From a bacterium (lineage in GTDB: Bacteria > Oederibacteriota > Muellerivitia > Muellerivitales > Muellerivitaceae), in contig DASZRK010000002.1 of NCBI GenBank assembly GCA_035549195.1, positions 231,655 to 295,654 of the forward strand: a stretch of DNA of 64,000 nt. The letters are read 5' to 3'. Made by a program: the position numbers and the translations under genes. The stretch's first letter is position 1. Every line of letters begins with the position of its first letter. Below are positions 1 through 64,000 of this stretch, in pieces. The notes under the pieces were generated by a model, which did no database searches, was not told the origin of the DNA, and saw only the letters and a program-made list of their open reading frames with translations.

Positions 1-1290
1 CCGTCGGGCTCGCGGTCCTCGTCGGCGTTGCCGAAGGCGTTGCGGTAGGGGTCGCCGTCGGTGTCATCGAGACCGTCGCGGTCGAGGTGAAAGTGGCCGT
101 ATTGGCCCCTGTGGCTGTTGGTGTGGCCGAAGCCGTGTTGGTCCGTGTCGGGGTGAAGGTGGACGTAGAGGACGCCGTAGCCATCGGGGTCCGCGAAGGT
201 GTCGAGGTCACGGTCGAGGTCGGGGTGCCACTAGGCGTGGAAGTCCGGGTGAAGGTGGAAGTCCCGGTGTTCGTAGGGGTCGAGGTGCCCGTAGCGCTCG
301 CCGTCCGGGTAGGGGTGGCGCTGGGGGTACCGGTGGCGGTCGAAGTGGGGCTATGGGTACGGGTCGCGGTGGAGGTGGGCGTGAAGGACGGCGTCATGCT
401 GGCGGTCGGGGTATGGGTCTTGGTCGGAGTGAAGGTGGCCGTCGTCGTCGGGGTGTTGGTCTTCGTCGGGCTGTTGGTCGGGGTATTCGTGGGCGCCGCC
501 ACGCAACCTGGGAACTGTTGGCCCGTGCTGGCGTAGGCGCCGCCGGCGATGACCGAGGAATAACAGGGGTTCAGGGCCCCGGCGCAGCTGCCCGTCCCGG
601 TGGTGAGGGTCACGCTGGCGTTGAGCTTGTTGCCCCGGGCATCGGTGATGGTCACCGGCATCACCGCGTTCGCCGAATAACCGAAGTAGCCCGAGGATGA
701 TTGCCAGCGGTTGTCGGCCGAATGGGTCAGGCTCTCCCCCTTTCCCGTGACCACGGAGATGATGGGAAAAAGATAGTCCTCGAAGAAGATCCCCGAGGTC
801 TCCCCATCCTTGTAGAAATAGGTGACCTTCCCCCCCGAGGATGCGTTGGCGTTGAGGATGCTCAAGGGACATTCCACGAAATGCCAAGTGATGCTGATGT
901 TCCCCAGGCTGGTGTTGGCCAGCGCGGAGAAAGCGGTCTGGCTCAGGTCCAGGTCATCGGGCCCGGAACAGGTGGGACAGCTGTCCACCACCTGCACGAT
1001 GACGCTCGTTCCGCCCGCCGCGTAATTGGCCTGGATGCAGGCCCCGCAGGATCCCGAACTGGACCAGAGGTTGTTGGCCCCGGCCGAGGACGCCGCGCAA
1101 TAGTATTGGCCGATGGCCTGGCTGGCGTAGCTACAGGCAAAGGTGCAACAAAGGGTGTAGTAGGTCGCGTGACCACTGAAGGAGGTCGGGGGATCGGCGG
1201 GGCAATACTTGAGGGTGCTGAAATTCATCTGGGCTTGGGCGCTCCCAAGAACCAAAAGGAAGCCGCAGGACAATAGAAGGACCTTCCCTG
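1..1290 (-). CDS. Secreted expansin-like protein (DPBB D1 + CBM63-like D2) followed by Thr/Pro linker; 3' end (C-terminal modules) lies beyond window start
   Basis: Minus-strand translation from ~1290 gives a signal peptide (..KVLLLSCGFLLVLGSAQA) then QMNFSTLKYCPADPPTSFSGHATYYT...CGAC...VVDSCPTCSG..DLDLSQTAFSAL..ITWHFVEC. This is a DPBB/expansin EXLX-like signature. A D2-like beta-sandwich follows, then a TNTPTNSPTKTNTP linker running to position 1. No in-frame ATG precedes the signal peptide (candidate TTG start). There is no stop in the window, so the ORF track does not list it. Confidence 0.6.
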
Positions 1291-1500
1291 TATTAGGGAG
1301 GTCTTTGATCGAATAATGGGATCTTCCAAAAATCGTTTTCACCCGGACCCGCCGAAAGGGATTTCGTCAGGGAAAAGGTACCTGGGTCCCAGGTTGCCAT
1401 ATGTTGATGGGTTGTTTATTTAATAAGAAGATTTTGCAGATTCAGAACGCCTCAAAGATCCGCTGGAGCGACAAAAAGACCGGCCAGGGGCCTGATCTAA

Positions 1501-4500
1501 TCAACGCAAAATGAGGATTTTTCCTACTGTTTTTCCAGTAGGGGTCTTGACCACCACGTAATAGAGCCCGCTGGCCAGGGGGCTCCCCCACTGGTCCATG
1601 GGATCAAGCTTCACTAAGGACCCCGGGGTCATATTGTGGATGTTCTTCTCGGCCACTAAGCGGAAGGCGGTGGTAAAGACCCGCACTTGGACATCGGTAG
1701 GAGCGTTCAGGGGAACGGCGACCTGGATGGGTTGGGTCCCGTCCGAAGGGTTGGGATAAACGACCGGCTTGGACCAGGTCGGAGTGGCGGTAGGGATGCC
1801 ACCGACCGTCACTTCCGCCCCGTCGTAGGGGATCCCCGTGGCCGTTCCGCTCCCCGAGCCCGTGGTGACGACGACCCCGGTCAGGGATGTCTGATAGGTC
1901 CCCGAAGGAGCGCTGGATGAGATATCCAGGACGATCAAGAGGTCTTGGGTCGCCGATCCGGGTAGGACGTCGCTGAGACCGACCGTAAGGGTCCCATCAT
2001 TGGCCGGGTAGGTCCCACTGGCTAAAAGGCTGTCGCCTCCATCCACGATCCCGTTCCCGTTGCTATCCAGGTAGACCTTGACCGAGGTGATTCCGGTCTG
2101 GTCGTTGCCCGTTCCGGAAGCCGTCAAGGAGATCTGTCCCACCGTCGTAGGACCGCCGGTCAGGTTCTGGAGCTGGACCTGCATCACCGGGACCTGCGGG
2201 GCGCCAGGAGCCTGGTTCGAATCCGGAGGCGCCGCCGGTCCAGCGGAAACCTGGAGGACCGGACCGGTCGTCGGGGTATTTGTCGGGGTTTGGGTCTTGG
2301 TCGGGCTGGAGGTCGGCGAAGGCGAATTCGTGGCCGTGGCCGTCAGCGTCGGTGTCAAGGTCCGGGTCGCGGTGGGACTGTGGGTGGGCGTGGCGGTGGG
2401 GGCCGGAGGGGTCAAGGTCCCCGTAGGGCTATCGGTCGGCGTCCCCGTCGGGGAGGCCGTGGGGGTCAAGGTCGCCGAAAAAGTCGCCGTCGAGGTCAGG
2501 CTGGCCGTCGGACTTGCGCTGGGCGTCGCGGATGGGGTGGCTGTCGGCGAGAAGGTCGGGGTCGAGGTGGGGGTACGGGTCGGACTGGAGGTGGCCGAAG
2601 GGGTCGGTGTGGGCGTCGGGCTCGAGGCGCAGGTCACCGGCGCCACATCGGGCGGGAGCGAACCCAACCGGCTTTGCAACTGGGCGTCGAAAAGCGACGG
2701 CGGGTCCAGGTTGGCCCGGTCGATCCCCTCATAGGCCACGTTCCCCCGCGGGCCCACTTGAGGCGCGTTCCCGCTCATGACCGTTCCATAAACGTAGGTC
2801 GCGGTCAGGTCCTGGGAATTGTCATAAATGGTGGCTCCCCCGGTGGGGCCGATGATGAGGGCATCCGAATCCGAGGTGTAGGTGGCCGGGGAACATTGCA
2901 CCGACCCCGCCTGCCAGTTGCCATAGGGATTGGCCGAGGTTCCCGAGTAGTTCCACACCACCCCGCCCGCGAAGGTCTCATAGGCATTGTTGCTTTGGGT
3001 CTCCCGGTTCTCGGCCAGGAGCCCGTTATTGGTCTGGGTCATCATGTCCCACAGGAGCCTTTGCGAATAGGCGAAATGGGTATCGTCGCATTCCATGGTC
3101 ACGCTGGCCGAATTCCCCATGGTCTTGATGGAGTTGCAGCGTGTGTAGACCACCATGTTGGTCATGGCGTATTCGGTGGTGAAGTTATGGCGCAGGTTCG
3201 TGGCCGTACAGCGTTTGAAGAGCACCGCCGAAGAGGCGTAGGTGTAGAACCCGTAGCCCCAACCCCCGCCGCCATAGTCCTGGGCCCCGGTGATGGAACA
3301 ATCCAGGACGGTGATTCGGGTGGACCAGGCGGGTTTGATGCCGTTCTTGGCGACATTGAGGACCTTCACGTCCCGGGCCCAACCGTTGAAGACGCCCTTG
3401 AAGGCCAAGGCGGTCCCCGCCGGGCGGCCCGAATCGTTGCTGTTGGCCAGGACCTGGATCGTCATCCCTTCGATGCCGTCGTTCTCGATGTATTGGCCCC
3501 CGTTGGGCTTGTAGAACCAGACCGTGGCGTCGCTGTTGTGCAGGCTGAAGGGGATGGGCGCGTCCAGGGTGATGACGTTGCCCGCGATGGCCGTGATCTT
3601 GCGCGGATAGCAGAGGGTGTTGCTGAAGGCCCCATCGGTGCCGGTACCCGGCGGGTCCGTGGTCCAGTTGCCGGCGCTGTTGATCGTGGAAAAATTGGGC
3701 CAGAAATACTGCTGGACCACCACCCAGTTCCCCACCGCGAAGGAAGCGGCGGAACCCACCGTGACGGACAGGTCCCCCCGGTTCACGTCGGCGCAGCTGG
3801 TCGTGACCGGCGCCTTGCCCGGCTCCGCCCATTGGCTGTAGGAGATCCCGCCGCCGCCCATGAAGGTGAAGGGCGCCTCGGTGAGCTTGTCCCCCGGGTT
3901 ATAGGAGGAGGCGATCACCACCGTGGTGGCCCCGCTTCCCGCTCCCAGGATGCGGATATTCCCGCCGGTGATGGTGACGGTCCCCGAAAGGGTCACGGAG
4001 CCGGAAGGGAGCCAAAGGGTGCCGCCGCCCATCCCCACCAGTGTGGAAAGCCCGGTCCTGACCGCGGTCGTAATGTCCCCCGAGGACGAGACGGTCACGT
4101 TGTTGCAGGGGATGGCGTCCCCCAACCCGACTTGGGAGAGCTTGTAACCACTGTAGGAATAATCATCCAGCTTGAAGGGCCGTCCACCCAAGGTCACGCT
4201 CTGGGCCACCCAGTTGGGCCCGCTGGGTTGCAGGAAGACCGAGTTCCAGGCCCCCAAGGGCGTGGGCGTGATCGTGGGCGAGTTGGTCGGACTGGGGGAA
4301 GGGGTGGCGGTGAAGGACGCGGTCGGTGTCGTCGAAGCCGTCGGACTGGAGGTAGGGCTCGAAGTGGGGCTGTTGGTCGGGCTCAGGGTGGGGGTCCAGG
4401 TGGGCGTCGCCGTGGGGCTGTTGGAGGGGGTCGGCGTGGCCGTGGAGCACCCCATGAAAAGGCGGAGGTTGTCCAGGTAGAAGGTGCCCGTGACCGTGCC

Positions 4501-6996
4501 AGGCCCGGAGTTATAAACGAACTCGAGGGCCGTGATGGAAGAGCCCTGGGTGATGCCGCCCGCCGCCCAATTGATGTTGAAGGTCACATCGTTGTTCTGC
4601 CCCGCTACCAGGGTCGGGGTGTCGCCCGAGATGGGCTGGTAGAAAGTGGTCGGCGAATCGGCGCGCAGGAACAATTGGGTCCACCCTTGGCCCGCGGTCA
4701 AGGAGGAGGATACGTTGATGTCCAACTTCAGTTGGGTGACGCTGGTCCAGTCATTGGGGGTGAATCCGGTCAGGTTGAAGAGCTGATCGTTCCAACTGGC
4801 GCCGGTGGTCACGTTCACCTGCAGGCTGTGGGTCCCTTGGGTGGCATTCAATGTGGTCACAGCCCGGGAAGCGTTGGTCCCCGACCAGGTCCCGTTCTCC
4901 GCCAGGGTCTCGGCCCCGTTCAAGAGGACCACGCAAACGGTGGCCGTGGGGCTGGGAGTGGCTGTGGGGGTCAGGGTGGCCGTGGAACTGGGGGTCGGCG
5001 TAGCGGTGGCGAGGGTGCCCGTGGGAGTGGCCGTCGGCGTGGCGGTGGGGGATGTATTCACCGCGAAGGCCGAGAGCAGGAACTGGTATTTGCCCTGGTA
5101 TCCCTGGTCGGGCTCGGTGACCTCCCAGGAATCCTCGGGCCATGTGTTCCCCCAATCCTTATAGGACTTCATGGGCGGTTGGCCCTGCGGCGGGTTGAGG
5201 GTCGGTCCCGAATAGGAGGCGTCGGGCGCGAAGTTCTGGTTGGGTCCTCCCGCCAGGATCCCCGGCGCCGGCCCCACCGCCCCGCCACCCGTGTTCCCGT
5301 CGAAGGTCGTCCCTTGGTAGAACCAACTGTGGTAGATGGACATGATCGATTTGGAGGCCCCCAGGTTGGCACCCTGGGTCCCCATGTTGGTCAGATAGAC
5401 CCAGTTCAAGGGGTTTCGGCCATGGAAATAATGGAGGTACTCCTCCGCTTGGTTCGCGTAAGCCGTGTTCTGGGCCGGGTTGGCATTGGTCTTCACGGCG
5501 AAAAGGAGTTGGTTGCCCCAGGAAGCCTTCAACTGGTTGGAGCCCCAGGTGTAATGCCCCGGGTACATGTAGCCCAAGTAGGGATCGTTCACCTGCTGGT
5601 TCATGATGTAGTTCTGGCATTCGTTCTTCAGGGAGTTCTTGATGGCCGTCACCACCGCGGCCGTCGCCCCCGGGGCCAGGCAATAGGACACCATCCCCAA
5701 TTCCAGCGGCTCGCAAAGGGACGCGTCGAAATGGTCGGCCCCTGCGTTGGGCGGATTGGAGACCGGCCGGAAAGAGCTTTCAATGACCGCTGAGGAGTTG
5801 TAATTGGCGTCGAAATAGGTCTGGTAGGTGGCGCTCCCGGTCAGGGCGAAAAGTTCGGCGGCGGCGGCCACCCGGGCCTGGGCGTCCCAGGCCGAGGATT
5901 GGTTGGCGTTGGCGCTGGAAACCCCGGTGGAATCGAAGGTGACCGGCGAGGGATTGGCGGAAAGATAGCCCCAAGCCGAGACCGCGGCGTTCTGCAGTGT
6001 CACCGCGTAGGAGCTATAGAGCGGATAGGCCTGGAAGAGCCGCGCCCCCAGGGCAAAGGCCATGGCCCCGGTGGCGGTGGCGGTGGTGGAGACGTTCAGG
6101 TAGTAGCGCTTGGCGGTGTCGTTGGCCGGGTTCCCCGGGTTGTTGGAGGTGCTCGCGTTGCTGTAACCCACCATCGAATAAAGGGCCCCGTCGCTGGAGC
6201 GCTGCATGCGCAGCATCCAGTCCAGTTCATATTTGACCTCGTCCAGCATGTCGGGCACCCCGTTGCCCGATTCGGGGATGTTGGTGTTGTCCCCATAGCC
6301 GTTGGGGTACCACTCCGCCGAATGCATCAGGTACCAAAGGGTCGCGTGGGCGAAGGTCACATATTTCCCATAATCCCCCGCGTCATGCCAGCCGCCATGC
6401 ACATCCCGGGCCGTGCCCGCCCCTTGGTCGGCGTTCGCATTCCAGAGGTGGGCGACCAGGTCCTGATTGGCTCCCTCATGGCAGGCGGTATGGTTCCAGT
6501 TCGCCCCTCCATTGGCCGAGGAGATATTCATCCCGCAACGCTGATAGAAGAACATCCGCTGGGAAGCCGTGACCACCCCGTTATAGACGCTGTCCAAAAC
6601 TTGGAAATTGTAGGATTGCCCGCCGGGATTGGAGCCGCCGGGCACCTGCACGTAATAGGTCCCGGGCGCGCTCAAGGTGGTGAATGTTCCCTGCCACACC
6701 TTATCGCCGGAAAAGGTGCTGTCCGTGGCGCCCGCGCCCCAGGTCACCGCGCTCCCGGTGAAGACCGTGGCCCCATTGGAGACATTGATGACGTTGAAGG
6801 TGGCGCCCGCGCCCAGGTTGAAGCTCGAAGGGCTCCCGACTCCGGTGTTGGGCTGGGCGAAGATGACGATCTTTGGATCGGCGGGCTTGTAGCCGAACTG
6901 GTCCACGATGATGTTCGACAGGACCGCTCCATGGACCGGCCCTAGGGCCGAAGCGAACAGGAGAAAGATCCCAAAACGTTTCAAGTCAGGACGCAA
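1501..6996 (-). CDS. Giant secreted multi-domain glycoside hydrolase: N-terminal Ig-like (CelD_N) + GH9 catalytic domain, CBM4/9/22-like beta-sandwich, right-handed beta-helix (pectate-lyase-like) domain, beta-sandwich domain, T9SS-type CTD
   Basis: 1831 aa with a signal peptide. GH9 motifs: IIVDQFGYKPADPK (Ig-like N-domain), GGWHDAGDYGKYV, PDMLDEVKYELDWMLRMQ, YFHGRNPLNWVYL, and C-terminal ..TEPDQGYQGKYQFLL carrying the catalytic Glu. Three TPT/SPT linkers. A beta-helix-like segment (NGWARDVKVLNVAKNG..). C-terminus [11 protein letters not shown]...[10 protein letters not shown]...GKILILR. Confidence 0.85.
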   Translation of the reverse strand: MRPDLKRFGIFLLFASALGPVHGAVLSNIIVDQFGYKPADPKIVIFAQPNTGVGSPSSFNLGAGATFNVINVSNGATVFTGSAVTWGAGATDSTFSGDKVWQGTFTTLSAPGTYYVQVPGGSNPGGQSYNFQVLDSVYNGVVTASQRMFFYQRCGMNISSANGGANWNHTACHEGANQDLVAHLWNANADQGAGTARDVHGGWHDAGDYGKYVTFAHATLWYLMHSAEWYPNGYGDNTNIPESGNGVPDMLDEVKYELDWMLRMQRSSDGALYSMVGYSNASTSNNPGNPANDTAKRYYLNVSTTATATGAMAFALGARLFQAYPLYSSYAVTLQNAAVSAWGYLSANPSPVTFDSTGVSSANANQSSAWDAQARVAAAAELFALTGSATYQTYFDANYNSSAVIESSFRPVSNPPNAGADHFDASLCEPLELGMVSYCLAPGATAAVVTAIKNSLKNECQNYIMNQQVNDPYLGYMYPGHYTWGSNQLKASWGNQLLFAVKTNANPAQNTAYANQAEEYLHYFHGRNPLNWVYLTNMGTQGANLGASKSIMSIYHSWFYQGTTFDGNTGGGAVGPAPGILAGGPNQNFAPDASYSGPTLNPPQGQPPMKSYKDWGNTWPEDSWEVTEPDQGYQGKYQFLLSAFAVNTSPTATPTATPTGTLATATPTPSSTATLTPTATPSPTATVCVVLLNGAETLAENGTWSGTNASRAVTTLNATQGTHSLQVNVTTGASWNDQLFNLTGFTPNDWTSVTQLKLDINVSSSLTAGQGWTQLFLRADSPTTFYQPISGDTPTLVAGQNNDVTFNINWAAGGITQGSSITALEFVYNSGPGTVTGTFYLDNLRLFMGCSTATPTPSNSPTATPTWTPTLSPTNSPTSSPTSSPTASTTPTASFTATPSPSPTNSPTITPTPLGAWNSVFLQPSGPNWVAQSVTLGGRPFKLDDYSYSGYKLSQVGLGDAIPCNNVTVSSSGDITTAVRTGLSTLVGMGGGTLWLPSGSVTLSGTVTITGGNIRILGAGSGATTVVIASSYNPGDKLTEAPFTFMGGGGISYSQWAEPGKAPVTTSCADVNRGDLSVTVGSAASFAVGNWVVVQQYFWPNFSTINSAGNWTTDPPGTGTDGAFSNTLCYPRKITAIAGNVITLDAPIPFSLHNSDATVWFYKPNGGQYIENDGIEGMTIQVLANSNDSGRPAGTALAFKGVFNGWARDVKVLNVAKNGIKPAWSTRITVLDCSITGAQDYGGGGWGYGFYTYASSAVLFKRCTATNLRHNFTTEYAMTNMVVYTRCNSIKTMGNSASVTMECDDTHFAYSQRLLWDMMTQTNNGLLAENRETQSNNAYETFAGGVVWNYSGTSANPYGNWQAGSVQCSPATYTSDSDALIIGPTGGATIYDNSQDLTATYVYGTVMSGNAPQVGPRGNVAYEGIDRANLDPPSLFDAQLQSRLGSLPPDVAPVTCASSPTPTPTPSATSSPTRTPTSTPTFSPTATPSATPSASPTASLTSTATFSATLTPTASPTGTPTDSPTGTLTPPAPTATPTHSPTATRTLTPTLTATATNSPSPTSSPTKTQTPTNTPTTGPVLQVSAGPAAPPDSNQAPGAPQVPVMQVQLQNLTGGPTTVGQISLTASGTGNDQTGITSVKVYLDSNGNGIVDGGDSLLASGTYPANDGTLTVGLSDVLPGSATQDLLIVLDISSSAPSGTYQTSLTGVVVTTGSGSGTATGIPYDGAEVTVGGIPTATPTWSKPVVYPNPSDGTQPIQVAVPLNAPTDVQVRVFTTAFRLVAEKNIHNMTPGSLVKLDPMDQWGSPLASGLYYVVVKTPTGKTVGKILILR

Positions 6997-7049
6997 TGAT
7001 CCCTACCTTTGGACAGTTCTCGGCTTTTTCGTCTTAACGTGCAATCAAC

Positions 7050-7092
7050 CCGGCAAAAAAAAGCCGACCCGTGAAGGCCGGCTTTTATTTTA
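7050..7092 (-). terminator. Putative intrinsic terminator downstream of the GH8 gene (A-run, GC hairpin, T-run)
   Basis: Minus-strand RNA reads aaaauaaaaGCCGgccuucacggguCGGCuuuuuuuu directly after the GH8 stop at 7090. A 4-5 bp GC stem is followed by U8. The A-tract on the other side suggests bidirectional potential. Confidence 0.4.
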
Positions 7093-10000
7093 TCGGAGGA
7101 CCAGGATCTTCCCGACGGATTTCCCGCTCTTGGTGTAAACGACCACGTAATAAAGGCCGCTGGCCAACGGCGTTCCCCAATCGTCACGCATCTGAACGGT
7201 CAAGGGCCCATAGGCCTGATCGGTGTAATCCTGTTCCTGAACCTTCCGGAAGGCCGTGGTGAAGATCTGGACCTTGACGTCCGACGTGCCCGTGAAAGGA
7301 GGTGGCAGGACCTGGACCGGTCCTCCGTCGGAGGGGTTGGGATAGACGATCGGCTTGTTCTCCTTGAAAGGCGTGGGGGTGGCCGTGGCCGTCGGGGTAA
7401 AGGACGAGGTCGGAGTGAAGGAAGCCGTCGGGGTCGAAGTCGGTGCGACCACGGTGATGGTCGCTCCGCTCAAAGGCAGGGGATTGAAACTGGCGGCCTG
7501 TCCGTTGGTGCCGGAGGCGCCCGTCAGGCTGAAGGAATAACCACCGGTCGTGGAGGTCCCGGAGAAATTCACCTGGAAGGTATAGGTCACCGAACCGCCA
7601 CCCAAGGGAATGACGTCGGAAAGTCCGCTGAAGGTGGCCGTCGAACCGCTGAATCCGACCGGTGAACCATCCGGCGAACCATTCTTGAGCAGGGTCACCG
7701 AAAGAATATTGGAGGTCGGGTTCCCCGTCTCGGTGAGGGTCAGGCTGGTCATGGTCACATTGGTCGTACTGGGATTGGTCAACACGACCTCGATCACCGG
7801 TACATTGGAAGCCCCTTGCAGTTGATTGCCGCTGGGTGCGCCCGAACCGTTCGCCACTGCCACGATGACCGGCGTCGCCGTGAAGGTGGGGGTAACGGTC
7901 GGTGTATTCGTGGGTGTAAAGGTGGAAGTCGGGGTGTGGGTGGCGGTATTGGTCGCGGTGTTGGCCAAGGTATTGGTGGACGTGGAAGTGGCGGTCCGGC
8001 TGGCCGTCGCTGTCGGGGTGTTCGTCGCGGTATTGGTCGCCGTATTGATCAGGGTATTGGTGGCCGTGAAGGTGGCGGTGCCGGTGGCCGTTGAGGAAGC
8101 TGTGCCCGTCGCTGTGTTAGTGGCCGTATTGACCAAAGTCGCGGTGGGAGTGCCCGAAGCTGTCCGGGTGGCGGTATTGGTCGCCGTGCTCGCTAAAGTA
8201 TCGGTGGGGGTCTGGGTCGGTGTCTTGGTGGCGGTAAGGGTCGCAGTGGAGGTATTGCTGTTCGTGGCGGTCGAGGTTGCCGTATTCGTGGTGGTAAGGG
8301 TGGGAGTAAGGGAAGGCGTCGGCGTCATGGAGGGGCTCAAGGTCCCGGTCGGACTGAGGGTCGGGGTCGATGTAATGGTGGGGGTTCCCGTATCCGTGGC
8401 GGTCGAAGAAGGCGTGCGGGTCGCCGTTTGGGTGGCGCTATTGGTCGTCGTGGAAGTGGCGGTCCTGGTCGCCGTGTTGGTGGAGGTGTTCGCCAGGGTC
8501 GCCGTCGGGGTCAGGGTCGGGGTGAAGCTAGGCGTGGCGGTCAAGGTGGCCGTGGCCGTCCGGGTAGGCGTGGAGCTGGAGGTCGGTGTCCCACTATGAG
8601 TGGCCGTGTTGGTCGGTGTGCCGGTGTTGGCAAGGGTGGCGGTCGGAGTGGATGAGGGGGTGCTCGTGGAGGTGTAGGTATTCGTCCGGGTCGCCGTATT
8701 GGTCGGCGAACTGGTGGACGTCAAGGTGGGGGTATTGCTGGGGGTGGTGGTGGCGGTCCGGGTCGCCGTATTGGTGGCCGTGCTGGCGACCGTGTTGGTC
8801 GGGCTATTGGTCGGGCTGAAAGTGGGGGTCCGCGTGGGTGTGGCCGTGACGGTCGAAGTGGCGGTATTAGTGACGGTGCGGGTCGGTGTGTCGGTGGGCA
8901 CAATGGTCACCACCGGCGTGCTGGTCGGAAGAGGCGTGGGAGTGTTCCAGCCCATTCCAGCCAGACAGACCTGGTCGACCCAGAAAGCGAAGGTGACGCC
9001 CGACACGGGGGCCTGGGCCACCCATTGGAGGGAAGTAACATGGGTCATCGCCTGGGCATAGCTCAGAGTAGTACCCATGGCCGAAGCAGGGCCCCAACTT
9101 TCCGGAGCAAGTCCGGCCGCGAGCGATCCAGGCTGGGTGACATATTGCCATGTGTTGGCTGAAGTAATTGGAATCATGAAGCCATATTGATTGGCGTTCC
9201 CACCATTCGATGGGTCAACGGCGGGGTTATAAAAATTCAGCCGAACGGTCTGGGGCGCGGAGGTAGCCTTGATATAAAAGGCGATGTTGGTCATGGAGGT
9301 CGGTGCACTGGCGAGATTCTGATAACCCGTGGTCAATTCGGTGGCCAGGGAATAACCGGCATAGACCGTTTCGGGCTGTGTCAAGCCGCCATAGTAAACG
9401 TTGGTCGAGCCGCCGTTGATGGCGCAGGAACCGGTCACATAGGCCGAGTAGGCCGGGCCCGTGGTGGCCCCGCCGACATAAACGATCGTGGAGGGTCCGG
9501 AGAAGGTGTAAAGCTGGGGCGTCGCGACCGGCGTGTTGTTCACACTGGCGTAACCAAAGGTGAACCAATAACCGTTCACCCGGTTCATGCTGTTCCCATC
9601 CTCCACGTCGTCGAGCATATAGCAGGCCAAGGGCGTGGGCGAAGGGGTCGGAGTGCAGGTCTGGGCCCCGCAAGGAGGCGTGCCGCACACGATGTTGGGG
9701 AAATTCCCCGTGGCCACCAGTTGGGCGAGGAAGCAGACCGAGTCTTGGAAATAGGTCCAGGAACCACAGGTAGGGTAACGGCTCATCATGGTGCTGTAGA
9801 TGTTGTTGATGTAGGACTGGTTCGTCGCGTTGTTCGCAAGGGAGAGGGAGGCCACCAATACGCCCCCGATCTGCAGATCATTACAATTGGACCCTGACGG
9901 CGAGCCGTAAGGGGTGGAATTGACCGTCCAGAACTCCTCGATCTCATTGGCGCCATTGACCCCGACCCCGGCCTGTACCGTGGTGGCGAACTTGGTCACG

Positions 10001-10929
10001 ATGGAAGCGCCGGCGCTTTTGTTCCAAAGCCAGTCGATACCGATACGCAAAGGATAGCGGGAGGCGTCATAGCCCATCTCCAGGGCCGGACGGCCGGAGT
10101 TGGTGGTCGCGTTCAGGCTGGAATCGACCTGATTGGGCATGAAGCCCAGTTGAGAATATTTATTGTAGACCGTGGGCAGGAATGTCCCGTAGATCCAGTT
10201 GTTGGGAATGTTCCAGTTATGGCCCTGGGCGTCGTAGGCGTTCCAGCAGCTGAACCAAGCCGGTTCCATGTAGCTGGAGTAAAGGGGATATTGGTAGGCG
10301 TCCCCCGAGTAGATGGTTCCGGTACCCACCTCGTAACTCCAAATGGCGTTGATCATGTTCTGCCATTGGGCCTTGTAATTAATCGCCCCGCCCGATCCCC
10401 ATATCTTGTCGGCCATGAGCAGGGCCATGGCCATGTCCTCGTCCGCGTCGGTAGCGCCGTTGGCACCCTTGATGCCGCCGTTGTTGTCCAGATTCCAATC
10501 CATCACATAATGATTGCTGGAGTCGGGCATCCATTGCACGGCGTATTTCCACAATCCATCGAACAGGGTCTTGTCGTTCATCATGACGGCGATGAGCATC
10601 CCATAGCCGATACCCTCGGAGACCGTATCGTTTCCCACGTCGGGCCGCTGGACGCGAAGGGCTCCCGCCAAGGTCCCGCCCCCGCGCTTGGTCCCGCTGC
10701 TGGTCACGTAGTGCGTGTACCAGCCGATGTAATTGGTCGAGACCGCCGCATTCATCGTGGCGTTCGGGCCGCCATTGGGGAGATAGACCCCACCATAGGA
10801 ATTGTTGTGGGGAAAGGTGACCGACCCGCCGCCGGAATTGACCGCCTGGGCGTTCAAGACCGAGACCGAAAGGACGAATAAGAGGATCGAAGCGGTTAAA
10901 TTTTTGAAGTGGCTGAAAAACGATTTCAT
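7090..10929 (-). CDS. Secreted GH8 glycoside hydrolase (endoglucanase/xylanase/chitosanase family) + CBM-like domain + ~380-aa Thr/Ser/Pro/Asn low-complexity linker + beta-sandwich domain + T9SS-type CTD
   Basis: Signal peptide [29 protein letters not shown]. Exact GH8 PROSITE-type signature [20 protein letters not shown], plus [11 protein letters not shown]. The C-terminal module ([21 protein letters not shown]..) is followed by [21 protein letters not shown]...[33 protein letters not shown] sits 5 nt upstream of the ATG. Confidence 0.85.
7800..8940 (-). repeat. Low-complexity Thr/Ser/Pro/Ala/Asn-rich linker-coding tract (ACN/CCN codon repeats) inside the GH8 gene
   Basis: Protein segment [27 protein letters not shown]... 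is about 380 aa long. The antisense strand gives the spurious VGV/VAV-rich ORFs 7826..8599 and 8699..9061. Similar tracts occur at ~1..540, 2080..2730, 4170..4480, 4800..5160, 11800..13150, 15200..16050, 19130..20110 and 22190..22310. Confidence 0.7.
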
Positions 10930-11015
10930 TGGGCCTCGTTGTTGTTCAAAAAACGGGGTCGAGCATCGGACCGAGGATGTAAAAGGTATCTCAATATTCC
11001 CGTCTTGTAAATTAC

Positions 11016-11094
11016 GGCGGCCAGAAAGGCCGTCTTTTTGGTTTACCGATAAATCGAAGACCCTTTGCTCTGTTTAACCCGGATCCGGTTAAAC
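11016..11094 (-). promoter_or_regulatory. Two stem-loops in the GH5-GH8 intergenic spacer: the near-perfect palindrome GTTTAAC-c-CGGATCCG-GTTAAAC (11072..11094) and a GC hairpin + T-run (11016..11041)
   Basis: The palindrome starts 5 nt after the GH5 stop codon (11099) and lacks a U-tract on the coding strand. The second hairpin, GGCGGCCagaaaGGCCGTC followed by TTTTTGG, is oriented for the plus strand. They may act as terminator or RNA-stability hairpins, or as an operator for a dimeric regulator. Confidence 0.35.
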
Positions 11095-11098
11095 GGCC

Positions 11099-14000
11099 TC
11101 AGCGCAGGATCAATAGTTTCCCCACTGACCGGCCGCTCTTGGTCTGGACCGCAACATAGTAGAGGCCGCTGGCCAAGGGCGTCCCCCAGGCATCCCTTAA
11201 TTCCAGGGTCACGGGTCCATAGGTCAGGTTCGAATAAGCATCTTCCCTCACCTTCCGGAAAGCCGTCGTGAAGATCTGCACCCTCACATCCGAGGTCCCG
11301 GTGTAGGGCGGAGGCAGGACCTGCACCGGCCCGCCGTTGGAAGGGTTCGGGTAGAGGACCGGTTTGTTCTCCTGGAATGGCGTCGGGGTCGAGGTGGCCG
11401 TTGGGGTGAAGGAGGAAGTGGGCGTGAAGGAAGCGGTCGGTGTCGCCGTTGCGACCACCACAGTGATGGTCGCTCCGGACAAGGGCAACGGGCTGAAATT
11501 GACCGCTTGGCCGTTGGTGCCGGACGCGCCCGTCAGGTTGAAGGAATAACCTCCGACGGCGGCCGTCCCGGAAAAGTTCACCTGGAAGGTATAGGTCACC
11601 GAGCCGCCGCCCGAGGGAACGATATCGCTCAGGCCGCTGAAGGAGGCCACGGAGCCGCTGAACCCCACCGGTGAACCTTCCGGCACACCGTTCTTCAAAA
11701 GGGTCACCGACAGGATGTTCGCCGCGGGGTTCCCCGTTTCGCTCAAGATCAGGCTTGTCAGGGTCACGTTGGTCCCGCTGGGATTGGTCAGCACCGATCC
11801 TTCCACGGGCACATTGGAAGCCCCTTGCAATTGGTTCCCGCTGGGAGCGCCTCCTCCCAAGGAGACCTGGACGGTCACAGCCGTCGGGGTAAAGGTCGGA
11901 GTGATCGTCGGCGTGAAACTACGGGTCGGGGTCCAGCTGTGGGTGGCGGTGAAGGAATTCGTCGGGCTGGGAGTGGCCGTTCGCGTAGCTGTGGCGGTGG
12001 CCGTATTGGTCGCGGTGTTGACCAGGGTGTTCGTGGGGGTATCGGTGGCGGTGTGTGTCCGGGTCGGAGTGGCGGTTGCCGTATAAGTGGCGGTGGGGGT
12101 CGTTGTGGCTGTCCGCGTGGCGGTCCGGGTCGGAGTGCCGGAAGGAGTGGGAGTCCCGGTCCAGGTGGGAGTATGGGTCGGGATCAAGGTACCCGTCGGG
12201 CTGTCCGTTGGGGTCGGGGTGATCGTAGGCGTTCCCGTGGCGGTCGAAGTGGCCGTGGAAGTTGTGGTCGAAGTGAGCGTGGATGTGCGCGTGGGGGTCG
12301 CTGTCGGACTGTTCGTGAGGGTCGAGGTGAAAGTGGCGGTGTTGGCCAGGGTCGCGGTGGGAGTGCGGCTGGGCGTGGAGGTCGGGGTGGCCGTCGGTGT
12401 ATTGACCGCCGTGTTGGTCGAAGTGGCCGTAGCCGTCCGGGTCGCGCTTTGGGTGGCCGTGGAGGTGGCGGAAGCAGTGGACGTGGAGGTCGTGGTCCGG
12501 GTCGGGGTGCCTGTGGGTGTAGGGGTCCCGGTACGCGTGGGCGTATCCGTCGGGATCAAGGTTCCCGTGGGACTGTCCGTAGGGGTCGGGGTGATCGTGG
12601 GGGTCCCCGTAGGGCTCGGGGTCCAGGTCGCCGTCCGGGTCGCCGTGTTCGTGGCCGTCGGGGTGGCCGTGGAAGTGACCGTGCGGGTCGCAGTGGAACT
12701 AGGCGTATTCGTCACGGTGGAAGTAGGGGTATTGGTCCTTGTCAGGGTGGCGGTAGGGGTAAGGGTCGGGGTGGAGGAAGCGGTGGCTGTTGCGGTCAAG
12801 GAAGGCGTGAAGCTGTTGGTGAAGGTCCGGGTCGGCGTGTTGGAAACCGTGGAGGTGGGGCTGTTGGTGCGGGTGGCGGTGTTCGTGGGCGTATCGCTGG
12901 GAGTGGCGGTGGGGCTGTTGGTCCGGGTGGGCGTGTTGGTGGGAGTCCCGGTCGAGGTATTGGAAGCCGTGGAGGTGGGGCTGTTCGTGCGGGTGGCGGT
13001 GTTCGTGGGCGTATCGCTGGGAGTGGCGGTAGGGCTGTTGGTCCGGGTGGACGTGTTGGTGGGAGTACCGGTCGAGGTATTGGTCCGGGTCGGGCTCGAG
13101 GTCGCCGTCGAGGTCGGAGTGAAGGTCGGCGTGTAGGTCCTGGTCGCGGTCGAGGTGGGCGTATTCGTGGGCGCGCAGACCACAGTGATGGCGATGGTAT
13201 TGCTGGTCACCGGCCCTCCGCCCGACCATTGGGCTATCCCACGATCGCTGACGACCTGGCAGGCATCACCGGCGGTATAGCTGTAGGACCCCACGATGAA
13301 GGTGATCGGCACACAGCTCCCGCCTGGCAGATTGCTCACCACCCAGCTCAAATTGGGGTAGGTCGTTCCTGTCGGGTTGATGGAAACCGGTGTACCCGAT
13401 ACGGTCACGGTCCAAGGACTATAGCCGGGTCCTTGGAAGGCCCACGACAGGGGATTGGTGATGTTGTCGGTCACGGTGACCGAATTGGCCGTGACCGAAC
13501 CGGATGAATTGCAGACATTCAAGACCATGGTGATGGGGGCGGCGTCCGAATAGCCCGAGGTCGGGCCGCCGGTGGTCTTCGTGAGGGTGATGTTGGGAGG
13601 GACCGTGGTGGGGGTGGCGGTGGCCGTACGGGTGGGCGTGCTGGTGGGCACCGGCGAACTGCCCGAGCAGGTCGGGGCGACGGTGGCCAATTGGTTCACG
13701 ACCGGCTGCCCATGCCAGGAGTTCAACGAGGAAGGCAGGGCCGAGAGCATGGCCGGGCAGGCGCCGTTGTGCCAGGACCAGGCGGTCCAGGAATAGACGT
13801 AACTGCGGTTGTTGCTCCCGTTGGCGAAGGTGAAGAGGGCGTTGTCGAAAGTGCCGCTGTCGTTGTTGCAGTTGGGCCCCGAGGGGTCGGGCCCGAACTC
13901 CCCGATGAAGACCGGATGGTTTGCCGCCGCGATGGTGGTCTCGGTATCCCAATTGGAGGAGTTGTCCGTCCCGTTGCCCTTGTGCCCGTAGATGTGCACA

Positions 14001-14761
14001 TCGTAGGCGAACCCATTGCCCGCGTTGGTGAAGGGATAGGAATCGATGGACCGCAGGTCATAGGCCCAGTCCAACCCGCCGATGAAGATGATGTTGTTGG
14101 CCCCGGTCCCACGGATGGCGTTGATGAGGGCCTGGTGGCCCGGGGTCGTGAAGCCCTGGGTGGTGTTCCCGCCGCTCTGCCAAACGGACCAGGAGACGCT
14201 CTTGGGTTCGTTATAAAGGCCGAAGAAGACCGCGGGGTTGTTCTTATAACGGTTGGCCACGTTGGTCCAGAAGGTCACCGCGTTGGCGTCGGGCATATCC
14301 TGCTGGCCGGTGGCCGTGCCCCAGCCGCTCCCGCAAGGGGCGGAGGCGGTGCTGGAGGTCCCCGACCAATGCAGGTCGATGATGACATAGGCGTTGGCGC
14401 CCGAGCAGTAATTGACGATGTTGTCCACGATGGTCTGGTAGGAGGAGGCGCTGCCCCCTTGGCAGCCGAACCATCGGTCCTGGTTCACGGGCAGACGGAT
14501 GATGTTGGCCTTGTAGGTCCCGACCGCGGCCTGGACCGAGGAAAGGGGCGGCCCCTCACCGGTGTTGCTCCATTCCAAACTGGGAACGTTAACGCCGCGT
14601 AAACGGACCGAACAGCCGCTGGAGGTCTGGAAGTGGTTGCCCGAAACAAAAAGGTCCGGCGGCGCGGCCAAGGCGCTTGAGGACAAAAGGAAGGCAAAAA
14701 GAAGGACGCCTTGCCTGAACCGGTTCAATGGTCTCTTTTGGAATTTCATTTCCGTACGCAC
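11099..14761 (-). CDS. Secreted GH5 glycoside hydrolase (cellulase family A) + DUF11-like conserved-repeat domain + long Thr/Pro linker + beta-sandwich domain + T9SS-type CTD
   Basis: GH5 motifs: IIRLPV, VFFGLYNEPKS (acid/base NEP) and VFIGEFGPD (nucleophile GEFG). Mid-domain ITLTKTTGGPTSGYSDAAPITMVLNVCNSSGSVTANSVTVTDNITN is DUF11-like. The C-terminal cassette is ~85% identical to that of the GH8 at 7090 and ends KPVLYPNPSNGG...[25 protein letters not shown]. Confidence 0.8.
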   Translation of the reverse strand: MRTEMKFQKRPLNRFRQGVLLFAFLLSSSALAAPPDLFVSGNHFQTSSGCSVRLRGVNVPSLEWSNTGEGPPLSSVQAAVGTYKANIIRLPVNQDRWFGCQGGSASSYQTIVDNIVNYCSGANAYVIIDLHWSGTSSTASAPCGSGWGTATGQQDMPDANAVTFWTNVANRYKNNPAVFFGLYNEPKSVSWSVWQSGGNTTQGFTTPGHQALINAIRGTGANNIIFIGGLDWAYDLRSIDSYPFTNAGNGFAYDVHIYGHKGNGTDNSSNWDTETTIAAANHPVFIGEFGPDPSGPNCNNDSGTFDNALFTFANGSNNRSYVYSWTAWSWHNGACPAMLSALPSSLNSWHGQPVVNQLATVAPTCSGSSPVPTSTPTRTATATPTTVPPNITLTKTTGGPTSGYSDAAPITMVLNVCNSSGSVTANSVTVTDNITNPLSWAFQGPGYSPWTVTVSGTPVSINPTGTTYPNLSWVVSNLPGGSCVPITFIVGSYSYTAGDACQVVSDRGIAQWSGGGPVTSNTIAITVVCAPTNTPTSTATRTYTPTFTPTSTATSSPTRTNTSTGTPTNTSTRTNSPTATPSDTPTNTATRTNSPTSTASNTSTGTPTNTPTRTNSPTATPSDTPTNTATRTNSPTSTVSNTPTRTFTNSFTPSLTATATASSTPTLTPTATLTRTNTPTSTVTNTPSSTATRTVTSTATPTATNTATRTATWTPSPTGTPTITPTPTDSPTGTLIPTDTPTRTGTPTPTGTPTRTTTSTSTASATSTATQSATRTATATSTNTAVNTPTATPTSTPSRTPTATLANTATFTSTLTNSPTATPTRTSTLTSTTTSTATSTATGTPTITPTPTDSPTGTLIPTHTPTWTGTPTPSGTPTRTATRTATTTPTATYTATATPTRTHTATDTPTNTLVNTATNTATATATRTATPSPTNSFTATHSWTPTRSFTPTITPTFTPTAVTVQVSLGGGAPSGNQLQGASNVPVEGSVLTNPSGTNVTLTSLILSETGNPAANILSVTLLKNGVPEGSPVGFSGSVASFSGLSDIVPSGGGSVTYTFQVNFSGTAAVGGYSFNLTGASGTNGQAVNFSPLPLSGATITVVVATATPTASFTPTSSFTPTATSTPTPFQENKPVLYPNPSNGGPVQVLPPPYTGTSDVRVQIFTTAFRKVREDAYSNLTYGPVTLELRDAWGTPLASGLYYVAVQTKSGRSVGKLLILR

Positions 14762-14942
14762 GAATGCCTTGATCAGGATTTAAAACGACCAAAAAACGTT
14801 TTCAGCAGGAAGCAAAAAAGGGCGGCCTTGCCCATAAAAGTTACCACATTTTCCCCCGTTACAAAGGAACAAATGAAATAGGCAATTCTTTGATTTTATC
14901 GAAAAAGTTTAATGCTCAACCAACCTCGCCCTCGATCGTCCT

Positions 14943-17819
14943 TCAGCGAAGCACTAATAACTTCAACGTCCAATGACGTCCCCCACCGGAAAGGACCAGG
15001 TAGTAAAGGCCGTTCGCGAAAACTTTTCCTTGTGGGTCGGTCAGGAGCAAGGGAATGGATTGCCCCGCCACGCTCAAGGTCAGGTGGATGTCCTCCACCT
15101 TCCGGAAAGCCAATGTAAAAACTTCGATCCGCAGGTCTTTCCCCGCCGAGCCAGGCGAAAGGAGGGTCACTTGCTCCCCTGTTTGCACCGGGTTCGGATA
15201 GAGCAGGGGTTTGTCCGTCGCCAAGGGGGTCAGGGTCGGACTCAGGGGCGGCGTTGTGGAAGAAGGGGTGGCGGAGGATGTCGTGGTCGGGGTGGCCGTG
15301 GGGGTCAACGTCGAGGCCGGGATGGAAGTGGCGCTGGCGGTCCAAGTCGGGGTCGCCGTCCCCGTAAAGGTCGGCGTCAAGGTACGCGTTACGGTGAAGG
15401 TGGCCGTGGTGGTTGCGGTCACCGTGAAGGTACGCGTAGCGGTCGGGGTAGTGGTGGCCGTCCCTGTGGAAGTTCCTGTTGAAGTAGGGGTGGCGGTCGG
15501 CGGCAAGGTCCCCGTGGGCGAAAGGGTCCGAGTGGCGGTAACGGTCGGGGTCGCCGATGCGGTCGCACTGGGTGTGGTCGTCGAGGTGGAGGTAGCCGTT
15601 CGGGTCGGACTGAAGGTTCCGGTCGCCGTCCAGGTGGCGGTACCGGTCGGAGTGGCGGAAGGAGGGGCCGTGGGGGTGAAGCTGGTCGTGGAAGTGGCCG
15701 AAGGGGTCGTGGTGGGGCTCGGGGTGAAGGTCCCTGTCGAGGTCATCGAGGCGCTTGGGGTGGGCGAATAGGTTCCCGTGGGGGTCCAACTGACCGTGGC
15801 CGTCGCGGAAGCCGTGGCTGTCCGGCTGGCGGTGAGGGTCGCCGTGGACGACGGGGTCGAGCTGGGGGTAACGGTGGCCGTCCGGCTAGCCGTCAGGGTC
15901 GGCGTCGCCGACATCGAACTGGTCGGTGTGGAACTGGCCGTGCGGGTAGGGGTCGGCGAGATCGTGGGGGTGGGCGTATAGCTCCCCACCGTCGGGGTCG
16001 GCGTGGCGGTCGGGGGCTTGGGGGTATTGGTGGGGGTCGCCGTCCAAGGGGTGGTCGGGGTGGGGGTGGGCAGGTTCGCGATACGAATGACCTGGATGGC
16101 GTTCACTTGCGAGGTATCGGCGGTCGAACTGAACGACAGGTCCAACTGGCCGCTCGAGACCAGTACCGTCACGGTCCGGTCATAGGCCGTGTGTTCCCCT
16201 CCGGCCGCGCTATAGACGTCCAAACCGCTGATCTCCGGTTGGCCTTGGGCCGTCAGGCTAAAGACCCGCCCCCCCGGGTGGGCATTGGGGTCGTAGTTCT
16301 CGCAGAACTTCAAGGTCACCTGGTAATAGCCCGTGGGCACGGTGAAATGATAGATGGGATTGCCCCAGCGCTCGGTCTGGTAGAGGGTCTGCTGGTTGTT
16401 GACCGTATTGGAGATGGTCTGGCCGCTGTAGGTCGAGGTGCTCCCCGAGGTGGTGGTGTCATAACCCCAACTCCCCGCCGAGAAAACCTTGTCGGCGGCC
16501 CAGGTGGCCCCCGCGCTGTCCACGAACTGGGGCCCCCCTGCGTTCACCCGGATCGTGAGCGGGGCATAAGCGGAAAGGGTCGGGGTGGGGGTCGGCGTCC
16601 CATAGAGGTTGTAGTCGAGGAAATTCCCGGAAAGCATCAGCAGCGACATCACCGTCCAGGATTCGTCGTAATAGGTGCCCCCCACCAGCAATTTCGATCC
16701 CACCAGGTCGTTGTAGGTATCGTCCATATAGGCCTGGTAGTTGCGGCTCACCATCCCCCCCACCCCGGCGGGTCCCACAAAGGCCGCCGATTGGAACCCA
16801 GGGTTCTGGGAAACGGTCAAGGTGGGCAATTGGGCGTCCGGGGTTCCGTTCAAGTGGTAGCCATCCACGATGGAGACGGCCCCGATGGCGGAGAAGAAAT
16901 TGCTGGTCTTGGTGGCATAGGTCTCCGCCGCCGAATTCCCGAACCAGAGGTAATCCTGCACCATGCGGAAGGGCGTGCGGCAGGCGTCGTATTGGTAGTC
17001 GGTGTAGGCTGACCCCACCGAGTTCTGGGAAACCCCCGCGCTGTTGCACCAGGCCGAGACCAGGCCGTTGGTGGCATTGCCATAGCCCTGGGCGAGGTTG
17101 TTGTTGAGGATGGTGTAACAACTGGCGGCGATATTGAGCCAACCCGGTTGACCTGTGGCGGTGGCGAATTCCCGGAAATAGGCGGGCGCGAAATAGGAGG
17201 GATTGATGGCCCCGAACCCGTCCCCCGCGGTGACGATCTGCCCCGCGCTGTTCATATAGGAATAGAGCTTTCCGATCTGGGTGACCGCCAGGCTCTGATA
17301 GCTGGCCCCCAAGGACCCGCTCCCGCCCCATTGGCGGGCGGCCATGAGCAGGGCCCAGGCCATGTCCTCGTCCCCGTCAGTGGCGGCGCCGCTTCCGGCG
17401 GTCCCGCCCGAGGCATCGATGTACCAGTTCATCAGGCCGCTGCCGTCCAGGTGCAATTGCTCGTACTTCCAGAGCTTATCGAAGAGGTTCTGGTCGTTCA
17501 TATAAACGGCGATGAGCATGCCGTAACCGATGCCTTCCGACACGGTGGAATTGAGGGCCAGCCCCGAGTCGTTGGGCCGCTGCACCCGTAGGAACCCGCC
17601 CGCGCCCGTCGAGGTCACGCAGTCGGCGTACCACTTGTTGTAGGCGGCGAGGATGTCGGCGTTGTTATAGATGGAGGAATGGAACCCATAAGGATTGTCC
17701 CGGTTCTGGGGGAAGGGGAAGTTGCCCGTGGTGCCGTTCACACTTTGCGCGTTCATTGAACCGGTCCAACAAATGGACACAAGGAAGGCACAGAGGAATT
17801 GGGGGAGCCGGACCTTCAA
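14943..17819 (-). CDS. Secreted GH8 glycoside hydrolase + malectin/CBM57-like domain + Thr/Pro/Ser linker + T9SS-type CTD
   Basis: Signal peptide MKVRLPQFLCAFLVSICWTGSMNAQS. Exact GH8 signature ATDGDEDMAWALLMAARQWG, plus [11 protein letters not shown]. Malectin-like segment IRVNAGGPQFVDSAGATWAADKVF...LYQTERWG...RVFSL...LDLSF. CTD KPLLYPNPVQTGEQV...NGLYYLVLSGGGRHWTLKLLVLR. Confidence 0.85.
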   Translation of the reverse strand: MKVRLPQFLCAFLVSICWTGSMNAQSVNGTTGNFPFPQNRDNPYGFHSSIYNNADILAAYNKWYADCVTSTGAGGFLRVQRPNDSGLALNSTVSEGIGYGMLIAVYMNDQNLFDKLWKYEQLHLDGSGLMNWYIDASGGTAGSGAATDGDEDMAWALLMAARQWGGSGSLGASYQSLAVTQIGKLYSYMNSAGQIVTAGDGFGAINPSYFAPAYFREFATATGQPGWLNIAASCYTILNNNLAQGYGNATNGLVSAWCNSAGVSQNSVGSAYTDYQYDACRTPFRMVQDYLWFGNSAAETYATKTSNFFSAIGAVSIVDGYHLNGTPDAQLPTLTVSQNPGFQSAAFVGPAGVGGMVSRNYQAYMDDTYNDLVGSKLLVGGTYYDESWTVMSLLMLSGNFLDYNLYGTPTPTPTLSAYAPLTIRVNAGGPQFVDSAGATWAADKVFSAGSWGYDTTTSGSTSTYSGQTISNTVNNQQTLYQTERWGNPIYHFTVPTGYYQVTLKFCENYDPNAHPGGRVFSLTAQGQPEISGLDVYSAAGGEHTAYDRTVTVLVSSGQLDLSFSSTADTSQVNAIQVIRIANLPTPTPTTPWTATPTNTPKPPTATPTPTVGSYTPTPTISPTPTRTASSTPTSSMSATPTLTASRTATVTPSSTPSSTATLTASRTATASATATVSWTPTGTYSPTPSASMTSTGTFTPSPTTTPSATSTTSFTPTAPPSATPTGTATWTATGTFSPTRTATSTSTTTPSATASATPTVTATRTLSPTGTLPPTATPTSTGTSTGTATTTPTATRTFTVTATTTATFTVTRTLTPTFTGTATPTWTASATSIPASTLTPTATPTTTSSATPSSTTPPLSPTLTPLATDKPLLYPNPVQTGEQVTLLSPGSAGKDLRIEVFTLAFRKVEDIHLTLSVAGQSIPLLLTDPQGKVFANGLYYLVLSGGGRHWTLKLLVLR

Positions 17820-18136
17820 GTGGGACTCTCTTGGAAATTTTTTGGTTTGTTACAACGCCGGGCGAAAAGGACCCTTCCGAGCGTGCGAATAGCCGATGAA
17901 AAAATATACACCGTAACGATTTGGACTTGGGGTCGAAGAACCTGAATTCGGGTTTCTCGTGAAAGTATTTTTCAGGAACTTCACCCCTTCGCCCGGGATT
18001 TTTTTATTCCCGACAAAGCGCTTCCAATAAGGAGTTTCAGCGGTCGGTCGATCCCATCCCATTTAAACGTTGGAATCGGACAAGGTGGGGCCCTAAACTC
18101 CGCGCGATGGAACTGGAATGAATTAAGGAGGGTCGC

Positions 18137-18844
18137 ATGCCTGAAACGATGCTCATCACCGGCGCCAACCGTGGTCTGGGTCTGGCCATCAGCAAAGCCC
18201 TGTTGGAAATGGGGGATCGGGTCTTCGCCGCCTGCCGGGAACCGCAAAAAGCCGAAGAGCTCAAGGCCCTCGCGAAAGCCCACCCAGGCCAGGTCGAGAT
18301 CGTGGCGCTGGACCCCAGCAACGACCGCTCCCCTTTCGAGGCGGCGAAAGCCGTCGCTTCCAAGACCGACCACCTGGACCTGCTCTTCAACAACGCGGGC
18401 GTCTCGCCCCAACCCTATGACGCGCCTTTGGACCAGGTGGGCCTTGCCCAGATGCGGGAGGCCTTCGAGGTGAACACCTTGGGCCCCCTCAAGGTGTCCC
18501 AGGCTTTCCTCCCCCTATTAAAGAAGGCTTCCAACCCCCGGATAGTGAACATGAGCACCGGGCTCGCCTCCCTCTCGGGCAAGAGCGAGGGCCACTTCTA
18601 CGCCTATGGGGTCTCCAAGGCCGCCATGAACATGCTGACCCGTACCATGGCCTTCGACCTGCAAAAGGACAAGGTGACCTGCGTTTGCCTGGATCCGGGT
18701 TGGGTGAAGACCGACATGGGCGGTCCCAGCGCTCCGCTCCAACCGGCCGAATCGGCCGGGGCCATCGCCAAAACCCTCAAGAAGCTGTCCCTTTCCGGGA
18801 CGGGTCGCTACATCTACAACGACGGCAATGACCTGAAGTGGTAA
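18137..18844 (+). CDS. Short-chain dehydrogenase/reductase (SDR family, C-factor-like)
   Basis: TGANRGLGLAI glycine-rich NAD(P)-binding motif, NNAG, and catalytic Y..K (YAYGVSKAA). Strong RBS (taaggagggtcgcATG). Confidence 0.85.
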   Translation: MPETMLITGANRGLGLAISKALLEMGDRVFAACREPQKAEELKALAKAHPGQVEIVALDPSNDRSPFEAAKAVASKTDHLDLLFNNAGVSPQPYDAPLDQVGLAQMREAFEVNTLGPLKVSQAFLPLLKKASNPRIVNMSTGLASLSGKSEGHFYAYGVSKAAMNMLTRTMAFDLQKDKVTCVCLDPGWVKTDMGGPSAPLQPAESAGAIAKTLKKLSLSGTGRYIYNDGNDLKW

Positions 18845-18857
18845 GGCGTCGGCGCTC

Positions 18858-21845
18858 CTAGCGCCGCACCAGCAGTTTGCCCAGGGCTTTCTCCTCGCCC
18901 TGCCCATTTCCGACCTGAACGTAATAAATATAGAGGCCGCTCGCTAAGGGATCCCCCTGCTGGTCCTGGGGAGCCCAGGGAATGAAATTCGTCCCTGCGG
19001 ACCCCGGGACCTTCTTCGCAAAAACACATTCCCCCGCCACGTCGTAGATACAAAGGATGATCGTCCCGCTCCCGGGCAATTCCACACGGAATTGGACCAC
19101 GGCGCCCCCCACGCTCACGTTGGGCTCGGCACGGACCAAGAAATGGGGCAAGGGAGTCGGGGTCACGGTGATGGTCGGGCTGGGCGTCGAGGTCCAGGAG
19201 GCGGTCGGGGTCGGGGAAAAACTGGGCGTGGAGGACGCTGTCCAGCTTGCCGTCCATGAACTGGTCGGGGTCCGCGAGGCTGTCGCGCTTGGGGTCATCG
19301 AAGAGGTCGGCGTGGGCGAATCCGTCGGGGTATCCGTATCGGTCAGGGTTCCAGTGGGGCTCAAGGTCGGGGTGGACGTCGCCGAGGCCGTCGTCGTAGC
19401 CGTCGGGGTGGAGGTGGTCGTACGGGTGGCGGTATCCGTTCCCGTATCCGTGGGCGTGGACGTTGCCGTCGAAGTAGCGGTCCTCGTTGCGGTCAACGTC
19501 GCAGTTCGGGTCGCGGTATCGGTCGCCGTGGGGGTCCAGGTGGGCGAATCGGTGGCCGTGAGAGTGGCGGTCGATGTGGCGCTGTCCGTGGCCGTCGAGG
19601 TCGCGCTGGAGGTCACCGTCGAAGTTGCGGTCCTCGTCGCGGTCGACGTCGCCGTTCGGGTCGCGGTGTCACTGGCCGTGGAGGTCGCGGTCATGGTAGC
19701 GGTGGGGGAGGCCGAATCGGTCGGGGTGGACGTGGTGGTCCGGGTCGGGGTATTCGTCCCTGTATCCGTCGCGGTCGATGTGGCGCTGTCCGTGGCCGTC
19801 GAGGTCGCACTGGAGGTCGCCGTCGAAGTAGCGGTCCTCGTCGCGGTCGACGTCGCCGTTCGGGTCGCGGTATCACTGGCCGTGGAGGTCGCGGTCATGG
19901 TAGCGGTGGGAGTGGCCGAATCCGTCGGGGTGGACGTGGTGGTTCGGGAGGGGGTTTCGGTCGGGGTCCGGCTGGCCGTCGGGGTGGCGGAATTCGTCGA
20001 GGTCCAGCTGGCGGTCCTGGTCGCCGAGGCGGTCGCGCTATTCGTCGGGGTGGAGGTGGGCGTCCGGGTGGCGGTCCGGGTCGGCGTGGGGGTCAGGGTG
20101 GGGGCCAAGGCCACCAGGTCGTCGATCAGGGGCTGGCCCTTGGGAGAACCCCAACCCGTCGCCAGGTCATAGCCCGTCACGGCCGGGAATTGGGTGGCGC
20201 TCCCGTTGTTGCCCGTGGTGACATCGTGGAAATCCGTGGTGTAGCTGGCGCCCTTTCCGATGGTATAGAGGGCGAGGTTGGCGAAACCCACGGTCCCCTT
20301 CCCCTGCAGGAGGGCCTGCTGGTTGACCAAGGCCATGAAGGCCCCCCAAAGGGGCGCCGCCGCGCTGGTCCCGCCCACATTGTCATCGACCCCGCAATCA
20401 CGGACATAGCAGTTCAAGCCCGCCATGGAGACGTCCGGGATGTTCCGGTAGACCGTGGAGCCCTTGTTCGCGCTCATGTCGATGCCCGCCTGGTAGCTGG
20501 CGTAGGTTGCCTGATTATCCCCCACCCGGGTCCCTTGCAGGATGCCCCCTGTGGACTGCCAGCCGTTGACGATCCCCACGGGGACCTCACCGGACCAAGC
20601 GGCTCCGGTCCCTGTCATGGAAAGATCGGTCGCCCCCACGGTGGTCTGGAGGGTCAGGTCATCATTGTCCAGGAACCGGTCCCCGTAGGGCGGATCGGAC
20701 GTAAAGGCTCCGATCCCTTTATTAGGATTGGTGGACTTCCCGTCCCCCGAGGCCAGGAAATAGGACTGTCCCTGGGCGGCGAACTCCGCCAGGATGGCGT
20801 TCTGGGTCGTCCGGTCCGAGGTCGACAACCGCCATCCCCAGGAACAGCTGATCTGGCGGCTGGTATTGTCCGAGGCGATCCGATTGAGGACATTGGTCGT
20901 CGAGTCCCCCATATAGACCACCATCTGGTCCAGGCCGGGCGCCATGGCCATGGCCACCTCGATGTCCAGGTCCACCTCGATGGCCAGGTTGCAGTCCACC
21001 GTACTGGCGGCCGACAGGCTGTCCAGGTAGACGTTGACGAGGGGGACGCTCAGCACCGGCGTGCACTTGGATTCGTACTGGGCGATATCGCTGGCGTCAT
21101 AAACGCCGAACTCGACGAGGGCGAGGGACTGTCCCGCCCCGGTGAGGGTCACGCCCGGCGCGTAAGCGTTGCGGAAATCGGTCCCCAGGAAGGTGCTGGT
21201 CCCCGCCACCACCGGGCCCGAACCCCCGGCCCGCGGGACCGTGCCGCCCGGCGCCGTTCGGGCCTGGGAGGATTCATTGCGCCGGAAGCGGGGATGGGGC
21301 CGTTCCGCATCGTCCAACCCGGCCACCGCAGCGACCGGCTGGTTCCAGTCCAGGGAAGGGTCCCGGTCGGGCCCGTAGAAAAGGCTCCTGTCTTGCCGTT
21401 GAAAGTCGTTGAGTTGGACCCGGAAGACGCGTTCCACCGTGACGCTGGGGCCTTCGACCGACAGGGCCAGGCGATTGGCGAAGGTACCGGTGATCTTGAG
21501 CCCTTCCGCCCTGGCCTTTCGCTCGAGGGCTTCATACTCGTCCGGCGGGGTCCCGAAGCGGTCGGCGAATTCCTGGGGGGTGAGGAAACGACGGTAAAGG
21601 GGACTGGCGGGATCGTAGAGCGCCAGGAGCAATCCTTGGAGTTCCGCTTCGTGACGCAAAGGCAGCGAAAGGGTCAGATGGAGGGGAGCGGAAAACGGAT
21701 GGCGACCTTTCCAAAGCCGGTCGCCCGGGTTGAAGGTCCGGTGACCCGTGAGGGTCCGCCAGGGACCTGCGAAAGCGGGCGCTGCCAGGAGACAAAGGGC
21801 CGCGAGAAAGACCCGGAGCGGGCGCGACAGGGGGATTCGGAACAT
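18858..21845 (-). CDS. Secreted peptidase S53 (sedolisin/kumamolisin-like) with pro-domain, Thr/Pro/Ser/Asp linker and T9SS-type CTD
   Basis: Signal peptide, then pro-kumamolisin activation-domain motif LTPQEFADRFGTP. Catalytic Ser context GGTSAAAPLWGAFMALVNQ and SCSWGW. About 330 aa of TATRT/TSTATD low-complexity linker. CTD ...GDPLASGLYIYYVQVGNGQGEEKALGKLLVRR. Confidence 0.8.
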   Translation of the reverse strand: MFRIPLSRPLRVFLAALCLLAAPAFAGPWRTLTGHRTFNPGDRLWKGRHPFSAPLHLTLSLPLRHEAELQGLLLALYDPASPLYRRFLTPQEFADRFGTPPDEYEALERKARAEGLKITGTFANRLALSVEGPSVTVERVFRVQLNDFQRQDRSLFYGPDRDPSLDWNQPVAAVAGLDDAERPHPRFRRNESSQARTAPGGTVPRAGGSGPVVAGTSTFLGTDFRNAYAPGVTLTGAGQSLALVEFGVYDASDIAQYESKCTPVLSVPLVNVYLDSLSAASTVDCNLAIEVDLDIEVAMAMAPGLDQMVVYMGDSTTNVLNRIASDNTSRQISCSWGWRLSTSDRTTQNAILAEFAAQGQSYFLASGDGKSTNPNKGIGAFTSDPPYGDRFLDNDDLTLQTTVGATDLSMTGTGAAWSGEVPVGIVNGWQSTGGILQGTRVGDNQATYASYQAGIDMSANKGSTVYRNIPDVSMAGLNCYVRDCGVDDNVGGTSAAAPLWGAFMALVNQQALLQGKGTVGFANLALYTIGKGASYTTDFHDVTTGNNGSATQFPAVTGYDLATGWGSPKGQPLIDDLVALAPTLTPTPTRTATRTPTSTPTNSATASATRTASWTSTNSATPTASRTPTETPSRTTTSTPTDSATPTATMTATSTASDTATRTATSTATRTATSTATSSATSTATDSATSTATDTGTNTPTRTTTSTPTDSASPTATMTATSTASDTATRTATSTATRTATSTVTSSATSTATDSATSTATLTATDSPTWTPTATDTATRTATLTATRTATSTATSTPTDTGTDTATRTTTSTPTATTTASATSTPTLSPTGTLTDTDTPTDSPTPTSSMTPSATASRTPTSSWTASWTASSTPSFSPTPTASWTSTPSPTITVTPTPLPHFLVRAEPNVSVGGAVVQFRVELPGSGTIILCIYDVAGECVFAKKVPGSAGTNFIPWAPQDQQGDPLASGLYIYYVQVGNGQGEEKALGKLLVRR

Positions 21846-21884
21846 GGACCTTTCCTGAACGGGGATTTCAGCCCCCGCCGGTCC

Positions 21885-24011
21885 TCAATGGCGCACCAGG
21901 ACCTTTCCAACGGCTTTCTGGCCGGAGGAGCCGTCCCCGGCCTGCACATAATAAAGGTAGATGCCGCTGGCGACAGGATCTCCTTGCTGGTTTTTGACCG
22001 GCCAAGGGATATCGTTCCACCCGAGGTGTCCCGGCACTTTCACCGCGTAAAAGCTCTCCCCCGAAAGGGCGTAAAGGGAAAGGGTGAGTGTCCGGGCCGT
22101 GAGCAGGTTGACCTTGAAGTGGATGGTCTGCGTCCCATCGGTGAAATTGGGCCAGGCTTGGACCACGAAGGCCGGCCCCGGCGTGGGCGTGATGGTGGGC
22201 GTCGCGGTATCGGTCGGAGTGGGGGTGATGGTGGGGGTATGGGTGCTGGTCGGTGTCCTCGTCGGGGTCCCGGTGTGCGTTGAGGTGGCGGTCGGCGTCA
22301 CGGTGGGAAGGACCGCCACCAGGTCGTCGATCAAGGCTTGACCCTTCGGGGAACCCCAGCCCGTGGCCAGGTCGTAGCCCGTGACGGCCGGGAATTGGGT
22401 GGGGCTGCCGTTGTCCCCGGTGGTGATGTCGTTGAAGTCGGTCGTGTAGTTGGCCCCCTTGCCGATGGAATAAAGGCTGGGGTTCGCGAAACCCACCGAA
22501 CCCTTGCCCGATACCGCCGCCTGTTGGTTGACCAGGGCCATGAAGGCCGCCCAGAGGGGCGCCGAAGCGCTGGTGCCGCCGACCGTATCGTCCCCATAGG
22601 AGCAGTCATAGACGTGGCAGCCCAGACCGACCATGGATACATCGGGAACGTTCCGGTAAGTGGTGGACCCGAAGTTGGTGCTCATGTCGATCCCGGTCTG
22701 GTAGGACGGGATCGAATCCCCCACGTTGCTGCCCGCCAGGATGCCTCCTGTGGATTGCCATGTGGCCTGCGTGGGCACCGGTACCTCCGAAGACCAGGAC
22801 ACGCCCGGGCTGTTCATGAAGAGCCGGGTGGCCCCCACCAGGGTCTGGGTGACCTCGCTGTCATTGGCCAAAGAAGTATCTCCATAGGGCGGATCGGTCG
22901 TGAAGGCGCCGGTACCATCCGTCGAGCTCCCATCCCCGGAGGCCAGGAAATAGGATTGGCCTTGGGCGGCGAATAAAGCCAGGACCGTGTTCTCCGCGGT
23001 CCTTTCGGAACTGGACAAGGACCATCCCCAAGAACAACTGATCTGACGGCTGTTGTTGTCGGATTGGATCCGGTTCAGGACCGTCAGGGTCGAAGTTCCC
23101 ATATAGACGTACAGCTTGGAAAGTCCCGGCGCCATGGAGATGGCCACGTCGATGTCCAGGTTGACCTCCACTTCACCTCCATTGCCCGAACAATCCACCG
23201 TGGACGCCGAACTGAGCCCATTCAAGTAAATGTTCGAGACGGGAACGCTGATGGGCGGGGAGCATTCCGCCGCGTAGGTCGCGGGATTACCGACGTTGTA
23301 GGTGGAGAACTCCACCAGGGCCAGGTTTTGGCCCGCGCCGGTCAGTGTCACGCCTGGCGCGTAGGCATTGCGGTAGTCGCTGCCGATGAAATCCCCGCCA
23401 GGACCGGACCCTCCCACCCGGGGGACCGGGAGGCCCACGCTCCGGGGGATCCTTTTCAAGCGGGGACGGGGCCTGACCGCGTCGTCCAGGCCGCCTATAT
23501 GCACCACCGGACCCAGGCCGTCCGTGGACGGGTCCTGGTCGGGCCCATAGAAGACCGTGCCGTCGGCGCGGCGGAAATCGTTGATCCTCACCCCGAAGTT
23601 CTTCTCCACCCGGTCCGTATCCCCCTCGAATTCCACCATCAAGCGGTTGGAATAGGTCCCGGTCACGCGGAAACCCCGGAGCCGCAGTTGGTCCTGGAGG
23701 GCCTGGTACTGGGCCGCGGTCGGACCGAACCGGTCGGCCAATTCCTGGGGCGTGAGGAAATGCTGATAGAGGGGGTTGTGGGGGTCGTAGACGGCCTTGA
23801 GGAAGTTCTCCAGGCCCGCCGGATCCCGCAAGGGCAGGCTGACGGAAAGCCTCATGCGGGCGGCCGGGGCGTGACGGCCCAACCAAAGATGGGACGAGGG
23901 GGAAAAAGTCCGGTGGCCGGGAATGGCATGTGGAGCGGCCCAGGAAACGGTCCATCCACCTGATAAAAGAAGGGCGGAAAGGAGAAGGACGGGCGTTCGG
24001 TTCTTGCTCAT
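21885..24011 (-). CDS. Secreted peptidase S53 (sedolisin-like) paralog with short Thr/Pro linker and T9SS-type CTD
   Basis: Paralog of the previous gene: LTPQELADRFGPT, GGTSASAPLWAAFMALVNQ and SCSWGW. CTD ...GDPVASGIYLYYVQAGDGSSGQKAVGKVLVRH. Confidence 0.8.
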   Translation of the reverse strand: MSKNRTPVLLLSALLLSGGWTVSWAAPHAIPGHRTFSPSSHLWLGRHAPAARMRLSVSLPLRDPAGLENFLKAVYDPHNPLYQHFLTPQELADRFGPTAAQYQALQDQLRLRGFRVTGTYSNRLMVEFEGDTDRVEKNFGVRINDFRRADGTVFYGPDQDPSTDGLGPVVHIGGLDDAVRPRPRLKRIPRSVGLPVPRVGGSGPGGDFIGSDYRNAYAPGVTLTGAGQNLALVEFSTYNVGNPATYAAECSPPISVPVSNIYLNGLSSASTVDCSGNGGEVEVNLDIDVAISMAPGLSKLYVYMGTSTLTVLNRIQSDNNSRQISCSWGWSLSSSERTAENTVLALFAAQGQSYFLASGDGSSTDGTGAFTTDPPYGDTSLANDSEVTQTLVGATRLFMNSPGVSWSSEVPVPTQATWQSTGGILAGSNVGDSIPSYQTGIDMSTNFGSTTYRNVPDVSMVGLGCHVYDCSYGDDTVGGTSASAPLWAAFMALVNQQAAVSGKGSVGFANPSLYSIGKGANYTTDFNDITTGDNGSPTQFPAVTGYDLATGWGSPKGQALIDDLVAVLPTVTPTATSTHTGTPTRTPTSTHTPTITPTPTDTATPTITPTPGPAFVVQAWPNFTDGTQTIHFKVNLLTARTLTLSLYALSGESFYAVKVPGHLGWNDIPWPVKNQQGDPVASGIYLYYVQAGDGSSGQKAVGKVLVRH

Positions 24012-24338
24012 GGGATAAAAACTATATCATCGACCGGCCAAGCCACGCTATAGACCCATTAGGACCTGTCGCTTATTGGCTATACATTGCCACATAATTT
24101 GAAAAAAACCGAAACATAAATCGCATTAGGACCATTCATCGCTACGCCTATCGGAATTGCCGACCGGACCACATCCCCCAAAAAGTTTCCCAAACTATCC
24201 AACTCTTCGAGAGTGATCCTGTGCCGAAGTTGGTCGCATTGTCCGTCTCCGTTTCCGGCCCTTCATTGATTAATACGATTCGACCCGTGACCAAAAATCT
24301 CCACTCGGGCATTCCCATGAAATCACTTCCAATAAGCA

Positions 24339-25541
24339 TTACGGGGAATAAACTTCAATGGAATTGTTCGCAGTATCCGTAAGATAAATCCTCCCCATTC
24401 CATCGATAGCAACTTGGTTCGGGAGTGCCAGACTCCCCGAAGGATCACCCGACGCAGTTGTGTCACCCAAAAAGATCCAAGAATCATTGAATTCCCTAAG
24501 GCAAGCCCGCGTATATGTGTAGTTACCGCCCGCTATGTAAATGTTCCCAGATGGATCAATCGCCATACCGCGATAAGCCGGATCCAAACTCATCGGCACA
24601 GCCAATTCCGGAGCATATAAAAATGTTAGTGGATTGCCATTTGCATCGAATTTAGAAATTTGAGAAGGAGGGTTTGCCGATACATACACATCGTTATTTC
24701 CATCAACAGCGATTGATCCGATATTCCCCGGAAAGATCTGTGTTATATAGGTGCCGGAATGAGTGAATTTTTGGACACGACTGTTTCCGGGATCCGTGAC
24801 ATAGATCGAAGCACCTGCGGACCCATTGTTATCCAAGACAATCCCGTACGGATGTGAAAACTCGCCGGGACCCCCACCCGTAACCGGAGAACTGGATCCA
24901 ATTTGATAAATGAAATTCATGTTTTGGTCGAAAACCATGACCCTGTTTTCATTGTTGTCCACGATGAAGATATTTCCTAACTGATCAATCGCGATGCCGG
25001 CAATCCGTCCAATTTGTCCCATCTGGCTGCTCGATGCCGCATAAGAAGTAACCGGTATCCCCGCAGATGTGTAAATACCCAATGTGGTCCCAAATAGAGA
25101 TCCGATCGTAGTCCCAAGGGATTGGCCCACAAAGACATTGTTGTTTGTGGGATCGATAGCGATCGCTTCAGGAAGTGGAACCGTCCAATGGGTGATATGC
25201 GTGAGAACTGGTGTTGACGTATAGGTCGGGGTTCCGGTCCAGGTCGCAGTGGAGGTCATGGTCGGTGTGAATGAAGATGTCAAAGAACTTGTTGGCGTGA
25301 AACTATCCGTCTCCGTGAATGTAGGGGAGATGGTAAAAGTAGCTGTGGCGGTCGGGGTGTTCGTCGGGGTTTCCGATGGGGTTTGGGTGGGTGAGTCGGT
25401 CGGACTGGAAGTTGGTATGGGCGTATTCGTCCGGGTGACCGTCGGGGCGGGAGGAGATGCAGGCGGTTTGTTTTCCACGCATGACCAGGAAAGGAATAGG
25501 CCCAAGAACCCAAGAAAGAACAAATTTAAGGACTTTTTCAT
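24339..25541 (-). CDS. Secreted/lipoprotein-like NHL-repeat beta-propeller protein with N-terminal Thr/Pro linker; AT-rich, compositionally anomalous gene
   Basis: [21 protein letters not shown] signal (non-canonical lipobox), then [39 protein letters not shown]... linker. NHL repeats follow ([29 protein letters not shown]; [22 protein letters not shown]). There is no CTD. GC content is visibly lower than in the flanking genes. Confidence 0.65.
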
Positions 25542-25616
25542 AGCACCAACTTCGATAAGGATCACCCGGTCATCCAGAGCATCTTATCAAAGTGCCATGT
25601 TTATTTTGACCCAGGC

Positions 25617-26507
25617 TTACTTGGCCCGGTAGGCCGCCGCGAAACCCGACAGGAATTCCTTCAAATGGGTCGTTCCCCGGCCCAGGGTCCGGGTCGGTTC
25701 CAAACGCCCCTCATTGAAAGCTTGGTTCATCTCGATCATGAGCCCGGCCATCTGGGGCGTCATGCCCGCCCCGATCATCCCTTGTTTGGCGTCCTCATAA
25801 GGGAACTGCACATAGGGCAGGCCGGGTTTGCCGATAGCCTCCCCGATGAGCGCGGTGGCTTGGGTCATGGTCACGTCCTCCGGTCCCCCGTATTCGAGCA
25901 CTTCGGCGCCTTGGAAGTCCAAAGCGGACAATCTTTGGGCGCTCACCACCCCCAGGTCCCGGGTGGCCACCATGGGGATCTTCAGGTCCGCACGCAACGG
26001 CGTTCCCACGACCCCCATCCCCTTGAGGACGGGCAAAGCGTAGAAAAGGTTCTCCATGAAATAAGCGGCGCGCAAATGGACCACGTTCAGGCCCGCGATG
26101 GATTCCAAGTTCTTTTCCATCCGGTGGAGGTTCCCGATCGGTCCGTTGCCCTTGGGTTTGTCGGCCCCGATGGAGCTCAGGTTCACGGCGTTCTTGACGC
26201 CTGAAATCTTGACGGCGGCCGCGATGGCCTCGCCGGTGGCGATCTGATAAGCGGAGAAATCCGGCTCCCCATAGGAAGGCGGGATCAACAGGAACACCCC
26301 GTCGCTTCCCTGGAAGGCCGCGCCCAGGGCCTTGGCGTCCCCGAAGGAAGGCGAAAGCGTCTCGGCGCCCTTGGCCTTCAACCGGGAGAGCTTTTCCGGG
26401 TCCCGTCCCAGGGCCCGGACCTGATGGCCCTTCTTCAGGAGTTCTTCGGATAGGACATGGCCGATATGGCCGGTAGCGCCCATGATGGTGAAGGTCTTTT
26501 GGGACAT
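25617..26507 (-). CDS. NmrA-like NAD(P)H-binding atypical SDR family protein
   Basis: [12 protein letters not shown] Rossmann motif; overall NmrA/isoflavone-reductase-like layout; 296 aa. Confidence 0.7.
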
Positions 26508-26730
26508 ACGCCCTCCTTAGGTTCGAGTGGAAGCACTATCGATCCCCCGGAAAAGCCTTTCAAGCGGGCCTTGGATTAAACCGTTTCCCCTTAGTAACCC
26601 GCTTTCGGTTGAGGGACGGCGGGACGGCGTGCGATAATCCCCTGCGGTGTCCTTTGCCCGTTCATTGAACGGGTTCACTGCGTCCGGACGGTTTCACGTT
26701 TGATTTCGGATCTTGATCTTGGGGAAACGA

Positions 26731-29115
26731 ATGGTCCTTTCCGTTAACAAATTAAAACGTTCCAAGCTCCCCTTTCTTTGCCTGGGACTCTTGGTCCTCC
26801 CTTCCCTCGCCCGGGCCCAGGTCACCTTCAACAGCCTGGCGATCTCCAACAGCAATCCTTCTCCCGGCAGTACGGTGGGTGTGACCGTGGTCTATTGCGA
26901 AGGGACCTTCAAAACCCCGCATTTCTTCGTGGGGCTGAATCCCTCCTCCACGACCCTGCAATCCTGCCCCGCCGCCAACCAGACCCTGCTGGTCGATTCC
27001 TCCACCACCCCCAGCGGGAGCTATTCGGTCAATTCCTCCACCAACGACACCAACGACTCCGGGGGCGGTTGGACCGGGGTGGCCGTGGGCGGCACCGCCG
27101 CTTGTCCCGTCACCCAGGTCTGGGCCGTGACCATCCCGCTCACCCTGGGTGCCGGCACCTACCACTTGATCGTGGAAGAGAACGATTTCTACATCGGCTG
27201 TAACGGGACCGCCTATCCCAACGTGAACACCACCCTGACGGTGCCCTATCCCCCGCCCTCCATTAATTTGGTCAAGATCGCCGACGGCAGCACCGCCAAC
27301 CCGGGCGACCTGGTGCTCTTCCGGCTGGACTACACCTACGTGAACACCGGACCCGTCACGATCACCGATACCATCCCGGCGAACACCGCCCTGGCCGCCG
27401 CCTCGGGCGCCATCAGTCCCGGCGGCACCTTGAGCGGTTCCACGATCACTTGGGTCTTACCCTCCACCTTGGCCCCCGTCACCGGCGAGGTCTGGTTCCT
27501 CACCCAGGTCAATGCGGGCACCCCGGCCGGCACCGTGATCTCCAACACCGCCTCCGCCTCCTCCGCCAGCGCCGGTACCGTTCCTTCCAATACCGCCCAG
27601 GTCAACGTGGGAGTGGGGGGCTTCACGCTCCTGAAAAGCGAGAACGCCGCCACCCTCAACAACGGCAACACCGTGACCTATACCTTGAACTACCAGGTGA
27701 GCGGGGAAAGCCTGCAGGATTGCGACACCTTCGCCAACAACACCGTGGGCACGGCCAACGGGTCCATCCTGGGCTTCGACGGGACCGGCTACACCTACAC
27801 CAATACCGGGGGCATCGGCGGTTTCACCGTCCAACATGACGCCCAGGGCAACAGCTATGTCCAGGCCTGCGCCCAGAACACCTGCAATTCGTCGGTCACG
27901 GTCGGAAATTACCCCACCCTGCTTCGAAACGGCCCCGCCGTGAACCTTTGCAACAACTTCATGGTGGAGGGGGACATGATGATCCCGGCTTCCTCGGCCC
28001 CCGGCGCCGACGCCACCCTGGTGCTGGCCGACAACATCTCGGCCCCTGGCGTCAACGACGCCTACATGGCGGGCATGTCCCTGGACGCGGGTCCGGCGAA
28101 TTTCTATATCCAGAAGAACGTGTCCGGGACCAGCAGCGTCACCTTCCCTGCCCAGGCCAACAACGCGGCCCTGGGGCTCACCATCACCAGCGGGGTCTGG
28201 TACACGGTCAAGGTCCTGGTGACCTACTCGGGCGGTTCCCTGACCTTCCAAGGCAAGCTCTGGCCCAAGGGGTCCGCCGAACCCGCCACCTGGAGCATCA
28301 ATTGGACCGATAGCTCACCCCTGCCCTGCACGGCCATCAACGGCGGTTCCTACCGGATGGGTTGGCAGGCGGACGGCTCCGCCTCCACCGATGATTATTC
28401 CAACCTGAAGCTCTACGGACCTTCCCCGGTGGCGGACCCCACCCTTTGGGACACCCTCCCGGCCGGGCTGGTCTTCGTGGGCTCCACCCCCAACGCCCCC
28501 AGCCTTCAGGCGGGCAATTTCCTGGAATGGGACCTGGGCGGCGCCCACCCCGTCACCACCTACAACCTGACCGGGGCCGTCACCCTTTCGGCGGTCGTCA
28601 CTTGCGGCACCTTCGCCAACCAGGCCGCCATCATGGGCGGCGGCGCGGCCTCCATGGTGCTGTCGAATTCCGTGACCCTCGCCATCAACAGCGGCTGCAT
28701 CACCAGCACCCCGACCAACACCCCCACTCCCACCATCACCCCGACCCCGACGGTCACGCCCACCCCCAGCCCCACCGGGACCCCCACGAACACCCCGACC
28801 ATCACACCCACCCCCATCCCCGAGGTGGACATTTTCTACGTGTCGAAGAACGCCTTCGACCCGAAGAACGACGGACCGGTCTCCATTTATGTCGGTTACT
28901 CGAAATTCCCGGGGGATTATTCCTTGAGGATCTACAACAGTGCGGGGGAGCACATCCGGACGCTGGATTCGAAGACCGTGAACCAGCCCTTGAGCGAATC
29001 CTATGAATGGGACGGGAAGAACAAATACGGCGACGACTGCGCCAGCGGCATCTACATCCTCCTGCTACGGGAGCCCTTCGCGGTCAAGATGAAGCGGGTG
29101 CTCATCCTTCGCTGA
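26731..29115 (+). CDS. Secreted DUF11/conserved-repeat-domain beta-sandwich protein (adhesin-like) with short Thr/Pro linker and T9SS-type CTD (classical Por_Secre_tail flavour)
   Basis: Signal peptide MVLSVNKLKRSKLPFLCLGLLVLPSLARAQ with RBS ggggaaacgaATG. DUF11-like segment ANPGDLVLFRLDYTYVNTGPVTITDTIP. Linker TSTPTNTPTPTITPTPTVTPTPSPTGTP. CTD ...YEWDGKNKYGDDCASGIYILLLREPFAVKMKRVLILR. Confidence 0.7.
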   Translation: MVLSVNKLKRSKLPFLCLGLLVLPSLARAQVTFNSLAISNSNPSPGSTVGVTVVYCEGTFKTPHFFVGLNPSSTTLQSCPAANQTLLVDSSTTPSGSYSVNSSTNDTNDSGGGWTGVAVGGTAACPVTQVWAVTIPLTLGAGTYHLIVEENDFYIGCNGTAYPNVNTTLTVPYPPPSINLVKIADGSTANPGDLVLFRLDYTYVNTGPVTITDTIPANTALAAASGAISPGGTLSGSTITWVLPSTLAPVTGEVWFLTQVNAGTPAGTVISNTASASSASAGTVPSNTAQVNVGVGGFTLLKSENAATLNNGNTVTYTLNYQVSGESLQDCDTFANNTVGTANGSILGFDGTGYTYTNTGGIGGFTVQHDAQGNSYVQACAQNTCNSSVTVGNYPTLLRNGPAVNLCNNFMVEGDMMIPASSAPGADATLVLADNISAPGVNDAYMAGMSLDAGPANFYIQKNVSGTSSVTFPAQANNAALGLTITSGVWYTVKVLVTYSGGSLTFQGKLWPKGSAEPATWSINWTDSSPLPCTAINGGSYRMGWQADGSASTDDYSNLKLYGPSPVADPTLWDTLPAGLVFVGSTPNAPSLQAGNFLEWDLGGAHPVTTYNLTGAVTLSAVVTCGTFANQAAIMGGGAASMVLSNSVTLAINSGCITSTPTNTPTPTITPTPTVTPTPSPTGTPTNTPTITPTPIPEVDIFYVSKNAFDPKNDGPVSIYVGYSKFPGDYSLRIYNSAGEHIRTLDSKTVNQPLSESYEWDGKNKYGDDCASGIYILLLREPFAVKMKRVLILR

Positions 29116-29127
29116 CCCCGCTCCCGG

Positions 29128-32100
29128 TCACTTCTTACCCTTCTTTTTCTTCGCCTTCCCTCTTTTAGGGGAGGCGGTCCCCTTTTTTCCCGTCCGATGG
29201 GCCGTCTTTTTCCTTCCCGCATGGGCCGCGACCGCCTCATGGGAATGGAGCCAATCGGCCACCACGACCTCCAACCGCGAACCCTTGGCCCAGCGCAGCG
29301 CCCCCTGCACCTCGTCGGCCGGGAACAAGGCCTCGGTCTCCCGGTAGAAATCCTTCGCCCCGTCCTTGGTGGCCTGCCGGCAGGCGGGATGGTGCAAGGT
29401 CATCAGCAGGAAGGCCAGGGCCTGGGTGTCCTTGCCCTTCGCCTTCTCATAGCGGGCCATCACCGTCAGGGCCTCGGCCAGGACCGGGACCAAGCCCGAC
29501 CGCAAGGCGGTCTCCAGCACACGCCTCAGGATGGGCAAGCCCTTGTCCGGCGCCCCTTCGAGACAATAGAGGCGGGCCAGGTGGAGCCCGGCGTTGTCCA
29601 GACCGGTGGGATCCTCCAACCGCGTGAAAAGGGCCAGGGCCTTCTCCATTTCACCCCGGGCCTGGGGACGCCGGCCTTGGGACAGATGGATGAGCCCTTG
29701 ATGGTAGTGATGCCAGGCCTTGGAGGTGTCCACGGCCTTTTCGCCCCCCGCCTTCTCGAAAGCATTCCGGAAGAGGGCCTCGGCCTCGGCGGTTTGCCCC
29801 TCGTCCAGGCGGATATTGCCGGTCCAATCCAGGACCCAGGATTCACCCAGGTGGTCCTGGGCCTCCCGGTAATGCTGGAGGGATTCCTCCAGGAAGCGGT
29901 CCGCGCCCAGGTAATCCCCCAGCGACCAGGCCACCTGGGCCAGGAGGCAAAGGCACCAGCCCACGGCCCGGGTGTCGCCCAGGTCCCGGAAGATGGAGAG
30001 GCCCTCCAGGACCATCTGCCGGGCCCCGGCGAAATCGCCCAGGAAGAGCGACTCCTGTCCCAGGCTGGTGAAGGACCAGGCGATGCCCCGGCGCTCCCCG
30101 ATCTCCAGGTAGGTGGTCAGGCCGTGCTGGTAGTTCCGTCTGGCCTCCTCGAAGCGGCCCCGGTCGTGCGCCAGGTCGCCCATCAGGTTGTGGGCATAGG
30201 CCTTGGCCCGGTGGTCCTTGTCGGCCAGCGCGTAGGACAAGGCCTTCTGGAGATGGGCCGTGGCCTTGTCCGGCCGCTTCAAGCGGTTCTCGATGTGCCC
30301 CAGGTTGTTCAGGTTCCAGACCATCCCCCAGCGGTCCCTGGCCTTTTGGAAGGACGCCAGGGCCTTTTCATAATGCCGTTTGGCCCCCGCCATGTCCCCG
30401 TGCCATTCCAATGCCACCCCATAGCCCGCGTGGCAGAAACCCGCTTCGCGGTGGAAGCCCGCGGGGGGCAGGAGGTCCAGGCATCCGGCGAAGGTCTTTC
30501 GGGCTTTTTCCCCCTGGCCCACCGCGTTCTGGAAGAAGGCCGCCATGGACCGGATCCAGGCCAGGAGCGCCAGGACCTTGCGGGGGGCCTTGGCGGGGTC
30601 CGGGAATTTTTCCTCGAGTTTTTCCGCGGCACCCTGGAAGGATTCCACAGCCTCCCGGAAAAGTCCCTTCACCTCGAAATAGTGGAAAAGCCCCTGGACG
30701 AAGCCTTCCATCTCCTCCTCCAGCCCCAGGGCCACCACCCGACGCCAGGCTTCCCGGATGTTCCCGATCTCCAGGGTCAGGTCCTCCAAGGCCCGGCGTT
30801 GGCCGGCTCCATAGAGTTCCTCGGCCTTCTTGGCGGTGAACCGGGAGAAATACTGGGCGTGGGCCGCGAAGACCCGGTCCTTCTCCGTCGGGTCGTCGAA
30901 AAGCTTTTCCTTGGCGTAATATTTGAGCAGCTCATGGATCTCGAACCGTCCATTGGGCAGCACCCGCAGCAGGGTCTTGTGGGTGAGATAAAGAAGGAGG
31001 GTCTCGGTGGCCCCGCCGATCTTACGGGCGGCCTGCTCGCTGAAACTGCCCTTGAAGACCGAGATGGAGCGCAGGACCTTCTTCTGGGGCTCGGTCAGCA
31101 GGATCCAGGAATACTCGAAGACCGCCCGGAGCGACCGGTGCCGGGCGGGCAAATGAGGCATGGTGGTGGCCAGGAAGTCCCGGCTGGTCTCGATCTTGGA
31201 GGCGATCTCGTCCAAGGGGAGCGTCGCCACCCAGGTGGCGGAAAGTTCCAGCCCCAAGGGCATGCCCTCCAAAAGGGCGCAGATGCGGGTCACCGCCGGG
31301 CGGTCGGCCGGTTCCAGCTTGAAATGGGGCACCAGCCGCTTGGCGCTGCGCAGGAAGAGCTGGACCGCCGGCGAGCCCTCGAAGGTGGTCCCATGGTCGT
31401 CGCCCGGGTATCGCAGGCCCTTGACGTCCAGCACCTTCTCGCCCTCCAGCTTCAGATTTTCGCGGGAGGTGACCATGACCTTCACCCGGGGGGCGGCCTT
31501 CAGGATGTCCTCCACCAGGTCGGTCCCCTCGATGAGGTGTTCGAAGTTGTCCATGACCAGCAGCATCTGCTTGTCCTTCAGGTGGTTCAGGAGCTGGGAC
31601 TTGGGATCCTCCGCCCCGTAGAAGAGGAACTTGATGGTGGAAGCGATGGCCCCCACGATCAGGTCGTCGGAAAGGAGCGGTGCCAGGTGGACGACGAAGA
31701 CCCCGTCCTCGAAATCCTCGATCATTTCCGCCGCCGTCTGCAGGGCCAAGCGGGTCTTCCCGAAACCGCCCGGACCCAGCAGGGTCACCAGGCGGACCGC
31801 CGGGTCCCGAAGGGAGGTCATGATCTCCCCCATGGCCTGCTCCCGCCCGAAGAAGGGGGAGGCCTGGGGGTTGAAATTCTGGGGATGGTTCTTGAGGGAC
31901 CGGGGCGCGGCCAGCCCCGTCCCTTCCAGGTCGGGATGCAGGAGGGCGTAGAGGTTGCCGGGCTCGCTCAGGTCCTTGAGGAAATGGACGCCCATGTCCT
32001 GCAGGCGGGCGCCGGGTGGCAGGGGGACGAAATGGACGGCGGGGACCGTGAAGAGGATCATGCCCGGCGGGGCGGCCTCCAGCACCTTTTGGGCGTGGAT

Positions 32101-32418
32101 CATGTCGGGGCCCACGCGTTCCTGCCCCACCTCGTCCACTTCGCCCGAGTGGATCGCCATCTTCAGGCGGGCCTTGCCGAACCGGTCCCATTCGAAGGAA
32201 CCGAACTCCTTCATCAGGACCAGGGCCGCCTTACAGGGATCCCCCTTGTCGAAGAGGGACAGCATGCCGCGGGGAGTGCGCTTCATCCAGTGGACGCCCT
32301 GGGCGAAAAGGAGTTCCTCGATCCGGAAATATTGGGAGGCACGGACATGGTCCACCGCGAGGGCGTCCTCCTCGCGGTCCAAGGCCGGATGGTCGATCTC
32401 GATGAAGAGGAAGATCAC
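29128..32418 (-). CDS. STAND-type signal-transduction NTPase: N-terminal class-III nucleotidyl-cyclase-like (probably degenerate) domain + P-loop AAA/NB-ARC-like ATPase + C-terminal TPR repeats + Lys-rich tail
   Basis: Cyclase-like region: VIFLFIEIDHPAL (D-to-E change at the first metal-binding position), LFDKGDP, RLKMAIHSGEV, GPDMIHAQKVLEAAPPGMILFT. Walker A LLGPGGFGKTRLA and Walker B LLVMDNFEH. More than 10 TPR-like repeats. Ends ...KRGKAKKKKGKK with no HTH detected. GTG start directly after an in-frame TAA. Confidence 0.7.
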   Translation of the reverse strand: MIFLFIEIDHPALDREEDALAVDHVRASQYFRIEELLFAQGVHWMKRTPRGMLSLFDKGDPCKAALVLMKEFGSFEWDRFGKARLKMAIHSGEVDEVGQERVGPDMIHAQKVLEAAPPGMILFTVPAVHFVPLPPGARLQDMGVHFLKDLSEPGNLYALLHPDLEGTGLAAPRSLKNHPQNFNPQASPFFGREQAMGEIMTSLRDPAVRLVTLLGPGGFGKTRLALQTAAEMIEDFEDGVFVVHLAPLLSDDLIVGAIASTIKFLFYGAEDPKSQLLNHLKDKQMLLVMDNFEHLIEGTDLVEDILKAAPRVKVMVTSRENLKLEGEKVLDVKGLRYPGDDHGTTFEGSPAVQLFLRSAKRLVPHFKLEPADRPAVTRICALLEGMPLGLELSATWVATLPLDEIASKIETSRDFLATTMPHLPARHRSLRAVFEYSWILLTEPQKKVLRSISVFKGSFSEQAARKIGGATETLLLYLTHKTLLRVLPNGRFEIHELLKYYAKEKLFDDPTEKDRVFAAHAQYFSRFTAKKAEELYGAGQRRALEDLTLEIGNIREAWRRVVALGLEEEMEGFVQGLFHYFEVKGLFREAVESFQGAAEKLEEKFPDPAKAPRKVLALLAWIRSMAAFFQNAVGQGEKARKTFAGCLDLLPPAGFHREAGFCHAGYGVALEWHGDMAGAKRHYEKALASFQKARDRWGMVWNLNNLGHIENRLKRPDKATAHLQKALSYALADKDHRAKAYAHNLMGDLAHDRGRFEEARRNYQHGLTTYLEIGERRGIAWSFTSLGQESLFLGDFAGARQMVLEGLSIFRDLGDTRAVGWCLCLLAQVAWSLGDYLGADRFLEESLQHYREAQDHLGESWVLDWTGNIRLDEGQTAEAEALFRNAFEKAGGEKAVDTSKAWHHYHQGLIHLSQGRRPQARGEMEKALALFTRLEDPTGLDNAGLHLARLYCLEGAPDKGLPILRRVLETALRSGLVPVLAEALTVMARYEKAKGKDTQALAFLLMTLHHPACRQATKDGAKDFYRETEALFPADEVQGALRWAKGSRLEVVVADWLHSHEAVAAHAGRKKTAHRTGKKGTASPKRGKAKKKKGKK

Positions 32419-32502
32419 GGGAGGCCCTTTGGGGCAAGGATGGACCGGACGTTCTTATTATAGACCTCTCCCCCATCCCCGGCTCACCGCCGAATTGCGG
32501 CC

Positions 32503-33891
32503 GTGACCCCCGCCCTTTTGATAGAATCGCCAAGAACGCGGCGCGATCCATCCTTCCCTCTCGAGGTCCTCTTGTCCCGCTTCCGGCGCTCCATCCCCCT
32601 CCTGGCCCTCTTTGCCTTGATCTTTTCTTTCCGGCTTTTCTTCGGCCTCTGGCAGGCCAAGTGGGGGGAACCGGACTATATCCAGACCTACCTCATTGGC
32701 CTGAAATACTACTCGACCGGTGAATGGCCCTATTTCGGGCCCGACGTGAACGGGGAGGAGAACCCGGCCTTCCAAAGCCAGATCCCCGGTCCGCTCGAGG
32801 GCCTCTTGATCGGCCTGCCCTTCCATCTGTTGCCCATCCCGGAAGCGCCCTTCGTCCTGCTGAACCTCCTCAACAGCGCCGGCCTCCTGCTTCTGGCCGC
32901 CTATTTCCACAGGAGGCTCCCTTCCTTATCCATGGCTTGGCTGGCCCTTTGGCTGGCTTCCCTCCCCTGGACCCTCCATGAGGGGACCAACCTGATCAAC
33001 CCCGCCTTTGTGCTCTTCCCTGGCGCGATCTTCTTCGTCGGCTTCATGGAAGCGACCCCCTTTTTCTCCCTCCACTGGCTTTCCAAACCATGGGCCAATG
33101 CGTTCATGGGGTTCGGGCTCTTCACCGCCATGCAGTTCCATTTCTCCTATGTTTACCTGGGCCCCCTGGCCCTTTTCGCGATCCTGGCACAAATGGGGCG
33201 CTTTCGCGACTTCACCGTCCTTCGTTGGTTCGTCCTGGGGGCCTTGCCGCCCCTCGCCCTGGTGCTTCCCACTTATATAAGGTACGGTTTGGGGACCAAT
33301 AACGTGGCCGGCGGTTTCGCCGCCTCCTTCAACTGGGACAATGTTCGGGCCTTCGGGACCATCCTGGCCCGGTTCCTGTCCCTGGCCTGCTATGAGATGC
33401 CCCGGTTCCTGGGACTGAACAGAGCGGCCCGCGTGGACTTCCTCACGGGTCATCCACTCCTGCTCGTTCCCGGCGCCTGCCTCTGGGTGGCAGGAGTGGT
33501 CCAGCCTTTCCTCTTGTTGGGTTGCTGGTTCCTCAAGGACGAGGGGCGTCCCCAATGGAGGGCCGCGAAATGGCTGATCCTGGCGGTGCTCTTGATGGTG
33601 GAGGTCAGTTTCTGGTTCACCATCAAGAAGCCCTTTTCCCATATCTACTTCATCCTGCTTCCCTTCGTGGCCTTTTACGCCGCCCAGTGTTTTTCCTTCG
33701 TGGCGGACCGAAAGCCCTGGCGGATCCTGGCCGGGACCCTGGTGGTCTTCAGCCTCTTTTTCCATCTGCTCTATGCCCCGGTCTTCGAGCCCCAATATTC
33801 CATCTACCCCAAAAGGGAACAGGTGGCCCAAGCCATCGACCATAAGAACTATCATTTGATGGGCGAACGCCGTCCAGGGAGCCTCTATTGA
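32503..33891 (+). CDS. Polytopic integral membrane protein, paralog 1 of 3 (uncharacterised; GT-C-like topology suspected)
   Basis: About 12 predicted TM segments. Conserved motifs QTYLIGLKYYSTGEWPYFGPD, QIPGPLEGLLIGLPFHLLPIPEAPF, MQFHFSYVY, MVEVSFWFTIKKPFSHIYFILLPF, and an invariant C-terminal tail KNYHLMGERRPGSLY. Confidence 0.6.
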   Translation: MTPALLIESPRTRRDPSFPLEVLLSRFRRSIPLLALFALIFSFRLFFGLWQAKWGEPDYIQTYLIGLKYYSTGEWPYFGPDVNGEENPAFQSQIPGPLEGLLIGLPFHLLPIPEAPFVLLNLLNSAGLLLLAAYFHRRLPSLSMAWLALWLASLPWTLHEGTNLINPAFVLFPGAIFFVGFMEATPFFSLHWLSKPWANAFMGFGLFTAMQFHFSYVYLGPLALFAILAQMGRFRDFTVLRWFVLGALPPLALVLPTYIRYGLGTNNVAGGFAASFNWDNVRAFGTILARFLSLACYEMPRFLGLNRAARVDFLTGHPLLLVPGACLWVAGVVQPFLLLGCWFLKDEGRPQWRAAKWLILAVLLMVEVSFWFTIKKPFSHIYFILLPFVAFYAAQCFSFVADRKPWRILAGTLVVFSLFFHLLYAPVFEPQYSIYPKREQVAQAIDHKNYHLMGERRPGSLY

Positions 33892-33941
33892 GGCGATTTC
33901 TAATTCTCAATTCTTAATTTTGAATTCGAGGATTTGATTCG
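33892..33941 (+). promoter_or_regulatory. AT-rich intergenic element containing TTCTTAATTTTGAAT (copy 1)
   Basis: Low-GC island in an otherwise 65% GC context, about 25 nt upstream of the paralog 2 ATG. The same 15-mer occurs at 35306..35320, and a related element at 59528..59575. Confidence 0.4.
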
Positions 33942-33948
33942 TGGTTAA

Positions 33949-35286
33949 ATGGTTTTAAATAAAAATCAAGGATTGTCTTTGTCCTCGAACCAGAAAAATT
34001 TTCTCCTGTTCCTGAGCCTTTTCGTCCTGCGCACGGGATTCGGGCTCCTACAGGCGCGGTGGTTCGAGGTGGACCAGCTCCAGACCTATTTGATCGGTTT
34101 GAAGAGCTACACGACCGGGACCTGGCCCTGGTTCGGGCCCGACGTGAACGGGATCGAGAACGGTTTTCACAGCCAGATCCCCGGCGCCCTGGAAGGCCTG
34201 CTGGTGGGCGTGCCTTTCCACCTATTGCCCATCCCCGAAGCGCCCTTCCTCTTCCTGAACCTCATGTCCACCGCCGCCGTCCTTCTCCTGGCCGCCTATA
34301 TCCACCGGCGGCTCCCGGCCCTTTCCTACCCCTGGCTCTGCCTCTGGATCGCCATCGCTCCCTGGAGCCTGCACGAGGCCACGACCGTCCTGAACCCTTC
34401 CTATGTCTTCCTTCCCTCCACCCTCTTCTTCATCGGTTTCCTGGAGGCGACCCCCACCTTCTCATCGGACCAGCTTCCCGCCCCCTGGGCCAACGCGGCC
34501 ATGGGTCTTTCGATCTTTTGGATCATGCAGTTCCACTTTTCCTATGTTTATCTGCTCCCTCTCGTGGCCTTCTCCTTTTTTGACCAGTGGCGCAAGGAAA
34601 GGGGTGCGGCCGGGTTGGGTTTTTTCTCTTTGGGGGCCCTGCCGCCCTTGGGGCTGGTCATCCCCACTTATCTCAAGTTCGGCCTGGGGGCCACCAATGT
34701 CGCCTCGGGTTTCGCCGTCCCCTTCAACTGGTCCAACGTCGGGGAGTTCACCACCATCCTGGCCCGGTTCCTGTCCCTGGTCTCCTTCGAAATGCCCCGT
34801 TTCATCGGACAGACCAATCACGAAAGATACGATTTCCTTCTGGGCCACCCCTTACTGCTGGTTCCCGGTGCCGTCCTATGGATCGCGGGGATCCTCCAAG
34901 CCGTCGCCCTTTTGGTGCTTTGGTTCAAAAAAGATCATCCGGCGCCCGGATGGGCAAAGATCAAATGGCTCCTCCTCATGCTGTGGCTGATGGTGGAGGT
35001 CAGTTTCTGGTTCACGGTCAAACTACCCATCGCCCACATCTATTTCGTGCTCTTCCCCTTTATCATGTTCTACTCCTGTTATGTCTGGGCCCTCTTCGCG
35101 GGGGACGGCCGCTGGAGGACGACCGCCAAGGTCTTCCTCGCCCTGGGGCTTTTCTTCCAGGTGGTCTACGCCCTGCAATTGGCCCCCCAGTGCTCCATCT
35201 ATCCCCAACGGGAGAAGGTGGCCAAGGCCCTCCAGGAAAAGGACTACCGCCTGATGGGCGAACGCCGGGCCGGAAGCCTCTACTAA
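33949..35286 (+). CDS. Polytopic integral membrane protein, paralog 2 of 3
   Basis: About 60% identical to paralog 1, with the same motifs (QTYLIGLKSYTTGTWPWFGPD; tail KDYRLMGERRAGSLY). The 3' spacer with an AT-rich element was duplicated along with the gene. Confidence 0.6.
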   Translation: MVLNKNQGLSLSSNQKNFLLFLSLFVLRTGFGLLQARWFEVDQLQTYLIGLKSYTTGTWPWFGPDVNGIENGFHSQIPGALEGLLVGVPFHLLPIPEAPFLFLNLMSTAAVLLLAAYIHRRLPALSYPWLCLWIAIAPWSLHEATTVLNPSYVFLPSTLFFIGFLEATPTFSSDQLPAPWANAAMGLSIFWIMQFHFSYVYLLPLVAFSFFDQWRKERGAAGLGFFSLGALPPLGLVIPTYLKFGLGATNVASGFAVPFNWSNVGEFTTILARFLSLVSFEMPRFIGQTNHERYDFLLGHPLLLVPGAVLWIAGILQAVALLVLWFKKDHPAPGWAKIKWLLLMLWLMVEVSFWFTVKLPIAHIYFVLFPFIMFYSCYVWALFAGDGRWRTTAKVFLALGLFFQVVYALQLAPQCSIYPQREKVAKALQEKDYRLMGERRAGSLY

Positions 35287-35326
35287 GGCGATTTTTAATT
35301 ATCAGTTCTTAATTTTGAATCGACGG
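35287..35326 (+). promoter_or_regulatory. AT-rich intergenic element containing TTCTTAATTTTGAAT (copy 2)
   Basis: Identical core 15-mer, 60-90 nt upstream of the paralog 3 ATG. Confidence 0.4.
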
Positions 35327-35381
35327 ATCTTTCGACGGATCAAAACGTTCGGAATTAAAAATCCAAAATTCGGGGTTCAAA

Positions 35382-36695
35382 TTGTCCGATCAGCTCAAGT
35401 TCATCTTATTGTTCCTGGCCCTGTTCGCTTTCAGGACCCTTTTCGGGCTCTGCCACGCCTTCTTCTCACCCGACGAGCTCCAGACCTATCTCATCGGCTT
35501 GAAATGGTATTGCGAAGGCGGCTGGCCCTATTTCGGGCCGGACCTGATCGTCACCGAGACGGGTTTCTATTCCCAGATCCCCGGACCCCTGGAGGCGCTC
35601 CTCATCGGCGGGCCCCTTCATCTGCTCCCCATCCCGGAAGCCCCCTTTCTTTTCCTGAACCTGCTGACCACCGGCATCCTGGCGGTCTGGGCTTGGTACC
35701 TTTCCGAACGGCTTCCCCAGGTACCCTCTTGGTTCCTCTTCGTTTGGATCGCCCTCCTGCCTTGGAACCTGCAGGAGTCCGCCAACCCCATCAACCCTTC
35801 TTATCTTTTGATCGGAAGCGGACTTTTCTTCCTGGGATTCCTTGAGGCCTTTCCCGCTCTTTCGATGGGCCTCTTTCCCTCTTGGCTCAGTTTTGCCCTC
35901 ATGGGCTTCGGGATCTTCTGGGACATGCAGTTCCACCAATCCTGGGTGCTCCTACCCCCCTTCCTCCTCGTGGCCTGGGTCGCCCGGTTCCTCAAAAAGA
36001 AAAAGGGGTTGGGTGGGGACCTGGCGGCTTCGGCGGCCGGTGCCTTGCCCTGCGTCCTCCTGCTGGTCCCCACTTACCTGAAGTTCGGTTGGGGCCAGGG
36101 CACAAGCGGCTTCCACCTGGCCAGTGCCTTCAATCTCACGAACTTCCTCTCTTTCTTCACCGTTCTGGCGCGCTTCCTTTCCATGCCCAGCCAGGAGACC
36201 CTGCGGTTCCTCCTGGAGCCCGGCGCCGTCCATCACCTGGATTTCTTCAAGACCTCCCCGTGGCTTTGGCCCTTCGGCCTCTTCCTCATCCTCATGGGCT
36301 GGCTGCAGCCCTTGAGCCTCCTCGTTCTGTCCTGGCTCCATCGGGACAAGGACACCCGGACCCGCACCATGATCGGGACAACCCTTTTCGCGCTCCTTCT
36401 TTTTTGGGCAAGCTTTTGGTTCACTTCAAAAGACCCCATGGCCCATATCCTCTATATCCTCATGCCCCTGCTCATGGCCTTTTCCCTCACCCTCTGGGCC
36501 GGCCTCGCCCGTCGGAAGTGGTGGCGGGTCCTGGCCGTCGCCTGCCTGGGGGTGAACATCCTCTTCCAGGCCGGATGGATGGTGCACATGGGCAAGACCC
36601 AATCCCTCTATGTGGACCGGGAGAAAGTGGTGAAGGCCATCGGGACGAAGGACTATCATCTCTTGGGCGAACGCAGGCCGGGCAGTCACAACTAG
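35382..36695 (+). CDS. Polytopic integral membrane protein, paralog 3 of 3
   Basis: Same family (QTYLIGLKWYCEGGWPYFGPD; tail KDYHLLGERRPGSHN); more divergent in the middle. Confidence 0.6.
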   Translation: MSDQLKFILLFLALFAFRTLFGLCHAFFSPDELQTYLIGLKWYCEGGWPYFGPDLIVTETGFYSQIPGPLEALLIGGPLHLLPIPEAPFLFLNLLTTGILAVWAWYLSERLPQVPSWFLFVWIALLPWNLQESANPINPSYLLIGSGLFFLGFLEAFPALSMGLFPSWLSFALMGFGIFWDMQFHQSWVLLPPFLLVAWVARFLKKKKGLGGDLAASAAGALPCVLLLVPTYLKFGWGQGTSGFHLASAFNLTNFLSFFTVLARFLSMPSQETLRFLLEPGAVHHLDFFKTSPWLWPFGLFLILMGWLQPLSLLVLSWLHRDKDTRTRTMIGTTLFALLLFWASFWFTSKDPMAHILYILMPLLMAFSLTLWAGLARRKWWRVLAVACLGVNILFQAGWMVHMGKTQSLYVDREKVVKAIGTKDYHLLGERRPGSHN

Positions 36696-36709
36696 ATCGG
36701 GAGGTCGGA

Positions 36710-38290
36710 ATGATCAAGAAACTCATGGTCCTTTGGATGCTGGTCCCGGCGGCTTTCGCCGCCGACGTCCACTTCCTCATCATGCCCGATGAAGTGGTGG
36801 GACCGATCAGCCCCTACATCTACGGCATCAACGACAAGGACCCCCAGGACACCCACACCACCGTCCGCCGCCTGGGCGGCAACCGCATGACGGGCTACAA
36901 CTGGGAGAACAACGCCTCCAACGCGGGCAGCGACTGGCACCAGACAAGCGACGACTGGATGTGCGCCCAGAACCTGGGGTTCAAGGATTGCGACAAGCCC
37001 GGCTCCATGGCCGCCCAGTTCGTGGAGCAGGGCCAGAAGTTCGGCATGGACACCCTCATGACCATCCCCATGGCGGGCTATGTGGCGGCGGACAAGTCGG
37101 GCGAGGTCAGCGATACCGAGACCGCCCCCAGCAAGCGCTGGAAGAAGGTCGAGTTCCATAAGAAGGGCGCCTATACCCTGGACCCCAACCCCGAGGACGG
37201 CGTGGTCTATGAGGACGAGTTCGTCGATTTCCTGACCACCAAGTTCAAGAAGGCCGATGCGGGCGGGGTGCGTTTCTACGACCTGGACAACGAACCTGGC
37301 ATCTGGGCCTCCACCCATCCCCGGCTCCACCCCAAGAAGGTCTCCTACTGGGAGATGCGCAACAAGACCGAGGATGCCGCCGAGAACATCCTGCGGGTGG
37401 ACCCTTCCGCCGTCATCCTGGGAGCGGTCTGCTACGGATGGAACGAGTTCATCAGCCTCCAGGACGCCCCCGAGAGCAAGGACGAGACCATGAAGAAACA
37501 GTTCCCCACCTACCTGGATTTCTACCTGGACGCCATCCACCGGATGCAGGTGGCCTATCACAAGACCCTGGTCCATGGCCTGGATTTGCACTGGTATCCG
37601 GAAGCCCAGGGCGGCGGCAAGCGGATCACCGAGAACGACATTTCGCCCGATTCCATCGAGGCCCGGCTCCAGGCACCCCGCAGCCTCTGGGACCCGGGTT
37701 ACGTGGAGAAAAGCTGGATCACCCAATGGTCCACGGGGGGCAAGGCTATTCAGCTCATCCCCTGGGTGAAAGAGAAGATCGAGAAATACGCACCCGGCAC
37801 CAAGCTCTGTTTCAGTGAATACGATTACGGGGCGGGCGATAACGTATCGGGCGGGCTGGCCCAGGCGGACGTACTGGGCATCTTCGCCAAATACGGGGTC
37901 TACCTGGCCTGCTATTGGGGGGACCTGAAGAGCTACAACAAGGCGGCCTTCCAGCTCTACCGCAATTACGACGGGAAGGACGGCACTTTCGGGGACACCT
38001 TCGTGTCCTCCGCCACCGAGGACGTGGCCTTGAGCTCCTGCTACGCGTCCACCGACCCCAAGGCCCCGGGCACCCTCTGGGTGGTGGCCTTGAACAAGAG
38101 CCAGAAGGATCCCCTCCATGGGAAATTCCGGTTCCAGGGCAAGGAGACTTACGGCTCCTATGAGGCCTATTCCTTCGGGAAGGACTCACCCGAGATCAAG
38201 TTGGTGAAGCAGGGCCACGTGGACAAGGACCACTTCGACTATTCCTTGCCGCCTTTGTCGGCCACGATCTTCGTGTGCCATTCGAATTGA
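36710..38290 (+). CDS. Secreted glycoside hydrolase family 44 (endoglucanase/xyloglucanase), no linker or CTD
   Basis: RBS gggaggtcggaATG. Signal peptide MIKKLMVLWMLVPAAFAADV. GH44-type motifs RRLGGNRMTGYNWENNASNAGSDW and FYDLDNEPGIWASTHPRLHP (clan GH-A acid/base NEP). The track ORF 35882..38290 is an upstream open-frame extension overlapping paralog 3 and is not real. Confidence 0.7.
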   Translation: MIKKLMVLWMLVPAAFAADVHFLIMPDEVVGPISPYIYGINDKDPQDTHTTVRRLGGNRMTGYNWENNASNAGSDWHQTSDDWMCAQNLGFKDCDKPGSMAAQFVEQGQKFGMDTLMTIPMAGYVAADKSGEVSDTETAPSKRWKKVEFHKKGAYTLDPNPEDGVVYEDEFVDFLTTKFKKADAGGVRFYDLDNEPGIWASTHPRLHPKKVSYWEMRNKTEDAAENILRVDPSAVILGAVCYGWNEFISLQDAPESKDETMKKQFPTYLDFYLDAIHRMQVAYHKTLVHGLDLHWYPEAQGGGKRITENDISPDSIEARLQAPRSLWDPGYVEKSWITQWSTGGKAIQLIPWVKEKIEKYAPGTKLCFSEYDYGAGDNVSGGLAQADVLGIFAKYGVYLACYWGDLKSYNKAAFQLYRNYDGKDGTFGDTFVSSATEDVALSSCYASTDPKAPGTLWVVALNKSQKDPLHGKFRFQGKETYGSYEAYSFGKDSPEIKLVKQGHVDKDHFDYSLPPLSATIFVCHSN

Positions 38291-38403
38291 GATTTCTTGG
38301 ATCTCCCCTTCTCCCTTAAGGGGAGAAGGGCGGGATGAGGGTGCCTGGGAGAACACAAGTCGCCTCTCCTCCCACCCTTTCGACGAGGGTCCTTTCAATA
38401 GAA

Positions 38404-39252
38404 CTACTTCGGCCATCGGCTCCAGGTGAACATCCGTGTCAGGCCCCATTCCCAAAGGGCGTCGGGCAGGAGCCAGCGCATCGTGTAGGCCACCCGGTCC
38501 TCGAACTTCACCAGATAGCGCCGCTTCATCGTGCGGTGGGACAGGGCCTGGAGGACCGTGCGGGTGAAGAGCTCCACCGGCGCCGCATGGATGAAGCGCT
38601 CCCTCTGCCACCGCTCCGACCGTTCCGTGATCCCCCGGTAGGCGGACTTCGGGTTTTTCACCCATTGGCCCATGCGGGCATTGGCCACGACCTGGGTCCG
38701 GATCTCACCCGGGTTCAGTTCCGCCACCTGGACGCCCCATTCCCTGAGTTCCATCCGCATGGCCTCGGTGAGGGAATTCACCGCGAACTTGCTGGCGGCA
38801 TAGGCCCCGATCAGGGGTGTCCCGATGAAGGCCGAGATGCTGCCCACGTTCAGGATGCGCCCGCCGCCTTGCCGGCGCATGACGGGAACGACCGCCCTGG
38901 CCACACGCAGGATGCCGAAGACGTTGGTCTCGAACTGGGCCCGGATATCCTTCTCCGAAAGGTCCTCCCAACAGCCCGCCATGACGAAACCGGCGTTGTT
39001 CAACAGGAAGTCGATACGGCCCTCTTTTTTAAGGATCTGCCGCACTCCCTTTTCGACCGAGGGCGTCCGATCCACGTCCATCACGATGGGGAAAACAGGA
39101 AGGGTCCGGGCCAGGCTCCAGAGGGCTCCGGCCCGGCGCGGGTTGCGGTAGCCGGCATAGACCCGCCAACCCCGGCGCGCGAGGGACTCGGCGGTGGCCA
39201 GACCGAAACCCGAATTGGCGCCGGTGATGAGGGCCACGGAAGATGGGCTCAT
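38404..39252 (-). CDS. Short-chain dehydrogenase/reductase (classical SDR)
   Basis: True start MSPSSVALITGANSGFGLA (internal Met of the track ORF). NNAG and YAASKFAV present. Its start overlaps the upstream SDR's stop in ATGA. Confidence 0.75.
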   Translation of the reverse strand: MSPSSVALITGANSGFGLATAESLARRGWRVYAGYRNPRRAGALWSLARTLPVFPIVMDVDRTPSVEKGVRQILKKEGRIDFLLNNAGFVMAGCWEDLSEKDIRAQFETNVFGILRVARAVVPVMRRQGGGRILNVGSISAFIGTPLIGAYAASKFAVNSLTEAMRMELREWGVQVAELNPGEIRTQVVANARMGQWVKNPKSAYRGITERSERWQRERFIHAAPVELFTRTVLQALSHRTMKRRYLVKFEDRVAYTMRWLLPDALWEWGLTRMFTWSRWPK

Positions 39253-40097
39253 GGGTTGGCCCTCCTGAATCCCTCGTAACGCTTCCGAAGGATTTGGTCG
39301 AAGACGAAATCCGGCAGGAACCAGCGCAGGCGGGGATACCAGACCGCGTCCCGTCCGACCCGGTAACGGATGGCCAATCGTTCTTTCGAAAGGATGCGGA
39401 CCGCTTCCCGGGCCACGACCTCGGGACCCGGGGCCGAAGCGGGAGGATGGTCCCCGAACCAAAGGATGCCCTCCAAGGTGCGCTGGTAAAGGGAACGCTC
39501 CTCACGAAAGGCCAGGGCCTTTCGGCGGTTGGCCTTGAAAGGGGTGCGGATCGTTCCGGGCTCCAGCACCGCGACCTGGACGCCGAAGGGCCGCACCTCC
39601 AGGCGGAGGCTCTCGGTAACGCCCTCCACCGCGTGCTTGCTGGCGCAATAGAGGCCGATCCCCGCGAAGGTCATCCGGCCCGCCAGGGACCCGATCTGGA
39701 GGATCTTCCCCCCGCCTTGGGCCCGCATGGCCGGAAGCACCGCCTGGGTGACCCGGAGCAGGCCGAAGACATTGGTCTCGAACTGGGCCCGGATCTCGGC
39801 GTCGGTGAACTCCTCCAGGGCGCCGAAGGCGCCCCAGCCCGCGTTGTTCACCAGGATGTCGATACGTCCGGTCTTTCGAAGGATCCGTCCTACCGCTTTC
39901 CGGACCGAAACGGTCCGGTCCACGTCCAGGGGCAGGATCTCCAAGCGCAACCCCTTGGCGGCCGCCCGGAGGGGAACGGCCTTCTTCAGGTCCCGCATGG
40001 TGGCGAAGACCTGGTGGCCTTGGCGGGCGAGCCCCAAGGCGGTCTCATAACCAATGCCGGTGGAACAACCGGTGACAAGGGCGACAGATGGGGCCAT
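39249..40097 (-). CDS. Short-chain dehydrogenase/reductase (classical SDR)
   Basis: MAPSVALVTGCSTGIGYETA, NNAGWG and YCASKHAVEG. Confidence 0.8.
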   Translation of the reverse strand: MAPSVALVTGCSTGIGYETALGLARQGHQVFATMRDLKKAVPLRAAAKGLRLEILPLDVDRTVSVRKAVGRILRKTGRIDILVNNAGWGAFGALEEFTDAEIRAQFETNVFGLLRVTQAVLPAMRAQGGGKILQIGSLAGRMTFAGIGLYCASKHAVEGVTESLRLEVRPFGVQVAVLEPGTIRTPFKANRRKALAFREERSLYQRTLEGILWFGDHPPASAPGPEVVAREAVRILSKERLAIRYRVGRDAVWYPRLRWFLPDFVFDQILRKRYEGFRRANP

Positions 40098-40238
40098 GGG
40101 ACCTCTTGGGAGTGGAAGGCGCTCTATTATCCAAAAACGGGCCCGGGCCGCCGGGAAAATCCGCTTTGCCGGGAACGGAACTTAGGACTAGGATAAGTCC
40201 GTTCCTGGAGCCTTTCTCATTACCTCGCGGGAGTTCCC

Positions 40239-40919
40239 ATGCGCCTTCAAACCTTTTTAGGCCGGATCCTGGTCGTTCTTTGGGCCGTTCCCGCCTGCCT
40301 CTGCGCCAAACCCTTCAACGAAATGACCATCGACCGGCTCGGTGGGACCATCATGGACCAGCCCGCGGACGGCTCCAAACCCTACGCCCTGGGCACCACC
40401 AGCGTGGTGAACAAAGGGGACGTGCTCACGGTCTATGACCAGGGCTGGGTGATCCTCAAGACCCATAACGGGGACCGCATCGGTCTGGACGGCAATACGG
40501 TGGCCGTGGTGGACGAGTTCTATATCGAAGGGCCTGACCGCCAGGTCCGTTTCCTGCTCCAAAAAGGCACCATGCTCTTCAAGGTCAACGGCCGGGATTC
40601 CCGCCAGAGTTTCTTCGAGATCAACACCGGCGGCGAGGTGACCTCCATCAACGACACCCGTTGCATCCTGGTCTATGATCCTTCCGCCGCGGCCCTGGAC
40701 GTGAAGTTCATCGCCGGCAAGATGACCGTGCTGGACAAGGACAACGAGGAGAAGTTCAAGGTCGAGAACTCGGAGCGCACCTGGAAGGACGGCAAGATGA
40801 TGGCCGAGGACCCCACCCCCCTGGACCAACTGGATGTGGTCAATTTCAACAAGTTCTTCGAGGGCGAACCCCGCTTGAAGCCCCGGGACAATAACTTCCT
40901 GCTCCCCGGCGCCGACTGA
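40239..40919 (+). CDS. Secreted hypothetical protein (FecR-like beta-sandwich suspected)
   Basis: Signal peptide MRLQTFLGRILVVLWAVPACLCAKP. A beta-rich 200-aa body (GDVLTVYDQGWVILKTHNGDRIGLDGNTVAVVD); family assignment is weak. Confidence 0.5.
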   Translation: MRLQTFLGRILVVLWAVPACLCAKPFNEMTIDRLGGTIMDQPADGSKPYALGTTSVVNKGDVLTVYDQGWVILKTHNGDRIGLDGNTVAVVDEFYIEGPDRQVRFLLQKGTMLFKVNGRDSRQSFFEINTGGEVTSINDTRCILVYDPSAAALDVKFIAGKMTVLDKDNEEKFKVENSERTWKDGKMMAEDPTPLDQLDVVNFNKFFEGEPRLKPRDNNFLLPGAD

Positions 40920-40926
40920 CCGTCCT

Positions 40927-41115
40927 ATGGCGGGCCCCACGGTCGAGTTCGACTGCCCCTATTGCGGTTACCCCAACTTTTCCCCCATCGACCCCATTTC
41001 CGGCCACCAGCAATGGACCACGGACTGCGAGAATTGCTGTCGGCCGATCGCTTTGAGCGCGCGGGTGGTCCGGGGCGAGGTGGAGGAGTTCGACGTGGAG
41101 CGGGAGCAGGATTGA
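40927..41115 (+). CDS. Small Cys-rich zinc-ribbon protein (CPXCG family)
   Basis: FDCPYCGYPN ... DCENCCRPI; 62 aa; starts 8 nt after the previous gene. Confidence 0.5.
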   Translation: MAGPTVEFDCPYCGYPNFSPIDPISGHQQWTTDCENCCRPIALSARVVRGEVEEFDVEREQD

Positions 41116-41128
41116 GGCGCGGTGGACC

Positions 41129-41833
41129 TTAGGCCGCCGGCGCGCCGCCGGTGTGGATGAGGTTCATGACCACCTTGCCGGCCATGAAAAGGTAATAGAA
41201 GAGCAGCAGGGCGCCGCAGATCCAGGTGATGATCCGAAGGGCCCGGCGGTTGAAGAGGTTCCGGCTGTAATGGACCCCCATCCCCAGGCAGGAGAACCAG
41301 ACCAGTTCGCTGACCAGCACCGCCGAGAAGAACGAAGTCGCCGACCCGCCCAGCCTCTCGATATTGTCCACCCCCCCGTATTCGGAGAGCCTTAAGGTCC
41401 CCACCATCCCCACCCAATAGATGAGGGTGAAGGGATTGGAGGCCGCCAAAAGGAACCCCATCGCGAAGGAATGCTCCATCCATTGGGTCTGCTTGGCCAG
41501 CCTGGGGTTCCCCATGGCCTCCGGATTGTCCCGGATCTCGCTGACCGCCGAATAGGCCAGGTAGAGCAGGAAGACCGCGCTGAGGCCCCAAACGACGAAT
41601 TTCAGGGCCCCCACCACTCCATTGGTCGAAATACCCACAAAAACCATATAAGCAAAGGCCGCGTCCACCAGGGCCGCCCCGGCGCCCACCTTGAAGGTCT
41701 CCTGGAAGCCGCCCATGATCCCCCGGCGCACCGCCAGGAAGTTGATGGGGCCGATCAGGGCCGCGGTGCAGAAACCGATGATGAGGCCTTGGGTGATGGC
41801 CGCATAGAAAAGCTGGAAGGTTTCGTGGGGCAT
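41129..41833 (-). CDS. LysE/RhtB-family amino-acid exporter (membrane)
   Basis: 234 aa with 6 predicted TM segments. N-terminal GLIIGFCTAALIGPINFLAVRRG pattern typical of the LysE translocator family. Confidence 0.6.
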   Translation of the reverse strand: MPHETFQLFYAAITQGLIIGFCTAALIGPINFLAVRRGIMGGFQETFKVGAGAALVDAAFAYMVFVGISTNGVVGALKFVVWGLSAVFLLYLAYSAVSEIRDNPEAMGNPRLAKQTQWMEHSFAMGFLLAASNPFTLIYWVGMVGTLRLSEYGGVDNIERLGGSATSFFSAVLVSELVWFSCLGMGVHYSRNLFNRRALRIITWICGALLLFYYLFMAGKVVMNLIHTGGAPAA

Positions 41834-41964
41834 GGGGCCATTCTACCAGGAAGGCCGGGACGGCCCATCAATTTTGTGGTTTCGCTCCGGGACCGCTTCA
41901 ATTTATTTTCAAATTTGCTATTCTTTCCGCACTCAAGACGCCCAAAACCGCGAAGGAGACCTCC

Positions 41965-42444
41965 ATGGCGCAATTGGTGAACATCCTGATGGGAAGCAAG
42001 TCCGACTGGGACGTGATGAAGAACGCCTCCGATACCCTCAAGCAATTCGGGGTGGAGCACGAATGCCGCGTCCTTTCCGCCCACCGCACTCCCAAGGAGA
42101 CCTCCGAATACATCTCCGGGGCCGAGGGCCGGGGCGTGCAGGTCGTCATCGCGGCCGCCGGCGGCGCCGCCCACCTGGCGGGCGTCTGCGCGGCCCACAC
42201 CGTCCTTCCCGTGCTCGGGGTCCCCATGGAAAGCAAGCTTTTGGGGCTCGATTCGCTCCTTTCCACCGCCCAGATGCCGGGCGGCATCCCGGTGGGCACG
42301 CTGGCGGTGGGAAAGGCCGGCGCCGTCAATGCCGCCTTGCTGGCCATCGCCATCCTGGGCCTCAAGGATCCCGCCCTGAACAAGAAGCTCAAGGATTTCC
42401 GCGCCGAACAGGCCGCCAAGATCCTGCAGGAAAAATTGTCGTAA
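41965..42444 (+). CDS. purE: N5-carboxyaminoimidazole ribonucleotide mutase
   Basis: VNILMGSKSDWDVMK...VVIAAAGGAAHLAG...GVPMESKLLGLDSLLS; 159 aa. Confidence 0.9.
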   Translation: MAQLVNILMGSKSDWDVMKNASDTLKQFGVEHECRVLSAHRTPKETSEYISGAEGRGVQVVIAAAGGAAHLAGVCAAHTVLPVLGVPMESKLLGLDSLLSTAQMPGGIPVGTLAVGKAGAVNAALLAIAILGLKDPALNKKLKDFRAEQAAKILQEKLS

Positions 42445-42533
42445 GAACCGGCCACGGAGGCATGAAGGTCCGGGCGGGCAGGTCCCGCCCTTTTACCTTT
42501 GTCCCGTCGCTCAAAGGACTTTAGGTAACTTCC

Positions 42534-45341
42534 ATGTTCCGAGAAGACAACAACCCGACGGATGGGCAGGTCAACGACCCCTATTCCCTGCCGACCTTGG
42601 TCAACGACCTGGCCAGCACCCTGGGCCGCGTCATTTCCTACCAGGAAGGCCCCGAAGCCCTCGAGTTGGTCGAGAAGGTCCGCCAGCTGGCCAAGAACTT
42701 CCGCGTCACCTCCGACGAAAAGGTGGCGGAGGAACTGGCCGGGATCATCGCCAAGCTGCCCGTGGACGATCTCACCCTTCTCATCAAGGCCTTCACCCAT
42801 TTCTTCGGGCTCATCAACCTGGCCGAGAAGATCGACCTGATCCATTCGCTCCAAGAGCCCCTTCCACCGGGCTCCCACCGGCCCGGGTCCATTCCCGACG
42901 CCGTGGCGGCCCTGAGGGAGCAGGGCGTGACGCCCCGCAAGATCCAGGCCCTTTTGGACCAGGCCCGCATCCACATGGTCTTCACCGCCCATCCCACCGA
43001 GTCCAAACGCCGCACCACCCTCACCAAACTGCGCCGCATCTATGCCCGGGCCTTGCGCCTGGCCATGGCCCGCCTCACTGAGGACGAGAAGGACGACCTG
43101 CACAAGGGAATCCTGGAGGAGATCGTGGCCATTTGGCAGTCCGACGAGGTCCGTCAGGTCAAGTTGACGGTGTTGGACGAGGTGAAGAGCTACCTTTATT
43201 ACTTCGAGCAGAACCTCTGGCAGGCCATCCCCTCCCTCTACCGGGACCTGGAATTGTCCTTGAAGAGGGAATTCCCCAAGACCCCCTGGACGGTGCCGCC
43301 GATCCTTCGCTTCGGGTCCTGGGTGGGCGGGGACCGGGACGGCAACCCCTTCGTGACGCCCCAGATCACCCTCGAGGCCGTGCGGTTGCTCCGCATCACC
43401 GCCCTCAAGGCCCATATCCGCGCCGTGGAGGAATTGAGCTCGCGGCTGAGCACCTCGGACAAACAGACGCCGATCAGCAACGACCTGGCCGCCTCCATCG
43501 CCAAGGACGAGGCCCTTTTCCCCGAGTTGGCCGAACAACTCTCCCTTCACATCCCGCACGAACGCTACCGGCAGAAATGCAATTACATCCACCAGAAGCT
43601 GATCGCCTCCCTCGCCCGGGCCGAAGCCTTCCCCAATGAGGCCGCCCAGGCCGAACCGGTGGCGCCGGGGAGCTGGTACGAAAGCGCCGACCAGTTCCTG
43701 GCCGACCTGGCCGTCATGGACGCCTCCCTAAGGGCCCACAAGGGCGCCATCCTGGCCGACGGTTTCCTGGCCAAAGTGCGCCAGAACGTCCAGGTCTTCG
43801 GGTTCCGCCTGGCGACGCTCGATATCCGCCAGCATTCCAGCCGGCACACCCAGGCCCTGAACGAGATCCTGAAGGGCGTCGGTGTGACCCCCGATTACGA
43901 GACCCTGCCCGAAGAGAGGCGCTTGGCCATCCTGGAGGCCCTCTTGCACGACGAACGCCCCCTCGTCCCCCACAAACCCGAATACGGTCCCGAGACCACC
44001 GAGACCCTGGAGACCTTCCAGGCCATGGCCACCATCCAGGAACGCCTCAACCCCCGGGCCATCAACACCTACGTCATCTCCATGACCCACGGCGTCTCGG
44101 ACGTCCTGGCCGTCCTCCTTTTCCTGCGGGAGGCGGGCCTTTATCGCAAGGACCACTACAGCCACATCAACATCGTGCCTCTTTTCGAGACCGGGGACGA
44201 CCTGCGCCGGTCGGCGGACATGTTCGAACGCCTCCTCAAGAACGATTCCTACCGGGCCCACCTGAAGCTGCGCGGGGATTTGCAGGAGATCATGCTGGGC
44301 TATAGTGATTCGAACAAGGAAAGCGGCTATCTCTCCGCCAATTGGGCGCTCTACAAGGCCCAGGTGGACCTGGCCCGCATGGCCGATAGCAACGGCATCG
44401 CCCTTCGCCTCTTCCACGGCCGGGGCGGCAGTATCGGCCGCGGCGGCGGACCCGCCAGCCAGGCCATCCTGGCCCAGCCCCCGGGCACCGTGAAGGGCCG
44501 CATCAAGATCACCGAACAAGGCGAGGTCATCAGCGACCATTACGGCGAGCCCGTCACCGCCCGCCGCCACCTGGAACAGATCACCAACGCCATCCTTCGG
44601 GCGTCCTTCCCCACCCGGGAGGTCATCCCCAAGACCGAGTGGAAGCAGATCATGGAGAAGCTCTCCCGCTCCTCCTTCACCGCCTACCATGCCCTGGTCT
44701 ACGGTGATCCGCGCTTCGTGGAATATTTCCGCTCCGCCACCCCCATTGAGGAGATCAGCCGCCACCGCATCGGCAGCCGCCCCTCCAGCCGCAACCAGGA
44801 CCGGGGCATCGAGGCCTTGCGGGCCATTCCCTGGGTCTTTTCCTGGATGCAGACGCGCACCACCCTTCCGGGCTGGTATGGGGTGGGCAGCGCCATCGAG
44901 GAGTTCCTCAGGACCGACACCGAAAAGGGCTTGGCCACCTTAAGGGAGATGTACGCCCAATGGCCCTTCTTTCAGACCGTGCTGGACAACGCCCAGATGA
45001 TCCTCTTCAAGGCCGACCTGGACATCGCCCGGCGCTATGCCGCCCTCTGCCCCGACCCGGCCCTGGGGGCCTCGGTCTATGGGAAACTGAAGGCGGAGTA
45101 CGATCGTTCGGTCGATGCCATCCGGAAGATCGCCCAGGTGAACGAACTGTTGGAGAAGGACCCGACGCTCCTGGAATCCATCAAGCGCCGTAACCCCTAT
45201 ATCGACCCCTTGAGCTTCATCCAGATCGAGCTGATCCGCCGCTTCCGGGCCCAACCCGACGAGGCCCAACGCCGGGAACTGGAAGAGGCCATCCTGATGA
45301 CCATCAACGGCATCGCCGCGGGCCTCAAGAACACCGGCTGA
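42534..45341 (+). CDS. ppc: Phosphoenolpyruvate carboxylase
   Basis: VFTAHPTE, FHGRGGSIGRGGGP, and C-terminal ...INGIAAGLKNTG; 935 aa. Confidence 0.95.
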   Translation: MFREDNNPTDGQVNDPYSLPTLVNDLASTLGRVISYQEGPEALELVEKVRQLAKNFRVTSDEKVAEELAGIIAKLPVDDLTLLIKAFTHFFGLINLAEKIDLIHSLQEPLPPGSHRPGSIPDAVAALREQGVTPRKIQALLDQARIHMVFTAHPTESKRRTTLTKLRRIYARALRLAMARLTEDEKDDLHKGILEEIVAIWQSDEVRQVKLTVLDEVKSYLYYFEQNLWQAIPSLYRDLELSLKREFPKTPWTVPPILRFGSWVGGDRDGNPFVTPQITLEAVRLLRITALKAHIRAVEELSSRLSTSDKQTPISNDLAASIAKDEALFPELAEQLSLHIPHERYRQKCNYIHQKLIASLARAEAFPNEAAQAEPVAPGSWYESADQFLADLAVMDASLRAHKGAILADGFLAKVRQNVQVFGFRLATLDIRQHSSRHTQALNEILKGVGVTPDYETLPEERRLAILEALLHDERPLVPHKPEYGPETTETLETFQAMATIQERLNPRAINTYVISMTHGVSDVLAVLLFLREAGLYRKDHYSHINIVPLFETGDDLRRSADMFERLLKNDSYRAHLKLRGDLQEIMLGYSDSNKESGYLSANWALYKAQVDLARMADSNGIALRLFHGRGGSIGRGGGPASQAILAQPPGTVKGRIKITEQGEVISDHYGEPVTARRHLEQITNAILRASFPTREVIPKTEWKQIMEKLSRSSFTAYHALVYGDPRFVEYFRSATPIEEISRHRIGSRPSSRNQDRGIEALRAIPWVFSWMQTRTTLPGWYGVGSAIEEFLRTDTEKGLATLREMYAQWPFFQTVLDNAQMILFKADLDIARRYAALCPDPALGASVYGKLKAEYDRSVDAIRKIAQVNELLEKDPTLLESIKRRNPYIDPLSFIQIELIRRFRAQPDEAQRRELEEAILMTINGIAAGLKNTG

Positions 45342-45366
45342 TCCTTTCGAAGTTTCCCGAGGTCCC

Positions 45367-46311
45367 ATGATCGAGATCGAAAAAGCCGCGGAGATCATCC
45401 AGGAAGGTGGGTTGGTGGCCTTCCCCACCGAGACCGTCTACGGCTTGGGCGCCGACGCCCTGAACCCCTTGGCGGTGGCCCGGATCTTCGAGGCCAAGAA
45501 CCGCCCCCAATTCGATCCGCTCATCGTGCACGTGGCCGACCTGCGCCAGGCCGAGATCCTGGTGAAGTCCTTGCCTGCGGCCGCCCTCAAGCTGGCCGGA
45601 CGCTTCTGGCCGGGTCCCCTGACCTTGGTGCTCCCCAAATCGGACCTGGTGCCCGACCTGGTGACCTCCTCCATGCCCAACGTGGCCATCCGCGTTCCCC
45701 GTCATCCGCTGGCCCTTCAATTGATCCGGGAGTCGGGCCGCCCGATCGCCGCGCCCAGCGCCAATCTTTTCGGGCAAGTGAGCCCCACGACCGCCGAACA
45801 CGTCCGCCGTTCCTTGGGGAACAAGGTGGACCTGGTCCTGGACGGGGGCGCCTGTGAAGTCGGGGTGGAGTCGACCATCATCTCGTTGGCGGGGAATAAA
45901 GCGGCGCTCTTACGCCCGGGCGGTGTGCCTTTGGAGGAGATCGAGGCCCTCATAGGTCCTTTGACGGTCCAGACCCAGGCGGGCGAGAAGCCCTTGGCGC
46001 CGGGACAATTGGAGAGCCATTACGCTCCACGGACGTTGCTCGTCCTGGGGCCCCAGACCCGCCTCACCGGCGGCAAGGCCGGATACCTGGGGCTGAAGGA
46101 ACCGGGGAACCCCGGGGCCTACCAGGCCGTCGAGGTCCTCTCGGCCAAAGGAGACCTTCGGGAAGCCGCCGCCGGCCTCTTCGCCGCCTTGCGCCGCCTG
46201 GACGACCGGAGCCTGGACCGCATCGAGGCTTTCCCGGTGCCGGACGAGGGCCTGGGCCGGGCGATCAATGACCGCCTCCAACGGGCCGCCCACAAACCTC
46301 CGGTCGCCTAG
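45367..46311 (+). CDS. L-threonylcarbamoyladenylate synthase (Sua5/YwlC/TsaC family, with Sua5 C-domain)
   Basis: FPTETVYGLGADALNP ... KNRP ... 314 aa, including the C-terminal Sua5 extension. Confidence 0.9.
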   Translation: MIEIEKAAEIIQEGGLVAFPTETVYGLGADALNPLAVARIFEAKNRPQFDPLIVHVADLRQAEILVKSLPAAALKLAGRFWPGPLTLVLPKSDLVPDLVTSSMPNVAIRVPRHPLALQLIRESGRPIAAPSANLFGQVSPTTAEHVRRSLGNKVDLVLDGGACEVGVESTIISLAGNKAALLRPGGVPLEEIEALIGPLTVQTQAGEKPLAPGQLESHYAPRTLLVLGPQTRLTGGKAGYLGLKEPGNPGAYQAVEVLSAKGDLREAAAGLFAALRRLDDRSLDRIEAFPVPDEGLGRAINDRLQRAAHKPPVA

Positions 46312-46334
46312 CTCGGGCCAGAAGACCGGCCCCA

Positions 46335-46772
46335 TCAGGAAGCCGCCCCGCCCCGGGAGGTCTCTTCCAGGGGCAATCCCAGGATGCGGCGAACCGCCGC
46401 CTTCAGGTCGGAAAGCCCCAGGGGTTTGTGCAGGAACAGGTCCACGTTGAACCCCTTCTGGTGGAATTCCTCCAATAGGTTCACGTAGTAACCCGAGACC
46501 ACGATGATCGGCATGTTGGAATTTCGTTGGCGGATGTGGGGGAGGACCTCCAAAGCGCTCATCCCGTCCAATTTGAGGTCGGTGATGAGCAGGTCGAACC
46601 GCTGTTCGTCCAATTCGGCCATCATCTCGCTGCCCGAAGCGACCAGGACCACCTCGTAGCCTTCCTGGCGGAAGGTCTTCTCATAAAGTTTTCGGGCCCC
46701 CGGGTCGTCTTCGGCGATCAGGATCTTGAAATCGTTGCGTTGCATTTGATTCTCCTTAGGAGTGATGTCCAC
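46335..46772 (-). CDS. Stand-alone response-regulator receiver domain protein (CheY-like)
   Basis: KILIAEDDPGARKLY ... DLLITDLKLDGMSALEV ... IVVSGY; no output domain. Confidence 0.8.
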   Translation of the reverse strand: MDITPKENQMQRNDFKILIAEDDPGARKLYEKTFRQEGYEVVLVASGSEMMAELDEQRFDLLITDLKLDGMSALEVLPHIRQRNSNMPIIVVSGYYVNLLEEFHQKGFNVDLFLHKPLGLSDLKAAVRRILGLPLEETSRGGAAS

Positions 46773-47060
46773 CCCAACCTTTCAGGCAACGCACGTGCCA
46801 GGGGAGAACCCGGAAAATCAGGCTATTTTTGCCGTGAACATCGGCGAAAATGGGTAAAGAAGACCCACCGTTCCCACCCTTTCCCAAACCCATACCGGTC
46901 CGCTTCACATCGGGTCGCTTCGCAAGGCACTCGGAACACAAAAAAGGCCTTTCCTTTCGTTTTGTCCCGGCTTTTTCTGGGTGGACCTGGTGGCCCCAGA
47001 GGAGCTTATGGTTAAAATCTTACCGGCTTGAACTTTGAAAATTCACGAATAGGGGACCGA

Positions 47061-48032
47061 ATGAAATACAGGAAATTGGGCCGCTCCGGCCTGGAAGTCT
47101 CCGAGATCAGCCTGGGCTGTTGGACCCTGGGCGGGCTCAATTGGGTGGATGGGGTCCAGAACGGCTGGGCCAACGTGGATGAGGCCGAGGTCAAAAGGGC
47201 CATCGACCACGCCCTGGACCAAGGGGTCAATCATTTCGACAACGCCGACGTCTACGGCAACGGCCGGGCCGAACGGATGCTTTCCCGCATCCTAGGCGAC
47301 CGTTCGAAGAAGGTCTCCATCGCCACCAAGGTCGGCTGGTTCCCCGGCACCGCCGAGCACGCCTACGAGCCGGCCCACATCCGCCACCAATGCGAGCAAT
47401 CCCTTCTCAACCTGAAACGGGACGTGATCGACCTTTACTATTTCCATCACGGGGACTTCGGGAAGGACGATCGGTACCTGGACGAGGCCGTGGCGGTCAT
47501 GCGCAAGCTCAAGACCGAGGGCAAGATCCGCCTCATCGGCCAGTCCGCCTATTCCAGCGCCGATTTCACGCGCCTGGTCCCGAAGGTCCAACCCGATGTG
47601 CTCCAGAGCTGGGCCCACATCATGGACGACCAGTTCATCCAAGAGGGGGGCCCGGTGCGGCGGCTGATGGACGAAAAAGGAATGAGCTTCGTGGCCTTCT
47701 CGCCCCTGAACCAGGGCATCCTCCTGGGCAAGTTCGACCCCAAGGCTCCGCCCAAGTTCGAGGCGGGCGACCACCGGCTGGGCGACAAGCGTTTCACCAC
47801 CGAGGAGCTCTTGAAAGTGGGCCCCAAGATCGAGCGATTGAAGGAAAGGTTCGGCGGTGACGTGAAGTCCCTGGCCCGGGTGGCCTTGCAGTACCTGCTC
47901 GCCAACCCCGTGGTGGCTTGCGTCATCCCGGGTTTCCGGAACCTGGGGCAGGTCCAGGTGAACCTCGCCGGTTGGGACCAACCCTTGGCCCCCGGGGACC
48001 TGGATTTCATCCGGGAAACATTCTCGAAATAG
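47061..48032 (+). CDS. Aldo/keto reductase family oxidoreductase
   Basis: MKYRKLGRSGLEVSEISLGCWTLGG ... DLYYFHHGD; RBS agggga upstream; the earlier track start at 47028 is less likely. Confidence 0.85.
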   Translation: MKYRKLGRSGLEVSEISLGCWTLGGLNWVDGVQNGWANVDEAEVKRAIDHALDQGVNHFDNADVYGNGRAERMLSRILGDRSKKVSIATKVGWFPGTAEHAYEPAHIRHQCEQSLLNLKRDVIDLYYFHHGDFGKDDRYLDEAVAVMRKLKTEGKIRLIGQSAYSSADFTRLVPKVQPDVLQSWAHIMDDQFIQEGGPVRRLMDEKGMSFVAFSPLNQGILLGKFDPKAPPKFEAGDHRLGDKRFTTEELLKVGPKIERLKERFGGDVKSLARVALQYLLANPVVACVIPGFRNLGQVQVNLAGWDQPLAPGDLDFIRETFSK

Positions 48033-48069
48033 TCGCAGAGGTTATAATCCCATCATCAAATAGGAAAGG

Positions 48070-48618
48070 ATGAATATGAAGACCAAGGTTCCGCTCCATG
48101 CACTGCTAGTCCTGCTATCCTTCACGACAGTCGGCTTTTGCCAATCGGACGCCCCCTCTCCTTCCAACCATTCGAAATGGTACCTGAGCGAAGGATGGGG
48201 CATCACCTGTCCCGTCCAGGATTGGGCCCTCGATTATCCGCTTGGCGGCCAAGCCCTCCTGGCGGGCGGCTGCCAATTGGACAATAGCTTCTCCCTCCAG
48301 TTGAGCTTGAACCCGGCCCTGTTCACCGGGGGCGGTTCCGCCACCGTGGATACGCGGCTCTCCCTGGAGCTTCGCTGGCGCAACAGCGCCGAAGGCGTCC
48401 ATCCCTACATCCTGGCCGGTCCCGGCTATGACGTCCAGGTCCAGAGTCCGTCGGGTTACAGCACCTCCTCCCCGGCCGCGGTCTTCGGGGTGGGCTTCGA
48501 GTTCGACCTTCATCCGGGGGAACATCTTTTCCTGGAATCCCGTTATGACCTCCTTTTCTATAAGAACCTGACCCAACAGGATGTTCCCCTGACCTTGGGT
48601 TTGAGCGAAGACCTTTAA
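48070..48618 (+). CDS. Small secreted protein, outer-membrane beta-barrel-like
   Basis: Signal peptide MNMKTKVPLHALLVLLSFTTVGFCQS; alternating hydrophobic beta pattern; ends ...TLGLSEDL (no terminal aromatic). Confidence 0.4.
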   Translation: MNMKTKVPLHALLVLLSFTTVGFCQSDAPSPSNHSKWYLSEGWGITCPVQDWALDYPLGGQALLAGGCQLDNSFSLQLSLNPALFTGGGSATVDTRLSLELRWRNSAEGVHPYILAGPGYDVQVQSPSGYSTSSPAAVFGVGFEFDLHPGEHLFLESRYDLLFYKNLTQQDVPLTLGLSEDL

Positions 48619-48639
48619 GACCTTTTTCCGGGAGCCGCC

Positions 48640-50160
48640 ATGGACGCATCGAAAGCTTATGAACAACTGCTGGACCGCATGAAGGAGATCGCCCTCTTGG
48701 GCAACACCGCCGGGGTCCTGGGATGGGACCAGGAGGTCTATATGCCCGGGGCCAACGCCCCCTACCGGGCGGAACAACTTTCCCTTCTGGCGGGCATGAT
48801 CCACGCCAAATTCACCGATCCGAAGGTCGGGGAATGGATCGCCCAGGCTTCCTCCTCCAAAGAAATGACCGGGAACCCGGAAAGCAACAGCGCGGTGAAC
48901 TTAAGGGAATGGAAGAAGTCCTATGAACGGTCCACCAAGCTCCCCCAACGGCTGGTGGAGGAGATGACCCGGGTCACCTCCCAGGCCCAGGTGGAATGGG
49001 TCGAGGCCCGCAAGAAGAACGAATTCAAGCGCTTCCAGCCCTGGCTCGACAAGATCATTCCCCTCTGCCAGGAACAGGCCAAGTGCTACGGCTATGAAAA
49101 GCACCCCTACGATGCCCTCTTGGAGGATTACGAACCCGGCCTGACCACGGAGGAACTGGACAGGCTCTTCCCGCCCTTGAAGAAGAAGCTCTCCGACCTG
49201 GTGCAGAAGATCGGGAATTCCAAGAAAAAACCCGACCTTTCCATCCTCAAGCGTCCCTGCCCCATCCCCGCCCAGCAGGCCTTCTGTCGGGAACTTTCCG
49301 AGGGGATCGGGTTCGACTTCGAAAGGGGCCGCATCGACGTGTCCGCCCATCCTTTCACCACCGGCCTGGGGCCCGGGGATACCCGGATCACCACCCGATT
49401 CGAGGAGACCAACTTCGAGAACGCCTTCTTCAGCACCCTGCACGAGGGCGGCCATGGCATCTATGACCAGAACCTGCCTTCCTCGATGGAACTCTACGGG
49501 ACCCCCCGCGCCTCGGCCGTCTCCCTGGGGATCCATGAGTCCCAATCGCGCCTCTGGGAGAACCTGGTGGGCCGCAGCCTGCCTTTCTGGAAACATTTCT
49601 TCCCCCGGTTGAAGAAGGCTTTCCCGGGCACCTTCGACGACCTGACCGTGGAAGCCTTCCACTTCGCCATCAACCACTCGGCGCCTTCCTTCATCCGCAC
49701 CGAATCCGACGAGGTGACCTACAACCTGCACATCTGCCTTCGCTATGACATCGAGGTGGGGCTCATCGGGGGAAAGCTCAAGACCGCGGACATCCCCGCC
49801 GCCTGGAACGAGGCCATGAGGAACTACCTGGGAGTGACGCCGCCGACGGACGCCTTGGGATGCCTGCAGGATGTGCATTGGAGCCACGGGAGCTTCGGGT
49901 ACTTCCCCACCTACACCCTCGGGAACCTCTACTCGGCCCAATTCTTCGCGGCCGCCGACAAGGAACTGGGCGGTTTGGACGCCAAGTTCGAAAAAGGCGA
50001 CTTCGCCCCCTTGAAGGGCTGGTTGAACAAGAAGATCCACGCCCTGGGACAGACCTATCGGGCGGGGGACCTTTGCAAGAAGGTCACCGGCCAGGACCTG
50101 ACCAGCGACTTCTTTTTGGATCATCTCGGGAAAAAGTTCGGCGGTTTATACGGGTTTTGA
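48640..50160 (+). CDS. Metallocarboxypeptidase, peptidase family M32 (carboxypeptidase Taq-like)
   Basis: HEGGHGIYDQ (HExxH), GPGDTRITTRFEE (DxRxT) and DALLEDYEPG; 506 aa. Confidence 0.85.
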   Translation: MDASKAYEQLLDRMKEIALLGNTAGVLGWDQEVYMPGANAPYRAEQLSLLAGMIHAKFTDPKVGEWIAQASSSKEMTGNPESNSAVNLREWKKSYERSTKLPQRLVEEMTRVTSQAQVEWVEARKKNEFKRFQPWLDKIIPLCQEQAKCYGYEKHPYDALLEDYEPGLTTEELDRLFPPLKKKLSDLVQKIGNSKKKPDLSILKRPCPIPAQQAFCRELSEGIGFDFERGRIDVSAHPFTTGLGPGDTRITTRFEETNFENAFFSTLHEGGHGIYDQNLPSSMELYGTPRASAVSLGIHESQSRLWENLVGRSLPFWKHFFPRLKKAFPGTFDDLTVEAFHFAINHSAPSFIRTESDEVTYNLHICLRYDIEVGLIGGKLKTADIPAAWNEAMRNYLGVTPPTDALGCLQDVHWSHGSFGYFPTYTLGNLYSAQFFAAADKELGGLDAKFEKGDFAPLKGWLNKKIHALGQTYRAGDLCKKVTGQDLTSDFFLDHLGKKFGGLYGF

Positions 50161-51891
50161 TCCCGACGCCTTGGCCCTCAGCCCCACCATCGTCACCAGG
50201 ACGATCTCGACCACCACGAAGGTGATGACATAGGGCAGGCCGCCCTTGGAGAAGCCGTAGCTGTGAAGGCCGACCCCCAGCACGAAATTCACCCCGTACC
50301 AGGCCATGAGCACCCCGAGGAAGGCCGACACCACGCCGATGGTGAACCCCACCTCTTTCAGCCAGCCCGCCAGGCGTCCGTGCAGGATGGCCACATAGCC
50401 CAAAAGGGCGATCAGGGCCCAGGTCTCCTTCGGGTCCCAGCCCCAGAACCGGCCCCAGGAATAATTGGCCCAGACGCCGCCCAGGATGGTCCCGGCGGCG
50501 AGCAATACCACCCCGACCTGCACGACCCGGTAAAGAAGCCGGGTCTGTCCTTTGAGCTTTTCCCCGGTCCCTTCCTTCCAGATGGTCCAAAGACAGGCGT
50601 GCCCGATGCCCAGCGACAGGAAGAAGGCCGCGTAGCTCAAGGTGATGGTCAGCACATGGATGGTCAGCCAAAAGTTGCTTCGTAGCACCGGTTCGATGGG
50701 CCCGATGGAAGGGTCCAGGACGGTCGGGACATTGTCCGCCAGGACGAAACCCACCACCGCCAGGATGGAGCCCGCCAGGGAGAAGTACCGCGATCTGAAG
50801 ACCAGCTCGAAGATGAGCGCGAAGATCGTCATGCCGAAGGTCACCCAGATGAGCGATTCGTACATGTTGGAGACCGGGGGCCGGCCCGCGATCAGGCAGC
50901 GCAGGACAAAGCCGTAGCCGCTCATGCCGATGCCCCCCAGGAAGGCCAGGAAACCGGCCCGGAAAAGGACCGGCATGCCCAGCAGGAAGGAGGCCCCGAT
51001 CAAGAGGGCGGCCGCCAAATGGATGATCCAGGCCCATTGGAATGGCTTCAAGGCATTGAAATGGACTTCCCGGGCCAGTTCCCCCCGGGTCGGATAGTCC
51101 GCACCACCCAACTGGGCCAGGACCCCCGCGAGATTCCTGCTGTCGGCGGCAAAGCGCGCCGCGTCCTTGTCGCTCAGGTCGGAAAGAACGTCCGCGAAGG
51201 TGCCGGCGATGGTCATGGCCCCCGCCGGGACATGCCTGGGATCCTGGTGAAAGGCGCGGTTCAGGTCGCCCAAGGTCCCCCACTTCTGGGTCTTGGGATC
51301 GGGGACGGGAATGACGGCCAATGCCTCCCCCGATTTGATGTCCTCGTAGCGCTGGAGCCTTCCGAAGACGGTGAGGGACTCTTTTTCCTTGGGGTCCAGG
51401 GTCATCTTCCGCTGTTGCTTGAGGAAATTGCTCTTGGCATAGGCGATAAACCCCTCATGGTTCACCAGGAACTTGGGACTTACCCGGCGCTGCTCCTTGG
51501 GGACGCCGATGAGGTCCTTCAGTTCCAGGTTGTCGATGAGGATGAAGGGCTTCTCCTCCCAGTCCTTGGGATGGGCGACCCAATCCAGCATCACCGCCAT
51601 GGAACTTTGGCCCTCGAAGGTCTCGTGGCCCGTGACCAGCCGCACGCTTTCCCGGGCGAAGGTATCCAGCGGCTTCTCGCGGCCTCCGGCCTGGATGGGG
51701 ATGAGGGAAAGGGTCCGGTAATCCAGGTCCGCCGCCGAAGCCCGACCCAAGAAAAGGAGCGCGAGCACAAATCCGCCACGAAGGAGCGAAGGAACCAAGG
51801 ATCTCCTTTCGGTCGCCCCAGCCATGGTTCCGTCCATTCTTTCCCGCGCACCTTGATGTCTTCGCGGTGAGATAGCCTTAATTTTGAACAT
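50146..51891 (-). CDS. ccsA: Cytochrome c assembly protein CcsA/ResC (System II) with long N-terminal periplasmic extension
   Basis: WWD/haem-handling motif WANYSWGRFWGWDPKETWALI, 8+ TM segments; overlaps the resB stop by 14 nt. The exact start within the first ~40 codons is uncertain. Confidence 0.75.
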   Translation of the reverse strand: MFKIKAISPRRHQGARERMDGTMAGATERRSLVPSLLRGGFVLALLFLGRASAADLDYRTLSLIPIQAGGREKPLDTFARESVRLVTGHETFEGQSSMAVMLDWVAHPKDWEEKPFILIDNLELKDLIGVPKEQRRVSPKFLVNHEGFIAYAKSNFLKQQRKMTLDPKEKESLTVFGRLQRYEDIKSGEALAVIPVPDPKTQKWGTLGDLNRAFHQDPRHVPAGAMTIAGTFADVLSDLSDKDAARFAADSRNLAGVLAQLGGADYPTRGELAREVHFNALKPFQWAWIIHLAAALLIGASFLLGMPVLFRAGFLAFLGGIGMSGYGFVLRCLIAGRPPVSNMYESLIWVTFGMTIFALIFELVFRSRYFSLAGSILAVVGFVLADNVPTVLDPSIGPIEPVLRSNFWLTIHVLTITLSYAAFFLSLGIGHACLWTIWKEGTGEKLKGQTRLLYRVVQVGVVLLAAGTILGGVWANYSWGRFWGWDPKETWALIALLGYVAILHGRLAGWLKEVGFTIGVVSAFLGVLMAWYGVNFVLGVGLHSYGFSKGGLPYVITFVVVEIVLVTMVGLRAKASGSKPV

Positions 51892-53302
51892 CGTCCGCCT
51901 TCTTTCCCCACGCGGGGTTCTTGAACCAGAACATCAGGATGATCCCCAGCACCATCACCAGGGCGCCGCCGTATTTTAGCCAGAGGCCCGGGTCCATCCC
52001 CACGGAAAAGACCGAGGTGTACTTGCCGTCGGGGCCCTTCTCATAACTGGCTTGATAGACCGTATAGCCCTGGTAATGCAAGGGATGGTTCATGGAGATG
52101 ACGTAGGGCGTCTGCACGCCTTGTTCCGGGTCGATGTAATTGATCTCGCTGGTATAGGACGCGGCCTTCTCCGTCCCCGGGTCGAAACCGACCTCGAAAT
52201 GGGTCAGGTGGATGGCGAACGGAAGGTTCAGCCTTTGGGGTCCATAGGCCATGGAAAAATACCCCTTGTCCGGCAGGAGGAAAGAGACCGGCTGGTCCTG
52301 GTAGCCCAGCCAGCCCTGCTCATGTTCGGCCCCCTTCAGGAACTCATAATGAAGGGCGGGCGTCAGGTCCTTCTGGGAATCCAGGGGCAAGGGCAGGAAG
52401 GTCGATTCCGGTTGGGCCGACGGAAGGAACTCCCGGACCCGGAACTGCATGTCCATCCATCCGGTGGCATAGGCTTGCCCGGGCTGGACCGTTTGAGGGG
52501 CCTGCCACTGGCCGTGGAAACGGGTCTTGAACTTCAATCCGTCCTTGTCCCGGATGACCACCAGGGCATTGGGGGGATAAGGACCAGCCCGGCCTTGGGC
52601 GCCCTTTTTTCCGTCACGGCCCTCGAAATAGACCGAGGCGGGCCCCAGGTCGATCCGGCCGTAATCCGGATGGCCCTGGAAGAGCCAGGTGTCCTGGTGA
52701 ACGAAGGAACTGTCCAATTGGATGTGGACGGCGGGGTATCCCTTTTCGCCGGGCGCGGTAGCACGGCCTTGGGTCGTCCTTTGGGCATTGAGGTAGAACT
52801 GGTCGACCATCAGGAGCCCCCCGCCCTCCACCTGCGTGCGGAAGGGGTGGTCCGGATCGGGCACCCGGAAGGGGAAGGCCGCCGGGATCTTCTCGACCGG
52901 TCCGTCCCCCGATTGGTAGTAAAGGGTGGGCTTGTCCTGCTGGAAGCTGTGCCCTTCCCCGCCTTCCTGCAGGGCGATCTGGCCGTCCAGCCCCCACTGC
53001 TGGGTGGCGAAGGAACCCGCCAGGATGCAGACGATCCCCAAGTGGGTCACCACGAAACCCGTCTGGTATTTTTTCCAGGGGAACCGGGAGAAGGCCGAAC
53101 AGATGAGATTGATGCCCAAGAGGACCAGGAAACTCCCGAACCACCAGGTACCATAAACGAAGCGCTTGGCCACCGCGGTGGAGAAGCGGGATTCGACGAT
53201 CGTGCCCGCCGCCAGAAGGACGGCCAGGACCAGGAGCATGGGGAGGGCCAATTGGACGGAGCCGAGGAAGCGCAGGATCCGGTTCTCTTTGAATGGGTTC
53301 AA
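51878..53302 (-). CDS. ccsB: Cytochrome c biogenesis protein ResB/CcsB (Ccs1)
   Basis: N-terminus LGSVQLALPMLLVLAVLLAAGTIVESRF, a large periplasmic domain, and a C-terminal TM region; gene order resB-ccsA. Confidence 0.7.
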   Translation of the reverse strand: MNPFKENRILRFLGSVQLALPMLLVLAVLLAAGTIVESRFSTAVAKRFVYGTWWFGSFLVLLGINLICSAFSRFPWKKYQTGFVVTHLGIVCILAGSFATQQWGLDGQIALQEGGEGHSFQQDKPTLYYQSGDGPVEKIPAAFPFRVPDPDHPFRTQVEGGGLLMVDQFYLNAQRTTQGRATAPGEKGYPAVHIQLDSSFVHQDTWLFQGHPDYGRIDLGPASVYFEGRDGKKGAQGRAGPYPPNALVVIRDKDGLKFKTRFHGQWQAPQTVQPGQAYATGWMDMQFRVREFLPSAQPESTFLPLPLDSQKDLTPALHYEFLKGAEHEQGWLGYQDQPVSFLLPDKGYFSMAYGPQRLNLPFAIHLTHFEVGFDPGTEKAASYTSEINYIDPEQGVQTPYVISMNHPLHYQGYTVYQASYEKGPDGKYTSVFSVGMDPGLWLKYGGALVMVLGIILMFWFKNPAWGKKADDVQN

Positions 53303-53370
53303 AAGTCTCTCCGTGAGGGCAAAGCCGGTATCTTAGAAGTCCGGCTTTAGGGGGGCAAGGCGTTCGGAAC

Positions 53371-53400
53371 ATAAAAAAGTCCCGCGTTTTGGACGCGCGG
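53371..53400 (-). terminator. Putative intrinsic terminator after the TPR-barrel gene array
   Basis: Minus-strand RNA ...CCGCGcguccaaaaCGCGGgacUUUUUUau, 30 nt after the stop at 53431. Confidence 0.4.
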
Positions 53401-53430
53401 AGCGGAAGAAAGGCTTACGACAAGGAAGGA

Positions 53431-54495
53431 CTAGAAAAAGCGGACACCAACGGTCAGTTCGGGACCTGAAAGATCCAGGGCCCAATCCCCTCCGGCGGCT
53501 TTAGGAATGGTATAGGCGTTCCCTTGGGCTGGCGTAGCGGTGACCGGCGAGATCGAGAGCATTTGATACCCCAGGGAAAGATCCACCGCCCAGCTCTTGC
53601 CGGGATCCATCAGGAGTTCCACTCCCGCGGACAAGGAACCGCCCAGACCGGACCCGGACAAACTGTCCGAATTGCTGGTGGCCGTCGAGGTGACGCTGCT
53701 CCCGATCAAGGTGTAGAAACCCAACTCCAGGCTTCCGAGGAAATTGATGCCGTTGTCGATGGGGATATCGGCCTCGCCGACCGCGGCCAGTCCCAAAGCG
53801 GTTTCATTAAAAGTAATGGTGGTGCCGAGATCGTCGATTTCCTCGGGTTGCTTCATCAAACCGTGGAGCCTTACGCCCACTTGGAAATTCGGCATTACGG
53901 CCAGGGAAGCACCCAGGTCCACCTTCAAGCCCGTGGGCGTCCCCCCGCTCCCGCTTCCATAGAGGTCCTGGATATCCTGCCAACTATCCATCCAAACTCC
54001 CAAATTTCCTTCGATCACCAATCCTCCCTCCTTAGGCAAGTTGGGATTCCGGCCTACCGCCCCAGGTTGCCCCGCCCTATTCCCGGCTGGGGACGCCGCC
54101 AGGTCATTCCCCATCCCGGCCGGTTGGGGCGGGAGTTGGGCCTGGAGGGCTTGGACAAAAGCGGAAAGCTGGGGATTGTTCGGGTTGATCGCCAGGGCCC
54201 TTTGATAACTGGCCAAGGCGCCGGCCTTGTCCCCTTTGGCGTAATAACAGTTGCCCATTCCTTGGTCCGCTTCCCATTTGTTGGGGTTCATTTGGAGGGC
54301 CGCCTGGTAATAACGGATGGCCAGGTCATAGTTTTTCTGGGTATAGAGGGTGTTCCCGGCCTGGTAATAGGCGTTCGACGGATCCTGGGCGAGGACCGGG
54401 ACTGCGGACAAGAACATCAAGACCAGGAAACACCATTGGGGAGTTCTCAATGATCCAACCTTTCCATATCGCGGCCGGGCCTTCATGAGGACCAA
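53431..54495 (-). CDS. Outer-membrane protein: N-terminal TPR repeats + C-terminal small beta-barrel, paralog 1
   Basis: Signal peptide ..CFLVLMFLSAVPVLAQD. TPR segment SNAYYQAGNTLYTQKNYDLAIRYYQAALQMNPNKWEADQGMGNCYYAKGDKAGALASYQRALAINPNNPQL. Pro/Ala/Gly linker, then ~200 aa of alternating beta strands ending ...ELTVGVRFF (C-terminal Phe beta-signal). Confidence 0.65.
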   Translation of the reverse strand: MVLMKARPRYGKVGSLRTPQWCFLVLMFLSAVPVLAQDPSNAYYQAGNTLYTQKNYDLAIRYYQAALQMNPNKWEADQGMGNCYYAKGDKAGALASYQRALAINPNNPQLSAFVQALQAQLPPQPAGMGNDLAASPAGNRAGQPGAVGRNPNLPKEGGLVIEGNLGVWMDSWQDIQDLYGSGSGGTPTGLKVDLGASLAVMPNFQVGVRLHGLMKQPEEIDDLGTTITFNETALGLAAVGEADIPIDNGINFLGSLELGFYTLIGSSVTSTATSNSDSLSGSGLGGSLSAGVELLMDPGKSWAVDLSLGYQMLSISPVTATPAQGNAYTIPKAAGGDWALDLSGPELTVGVRFF

Positions 54496-54588
54496 CGCTT
54501 ACGGCCGCCCATATTCAAAACTTCCATACGCAAAACCCGTCGCCTATTGTGCCCAAGGGATCAAAAAGCACCCAAGGACGGTCCAAGG

Positions 54589-55653
54589 CTAAAAGATGCG
54601 AACTCCCACCGAAAGGCCCGGACCCGAGAAATCCATGCTGGCATCGGACCCGTCGGCATTGGCCAACTTGCCACTGGTACTGCCGACCGTCTCGGTGACC
54701 GGGGAAAGGGAAAGGGCTTGATAACAGAGGGCGATGTCCAAGGCCCAGGTCTTGTTGGGATCCATGAGCAGTTCCACTCCCGCGCTGATCTTCCCTCCGG
54801 GGCCCGAGGCGGCAAGGTCCCCCGTCTCATTGAACACCCCGGATCCGGCCAGGGTGGACCCGATCAATGTGTAGAACCCGGCTTCCAAGGAGCCGAAGAA
54901 ATTGATCCCATCGCCGATGGGAAAAACGCCTTCCCCTTCCAATGCCCCTCCCAAAAGGTTCTCATTGAAGGTGTAGGTCTGAACGGTCCCGTAGTTGACC
55001 TGTTCGGGCTGTTTGAGCATGAATTGCAGTTGGGCCCCGACCTGAATGTTGGGCGAGAAGACATAGGCCGCACCCAACCCCAAGCCTACCCCAAGGGGGG
55101 TCCCTGAAAAAGTGCCTCCCCCTGTTTGTTTCTCGATGTCCGTCCAACTCCCCGCCCAGCTCCACTCGGATGCTTCCAGGACAATATGACCTTCCTTGGG
55201 CAGGTTCCGGTCCATGGCCACCGCGGCCGGTTGGGCCGCCGGATTCCCGGCGGGAGCCGCCGCCAGGTCGTTCCCCATCCCGGCGGGTTGGGCCGGCATC
55301 TGGGCCTGAAGGGATTGGACGAAAGTGGAAAGCTGGGGATTGTTCGGGTTGATGGCCAAGGCCCTTTGATAGCTCGCCAGGGCGTTGGCTTTGTCCCCCT
55401 TGGCGTAATAGCAGTTCCCCATTCCCTGGTCGGCCTGCCAAAAGTTGGGGTTCACTTGGACCGCCGCCTGGTAATAGCGGATGGCTTGGTCATAGCTCTT
55501 CTGGCCGTAGAGAGTGTTCCCGGCTTGGTAATAGGCGTTCGACTGGTCTTGGGCACTGGCCCGAACCGCGACTAAAAACAATAGGGAGGCGAAAAATACC
55601 CGAAATAGCTTCATGACTGAACCTCGGACCGGATGATATGGAACCTTGACCAA
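54589..55653 (-). CDS. Outer-membrane TPR + beta-barrel protein, paralog 2
   Basis: MKLFRVFFASLLFLVAVRASAQD; TPR block near-identical to paralogs 1 and 3; ends ...GLSVGVRIF. Confidence 0.65.
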   Translation of the reverse strand: MVKVPYHPVRGSVMKLFRVFFASLLFLVAVRASAQDQSNAYYQAGNTLYGQKSYDQAIRYYQAAVQVNPNFWQADQGMGNCYYAKGDKANALASYQRALAINPNNPQLSTFVQSLQAQMPAQPAGMGNDLAAAPAGNPAAQPAAVAMDRNLPKEGHIVLEASEWSWAGSWTDIEKQTGGGTFSGTPLGVGLGLGAAYVFSPNIQVGAQLQFMLKQPEQVNYGTVQTYTFNENLLGGALEGEGVFPIGDGINFFGSLEAGFYTLIGSTLAGSGVFNETGDLAASGPGGKISAGVELLMDPNKTWALDIALCYQALSLSPVTETVGSTSGKLANADGSDASMDFSGPGLSVGVRIF

Positions 55654-55710
55654 AAAATTTACGGCAAAATCTGTCCGGGTCCAGGAAAAGATCGCGGACC
55701 CGGACCTGTC

Positions 55711-56610
55711 CTACATATCGAAGCTGACGCCAAACTCGAGGGGGATGAAGGAATAGGTCAGGCCGGGGCCGCCATTCTTCCCGCCGACCATGACCATCTC
55801 ATATTTGACCTCGGCAAAAAAAGCCATGTCAGGACCGCCGGGTATCATGGCTCCACCGCCAAATTGAATGACCGGATCGCTCTCGGATTGGGAATTCGAC
55901 CCACCTCCAGCGGAAAGGAAGGACATCCCGACACCACCTGTCACATAGGGCTTGAACCCTCCCGCATCGAATTTGTATTTCACTGCGGCCGTCAGGTCCA
56001 AGAAATTGTAGGAGAACGATGTGGTAGAGCCCTGAGGGGTCTTGCTAAAGGTGTAATAATCGGCCGAAAGACCCAATCCCAACCCACCGGGCAGAAGATA
56101 AAGTCCCCGGGCCTTGCCGCCGAACCCAAATCCAAAATCAGCACTTGCTCCGCCTGCCGAAGCGCTGGAGGCCAACCCTGCACCTGCTCCGAAATCCAAT
56201 TCCAGGTTCTTCGCGGACGAGGAGGCGGCAGGACCGCCCGCCCCCATCGCAGGCGAAGTACCGTCCATCGGTGAAACCGGGGCAGCCCCGACCTCGGCCT
56301 GGAGGGATTGGACGAAGGTGGAGAGTTGGGGATTGTTCGGGTTGATCGCCAGGGCCTTTTGATAGCTGGCCAGGGCATTGGCCTTGTCCCCCTTGGCGTA
56401 ATAGCAATTCCCCATTCCCTGGTCGGCCTGCCAAAAGTTGGGGTTCACCTGGACCGCCGCCTGGTAATAACGGATGGCTTGGTCGTAGTTCTTCTGGGCA
56501 TAAAGGCCGTTGCCCGCTTGGTAATAGGCGTTGGATTGGTCCTGGGCCCGCACCAGCACCGGCAAAGCCAGTAGGACTAAAAAAAACGAAAATGGGCGGA
56601 AGAATTTCAT
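55711..56610 (-). CDS. Outer-membrane TPR + beta-barrel protein, paralog 3 (shorter barrel)
   Basis: MKFFRPFSFFLVLLALPVLVRAQD; same TPR block; Gly-rich strands; ends ...LEFGVSFDM. Confidence 0.55.
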   Translation of the reverse strand: MKFFRPFSFFLVLLALPVLVRAQDQSNAYYQAGNGLYAQKNYDQAIRYYQAAVQVNPNFWQADQGMGNCYYAKGDKANALASYQKALAINPNNPQLSTFVQSLQAEVGAAPVSPMDGTSPAMGAGGPAASSSAKNLELDFGAGAGLASSASAGGASADFGFGFGGKARGLYLLPGGLGLGLSADYYTFSKTPQGSTTSFSYNFLDLTAAVKYKFDAGGFKPYVTGGVGMSFLSAGGGSNSQSESDPVIQFGGGAMIPGGPDMAFFAEVKYEMVMVGGKNGGPGLTYSFIPLEFGVSFDM

Positions 56611-56767
56611 GGTCTGATCCTTGGTTCAAAAGTGGATGGCCTGGGTGGCCGAGGACGGTCGGCTCCCAAGGGAAGTTCAAGACCGGGTTGGACCTTGTGG
56701 TCAGACAAGGGTCAGGAAGAAGCCCGACAATTATAATGGCACGACCGTCATCTAAGAACCGCCAAGT

Positions 56768-57193
56768 CTAGGGTGGCGGCAGGGGCGGCAGGCCCGGCAA
56801 AGGTGCGTTCAAGGGCCAGGGTGTCGGGGTCGGGACCGGGGTGGGGGTGGGGAAGATCCCCAGCTTGATCCGCAAATTCTGGACGAATCGGGCCAGTTCG
56901 GGATTGTCCGGGTGGTACTTCAGGGCTCTTTCATAGCTCTTGAGGGCTTCTTTGTATTTCTTTTGGTAGTAATAACAGTTCCCCAGTCCCACGTAAGCCT
57001 GCCAACAATCCTCTTTATCGTCGATGGCGGAACTGAAGTAATCCACGGCTAGGTCGTATTTCTCGGTGGCCAGGGCCTTGTTCCCCATCTCCATGTATTC
57101 GGGGTAATGGTCGTTCTGGGCGCACAGGCGTCCCGGCAGGAACGAAAGGACGGCCAGCAGGAAAAGGGAAAGGCTGATCGTTCGGATGGTCAT
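56768..57193 (-). CDS. Secreted TPR-only protein (first gene of the array)
   Basis: MTIRTISLSLFLLAVLSFLPGRLCAQ; 2-3 TPRs (LGNCYYYQKKYKEALKSYERALKYHPDNPELARF); 141 aa. Confidence 0.6.
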   Translation of the reverse strand: MTIRTISLSLFLLAVLSFLPGRLCAQNDHYPEYMEMGNKALATEKYDLAVDYFSSAIDDKEDCWQAYVGLGNCYYYQKKYKEALKSYERALKYHPDNPELARFVQNLRIKLGIFPTPTPVPTPTPWPLNAPLPGLPPLPPP

Positions 57194-57253
57194 AGCGAAG
57201 AGGATTATACCAGCTTCGGGGCCCCTCCTCCCTGACCAAGCTCATGGAACGCG

Positions 57254-57976
57254 CTAAAGAGCTTCGCCTAAATAGGCCGCTTTGACCTTGGGGTCCGAAG
57301 AGATCTTGTCCGCCGGCCCTTCCAGCAGGATGCGCCCCGTTTCCAGTACATAGGCCTGGCGCGAGACCTCCAGGGCCATTTGCGCGTTCTGTTCCACCAG
57401 GAGGATGGTGGTCCCCTCCTGGTTGATCCTTTGGATGGTCTCAAAGATGAGCTCGATGACCTGGGGGGCCAGGCCCAAGGAGGGTTCGTCCAAAAGCAAC
57501 AGCTGGGGCCGGGCCATGAGGGCGCGGCCGATGGCGAGCATCTGCTGCTCCCCGCCGGAGAGCGTTCCGGCCGACTGCTGTTCCCTTTCCTTGAGCCGGG
57601 GGAAAAGCGAATGGACGTGCTCCAGATCGGACCGGATGGCCTTCGTGTCCTTCCGGACGAAGGCGCCCAGGTCCAGGTTCTCGGCCACGGTCAGGTTGGG
57701 GAAGACCCCCCGGCCTTCCGGGCATTGCACGATCCCGGAACGCACCAATTCATGGGGCGCTTGGCCCAGGATCGATCGGCCCTGATAGAGGATCTCCCCT
57801 TCGGCCGGCTTCTTGAGCCCCGAGATGGCCCGAAGGACCGTGGACTTCCCCGCCCCGTTGGCGCCGATGAGGCAGGCGATGGATCCCTTTTCGACCCGCA
57901 AGGTGACCCCATGGAGCGCTTCGATGGAATCGTAGAAGACCGTCAGGTCCCGGATCTCGAGCAAGGTTTCAGGCAT
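57254..57976 (-). CDS. livF: Branched-chain amino-acid ABC transporter ATP-binding protein LivF
   Basis: GANGAGKST, LSGGEQQMLAIGRAL, LLLDEPSLGL, and a characteristic LivF C-terminus; start taken at MPETLLEIRDL. Confidence 0.85.
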   Translation of the reverse strand: MPETLLEIRDLTVFYDSIEALHGVTLRVEKGSIACLIGANGAGKSTVLRAISGLKKPAEGEILYQGRSILGQAPHELVRSGIVQCPEGRGVFPNLTVAENLDLGAFVRKDTKAIRSDLEHVHSLFPRLKEREQQSAGTLSGGEQQMLAIGRALMARPQLLLLDEPSLGLAPQVIELIFETIQRINQEGTTILLVEQNAQMALEVSRQAYVLETGRILLEGPADKISSDPKVKAAYLGEAL

Positions 57977-58766
57977 GGTCCCCTGGGTCCTTCGATCGTT
58001 TCCCAAGATAGGCCTCGATGACCTTGGGGTCCTTCTGGATCTCCTGCGGGGTTCCCTCCGCGATCTTCACCCCATGGTCCATCACCTGGATCCGCTCGCA
58101 GATGCCCATGACCACCTTCATGTCGTGTTCGATCAGGAGGACGGAAAGGTCGAATTCCTTTCGGACCTTCTGGATGACCCCCATGAGCCAATGGGATTCC
58201 TGGGGATTGAGCCCCGCCGCCGGCTCGTCCAACAACAGCACCTGGGCGCCGGTGGCCAGGGCCCGGGCGATCTCCAGTTTCTTCTGGTCCCCATAGGGAA
58301 GCGCCCCCGCCAGCGTGTCCTTGCGGCCCGTCAATTCCAGCACCTCCATCAGGCGTTGGGTCTCCTCGCCAAAGACCTTCTCCACTTGGCGGAACCGGGG
58401 GCTTTGGGCCAGGACCGCCCCGATGCCATAGGGCCTGGAATGGTGGAAGGCCACCTGGATGTTGGTCTCGACCGTTAGGTCCTTGAAGAGGCGGATGTTC
58501 TGGAAGGTGCGCACGAGCCCTTGGCGGGTGATCTCATTGGGCCGGAGCCCCAGGATGGACCGGCCCAATAGCCGCACATCGCCTCGTTGGGGCCGGTAGA
58601 TGCCGGAAAGGATGTTGAAGACCGTGGTCTTGCCCGCGCCATTGGGGCCGATCAACCCGGCCATTTCCCCTTCCCGCAAGGTGAAAGAAAGATCGTCCAC
58701 CGCCACCAACCCCCCGAAGGAAAGGGTGACGTTCTCGACCTCCAATACGTTCTTAGACAGGTTCAA
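57969..58766 (-). CDS. livG: Branched-chain amino-acid ABC transporter ATP-binding protein LivG
   Basis: GPNGAGKTT, LPYGDQKKLEIARALA, LLLDEPAAGL; overlaps livF by 8 nt. Confidence 0.85.
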   Translation of the reverse strand: MNLSKNVLEVENVTLSFGGLVAVDDLSFTLREGEMAGLIGPNGAGKTTVFNILSGIYRPQRGDVRLLGRSILGLRPNEITRQGLVRTFQNIRLFKDLTVETNIQVAFHHSRPYGIGAVLAQSPRFRQVEKVFGEETQRLMEVLELTGRKDTLAGALPYGDQKKLEIARALATGAQVLLLDEPAAGLNPQESHWLMGVIQKVRKEFDLSVLLIEHDMKVVMGICERIQVMDHGVKIAEGTPQEIQKDPKVIEAYLGKRSKDPGDHA

Positions 58767-58853
58767 AGGGGGCTCCGACGGATCTTCGTTCGGGCCAGTT
58801 TAGCCAATCTCATCCGGGTTTTTTATTCAAAATCCAGGATCAAGGACCCATAA

Positions 58854-59528
58854 TTGCGGGCCATGGACCTTCTCATCTTCGATTTCGACGGCCTCATCCT
58901 CGACACCGAGAGCGCCGATTTCCAGGCGACCTCGGAACTCTATGCCTCCCACGGCGTGGAACTGCCGCTGGAACTTTGGGCCCGGAACGTCGGCACCCAG
59001 AACGGCCACTTCGACGTCTATGGCTACTTGGAGGAGCGATCGGGCAAGGCCCTGGACCACGCCAAGGTGCGGCAGGAGCGCCACCGGCGCGTGCTGGAGC
59101 TGTTGGAACCCATGCCGCCCCGCCCCGGCGTGGTGGAGTATTTTGAGGAGGCCCGCCGCCAGAAGATCACCCTGGCCCTGGCCTCCAGCTCGCCCCAGGA
59201 CTGGGTGATGGGCCACCTGGCGCGGCTGGACCTTTCCCATTGGTTCCATTCTATCCGTACCGCCAACGACGTCGAGAATGTCAAACCCCACCCGGAACTT
59301 TATGAGTTGACGCTCATGTTCATGGGGGTCCGCCCCGAACGGGCCATGGCCTTCGAGGACTCCCCCAACGGCATCGCCGCCGCCCGGGCGGCGGGGGTCT
59401 ATTGCGTGGCGGTGCCCAATTCGGTCACCCGGAACCTCCCCCTCGACCACGCCAACCACCGGATCGAATCCATGGCGGAAGTGAGCCTACGGGAGCTTCT
59501 CTACCAGAAACAGCTTGGGAAAATATAA
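58854..59528 (+). CDS. HAD-superfamily hydrolase (beta-phosphoglucomutase/phosphatase-like)
   Basis: LLIFDFDGLILDTE (DxD motif I), motif II S/T, and the C-terminal FEDSPNGIAAARAAG. Confidence 0.8.
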   Translation: MRAMDLLIFDFDGLILDTESADFQATSELYASHGVELPLELWARNVGTQNGHFDVYGYLEERSGKALDHAKVRQERHRRVLELLEPMPPRPGVVEYFEEARRQKITLALASSSPQDWVMGHLARLDLSHWFHSIRTANDVENVKPHPELYELTLMFMGVRPERAMAFEDSPNGIAAARAAGVYCVAVPNSVTRNLPLDHANHRIESMAEVSLRELLYQKQLGKI

Positions 59529-59580
59529 TTCTTAATTTTTGATTCTTAATTCAACATTCAGAATTCAAAATTATCTTTCT
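59526..59580 (+). promoter_or_regulatory. AT-rich element related to the 33.9/35.3 kb spacer motif, in a convergent intergenic gap
   Basis: AATATAATTCTTAATTTTTGATTCTTAATTCAACATTCAGAATTCAAAATTATC; overlaps the stop of the minus-strand methyltransferase gene. Confidence 0.35.
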
Positions 59581-60215
59581 GCCAGCAGGACATGGGTCAT
59601 GCCCCAGGGTTGGGGAAAGTCCAGCGTCTTCACCAAGGGCAACAGGAACGCGGGCGTCTTATTGGGCACCGTCCAACCGTGGGCGAAGGCCCGGGTCACC
59701 CTCAGGCCGTTCCTTTCCATCCGTTCCTTCAAATAGCCCAGGGAGAACTTCAGGGCCCGCCGCTCTTCCGGCACCAGGGCCGAGAAGAGGAACATGAGGG
59801 GATTGTTCCGGTTCGGTTCCATCACCACCACATAGCGCCGGGAGACCCGCCGCATCTCTTTTAAGACCCGGTCCATATCCTCCACGTGATGCAGTAAGGC
59901 GTGGCAAAAGACCAGGTCAAAAGCCATATCTTGGAAGGCGAGCCTTTCGGCTCCCATGAGGAATCTCCAGGGCAAGGGATTCATCCCCAACATCTTTCGT
60001 GAGAAATCAACGCCCACTGTCGGGGCCATCTCGTTCAAGCGGACCGAGAAATAACCGTTCCCGCAACCCAGGTCCAGGATGCGGCTTCCCGGACCCAGGG
60101 ATAGGTCCTTGCGCAGGGGCTCGAGCTTGGACAAGGCATAGTGCCGCACCACCGGGTGGTCGGGGCTGCGCCGGTCCTTCAGGTCTTCCCTTTCCCAATA
60201 ATCCTTTTGGAACAA
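59571..60215 (-). CDS. Class I SAM-dependent methyltransferase
   Basis: ILDLGCGNGYF (motif I), FDLVFCHALLHHV. Probable TTG start near 60215; the longer track ORF to 60569 has a Gly/Pro-rich spurious N-extension that would overlap the upstream gene. Confidence 0.65.
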   Translation of the reverse strand: MFQKDYWEREDLKDRRSPDHPVVRHYALSKLEPLRKDLSLGPGSRILDLGCGNGYFSVRLNEMAPTVGVDFSRKMLGMNPLPWRFLMGAERLAFQDMAFDLVFCHALLHHVEDMDRVLKEMRRVSRRYVVVMEPNRNNPLMFLFSALVPEERRALKFSLGYLKERMERNGLRVTRAFAHGWTVPNKTPAFLLPLVKTLDFPQPWGMTHVLLAER

Positions 60216-60226
60216 ATCGACCGTCC

Positions 60227-61909
60227 TTAACGCGGGATGGAATAGAACGGCGTATAGCCCCGGTATTCTAGGAAAGGGGCTGAGACCCAAAACTTGGCCT
60301 TGGGGTCCGCCTTTTCCTGTCCCGGTACCTCGAAATAATACCAAGCGTCCCCGATGCGGCCGTCGGGCTTGCGGTCCGCGAGCCAGCCTTCGGCGATGGG
60401 TTTCACCGAGGGGTAGGACAAAGGGCCCAATTGAAGGAAGGACGCGTTCACCAGGTAGACCCGTCCCGGTTGGGGTCCCTTCAGGTCGTCCGAATCCCAG
60501 GGCACCCAATCCAACCCATAGACCTTCGGGTCCACCCCGCCCAGATAGGCCAGGCGGACCTTGCCCCACCCCTTCCGCTCGGCGAAATGACCCAACCGTT
60601 TCAGGTCCTGCCCCCAGTCCAGGTTCGAATCCGCCAGGTAATGGATCCTCTTCTCGACCGGCACCATCTCATTGAAATAGCCCAGTGAGGTCCCGGGAAA
60701 TCCCAGGACGCTGACCACCAGCCAAAATCCCAGGACCGCCACAAGGGCCTTGGAAAAGTGGAGGGACAAACGTCCGAAGCGATCGGCCCAGGCCCAGGCC
60801 ACTCCTTCGCCGGCGATCAGGAACAGAAGGGGAAAGATGGGCAGAAGATAGCGGACCCCCAGATTGGGCGAGGGGATGAGCATCGCATTGAAGAACAGGA
60901 CCGGGACCCAGGTCCAGGCCGGGAGCGAGATCCTGCCTCGCAGTCCAAAGAACGTCCCGGCCCCGAGGAACAAAAGGAAAGGGATCGGCTCCTTCAACAG
61001 GAAGGCGACCGGAAGGTAGTACCAATGGTCCTCGAAGGAGGCCTTCCCGAACAGGAAGACGGGAAGGGACCTTTTCCCGTAAAGGAAGGTTTCCTTGATC
61101 TTCAGGAAAAGGTAATAGAAAGGTTGGTGATGCGCTGGTTCCGCCAAGGTGGCCGGAAGGAAGACCAGGAAGGTGACCGCCAGGATGCTTCCGGCCAAGA
61201 TGATCCAACGGGGCCGGACCACCCTACGGACCTCGGCCCACCGCAGGAGGTTCTCCTTCTCCCGCAGGAAAAGCGCCTCCAACACCGCGTAGATGGGGAA
61301 AAGGACCAGGCAATAGAGCTTGGCGTTCACGGCCAGGGCGGTCACGAAACCCGCCAGGCACATCCGCCCCAGGGTCGGCCTCCGTTGGGCCGCTTGGAAC
61401 AGCATCAGCGCCAGGAAGAAGAACAGGGCCGGGGCGATCTCGTTCTTCGCCAGGGCGCTCATGGCGGAGAAGACCGGGTCCAGCGCCCAGAAGAGCAAGG
61501 CTCCGAAACAGGCCACGGGCCGTCGCCAGGTCACCCCCCAGAGAAAAAGCCCCGCGATCACCCCGAGGATCACGCTCACCAACCGGGGCCAAAGGGTAAG
61601 GGGTCCCAAACGGTCGGGGTTCCACTCGAAAAAGAAACGGTGTCCCCTGTCGATGAAATCCGACGCGTCAGTGCCCGACTTGAGCCCCATCCCGAGCAGA
61701 GGCAAGGCTTGGAGGGCGGTCCCCAGGGGCGGGTGGTTCGGGTTGTTCACCACGTCGCCCCGGGTCCAATAATAATATCCGTTGGCCACGTCGCTCGGTT
61801 CGTCGTTGGTCAATGACTGGGAGCGGACCTGGGCCAGGGTCCGCAAGGAGAACAAGAGGGCGAAAGGCAGGAAAAGGACCAGGAAGGATCTCAGGAAGGG
61901 GTTTCGCAC
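60227..61909 (-). CDS. GT-C-fold glycosyltransferase, PMT_2/ArnT-like (dolichyl- or undecaprenyl-phosphate-sugar dependent)
   Basis: About 12 TM segments; first periplasmic loop DEPSDVANGYYYWTRGD..NPNHPPLG (acidic motif + HPPL); a C-terminal ~170-aa soluble domain. Confidence 0.7.
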   Translation of the reverse strand: MRNPFLRSFLVLFLPFALLFSLRTLAQVRSQSLTNDEPSDVANGYYYWTRGDVVNNPNHPPLGTALQALPLLGMGLKSGTDASDFIDRGHRFFFEWNPDRLGPLTLWPRLVSVILGVIAGLFLWGVTWRRPVACFGALLFWALDPVFSAMSALAKNEIAPALFFFLALMLFQAAQRRPTLGRMCLAGFVTALAVNAKLYCLVLFPIYAVLEALFLREKENLLRWAEVRRVVRPRWIILAGSILAVTFLVFLPATLAEPAHHQPFYYLFLKIKETFLYGKRSLPVFLFGKASFEDHWYYLPVAFLLKEPIPFLLFLGAGTFFGLRGRISLPAWTWVPVLFFNAMLIPSPNLGVRYLLPIFPLLFLIAGEGVAWAWADRFGRLSLHFSKALVAVLGFWLVVSVLGFPGTSLGYFNEMVPVEKRIHYLADSNLDWGQDLKRLGHFAERKGWGKVRLAYLGGVDPKVYGLDWVPWDSDDLKGPQPGRVYLVNASFLQLGPLSYPSVKPIAEGWLADRKPDGRIGDAWYYFEVPGQEKADPKAKFWVSAPFLEYRGYTPFYSIPR

Positions 61910-62000
61910 TCCGCCAGTTTAAGGGTCCCTCCCTCAAAAAAAAAGGCGCGGAACCCGGGGTGGACCGCCGGATATCGCGCCTATTTTCCGGAGAGAAAGA

Positions 62001-62426
62001 TCAGATCAATGAATTGAAGGAGCTTCCCGTGCTGCCAAAGCTCGCCAGGCTCTGGTTGAACTGGGACTGCAGGGTGAAGGCCATCTGCTGCTGGGCGGTG
62101 ATGGCCTGACCCACGTTGGAATCGGAGCCCAACAAGCGTTGGACATCGGCGGCCCAGGACGGCAAACCAAAGATCGAACCCAGGTCGGAGGACCCCAAGC
62201 CCATCAGGCCCGCCAGGGAGGAACTCCCGTTGCCCAGGTTGTTCAGGTCGGTCAGAACGCCATATTCGGCCTGGAGCCACGCCACCTTCGCCTTGTCCGC
62301 GGGGGTCTTGGCCTGGTCCATGGCTTGGCTGAAGGCATTCCCGAAGGCCAGCGCATTGCCGCCCAAGGCCTGGAAAACCGCGTCGTTGGTCGGGATGATC
62401 GAATTGTTCTGCAAGGATGAGATCAT
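62001..62426 (-). CDS. Hypothetical Gly/Ser/Gln/Ala-rich small protein, no signal peptide
   Basis: 141 aa, MISSLQNNSIIPTNDAVFQALGGNALAFGNAFSQA...QQQMAFTLQSQFNQSLASFGSTGSSFNSLI. Low complexity but with coding-like codon bias; no family recognised. Confidence 0.4.
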   Translation of the reverse strand: MISSLQNNSIIPTNDAVFQALGGNALAFGNAFSQAMDQAKTPADKAKVAWLQAEYGVLTDLNNLGNGSSSLAGLMGLGSSDLGSIFGLPSWAADVQRLLGSDSNVGQAITAQQQMAFTLQSQFNQSLASFGSTGSSFNSLI

Positions 62427-62489
62427 GGTTTCTCCTTATGTCCCCTTTCCTAACGGCCGTTCGGGGCGGACCTGAAGCCGGAAAAAAAC

Positions 62490-64000
62490 CTAAAAATCAG
62501 CCTCGATCCCCAGGTAAGGCAGGAGCGGCAATTGGAGGATGGGCTTGGGGGCTCCGATATATTGATATTGGGCCCCATAGTCATAGGCCAGGACGTTGGG
62601 ATGGTCGTAGGCGTTCAGGACCTCCAGGGTGACCTTCCAGGACCAGGTGTCATAGGTCGTAGTCCAGGAGCTGGAGAGGTCCAGACGGTGGTAATCGGGC
62701 AGGCGCCGGGAATTGACCGCCCCAAAGACCGGAAGGAACCGACTATTGGCGTTGTCGTAGGTGGTCCCCACGATGGGGGTATCGGGCAGCCCGGACGAAT
62801 AGCGCCATTTCAAACCCAGGTCCCAGCCCCGATCCAGTTGGTGACCCACCACCAAGGTAAAGATATTGGGCTGGTCGTAGTCATAGACATGGGTCTCACC
62901 GGGAGCGTTGTGACGGGTGGAACGGCTCAAGGCGTAGGAAGCCCATCCGAAGAACCCTTCGGTGGGAGCCCGTCGAAGGAACAGCTCCAACCCTTCGGAT
63001 TCCCCCGTGCCCAGGTTGCTGTAATGGAGCACCGGGTCGCCCACCACCACGTCGAAAAGGTCCTTGCGGTAACCTTCCAGGCGCGCCGACCATCCTTCGC
63101 CCAGGTCCTTCTCCAACCCCAGGACCCAGGCGATGGAACGTTCCGAACGTAAGCCGGGGTTCCCGAAATCTTTGTCCAAATAGGGCCCTTGGTAAGGCAA
63201 TTGGAAATAATATCCATAGGAGCCCTTCAGGATCGTCCCAGGGGCGATGGGATAGGATGCCGAAAGACGGGGCCCCCAGGTGAAATGGCCGTTCAAGTCC
63301 AGTTGGTCGGCCCGCAGGCCCGCGGCCACCTCCAGTTTCCGGTCGAACCACCGGAACCTCTGTTCCGCATAGGCCCCGAAATTGGTCCAAAGGGTTGTGC
63401 TGTCGGCCGTGATCCGGGCGGCGCCGGTCACGTCGAACCCTGGCTGACCCTCGCCCGGGATGGCCACGAAATAGGAGTGGTCGCCGGTGAGGGTGTGGTC
63501 CACTTCCAGTCCCATCTCCAGGGAATCCCCCGACCCGAGATCCCGGGTCCAGCTGAAGCGTCCACCCCAATCCTCGTAACCGATGTCCAGGTGCAGATCC
63601 GCTCCCAAATGGGTCTCGAAGGAAAAGTTCGTGTGGTACAGGGTGGCCCAAAGGAGGTCGTCCGGTCCCGTTTTATGCCGGAGGTTCAACCCCTGACTGT
63701 CAAAGGCGTTGTGGAACTCGAAGGTCCCGGCCAGGGCCGGGTCCTGTTGGGCCGCCTCGGAGGCCGGGTCGATGGTCAACCCGATGCGATCGTCGCTGCC
63801 GAAGGCTTGCAGGTCGAAATGGGTCCCCGGGGAAGGGTCCCAGGTGTATTGGGCCTGGTAATCCCCGAAGGTGGGGATGGCGGTCAGGGCGGACCCGGCG
63901 AAAACCCCGCCGAAAAGCTCCAGGTAACTCCGCCGGCCCGAGACCGCCAACGAGCTGTCCCGGGTCACGGGTCCCTCGACCAACCCTTCGGAGAGCAGCA
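62490..64000 (-). CDS. TonB-dependent receptor / outer-membrane beta-barrel (C-terminal part; N-terminus beyond window end)
   Basis: Barrel-region motifs ...LEVLNAYDHPNVLAYDY... and C-terminal ...LLPYLGIEADF (terminal Phe). The reading frame stays open to position 64000. Confidence 0.7.
   Translation of the reverse strand, partial: LLSEGLVEGPVTRDSSLAVSGRRSYLELFGGVFAGSALTAIPTFGDYQAQYTWDPSPGTHFDLQAFGSDDRIGLTIDPASEAAQQDPALAGTFEFHNAFDSQGLNLRHKTGPDDLLWATLYHTNFSFETHLGADLHLDIGYEDWGGRFSWTRDLGSGDSLEMGLEVDHTLTGDHSYFVAIPGEGQPGFDVTGAARITADSTTLWTNFGAYAEQRFRWFDRKLEVAAGLRADQLDLNGHFTWGPRLSASYPIAPGTILKGSYGYYFQLPYQGPYLDKDFGNPGLRSERSIAWVLGLEKDLGEGWSARLEGYRKDLFDVVVGDPVLHYSNLGTGESEGLELFLRRAPTEGFFGWASYALSRSTRHNAPGETHVYDYDQPNIFTLVVGHQLDRGWDLGLKWRYSSGLPDTPIVGTTYDNANSRFLPVFGAVNSRRLPDYHRLDLSSSWTTTYDTWSWKVTLEVLNAYDHPNVLAYDYGAQYQYIGAPKPILQLPLLPYLGIEADF

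Follow-up and report, generated by a model that had tools for sequence, protein, structure and literature searches.

Long alternating-threonine linkers in a T9SS-type cellulase and protease cluster of candidate phylum FCPU426: candidate O-glycosylated tethers with neighbouring GT-C-type genes

The Pro-Thr boxes of Cellulomonas fimi are Thr/Pro-rich interdomain linkers of cellulases, and in Mycobacterium and Streptomyces O-mannosylation is carried out by Pmt enzymes of family GT39, which face the periplasm, use a polyprenyl-phosphate sugar and carry an Asp-Glu motif in loop 1. The serine-rich repeat (SRR) glycoproteins of Gram-positive cocci, which include Fap1, GspB, PsrP and SraP, contain hundreds to thousands of residues of alternating hydroxy-amino-acid dipeptide repeats that form a heavily O-glycosylated stalk. 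The Bacteroidota possess a general O-glycosylation system that acts in the periplasm before export, and their T9SS cargo is tethered to the cell surface. The gene for the GT39 enzyme Cbes_1864 of Caldicellulosiruptor bescii neighbours celA within the glucan degradation locus. Thr alternates with Pro in the linkers of CelA, and deletion of Cbes_1864 abolishes glycosylation and increases cleavage of CelA (PMC6151902). Ser/Thr-rich disordered regions of streptococcal proteins are glucosylated by GtrB and PgtC2, the latter a GT-C enzyme (PMC12041528). O-glycans both extend and protect the linkers of cellulases, and the bacterial linkers in surveyed sets have a mean length of 34-35 aa and a range of 14-158 aa (PMC3490864).

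The window considered here (the whole stretch of DNA analysed, 64,000 nucleotides) derives from a member of candidate phylum FCPU426 and carries a cluster of cellulase and protease genes (Table 1). A profile of the C-terminal sorting domain (CTD) matches exactly seven open reading frames in the window, and a Thr-rich linker lies just upstream of the CTD in each of the seven. All of these cargo proteins bear N-terminal signal peptides, and their linkers consequently pass through the periplasm. The GH8 protein begins with a signal peptide, followed by the GH8 domain, a middle domain without assignment, the long linker, an Ig-like domain, a short linker and the T9SS-type CTD. A profile of the Ig-like domain matches the GH8 and GH9 reading frames, with a weak match to that of GH5 (full-sequence E 6.6e-16, no significant single domain). 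A scan for tRNA genes found none in the window.

Table 1. Features of the 64-kb window, in window coordinates
Feature	Position	Strand	Details
GH9 + CelD_N + beta-helix cargo gene	1501..6996	-	1831 aa; Thr/Pro/Ser linkers 4912-5079, 4213-4470, 2218-2679
GH8 endoglucanase cargo gene	7090..10929	-	1279 aa (translation); Pfam Glyco_hydro_8 PF01270 E 2.4e-25; weak match to TIGR04183
T9SS type A-like C-terminal sorting domain of GH8	7093..7362	-	aa 1190-1279; fold match
Ig-like beta-sandwich domain of GH8	7447..7842	-	aa 1030-1161, before the CTD; AF2 model pLDDT 90.3
(Thr-x)n linker of GH8	7843..8958	-	aa 658-1029
GH5 cellulase cargo gene	11099..14761	-	1220 aa; linkers 13544-13699, 11855-13213, 11333-11494
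GH8 + malectin cargo gene	14943..17819	-	958 aa; 307-aa linker 15177-16097
S53 (pro-kumamolisin-type) peptidase cargo gene	18858..21845	-	995 aa; 338-aa linker 19119-20132
Second S53 peptidase cargo gene	21885..24011	-	708 aa; 62-aa linker 22146-22331
DUF11-repeat cargo protein	26713..29115	+	800 aa; 65-aa linker 28657-28851, then CTD
NB-ARC/TPR (STAND) regulator-like protein	29128..32418	-	Pfam families on record for the gene; divergent from the GT-C array; position conserved in relatives
GT-C-fold membrane protein, paralog 1	32503..33891	+	'first-position' clade
GT-C-fold membrane protein, paralog 2	33949..35286	+	the paralog modelled
GT-C-fold membrane protein, paralog 3	35382..36695	+	'GH44-proximal' clade
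GH44 glycoside hydrolase	36710..38290	+	Pfam PF12891 E 1e-54; signal peptide, neither CTD nor linker; closes the conserved array unit
SAM-dependent methyltransferase	59571..60215	-	beside or near the PMT-like gene in 3/3 genomes checked
PMT_2/GT39-like GT-C protein	60227..61909	-	560 aa; D36-E37 in loop 1

The predicted structure of the GH8 CTD is a β-sandwich of about 90 aa, as required of T9SS type A cargo, and its fold matches the CTD of NucA in 8glk_D (TMt 0.73, 23% identity) and PorZ (5m11). Homologues are annotated with PF18962/PF13860 and listed by NCBI under the name 'T9SS type A sorting domain', while the window proteins themselves score 18.2-19.6 bits against TIGR04183, below its curated cut-off of 23. 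The arrangement thus resembles Bacteroidota T9SS cargo in combining a Sec signal with a C-terminal β-sandwich sorting domain, but it belongs to a different phylum, its CTDs fall short of the TIGR04183 cut-off, and the Bacteroidota O-sequon D(S/T)(A/I/L/V/M/T) is nearly absent from three of the long linkers, occurring 0-1 times in those of the GH8, GH5 and GH8-malectin proteins and 8 times in that of S53a. The sequon was rejected on this count as an explanation of the linkers, as was N-glycosylation, the sequons for which are essentially absent from the linkers in a sequence scan. None of the T9SS machinery components SprA, PorV, PorU or GldKLMN was seen within the 64 kb. The host is probably diderm.

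The first-pass annotation of this DNA had drawn attention to exceptionally long linkers in the cargo, and their length is amply confirmed in all seven CTD proteins, although the maximum of about 380 aa given there was an understatement. The Thr-rich low-complexity stretch of the GH8 protein, in whose translation the peptide quoted by that annotation ([27 protein letters not shown]) is found, spans 372 aa and consists of a 276-aa and a 75-aa segment with a break of 21 aa between them, while the longest linker in the window, in the GH5 protein (11855-13213), reaches 453 aa. In four cargo proteins the linkers run to 307-453 aa and in the other three to 62-154 aa, and linker accounts for 2055 of the 7791 residues (26%) of the seven proteins. 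They were described as Thr/Ser/Pro/Asn linkers, but Ala is more abundant than Asn in the pooled composition (T 36.8%, P 14.3%, S 12.4%, A 11.3%, N 4.1%). What sets them apart, beyond composition, is that Thr recurs at every second position in a strict (T-x)n alternation. In the GH8 linker, Pro, Ala, Ser, Arg and Asn account for most of the x positions. Thr residues at i and i+2 number 123 in this linker compared to 63.5+-4.8 in shuffled sequences, some 12 SD above expectation, and adjacent TT pairs number only 6 compared to 63.2+-4.7; both the excess and the avoidance run in the same direction in the other three long linkers.

These linkers are in frame with recognised domains on both sides and are therefore coding. 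The ACC fraction of Thr codons is 0.55 within linkers and 0.69 elsewhere, and this greater diversity of linker Thr codons argues for selection at the protein level rather than for a simple DNA repeat. Tandem in-frame duplications are found inside the linkers, with periods of 84 and 72 nt in GH8, 120 nt in GH5 (92% identity, 12814-13083) and 204 nt in the S53 protein at 18858-21845 (94% identity, 19567-19959), and since all of the periods are multiples of 6 nt the dipeptide register is preserved. The spacers grow through in-frame duplication. An origin as DNA microsatellites was considered and dismissed, given the mixed Thr codons and the long, imperfect, in-frame nature of the repeats.

Spacers of the (T-x)n type are common in candidate phylum FCPU426. 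The CTD cargo of relatives, several of which are GH8 enzymes, have total linker lengths that vary from 269 to 477 aa, and one relative (L029) reaches at least 1299 aa, a length that stands well apart from the usual bacterial cellulase linkers, as do the long linkers of the window (300-453 aa). A CTD cargo protein of another relative (L007) has a linker of only 12 aa, which indicates that CTD cargo can do without a long one. A lipoprotein in relatives bears a (T-x)n stretch of about 110 aa directly after the lipobox. Literature searches found no description of linkers, secretion or glycosylation in FCPU426, and nothing relevant on "alternating threonine" linkers.

The linker probably serves as a tether or spacer. 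It sits between the N-terminal catalytic part of the Sec-exported GH8 enzyme and a module comprised of the Ig-like domain and the T9SS-type CTD, and all seven CTD-bearing proteins of the cluster follow this design. An extended chain covers 0.25-0.34 nm per residue, and the linker would thus provide a very long, extended and protease-poor tether on the order of 100 nm that holds the catalytic modules away from the point at which the C-terminal module is fixed to the cell surface, or, in some relatives, from an N-terminal lipid anchor. We favour the reading, at a probability of about 0.5 and by analogy with described systems, that this tether is O-glycosylated by GT-C-type enzymes. The Thr residues would be modified on the periplasmic face of the inner membrane, prior to export across the outer membrane, by enzymes dependent on a polyprenyl-phosphate sugar, and the glycans would stiffen and protect the spacer; that the linkers carry O-glycans at all is, on the same analogy, about as likely as not. 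One might further conjecture, purely by inference, that the glycans shield the linkers from the co-secreted S53 proteases.

The precedents for this reading in C. bescii and in streptococci are strong. The locus resembles the Pro-Thr boxes of actinobacteria in placing a Thr/Ser/Pro-rich low-complexity segment between the modules of a secreted glycoside hydrolase, but Pro is just one of several partners of Thr here and the probably diderm host uses T9SS-type sorting domains. With the SRR glycoproteins it shares a stalk of alternating dipeptide repeats that projects a functional domain from a surface anchor; those proteins, however, employ Ser rather than Thr, are adhesins rather than enzymes, are glycosylated in the cytoplasm by GtfA/B, exported by the accessory Sec system and anchored through LPXTG, none of which components was seen in the window. 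The parallel with CelA and GT39 of C. bescii, as compared by description, extends to secreted multidomain cellulases, linkers with alternating Thr, a gene for a GT-C-type enzyme in or beside the cluster and a proposed protection of the linkers from proteolysis. C. bescii, on the other hand, is a Gram-positive-type host with free secreted enzymes and much shorter linkers, its enzyme is a recognised GT39 whereas the cluster-adjacent enzymes here form an undescribed GT-C family with the GT39-like gene some 23 kb away, and its glycosylation is proven where ours is proposed by analogy from genes. GtrB and PgtC2 offer a further candidate parallel, with a GT-C enzyme that uses a polyprenyl-phosphate sugar, extracytoplasmic Ser/Thr-rich regions and protection from proteolysis, but PgtC2 belongs to the YfhO family, its targets are the short tails of membrane proteins and it has no link to cellulases or T9SS (PMC12041528).

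The candidate initiator of such a pathway would be the PMT_2/GT39-like protein. It scores 18.3 bits in the comparison with Pfam PMT or PMT_2, for which the cut-off is 26.1, and a search of PDB sequences returned chance matches alone. Its homologues at 35-64% identity carry PF13231 and/or PF02366, and names such as GT39 or ArnT-like are on record for some at the greater distance of 25-30% identity. All 28 aligned sequences, the most distant at 25% identity, retain the D36-E37 motif of loop 1. The PMT_2 superfamily includes ArnT-like enzymes, and sequence by itself cannot distinguish a protein acceptor from lipid A or another glycan. About 23 kb separate the gene from the GT-C array. In three FCPU426 genomes it sits in a housekeeping context, where its neighbours encode a methyltransferase, ABC ATPases, a HAD hydrolase, TPR proteins and others but none is a cargo gene.

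The three-gene array would provide a second initiating activity or one that elongates the glycan. Its products are assigned to the GT-C fold through structure prediction and fold search, the model of paralog 2 (pLDDT 88.5, pTM 0.91) placing TM1 at 13-34 and the following transmembrane helix at 98-121, with two loop helices between them (41-56 and 80-92). The paralogs are predicted to be polytopic, with a Lys-containing cytoplasmic N terminus and a long first extracytoplasmic loop after TM1, and they are structurally similar to solved GT-C enzymes, with ALG12 as the best match. Acidic residues of the first loop are conserved among 34 sequences of the family, E82 and E97 without exception, D65 and E70 almost without exception and D42 in at least 90%, and they may have a catalytic role. 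The predicted cytoplasmic N terminus and the long first extracytoplasmic loop with a nearly invariant Asp are shared with ALG12/ALG9 (GT22), ArnT (GT83) and Pmt (GT39), but the array proteins, at about 440 aa and without a large periplasmic domain, have no detectable similarity to any Pfam, NCBIfam or PDB entry. Indeed, the three paralogs match no Pfam or NCBIfam family, none of the 34 family members matches a GT Pfam at E<=1 and the family profile finds no PDB sequence, and the attempt to place them by sequence in a described GT-C family (GT22, GT39, GT83, GT87 and the like) thus failed. They represent a small GT-C family without assignment, with 527 cluster representatives in 1.84 billion. 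No gene for a polyprenyl-phosphate sugar synthase (GT2) was found within the window.

The earlier count of four GT-C-type or GT-C-like genes therefore holds, the array through its AF2 fold and the PMT-like gene through its homologues and D36-E37. The co-conservation with linker cargo that had been suggested as a check is borne out for the array, whose synteny with the cargo cluster holds in most of the FCPU426 relatives that have enough flanking sequence, but not for the PMT-like gene, which shows no linkage to cargo in the three genomes. The conserved gene order runs from cargo through the STAND regulator and the GT-C array to GH44, and cargo or Thr-linker genes lie upstream of the array in about 14 of about 19 FCPU426 arrays with enough flank, an association that rests on conserved gene order and makes no claim of enrichment over background. 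Thr-linker proteins near other paralogs match DUF11, FlgD_ig and GH127 alone in Pfam. That the three-paralog array acts on the linkers is rather doubtful, its best structural match, ALG12, having a glycan acceptor, which counts against it. ALG12 is a glycan-elongating enzyme. The tandem array comprises two classes of paralog that diverged anciently and keep conserved positions. It is more doubtful again that it constitutes a dedicated multi-step periplasmic O-glycosylation system that decorates the T9SS-type cargo of FCPU426, cellulases and proteases alike, along its giant (Thr-x)n tethers and turns these enzymes into mucin-like stalks of about 100-400 nm on the cell surface.

The strongest competing account, a serious one held at somewhat under even odds, is that the array and GH44 work on a glycan and not on the linkers. 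The acceptor would be a β-glucan-type envelope or exopolysaccharide, or a surface glycolipid to which T9SS cargo is attached, the siting by the cellulase cluster would reflect shared STAND regulation, and the linkers might owe any glycans to some other enzyme, or carry none. The conserved operon partner of the array, GH44, has a signal peptide yet bears neither linker nor CTD, and it recalls the endoglucanases, such as BcsZ, that occur in polysaccharide-synthesis operons. Distant members of the array family have C-terminal extensions that match CBM4/9/16/22/27 modules (4xup at E 1.2e-4, 2zey and 1gui by PDB profile; Pfam CBM_4_9 in 2 of 16), but these matches are weak (E 1e-4 to 0.03), the three paralogs of the window lack such an extension, and the gene neighbours of the CBM-fused relatives give no functional clue. 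The Acidobacteriota carry a single copy of the array family, and 25 of their 26 loci are without a Thr-linker gene within about 10 kb, the exception having a Thr-rich linker ORF of 70 aa; the neighbours of these copies (GH19/PG-binding, trypsin-like and unknown proteins) are likewise uninformative on function. Other FCPU426 paralogs adjoin GH3 and GH127-like genes without linkers. Against a glycan acceptor, the ranking of GT-C folds is no predictor of acceptor, the synteny of array and cargo fits the cargo as acceptor, and some single-copy paralog loci of FCPU426 (L029, L031 and L036) have giant (T-x)n proteins encoded no more than 10 kb away.

It is unlikely, though well short of negligible, that the linkers are unmodified spacers in which alternating β-branched Thr and Pro make an intrinsically poor protease substrate, with the four GT-C proteins serving unrelated envelope functions. 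Pro, at 14% of linker residues overall, occupies 26% of the x positions, and charged and aromatic residues are depleted. The lack of a donor synthase gene in the window and the housekeeping surroundings of the PMT-like gene would also agree with such a spacer, as would the report that bacterial cellulase linkers lean more on Pro and have fewer sites for O-glycans (PMC3490864). However, 37% Thr with near-total avoidance of TT is hard to explain by stiffness alone, Thr is kept in the large linkers while Ala, Ser, Arg and Asn freely replace Pro, and Thr/Pro- or Ser/Thr-rich extracytoplasmic regions have proved to be glycosylated where tested in other bacteria.

A very improbable alternative treats the alternating Thr face not as part of a passive linker but as a binding surface for cellulose or the cell envelope. 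A two-residue period would place every Thr on one face of an extended strand, and, by way of analogy, Thr arrays form the ice-binding faces of antifreeze proteins; but the frequent Pro would break β-sheet formation, linker length is highly variable among the cargo of relatives, peptidases carry such a stretch too and so do lipoproteins behind the lipobox, and the aromatic residues typical of cellulose binding are depleted. Finally, many database homologues are fragments on short contigs, which shows that such repeats break assemblies, but a mis-assembled or non-coding artefact can be practically dismissed given the uninterrupted reading frames over 0.2-1.4 kb that join recognised domains in each of the seven genes, diverse codon choice and the same architecture in independent long-contig MAGs.

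The reading of the linkers as O-glycosylated tethers would supply concrete candidates for a diderm pathway of protein O-glycosylation outside the Bacteroidota and Proteobacteria. Expression of these enzymes in another host may then require a matching glycosyltransferase, as the authors of the C. bescii study suggest for the transfer of a CelA-type set of cellulases to other hosts (PMC6151902). In peat and soil, the uncultured FCPU426 lineage degrades cellulose, and if its tethers are indeed glycosylated, its cellulases and proteases would be displayed on mucin-like stalks about 10x longer than known cellulase linkers, a means of retaining enzymes near the cell unlike that of cellulosomes or of the surface systems of Cytophaga and the Bacteroidota.

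A profile search of the window with the T9SS-type C-terminal domain (CTD) recovers exactly seven open reading frames, the secreted cargo proteins listed below, and in all seven a Thr-rich stretch lies immediately upstream of this domain. Linker lengths go up to 453 aa (GH5 protein), with 338 aa for one S53 peptidase and 307 aa for the GH8-malectin protein, and linker makes up 26% of residues across the seven; the very long Thr-rich linkers reported in the first-pass annotation are confirmed and were, if anything, understated. In a survey of bacterial GH6/CBM2 cellulases, linkers had a mean length of 34-35 aa (range 14-158; PMC3490864); the long ones in the window are about tenfold longer than usual. 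The linkers contain Thr (36.8%), Pro (14.3%), Ser (12.4%), Ala (11.3%) and Asn (4.1%), and are depleted in Glu, Lys, Gln and aromatic residues. What tells most about them is their strict period of two residues: along the GH8 linker, a Thr is followed by another at i+2 in 123 cases, where shuffled sequences give 63.5±4.8, and adjacent Thr-Thr pairs number 6, where shuffling gives 63.2±4.7. The same period is found in the GH5 and S53 linkers and is looser in that of the GH8-malectin protein. The partner residue is Pro (26%) or Ala (24%), followed by Ser, Arg or Asn.

Features of the window and of fetched loci of relatives (L numbers)
Feature	Sequence	Position	Strand	Remarks
GH9	window	1501-6996	-	secreted cargo
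GH8	window	7090-10929		secreted cargo; holds the interval flagged in the first-pass annotation
Thr-rich low-complexity stretch of GH8	window	7843-8958		aa 658-1029; contains the peptide quoted in that annotation
Linker duplication	window	7928-8091		period 84 nt
GH5	window	11099-14761		secreted cargo
Linker duplication	window	12814-13083		period 120 nt, 92% identity
GH8+malectin	window	14943-17819		secreted cargo
S53 pro-kumamolisin-type peptidase, first	window	18858-21845		secreted cargo
Linker duplication	window	19567-19959		period 204 nt, 94% identity
S53 pro-kumamolisin-type peptidase, second	window	21885-24011		secreted cargo
Low-GC stretch	window	24001-26000		GC 0.51 (~0.62 elsewhere)
NHL-repeat beta-propeller gene	window	24339-25565	-	in low-GC stretch
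NmrA-like gene	window	25617-26507	-	in low-GC stretch
DUF11-repeat protein	window	26713-29115		secreted cargo
STAND protein	window	29128-32418	-	NB-ARC/TPR, 1096 aa
GT-C array	window	32503-36695	+	three paralogs
Secreted TPR paralogs	window	53431-57193	-	some with outer-membrane beta-barrel-like C-terminal half fused
TPR protein	window	56768-57193	-	short Pro-Thr/Pro-rich tail at its end
Class I SAM methyltransferase	window	59571-60215	-	
PMT-like gene	window	60227-61909	-	
Lipoprotein	L008	14567-16159	+	lipobox LGSLGC
Giant (T-x)n protein	L029	13993-19569	+	unbroken run of at least 1299 aa
Giant (T-x)n protein	L031	17034-21344	+	Thr-rich stretch of at least 1091 aa
Giant (T-x)n protein	L036	18248-21337	+	Thr-rich stretch of at least 664 aa

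The secreted hydrolases are clustered in the first 29 kb, and beyond ~38 kb the window is mostly housekeeping (PEP carboxylase, Sua5, M32 peptidase, ResB/CcsA, TPR proteins and LivFG-like ATPases). The low-GC stretch within the cluster may be acquired DNA. The GH9 protein bears a right-handed beta-helix region at aa ~930-1440 (a weak Pfam Beta_helix match) and a further domain without assignment between its first two linkers, and is predicted from these features to be a two-activity or multi-module enzyme.

Tandem Repeats Finder reveals in-frame internal duplications within the linkers. All reported periods in coding linkers are multiples of 6 nt, bar one unit listed as 39 nt, and the Thr-x register is thereby preserved. 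Thr codons are more mixed in linkers than in folded domains (ACC 0.55 versus 0.69); Thr is therefore maintained in the protein even as the underlying DNA diverges. The near-total avoidance of adjacent Thr, with a partner residue that is freely replaced, suggests selection for regularly spaced Thr hydroxyls, a spacing that stiffness alone would not obviously demand.

Almost all relatives, retrieved with the GT-C membrane-protein family, are labelled candidate division FCPU426, an uncultured soil and peat lineage linked by 16S phylogeny to the cellulolytic Goldbacteria (PMC7031533). Long Thr linkers are present in seven of the eight CTD-bearing ORFs of the fetched FCPU426 loci, where total linker per CTD protein, several being GH8, ranges from 269 to 477 aa. 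One CTD protein (L007) has a connector of only 12 aa, so long linkers are usual and not obligatory. The giant (T-x)n proteins of L029, L031 and L036 all run past their contig ends and lie less than 10 kb from single or double GT-C-family copies; the L029 protein carries a DUF11 domain ahead of the repeat. The L008 lipoprotein presents a ~110-aa (T-x)n segment directly after the lipid-anchor cysteine, then CBM-like domains; similar ORFs follow GH44 in five further loci (L005, L009, L012, L022 and L044), and the window lacks this gene, two SDR genes coming after GH44 there. Database homologues of the CTD module are mostly incomplete, from contigs of 1-5 kb, which suggests that short-read assemblies are routinely interrupted by DNA coding for (T-x)n; (T-x)n proteins are for that reason probably under-represented in MAG annotations.

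The linkers most likely act as spacers or tethers (probability about 0.8). All cargo proteins carry an N-terminal Sec-type signal peptide, and AlphaFold models the C-terminal 250 aa of the GH8 protein (pLDDT 90.3) as an Ig-like beta-sandwich joined through a disordered connector of 28 aa to a C-terminal beta-sandwich. The latter matches the CTD of the T9SS substrate NucA (8glk_D; TMt 0.73, 23% identity) and also PorZ (5m11; 25% identity). Homologues of this domain carry PF18962 or PF13860, some being named T9SS type A sorting domain proteins by NCBI; the window proteins score slightly under the curated TIGR04183 cut-off. The T9SS C-terminal module of Bacteroidota is fixed at the cell surface. 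Were the putative sorting module here fixed likewise, the linkers would form tethers of the order of 100 nm, as estimated from textbook per-residue chain lengths.

The window's four GT-C-type proteins were correctly recognized in the first-pass annotation, as judged by layout and fold for the array and by homologues and a loop 1 motif for the PMT-like gene. The array family has a canonical layout, with a predicted cytoplasmic N-terminus, a long first outer loop after TM1 opening on a nearly invariant D42, and several invariant Glu residues. Pfam, NCBIfam and PDB sequence searches with the three paralogs give no match, even with 34 family members or the family profile. The family is small (527 among 1.84 billion cluster representatives), occurring as 2-5 tandem copies plus scattered ones in FCPU426 (for example, 7 in MAG MFD03726.bin.1.149) and as a single copy in Acidobacteriota (Pyrinomonadaceae, Blastocatellia). 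A neighbour-joining tree of 114 members sets first-position paralogs (window paralogs 1 and 2) apart from GH44-proximal ones (paralog 3); the array therefore combines two or more ancient classes whose positions are conserved. Some distant members (P0377, P0379, P0392, P0403, P0404 and others; alignment A4) bear a ~150-aa C-terminal domain ending YIDD-x-x-I/V-x-F, whose profile weakly matches CBM4/9/16/22/27 modules (4xup, E 1.2e-4; 2zey; 1gui) and Pfam CBM_4_9, and which hints at a glycan ligand; one bearer comes from a Bacteroidales MAG. A second extension type (P0369, P0380, P0383) resembles a small Ig-like domain.

At least 20 FCPU426 loci have the STAND gene on one strand and, on the other, 2-5 tandem GT-C paralogs followed by GH44. 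As in the window, GH8, GH5, S53, CTD or Thr-linker genes lie beyond the STAND gene in ~14 of the ~19 loci with enough upstream sequence, by our tally, so that the co-conservation check proposed in the first-pass annotation finds array and cargo-type genes in synteny. This order fits a functional unit tied to the cellulase cluster and does not name its acceptor. The STAND protein is always divergent from the array (~25 loci; gap of ~85 bp in the window), shows no DNA-binding domain and is assumed to be a regulator.

Whether the linkers are O-glycosylated at all is, by analogy, an even bet. Serine-rich repeat adhesins of Gram-positive cocci, whose stalks alternate hydroxy-amino acids over hundreds to thousands of residues, offer one parallel. 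Close precedents come from Caldicellulosiruptor bescii and streptococci. In C. bescii, a 556-aa GT39 is encoded within the glucan degradation locus beside celA, the product of which has linkers of alternating Thr and Pro, and deletion of the GT39 gene abolishes all exoprotein glycosylation, raises CelA cleavage and prevents growth on crystalline cellulose (PMC6151902). In streptococci, GtrB and the GT-C enzyme PgtC2 glucosylate extracytoplasmic Ser/Thr-rich disordered regions, shielding them from proteolysis (PMC12041528). N-glycosylation sequons are essentially absent from the linkers. The O-sequon of Bacteroidota is present 8 times in the long S53 linker and 0-1 times in each of the other three long ones. 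If the linkers are modified, the modification would therefore belong to the PMT type, which needs no sequon. Protection from the co-encoded S53 peptidases is speculation.

The first-pass annotation had proposed that the GT-C genes and linkers may reflect one glycosylation capacity, a reading that is partly supported: it is borne out for the linkers, the four GT-C proteins and the array-cargo synteny and weakened for the PMT-like gene, which in three FCPU426 genomes lies among housekeeping genes and a SAM methyltransferase, with cargo genes in none. Its product scores under the PMT_2 threshold, yet PF13231 or PF02366 is assigned to its homologues at 35-64% identity, some remoter ones (25-30%) are named GT39 or ArnT-like, and the Asp-Glu pair of loop 1 is invariant in 28 sequences down to 25% identity. 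The methyltransferase accompanies it in all three genomes (window, L078, L079), adjacent in two and two genes away in the other. The L079 locus also has a GT2 and a polysaccharide deacetylase at a distance of ~1.5 kb. No polyprenyl-phosphate sugar synthase is encoded in the 64-kb window.

In favour of glycosylation, the linkers must pass through the periplasm, the side to which GT-C active sites face. That the syntenic array acts on them is rather unlikely. A tentative alternative, somewhat short of an even chance, is that a glycan is what the array and GH44 work on. The array's best structural match is ALG12, pointing to glycan elongation and not initiation on protein, and the CBM-like extension agrees with this. 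The conserved partner GH44 has a signal peptide and neither linker nor CTD, other FCPU426 paralogs adjoin GH3 and GH127-like genes without linkers, and among the single-copy Acidobacteriota loci (Pyrinomonadaceae, Blastocatellia) a Thr-linker gene (70 aa) lies within ~10 kb in one of 26.

The family-less GT-C group, in tandem arrays by cellulase clusters, is a side result and probably the most novel item. The linkers themselves are real and take the Pro-Thr cellulase linker to an extreme: they form a (Thr-x)n tether with strict alternation, which all CTD cargo of the cluster share and which is common in FCPU426.

Follow-up and report, generated by a model that had tools for sequence, protein, structure and literature searches.

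The minus-strand gene at 29128..32418 of the window, as we term the whole 64,000-nucleotide stretch of bacterial DNA analyzed here, encodes a large cytoplasmic signaling ATPase of the STAND type. The protein is a new variant of an already known protein type: it represents the catalytically dead, tail-bearing branch of a family in which a class III cyclase homology domain (CHD), an NB-ARC NTPase and tetratricopeptide repeats (TPRs) follow one another with no HTH. Its cyclase head is almost certainly a pseudoenzyme, as judged from sequence and model. Divergent from the gene lie GT-C-fold membrane proteins and a GH44 glycoside hydrolase, an arrangement that recurs in uncultured soil bacteria, and this genomic adjacency makes a functional link to them probable. 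Our best overall reading, in which confidence and doubt are evenly balanced, is that the protein, a TPR adaptor or regulator gated by nucleotide, serves an envelope-glycan module and that its cyclase head has become no more than a structural part.

The open reading frame starts with GTG, specifies 1096 amino acids according to the ORF list and translation, and ends in the stop codon at 29128-29130 (-). NCBI holds an identical 1096-aa protein (P0001), which derives from a 600-kb contig of a MAG and is named there only “tetratricopeptide repeat protein”; 40 or more full-length orthologues with identities of 39-56% further support the gene. A plus-strand ORF at 29197-32463 (1088 aa) was rejected as its antisense shadow. 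The protein begins directly at strand 1 of the CHD, and both a signal peptide and a TM segment are absent. The CHD (residues 1-165; 31924..32418, -) is joined by a conserved linker, “SL..YPQN..PQ.SPFF” (residues 166-190; 31849..31923, -; alignments A1 and A2), to the NTPase module (residues 191-520, boundaries approximate; 30859..31848, -). There follow a MalT-like TPR superhelix with a conserved helical cap (residues 521-1056; 29251..30858, -) and a polycationic tail (residues 1057-1096; 29131..29250, -). In the linker, which has low pLDDT in the model and is also present in canonical cyclase relatives, N181, Q185 and F189 are invariant. All strings quoted in the initial annotation are present, and its layout of a degenerate cyclase head, NB-ARC-type NTPase, TPR arm and poly-Lys tail without an HTH is borne out.

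The head has the fold of a class III cyclase. When aligned with canonical CHD relatives that bear PF00211, the N-terminal domain is matched by hhalign at a probability of 100% (E 3.7e-58), and the domains are collinear over residues 2-190. The family profile of the head also matches the Ma1120 adenylyl cyclase (E 9.4e-11). On the query alone, Pfam detects no Guanylate_cyc domain (PF00211) even at E<=1, so that profiles and a model were required to recognize the cyclase homology; PF00211 is also missing from the precomputed domain lists of P0002-P0042. The AF2 model of the head has a pLDDT of 88.3, and all 50 of the PDB matches listed for it by Foldseek are class III cyclases, with TM values of 0.70/0.80 to 4wp9. 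Failure to model as a cyclase fold, which the initial annotation would have taken as refutation, was thus not seen.

That annotation had also remarked on the replacement of the first metal-binding aspartate in FIEIDHPAL. This motif occupies residues 5-13, with the change from D to E at residue 7. Indeed, all catalytic positions of the query are altered except the substrate lysine, K46; the head carries E7, D9, H10-P11, K46, R47, R50, E100, I107, H108 and K111. We compared 38 degenerate orthologues with 59 catalytically canonical relatives. The metal aspartates, E7 and R50 in the query, are kept in 1/38 (D7) and 0/38 (D50) of the degenerate set versus 59/59 each of the canonical one. The substrate-specifying D100 (E100 in the query) is kept in 10/38 versus 59/59, the transition-state N107 (I107) in 11/38 versus 56/59, and the transition-state R111 (K111) in 1/38 versus 59/59; K46 is found in 58/59 canonical relatives. 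Because both metal-binding aspartates, the adenine-specifying aspartate and the transition-state asparagine and arginine are replaced, the output is predicted to be cAMP no longer. Further, the GST phosphate-binding turn is swapped for H-P-x, with P11 in 35/38 degenerate proteins, and two residues have become nearly invariant among degenerate heads (R47, 36/38; H108, 37/38). Mean pairwise identity reaches 0.51 in the CHD, compared with 0.44 in the TPR arm. Such conservation of sequence indicates that the head is not decaying and that its fold is kept under constraint. E7 and D9 leave two acidic side chains on strand 1 of the degenerate head, and these may retain some binding of metal.

The NTPase module is the most conserved region of the protein (mean pairwise identity 0.62). 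Pfam NB-ARC (PF00931) matches residues 193-321 with 25.3 bits against a cut-off of 23.5, and the matches to nSTAND1 and AAA_16 are weaker. The strings of Walker A (GPGGFGKTRLA, residues 215-225; 31744-31776, -) and Walker B (LLVMDNFEH, residues 286-294; 31537-31563, -) are present, as are the motifs VTSRE (31459-31473, -), GMPLGLEL (31243-31266, -) and IHELL (30925-30939, -). By comparison with the NB-ARC literature, rather than by structural alignment, the last three would correspond to RNBS-B, GLPL and MHD. The cores GPGGFGKT and LLVMD of the two Walker motifs are invariant and, across 35 orthologues, so are G217, G218, G220, K221, D290, T317, R319, G385-L388 and H495; T317, R319, G385-L388 and H495 may represent the sensor-1 Arg, the GxP and the MHD-like His of an ADP-bound switch. 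The switch itself is very probably intact and, given that its motifs are, gating of the protein by ADP/ATP is still to be expected.

In the TPR arm, Pfam finds eight TPR_12 stretches and a match to TPR_MalT (PF17874) at residues 718-975 (55.6 bits; cut-off 45). More than 10 TPRs had been proposed initially; since each TPR_12 model covers about two repeats, this figure is plausible, as an estimate and not a count of individual repeats. The arm is closed by the conserved helical cap, “HHPACRQATKD...ALRWAKGSRLEVVVADW” (alignment A5). The 40-residue tail that follows, recognized by its composition and charge, ends in KRGKAKKKKGKK (residues 1085-1096). Its net charge is +14, acidic residues are lacking beyond E1061, and long hydrophobic runs are absent. 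Among orthologues the tail is 18-49 residues long and consists of K (30%) and R (17%), then S, A, P and G; its sequence is not conserved (identity 0.27), but its charge is. A net charge of at least +8 in the last 35 residues characterizes 43/44 degenerate-CHD proteins versus 3/76 others, and no other such tail occurs among the approximately 45 ORFs of the window. The absence of a DNA-binding domain, asserted in the initial annotation, withstood sensitive C-terminal searches for a canonical LuxR or BTAD HTH. A search of the entire protein at E<=1 gave no match to HTH, LuxR, BTAD or Trans_reg_C, and a profile of the last 150 residues (20 sequences, alignment A5) yields only TPR matches, and no HTH, from the PDB and Pfam at E<=10. 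The LuxR-type HTH PF00196 in particular is found neither in the whole protein nor with the A5 profile at E<=10.

An architecture without an HTH is not rare: dozens of HTH-less CHD-NB-ARC-TPR proteins are present among the 120 best database matches, some of them carrying the JGI label “predicted ATPase/class 3 adenylate cyclase”. These proteins, from uncultured Chloroflexota, WOR-3, Acetothermia, Fraserbacteria and FCPU426 (e.g., P0046, P0051-P0053 and P0056), are collinear homologues with 33-39% identity over 75-95% of the length. They share with the query the succession from cyclase domain through conserved linker and NB-ARC to TPRs, the same C-terminal cap and the lack of an HTH. Unlike the query, they keep every catalytic residue, pass Pfam PF00211, are some 100 residues shorter, and have neither a polycationic tail nor GT-C/GH44 neighbors. 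In our best overall reading, the protein descended from active adenylate-cyclase/NB-ARC/TPR proteins, its branch being found mainly in MAGs labeled candidate division FCPU426.

The initial annotation called the protein stand-alone and considered it a possible regulator of the flanking secretome genes. Neither description fits the comparative data: the secreted proteases and glycoside hydrolases downstream are not conserved neighbors, synteny being lost at the 3′ side of the gene, and the conserved partner lies on the other side, where a divergent array of GT-C membrane proteins leads to GH44. The first GT-C-fold paralogue (32503..33891, +), recognized by its paralogy to the next two genes and its conservation in about 20 loci, has no Pfam or NCBIfam match. 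Its true start may be later; a database protein from the same 600-kb contig (P0144) has 439 aa. Paralogue 2 (33949..35286, +) is the one that was modeled, and paralogue 3 (35382..36695, +), with 44% identity to it (alignment A4), is present in related arrays. The genes at 32503-36695 encode proteins with the multi-pass fold of GT-C enzymes, in which an acidic residue of the first external loop is conserved. The GH44 enzyme (36710..38290, +; Pfam Glyco_hydro_44, E 1e-54), which has an N-terminal signal-like sequence (MIKKLMVLWMLVPAAFA), is the last gene of the conserved triad, and almost every related locus has it after the GT-C array. Direct inspection of the short divergent intergenic region shared by the STAND and first GT-C genes reveals a TATAAT box (32457..32462, -) 39 nt upstream of the GTG start, and TATAAT or TATAGT stands at a similar distance in most orthologous loci. 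A consensus promoter scan returned no site in this region.

The order of a STAND gene divergent from one to four GT-C genes and then GH44 recurs in about 20 genome loci, with the STAND proteins only 39-56% identical. A reverse search from the GT-C profile found, upstream of the arrays, either a full STAND protein (12 metagenome loci) or a stand-alone TPR-plus-tail protein of 441-450 aa. The latter, which occupies this place in a different lineage, can be aligned gap-free with STAND residues 649-1059 at 35% identity (E 3e-78); its C-terminus reads KTKAKKPVKTVKKAKPKTKRKK. At the P0393 locus, a TPR-plus-tail gene is divergent from three genes for proteins of 400-500 aa without a Pfam match, followed by GH44 and GH3. 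Another relative of 350 aa (P0424) aligns to STAND residues 744-1059 and neighbors a GT87 glycosyltransferase and GH44; this GT87 protein, GT87 being itself a GT-C family, has no sequence relation to the GT-C family of the window. The roughly 10 TPRs, the cap and the disordered tail, whether borne by a STAND protein or free-standing at 350-450 aa, recur divergent to GT-C and then GH44, and it is this C-terminal half that is tied to a function. Other short TPR relatives occur in clusters for envelope machines: after exbB-exbD-tonB in the window’s own genome, and in EPS clusters. The syntenic block of FCPU426 continues into housekeeping genes (two SDRs, LysE and PEP carboxylase), and part of the GT-C/GH44 conservation is therefore simple shared ancestry. 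Paralogous degenerate STAND genes of the same genomes (L009, L011 and L012) are without GT-C neighbors, and no TPR partner lies within 4 kb of one of the GT-C arrays (L101).

How might such a protein work? By analogy with MalT, APAF-1 and Avs, an ATP/ADP-gated STAND switch would change conformation or oligomerize. Assembly could be driven by a signal that the TPR arm binds or the NTPase relays, and in it the dead cyclase domains, pairing head-to-tail in this fold, would serve as a dimerization clamp. The clustered basic tails might anchor the complex on a polyanionic surface, and the TPRs would then touch partner proteins; the module so controlled would comprise lipid-linked-sugar glycosyltransferases and a trimming glucanase. 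We slightly favor, as a tentative choice, a tail that acts at the membrane (on the inner-membrane face, beside the GT-C proteins) rather than on DNA. Against a membrane site, tails made up purely of K/R/P/S more commonly bind nucleic acids and many STAND relatives are transcription factors; the divergent layout with back-to-back promoter-like boxes likewise fits a transcription regulator. In its most general form, which we consider doubtful, our proposal is that TPRs, helical cap and polycationic tail make up a hitherto unrecognized subunit that controls, from the cytoplasm, envelope glycosylation machines of the GT-C type (lipid-linked-sugar) working with GH44. In FCPU426, this unit would have been put under a STAND ATPase, whose former cyclase head would now serve assembly or ligand binding without catalysis. 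If so, the protein would be the first STAND NTPase to govern a pathway of envelope glycosylation, and would offer a clean example from nature of a bacterial pseudo-cyclase retained by selection.

Another possibility, which we rate as unlikely, is that the protein regulates transcription without an HTH. At the divergent promoter, the activated STAND oligomer would bring its polycationic tails together on the DNA, switching the GT-C/GH44 genes on or off in the manner of MalT or AfsR, with a disordered basic tail replacing the folded DNA-binding domain. DNA is bound by disordered tails rich in Lys/Arg/Pro/Ser in HU/HupB and Hc1 and in Ku and TopoI of mycobacteria. Presence of the tail goes along with the loss of cAMP output, and the gene is divergent from its conserved partners with only some 85-155 bp between them and with conserved TATAAT-like boxes. 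Further, the closest characterized STAND clades are transcription factors, in keeping with the MalT-like TPR match and a weak AfsR match, and the Mclx proteins combine a CHD and NB-ARC with LuxR (PMC4452763, PMC3466318). However, a sequence-specific DNA-binding domain was not found at profile sensitivity, and the tail, its sequence being unconserved, cannot confer promoter specificity. Inspected by eye only, the upstream regions of 20 loci reveal no common operator-like repeat. The TPR-plus-tail relatives of 350-450 aa have even less with which to bind DNA, and some are in unusual positions for a transcription factor: one lies after exbB-exbD-tonB on the same strand, and two are on the same strand as the flanking EPS genes.

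Other rivals to a nucleotide-gated adaptor concern the head. It is improbable, in our estimation, that within one cell the dead head dimerizes with the live one of a canonical paralogue, as in C1/C2 or sGC alpha/beta, and so modulates, most likely inhibits, cAMP synthesis within what would still be cAMP signaling. Class III cyclase domains are established to act as dimers with shared active sites, and genomes with a degenerate copy also encode canonical CHD-STAND-TPR paralogues (L036 with L006, L045 with L004, L047 with L010) and further, partly degenerate ones (L048 and L053). Yet both halves of the degenerate active site (the metal Asp pair; N/R/D) are defective, and therefore the heterodimer would have no complete site. 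Nor does this arrangement explain the basic tail or the conserved GT-C/GH44 neighborhood, in which free-standing TPR-plus-tail proteins fill the role without a CHD. That the head remains active, whether as a nucleotidyl cyclase or as some other metal-dependent enzyme, by means of the non-canonical residues E7/D9/H10, R47, H108 and K111 is more doubtful still. Its replacements are well conserved (E7 30/38, D9 32/38, H10 28/38 and K111 29/38, besides R47 and H108), and the domain matches the remainder of the protein in its degree of conservation. Against this, the second metal Asp position varies (T, R, S, K, E and others), as do the positions of N107 and D100; owing to P11 the phosphate-binding turn lacks a backbone NH, the deeper-branching members P0035-P0041 lose E7/D9/H10 as well, and Pfam finds no cyclase match. 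Least credible is an Avs/NLR-like anti-phage sensor with a cyclase-like head as a new effector type, an idea of the initial annotation. The layout of N-terminal effector, STAND NTPase and C-terminal TPRs is common to Avs proteins, and the wider NB-ARC-TPR family exchanges its N-terminal output domains (CHD, SARP, GGDEF, kinase). But the head cannot be a cyclase effector, its catalytic residues being gone, and PADLOC returned only a generic TPR match and two insignificant ones. The neighbors are glycosyltransferases, glycoside hydrolases, SDRs and PEP carboxylase, with no defense gene nearby, and the position, with one conserved non-defense partner, is stable and syntenic in about 20 genomes rather than in variable islands.

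For the adaptor that we prefer, several known systems provide partial parallels. Degenerate GGDEF/EAL domains such as that of PelD, in which the fold of a second-messenger synthase persists without catalysis, serve as receptors or scaffolds in the control of envelope polysaccharides. The head resembles them in having a related fold that lost catalysis and is kept under selection inside a signaling protein; they bind c-di-GMP or GTP at defined sites, whereas the turn of the query is disrupted by proline and no ligand can be predicted. With MalT, a STAND protein that activates the maltose regulon in dependence on ATP and maltotriose, the query shares a STAND NTPase followed by a MalT-like TPR superhelix and a genomic link to carbohydrate-active genes, but MalT lacks a cyclase domain at its N-terminus and bears a LuxR HTH at its C-terminus. 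On the query, NF003420, the MalT model of NCBIfam, scores only 15.8 bits against a cut-off of 537, with only the TPR_MalT region matching. Of AfsR/SARP, Trans_reg_C and BTAD are absent, and the NF053617 match (67 bits; cut-off 1430) is confined to the TPR region. Avs and bacterial NLR-like antiviral proteins have the same succession of N-terminal output, STAND NTPase and C-terminal repeat sensor; the query differs from them in its lack of a PADLOC match as an Avs, of a defense-island context and of an active effector. The initial comparison with CHD-ATPase-TPR-LuxR proteins holds: the Mclx proteins Rv0386, Rv1358 and Rv2488c have an N-terminal class III CHD, then an AAA/NB-ARC STAND-type ATPase, and, unlike the query, a LuxR HTH at the end (PMC4452763, PMC3466318). 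Rv0386 is an active cyclase according to papers cited in PMC3466318, whereas the cyclase of the query is dead. Finally, GT-C-fold glycosyltransferases are also paired with TPR modules in TMTC1-4 and other GT-C enzymes, where the TPRs are fused to the enzyme, face the lumen and bind acceptor proteins (PMC7801869). The TPR protein described here is not joined to the enzyme, lacks a signal peptide and includes an ATPase; thus, it must act from the cytoplasmic side.

Uncultured bacteria commonly encode cyclase-STAND-TPR proteins, but no member lacking an HTH has a known role. The three-module, HTH-less architecture is already abundant in the databases, and the layout itself is thus not new. What is new is a whole branch in which a conserved dead cyclase is coupled to a polycationic tail, and a recurrent triad of a STAND/TPR-tail protein, GT-C enzymes and GH44, together with a GT-C family that has gone unannotated. 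Because the loss of all cyclase chemistry coincides with the gain of the tail and a fixed genomic partner, there is a defined place in which to search for the switch's output. The degenerate branch (relatives whose cyclase-homology domain, or CHD, has lost its catalytic residues) is a handle on the HTH-less family.

The branch member in the window is encoded at 29128-32418. The initial annotation had rightly placed a gene there; the ORF list and translation assign it to the minus strand, with a GTG start and 1096 codons. Every string quoted in that annotation is present in the translation: FIEIDHPAL at residues 5-13, the Walker strings GPGGFGKTRLA (215-225) and LLVMDNFEH (286-294), and the C-terminal KRGKAKKKKGKK (1085-1096). 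A plus-strand ORF of 1088 aa (29197-32463) spans the whole gene in antisense and was rejected; its low-complexity translation is rich in G, P, R, Q and L, and it is an antisense shadow, a stop-free antisense frame being expected in a GC-rich gene. An NCBI protein of 1096 aa (P0001), on a 600-kb MAG contig, is identical to the target and is named only “tetratricopeptide repeat protein”, which conceals a three-module signalling ATPase. Pfam places NB-ARC above the cut-off at residues 193-321, followed by eight TPR_12 matches and a MalT-like TPR region; with the target alone, neither a cyclase nor an HTH is matched at E≤1, and a Pfam scan of all 44 family members yielded noise only. NCBIfam gave sub-threshold TPR-region matches only. 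The suggestion of a defence sensor found no support: no defence island surrounds the gene, and PADLOC returned for the target one generic TPR match and two insignificant ones, with no defence match. Neither “adenylate cyclase” nor “defence protein” suits the target as a name.

Since single-sequence searches were negative, profiles and a structure model were needed to recognize the cyclase homology of the head. The nearest 40-odd database proteins (39-56% identity over the full length, about 1085-1140 aa) likewise have no Pfam cyclase match. A second tier of relatives (33-39% identity, about 930-1010 aa) carries PF00211, NB-ARC and TPR, and some are labelled “predicted ATPase/class 3 adenylate cyclase” by JGI. 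Residues 1-190 of the target are collinear in alignment with this tier's cyclase domains, and comparison of the two as profiles gave a probability of 100% (E 3.7e-58). Against the PDB, the subfamily profile matched the Ma1120 adenylyl cyclase at E 9.4e-11; phmmer with the whole target reached the same protein at E 0.57 only, so that significance comes only with the family profile. The AF2 model of the head (pLDDT 88.3, pTM 0.84) has the strand/helix alternation of a cyclase, and all 50 of the 50 PDB matches listed by Foldseek are class III cyclases. Model and profiles thus agree on a class III cyclase fold, as had been suspected from the sequence, and the replacement of the first metal-binding Asp was also correctly seen, position 7 being Glu in the target.

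The fold is retained, and its catalytic residues are not. All 59 canonical relatives (those that keep these residues) have both metal-binding Asp residues (D7 and D50), the substrate Asp (D100) and the transition-state Arg (R111), whereas among 38 degenerate proteins these are kept in 1, 0, 10 and 1, respectively; the target has E, R, E and K in their place. The substrate Lys (K46) is found in 58 of 59 canonical and 26 of 38 degenerate proteins, the target included, and the transition-state Asn (N107; I in the target) in 56 of 59 and 11 of 38. Further, the Gly-Ser-Thr turn behind the first Asp, whose main-chain atoms hold the triphosphate in class III enzymes, has become His-Pro-x in the degenerate CHD. 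With this complement of residues, cAMP synthesis by the canonical mechanism is impossible for the degenerate head. It is a conserved pseudoenzyme and not a decaying one, because mean pairwise identity among orthologues is higher in the CHD (0.51) than in the TPR arm (0.44), and because the degenerate CHD has new near-invariant residues (P11, R47 and H108). Literature searches found no described pseudo-cyclase STAND protein, nor a GH44/GT-C/TPR system.

When GTDB representative genomes were scanned with the alignment of the subfamily, its members came mostly from MAGs labelled candidate division FCPU426, the phylum to which best hits would also assign the window. FCPU426 genomes have several CHD-STAND-TPR paralogues, some fully canonical (“FSDIEGST...TGDG”; loci L036, L045 and L047) and others part-degenerate in a different way (“...YGAEGN”, “LSNIEDSA...TVDDQV”; L048 and L053, of the FCPU426 MAG “clean3”). 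Catalysis by the cyclase head seems to have been lost more than once within FCPU426.

The NTPase is the best-conserved region (mean pairwise identity 0.62), and the P-loop, the Walker B Asp, the TSR and GMPL motifs and the His of “IHELL” do not vary among 35 orthologues. Judged by these residues, the NTPase motifs are intact and would fit a working ADP/ATP switch; we infer that TSR, GMPL and “IHELL” map onto RNBS-B/GLPL/MHD. Behind the TPR arm lies a conserved helical cap (consensus “HPTCRQQTKDR...F..E.EGA.QWAK..RIEDVAA.WL”), and then the tail, which cannot be aligned in sequence but keeps its composition (K 30%, R 17%, then S, A, P and G) over lengths of 18-49 residues; its net charge in the target is +14. 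With a profile built from the 150 C-terminal residues, only TPR proteins were matched in the PDB and Pfam at E≤10, with no hidden C-terminal HTH, in keeping with the initial annotation.

This tail is the only polycationic one among about 45 ORFs of the window, and it tracks the dead cyclase head. Of 44 degenerate-CHD proteins, 43 have a tail net charge of at least +8, the single exception being a truncated record; among the others, 3 of 76 do. It is net charge, not the K+R count, that separates the degenerate from the canonical group. By K+R count, six “canonical” relatives also seemed to have basic tails; by eye these are mostly K-/E-rich helical ends from AT-rich genomes, and one of the six, P0117, does have a truly polycationic tail but belongs itself with the degenerate-CHD proteins.

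Divergent from the STAND gene, on its upstream side, lie three tandem paralogous genes (32503-33891, 33949-35286 and 35382-36695); their products are multi-pass membrane proteins, each about 440 aa long, and none has a Pfam match even at E≤1. Their 375 homologues are all “hypothetical” and without Pfam domains, a PDB sequence search with the family found no match, and only 546 representatives occur among 1.84 billion clustered proteins; the family is covered by no sequence-family library. Given the invariant acidic residues D32, D55 and E60 in or near the first loop, these proteins are very probably lipid-linked-sugar glycosyltransferases (GT-C) active on the outer face of the cytoplasmic membrane. 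A 636-aa membrane protein divergent from paralogous STAND genes (L011/L012) was considered as a relative and has no detectable relation to the GT-C family.

The genes beyond the array encode GH44, a FecR-like secreted protein, LysE, PEP carboxylase and, from the opposite strand, two short-chain dehydrogenases (SDRs). Two plus-strand ORFs (38335-39279 and 39243-40196) with tblastn matches in many loci were set aside as conserved genes because they are antisense-like translations; the real genes there are the SDRs (minus strand, 38404-39462 and 39249-40097). With the SDRs recognized, synteny reaches housekeeping genes, and adjacency within FCPU426 therefore weighs less.

The order of a STAND gene divergent from one to four membrane proteins and GH44 is retained in about 20 loci of the GTDB scan at a STAND identity of only 39-56%; the genes 3' of the STAND gene differ between loci. 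Loci of canonical cyclases have no GT-C/GH44 neighbours. As gene order in FCPU426 may reflect inheritance alone, we made the reciprocal search, in which metagenome contigs were searched with the GT-C profile and the upstream genes inspected. Single-copy GT-C members (about 40-46% identical to the query; nearly all of L111-L159) have no STAND gene nearby and, save for L111, which adjoins one, no GH44. Where tandem arrays are followed by GH44, a full pseudo-cyclase STAND gene is divergently upstream in 12 loci. In a lineage of lower GC, represented by three contigs (L098, L105 and L108), that place is taken by a free-standing protein of 441-450 aa that aligns without gaps to target residues 649-1059 (35% identity, E 3e-78) and ends in “...KTKAKKPVKTVKKAKPKTKRKK”; two versions share 75% identity and are undisrupted, which argues that this protein is maintained. 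One array (L101) has neither a STAND nor a TPR+tail partner within 4 kb. The more distant TPR+tail member P0393 (442 aa) is likewise divergent from three genes of 400-500 aa without Pfam match, GH44 and GH3. P0424 (350 aa) matches target residues 744-1059 (E 8e-46) and is divergent from an adjoining GT87 protein, with GH44 a few kb further. GT87 is a GT-C family; this neighbour has no sequence relation to the GT-C family of the window, so it was rejected as an orthologue and is read as an analogous partner. Thus, the TPR-cap-tail module is found with a GT-C enzyme and GH44 in three architectures, and this half of the protein is the recurring unit. Inherited gene order is much harder to sustain as the explanation.

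We propose that the target would be a nucleotide-gated adaptor or regulator of an envelope-glycan module (GT-C and GH44). As the cyclase fold dimerizes head-to-tail, the dead cyclase domains could serve as a pairing clamp, and the clustered basic tails would bind a polyanionic surface. We slightly favour the inner-membrane face beside the GT-C proteins as the site of action, since the partners are membrane machines and short relatives share a strand with adjoining envelope-machine genes. One such relative, P0449 (347 aa, TPR-cap with a short Lys-rich end; L160 8001-9044, GCA_964638935.1), belongs by its locus-tag prefix VHE12_ to the window's own genome and sits directly behind exbB-exbD-tonB and ahead of a DUF2225-TPR gene; two others of about 350 aa are within EPS clusters.

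The tail might instead meet DNA, making the target an HTH-less regulator of the divergent operon, a serious rival that we nonetheless consider rather unlikely. Tails of such composition usually bind nucleic acids, and related STAND clades are transcription factors, e.g. MalT and Mclx (PMC4452763, PMC3466318). The divergent layout would also suit a regulator, as would the conserved TATAAT boxes: in the intergenic region (32419-32570), one was seen by eye 39 nt upstream of the STAND start, and a TATAAT/TATAGT box recurs upstream of the STAND gene in most orthologous loci (L001-L025), by eye at a distance of about 40-100 nt. Scanning for consensus promoters gave no site within the intergenic region of the window, and inspection by eye found no operator-like repeat common to the upstream regions. 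Nothing in the protein, however, confers DNA sequence specificity, which also inclines us to the membrane face. It is possible, too, that the dead head is a heterodimer partner of the canonical paralogues that occur in the same genomes, but this would leave the basic tail and the GT-C/GH44 neighbourhood unexplained. About 50 nt upstream of the TATAAT box, several loci have a second motif, “(A/T)TTAACAGAAGCCC”, possibly the GT-C gene promoter on the other strand.

The tandem GT-C arrays, regularly followed by GH44, suggest that a poorly known soil/peat phylum, whose relatives include cellulose degraders, has an undescribed pathway for surface glycans or protein glycosylation. Should the TPR-tail module turn out to be a subunit that controls GT-C glycosylation, the finding would be of greater interest.

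Downstream of the STAND gene are an 800-aa secreted protein (26713-29115, plus strand), an NmrA-like protein, an NHL propeller, two sedolisin-type proteases, and GH8, GH5 and GH8-malectin enzymes. The large secreted proteins (1501-24011, minus strand; 26713-29115, plus strand) share the C-terminal motif “...ASGLYYVVV...GK.VGK(I/L)L(V/I)LR”. Three C-termini were tested against TIGR04183 (T9SS type A sorting domain) and resemble it, the sedolisin at 24.5 bits (cut-off 23) and the others at 21.6 and 13.6; the remaining large ones are similar by eye. At least the 800-aa protein has a long Pro/Thr-rich linker of a kind that is often O-glycosylated, for which the GT-C array could be a candidate enzyme. 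The NHL-propeller and NmrA-like genes lie in a stretch (24001-26000) with a GC of 0.51 vs. 0.58-0.66 elsewhere in the window, and may be a recent acquisition. Over the GT-C genes (32001-36000), GC is slightly lower and the AT skew is -0.20 to -0.28, as expected from the T-rich Phe/Leu codons of plus-strand membrane proteins. In a Candidatus Firestonebacteria MAG (L079 1911-9292), a single-copy GT-C gene adjoins genes for a PfkB-family kinase, a cytidylyltransferase-like protein, and CTP_transf_3-family (KdsB-type) and DAHP_synth_1-family (KdsA-type) proteins; we read these as genes for the heptose/Kdo LPS core, a hint that the acceptor in this lineage may be LPS-related.
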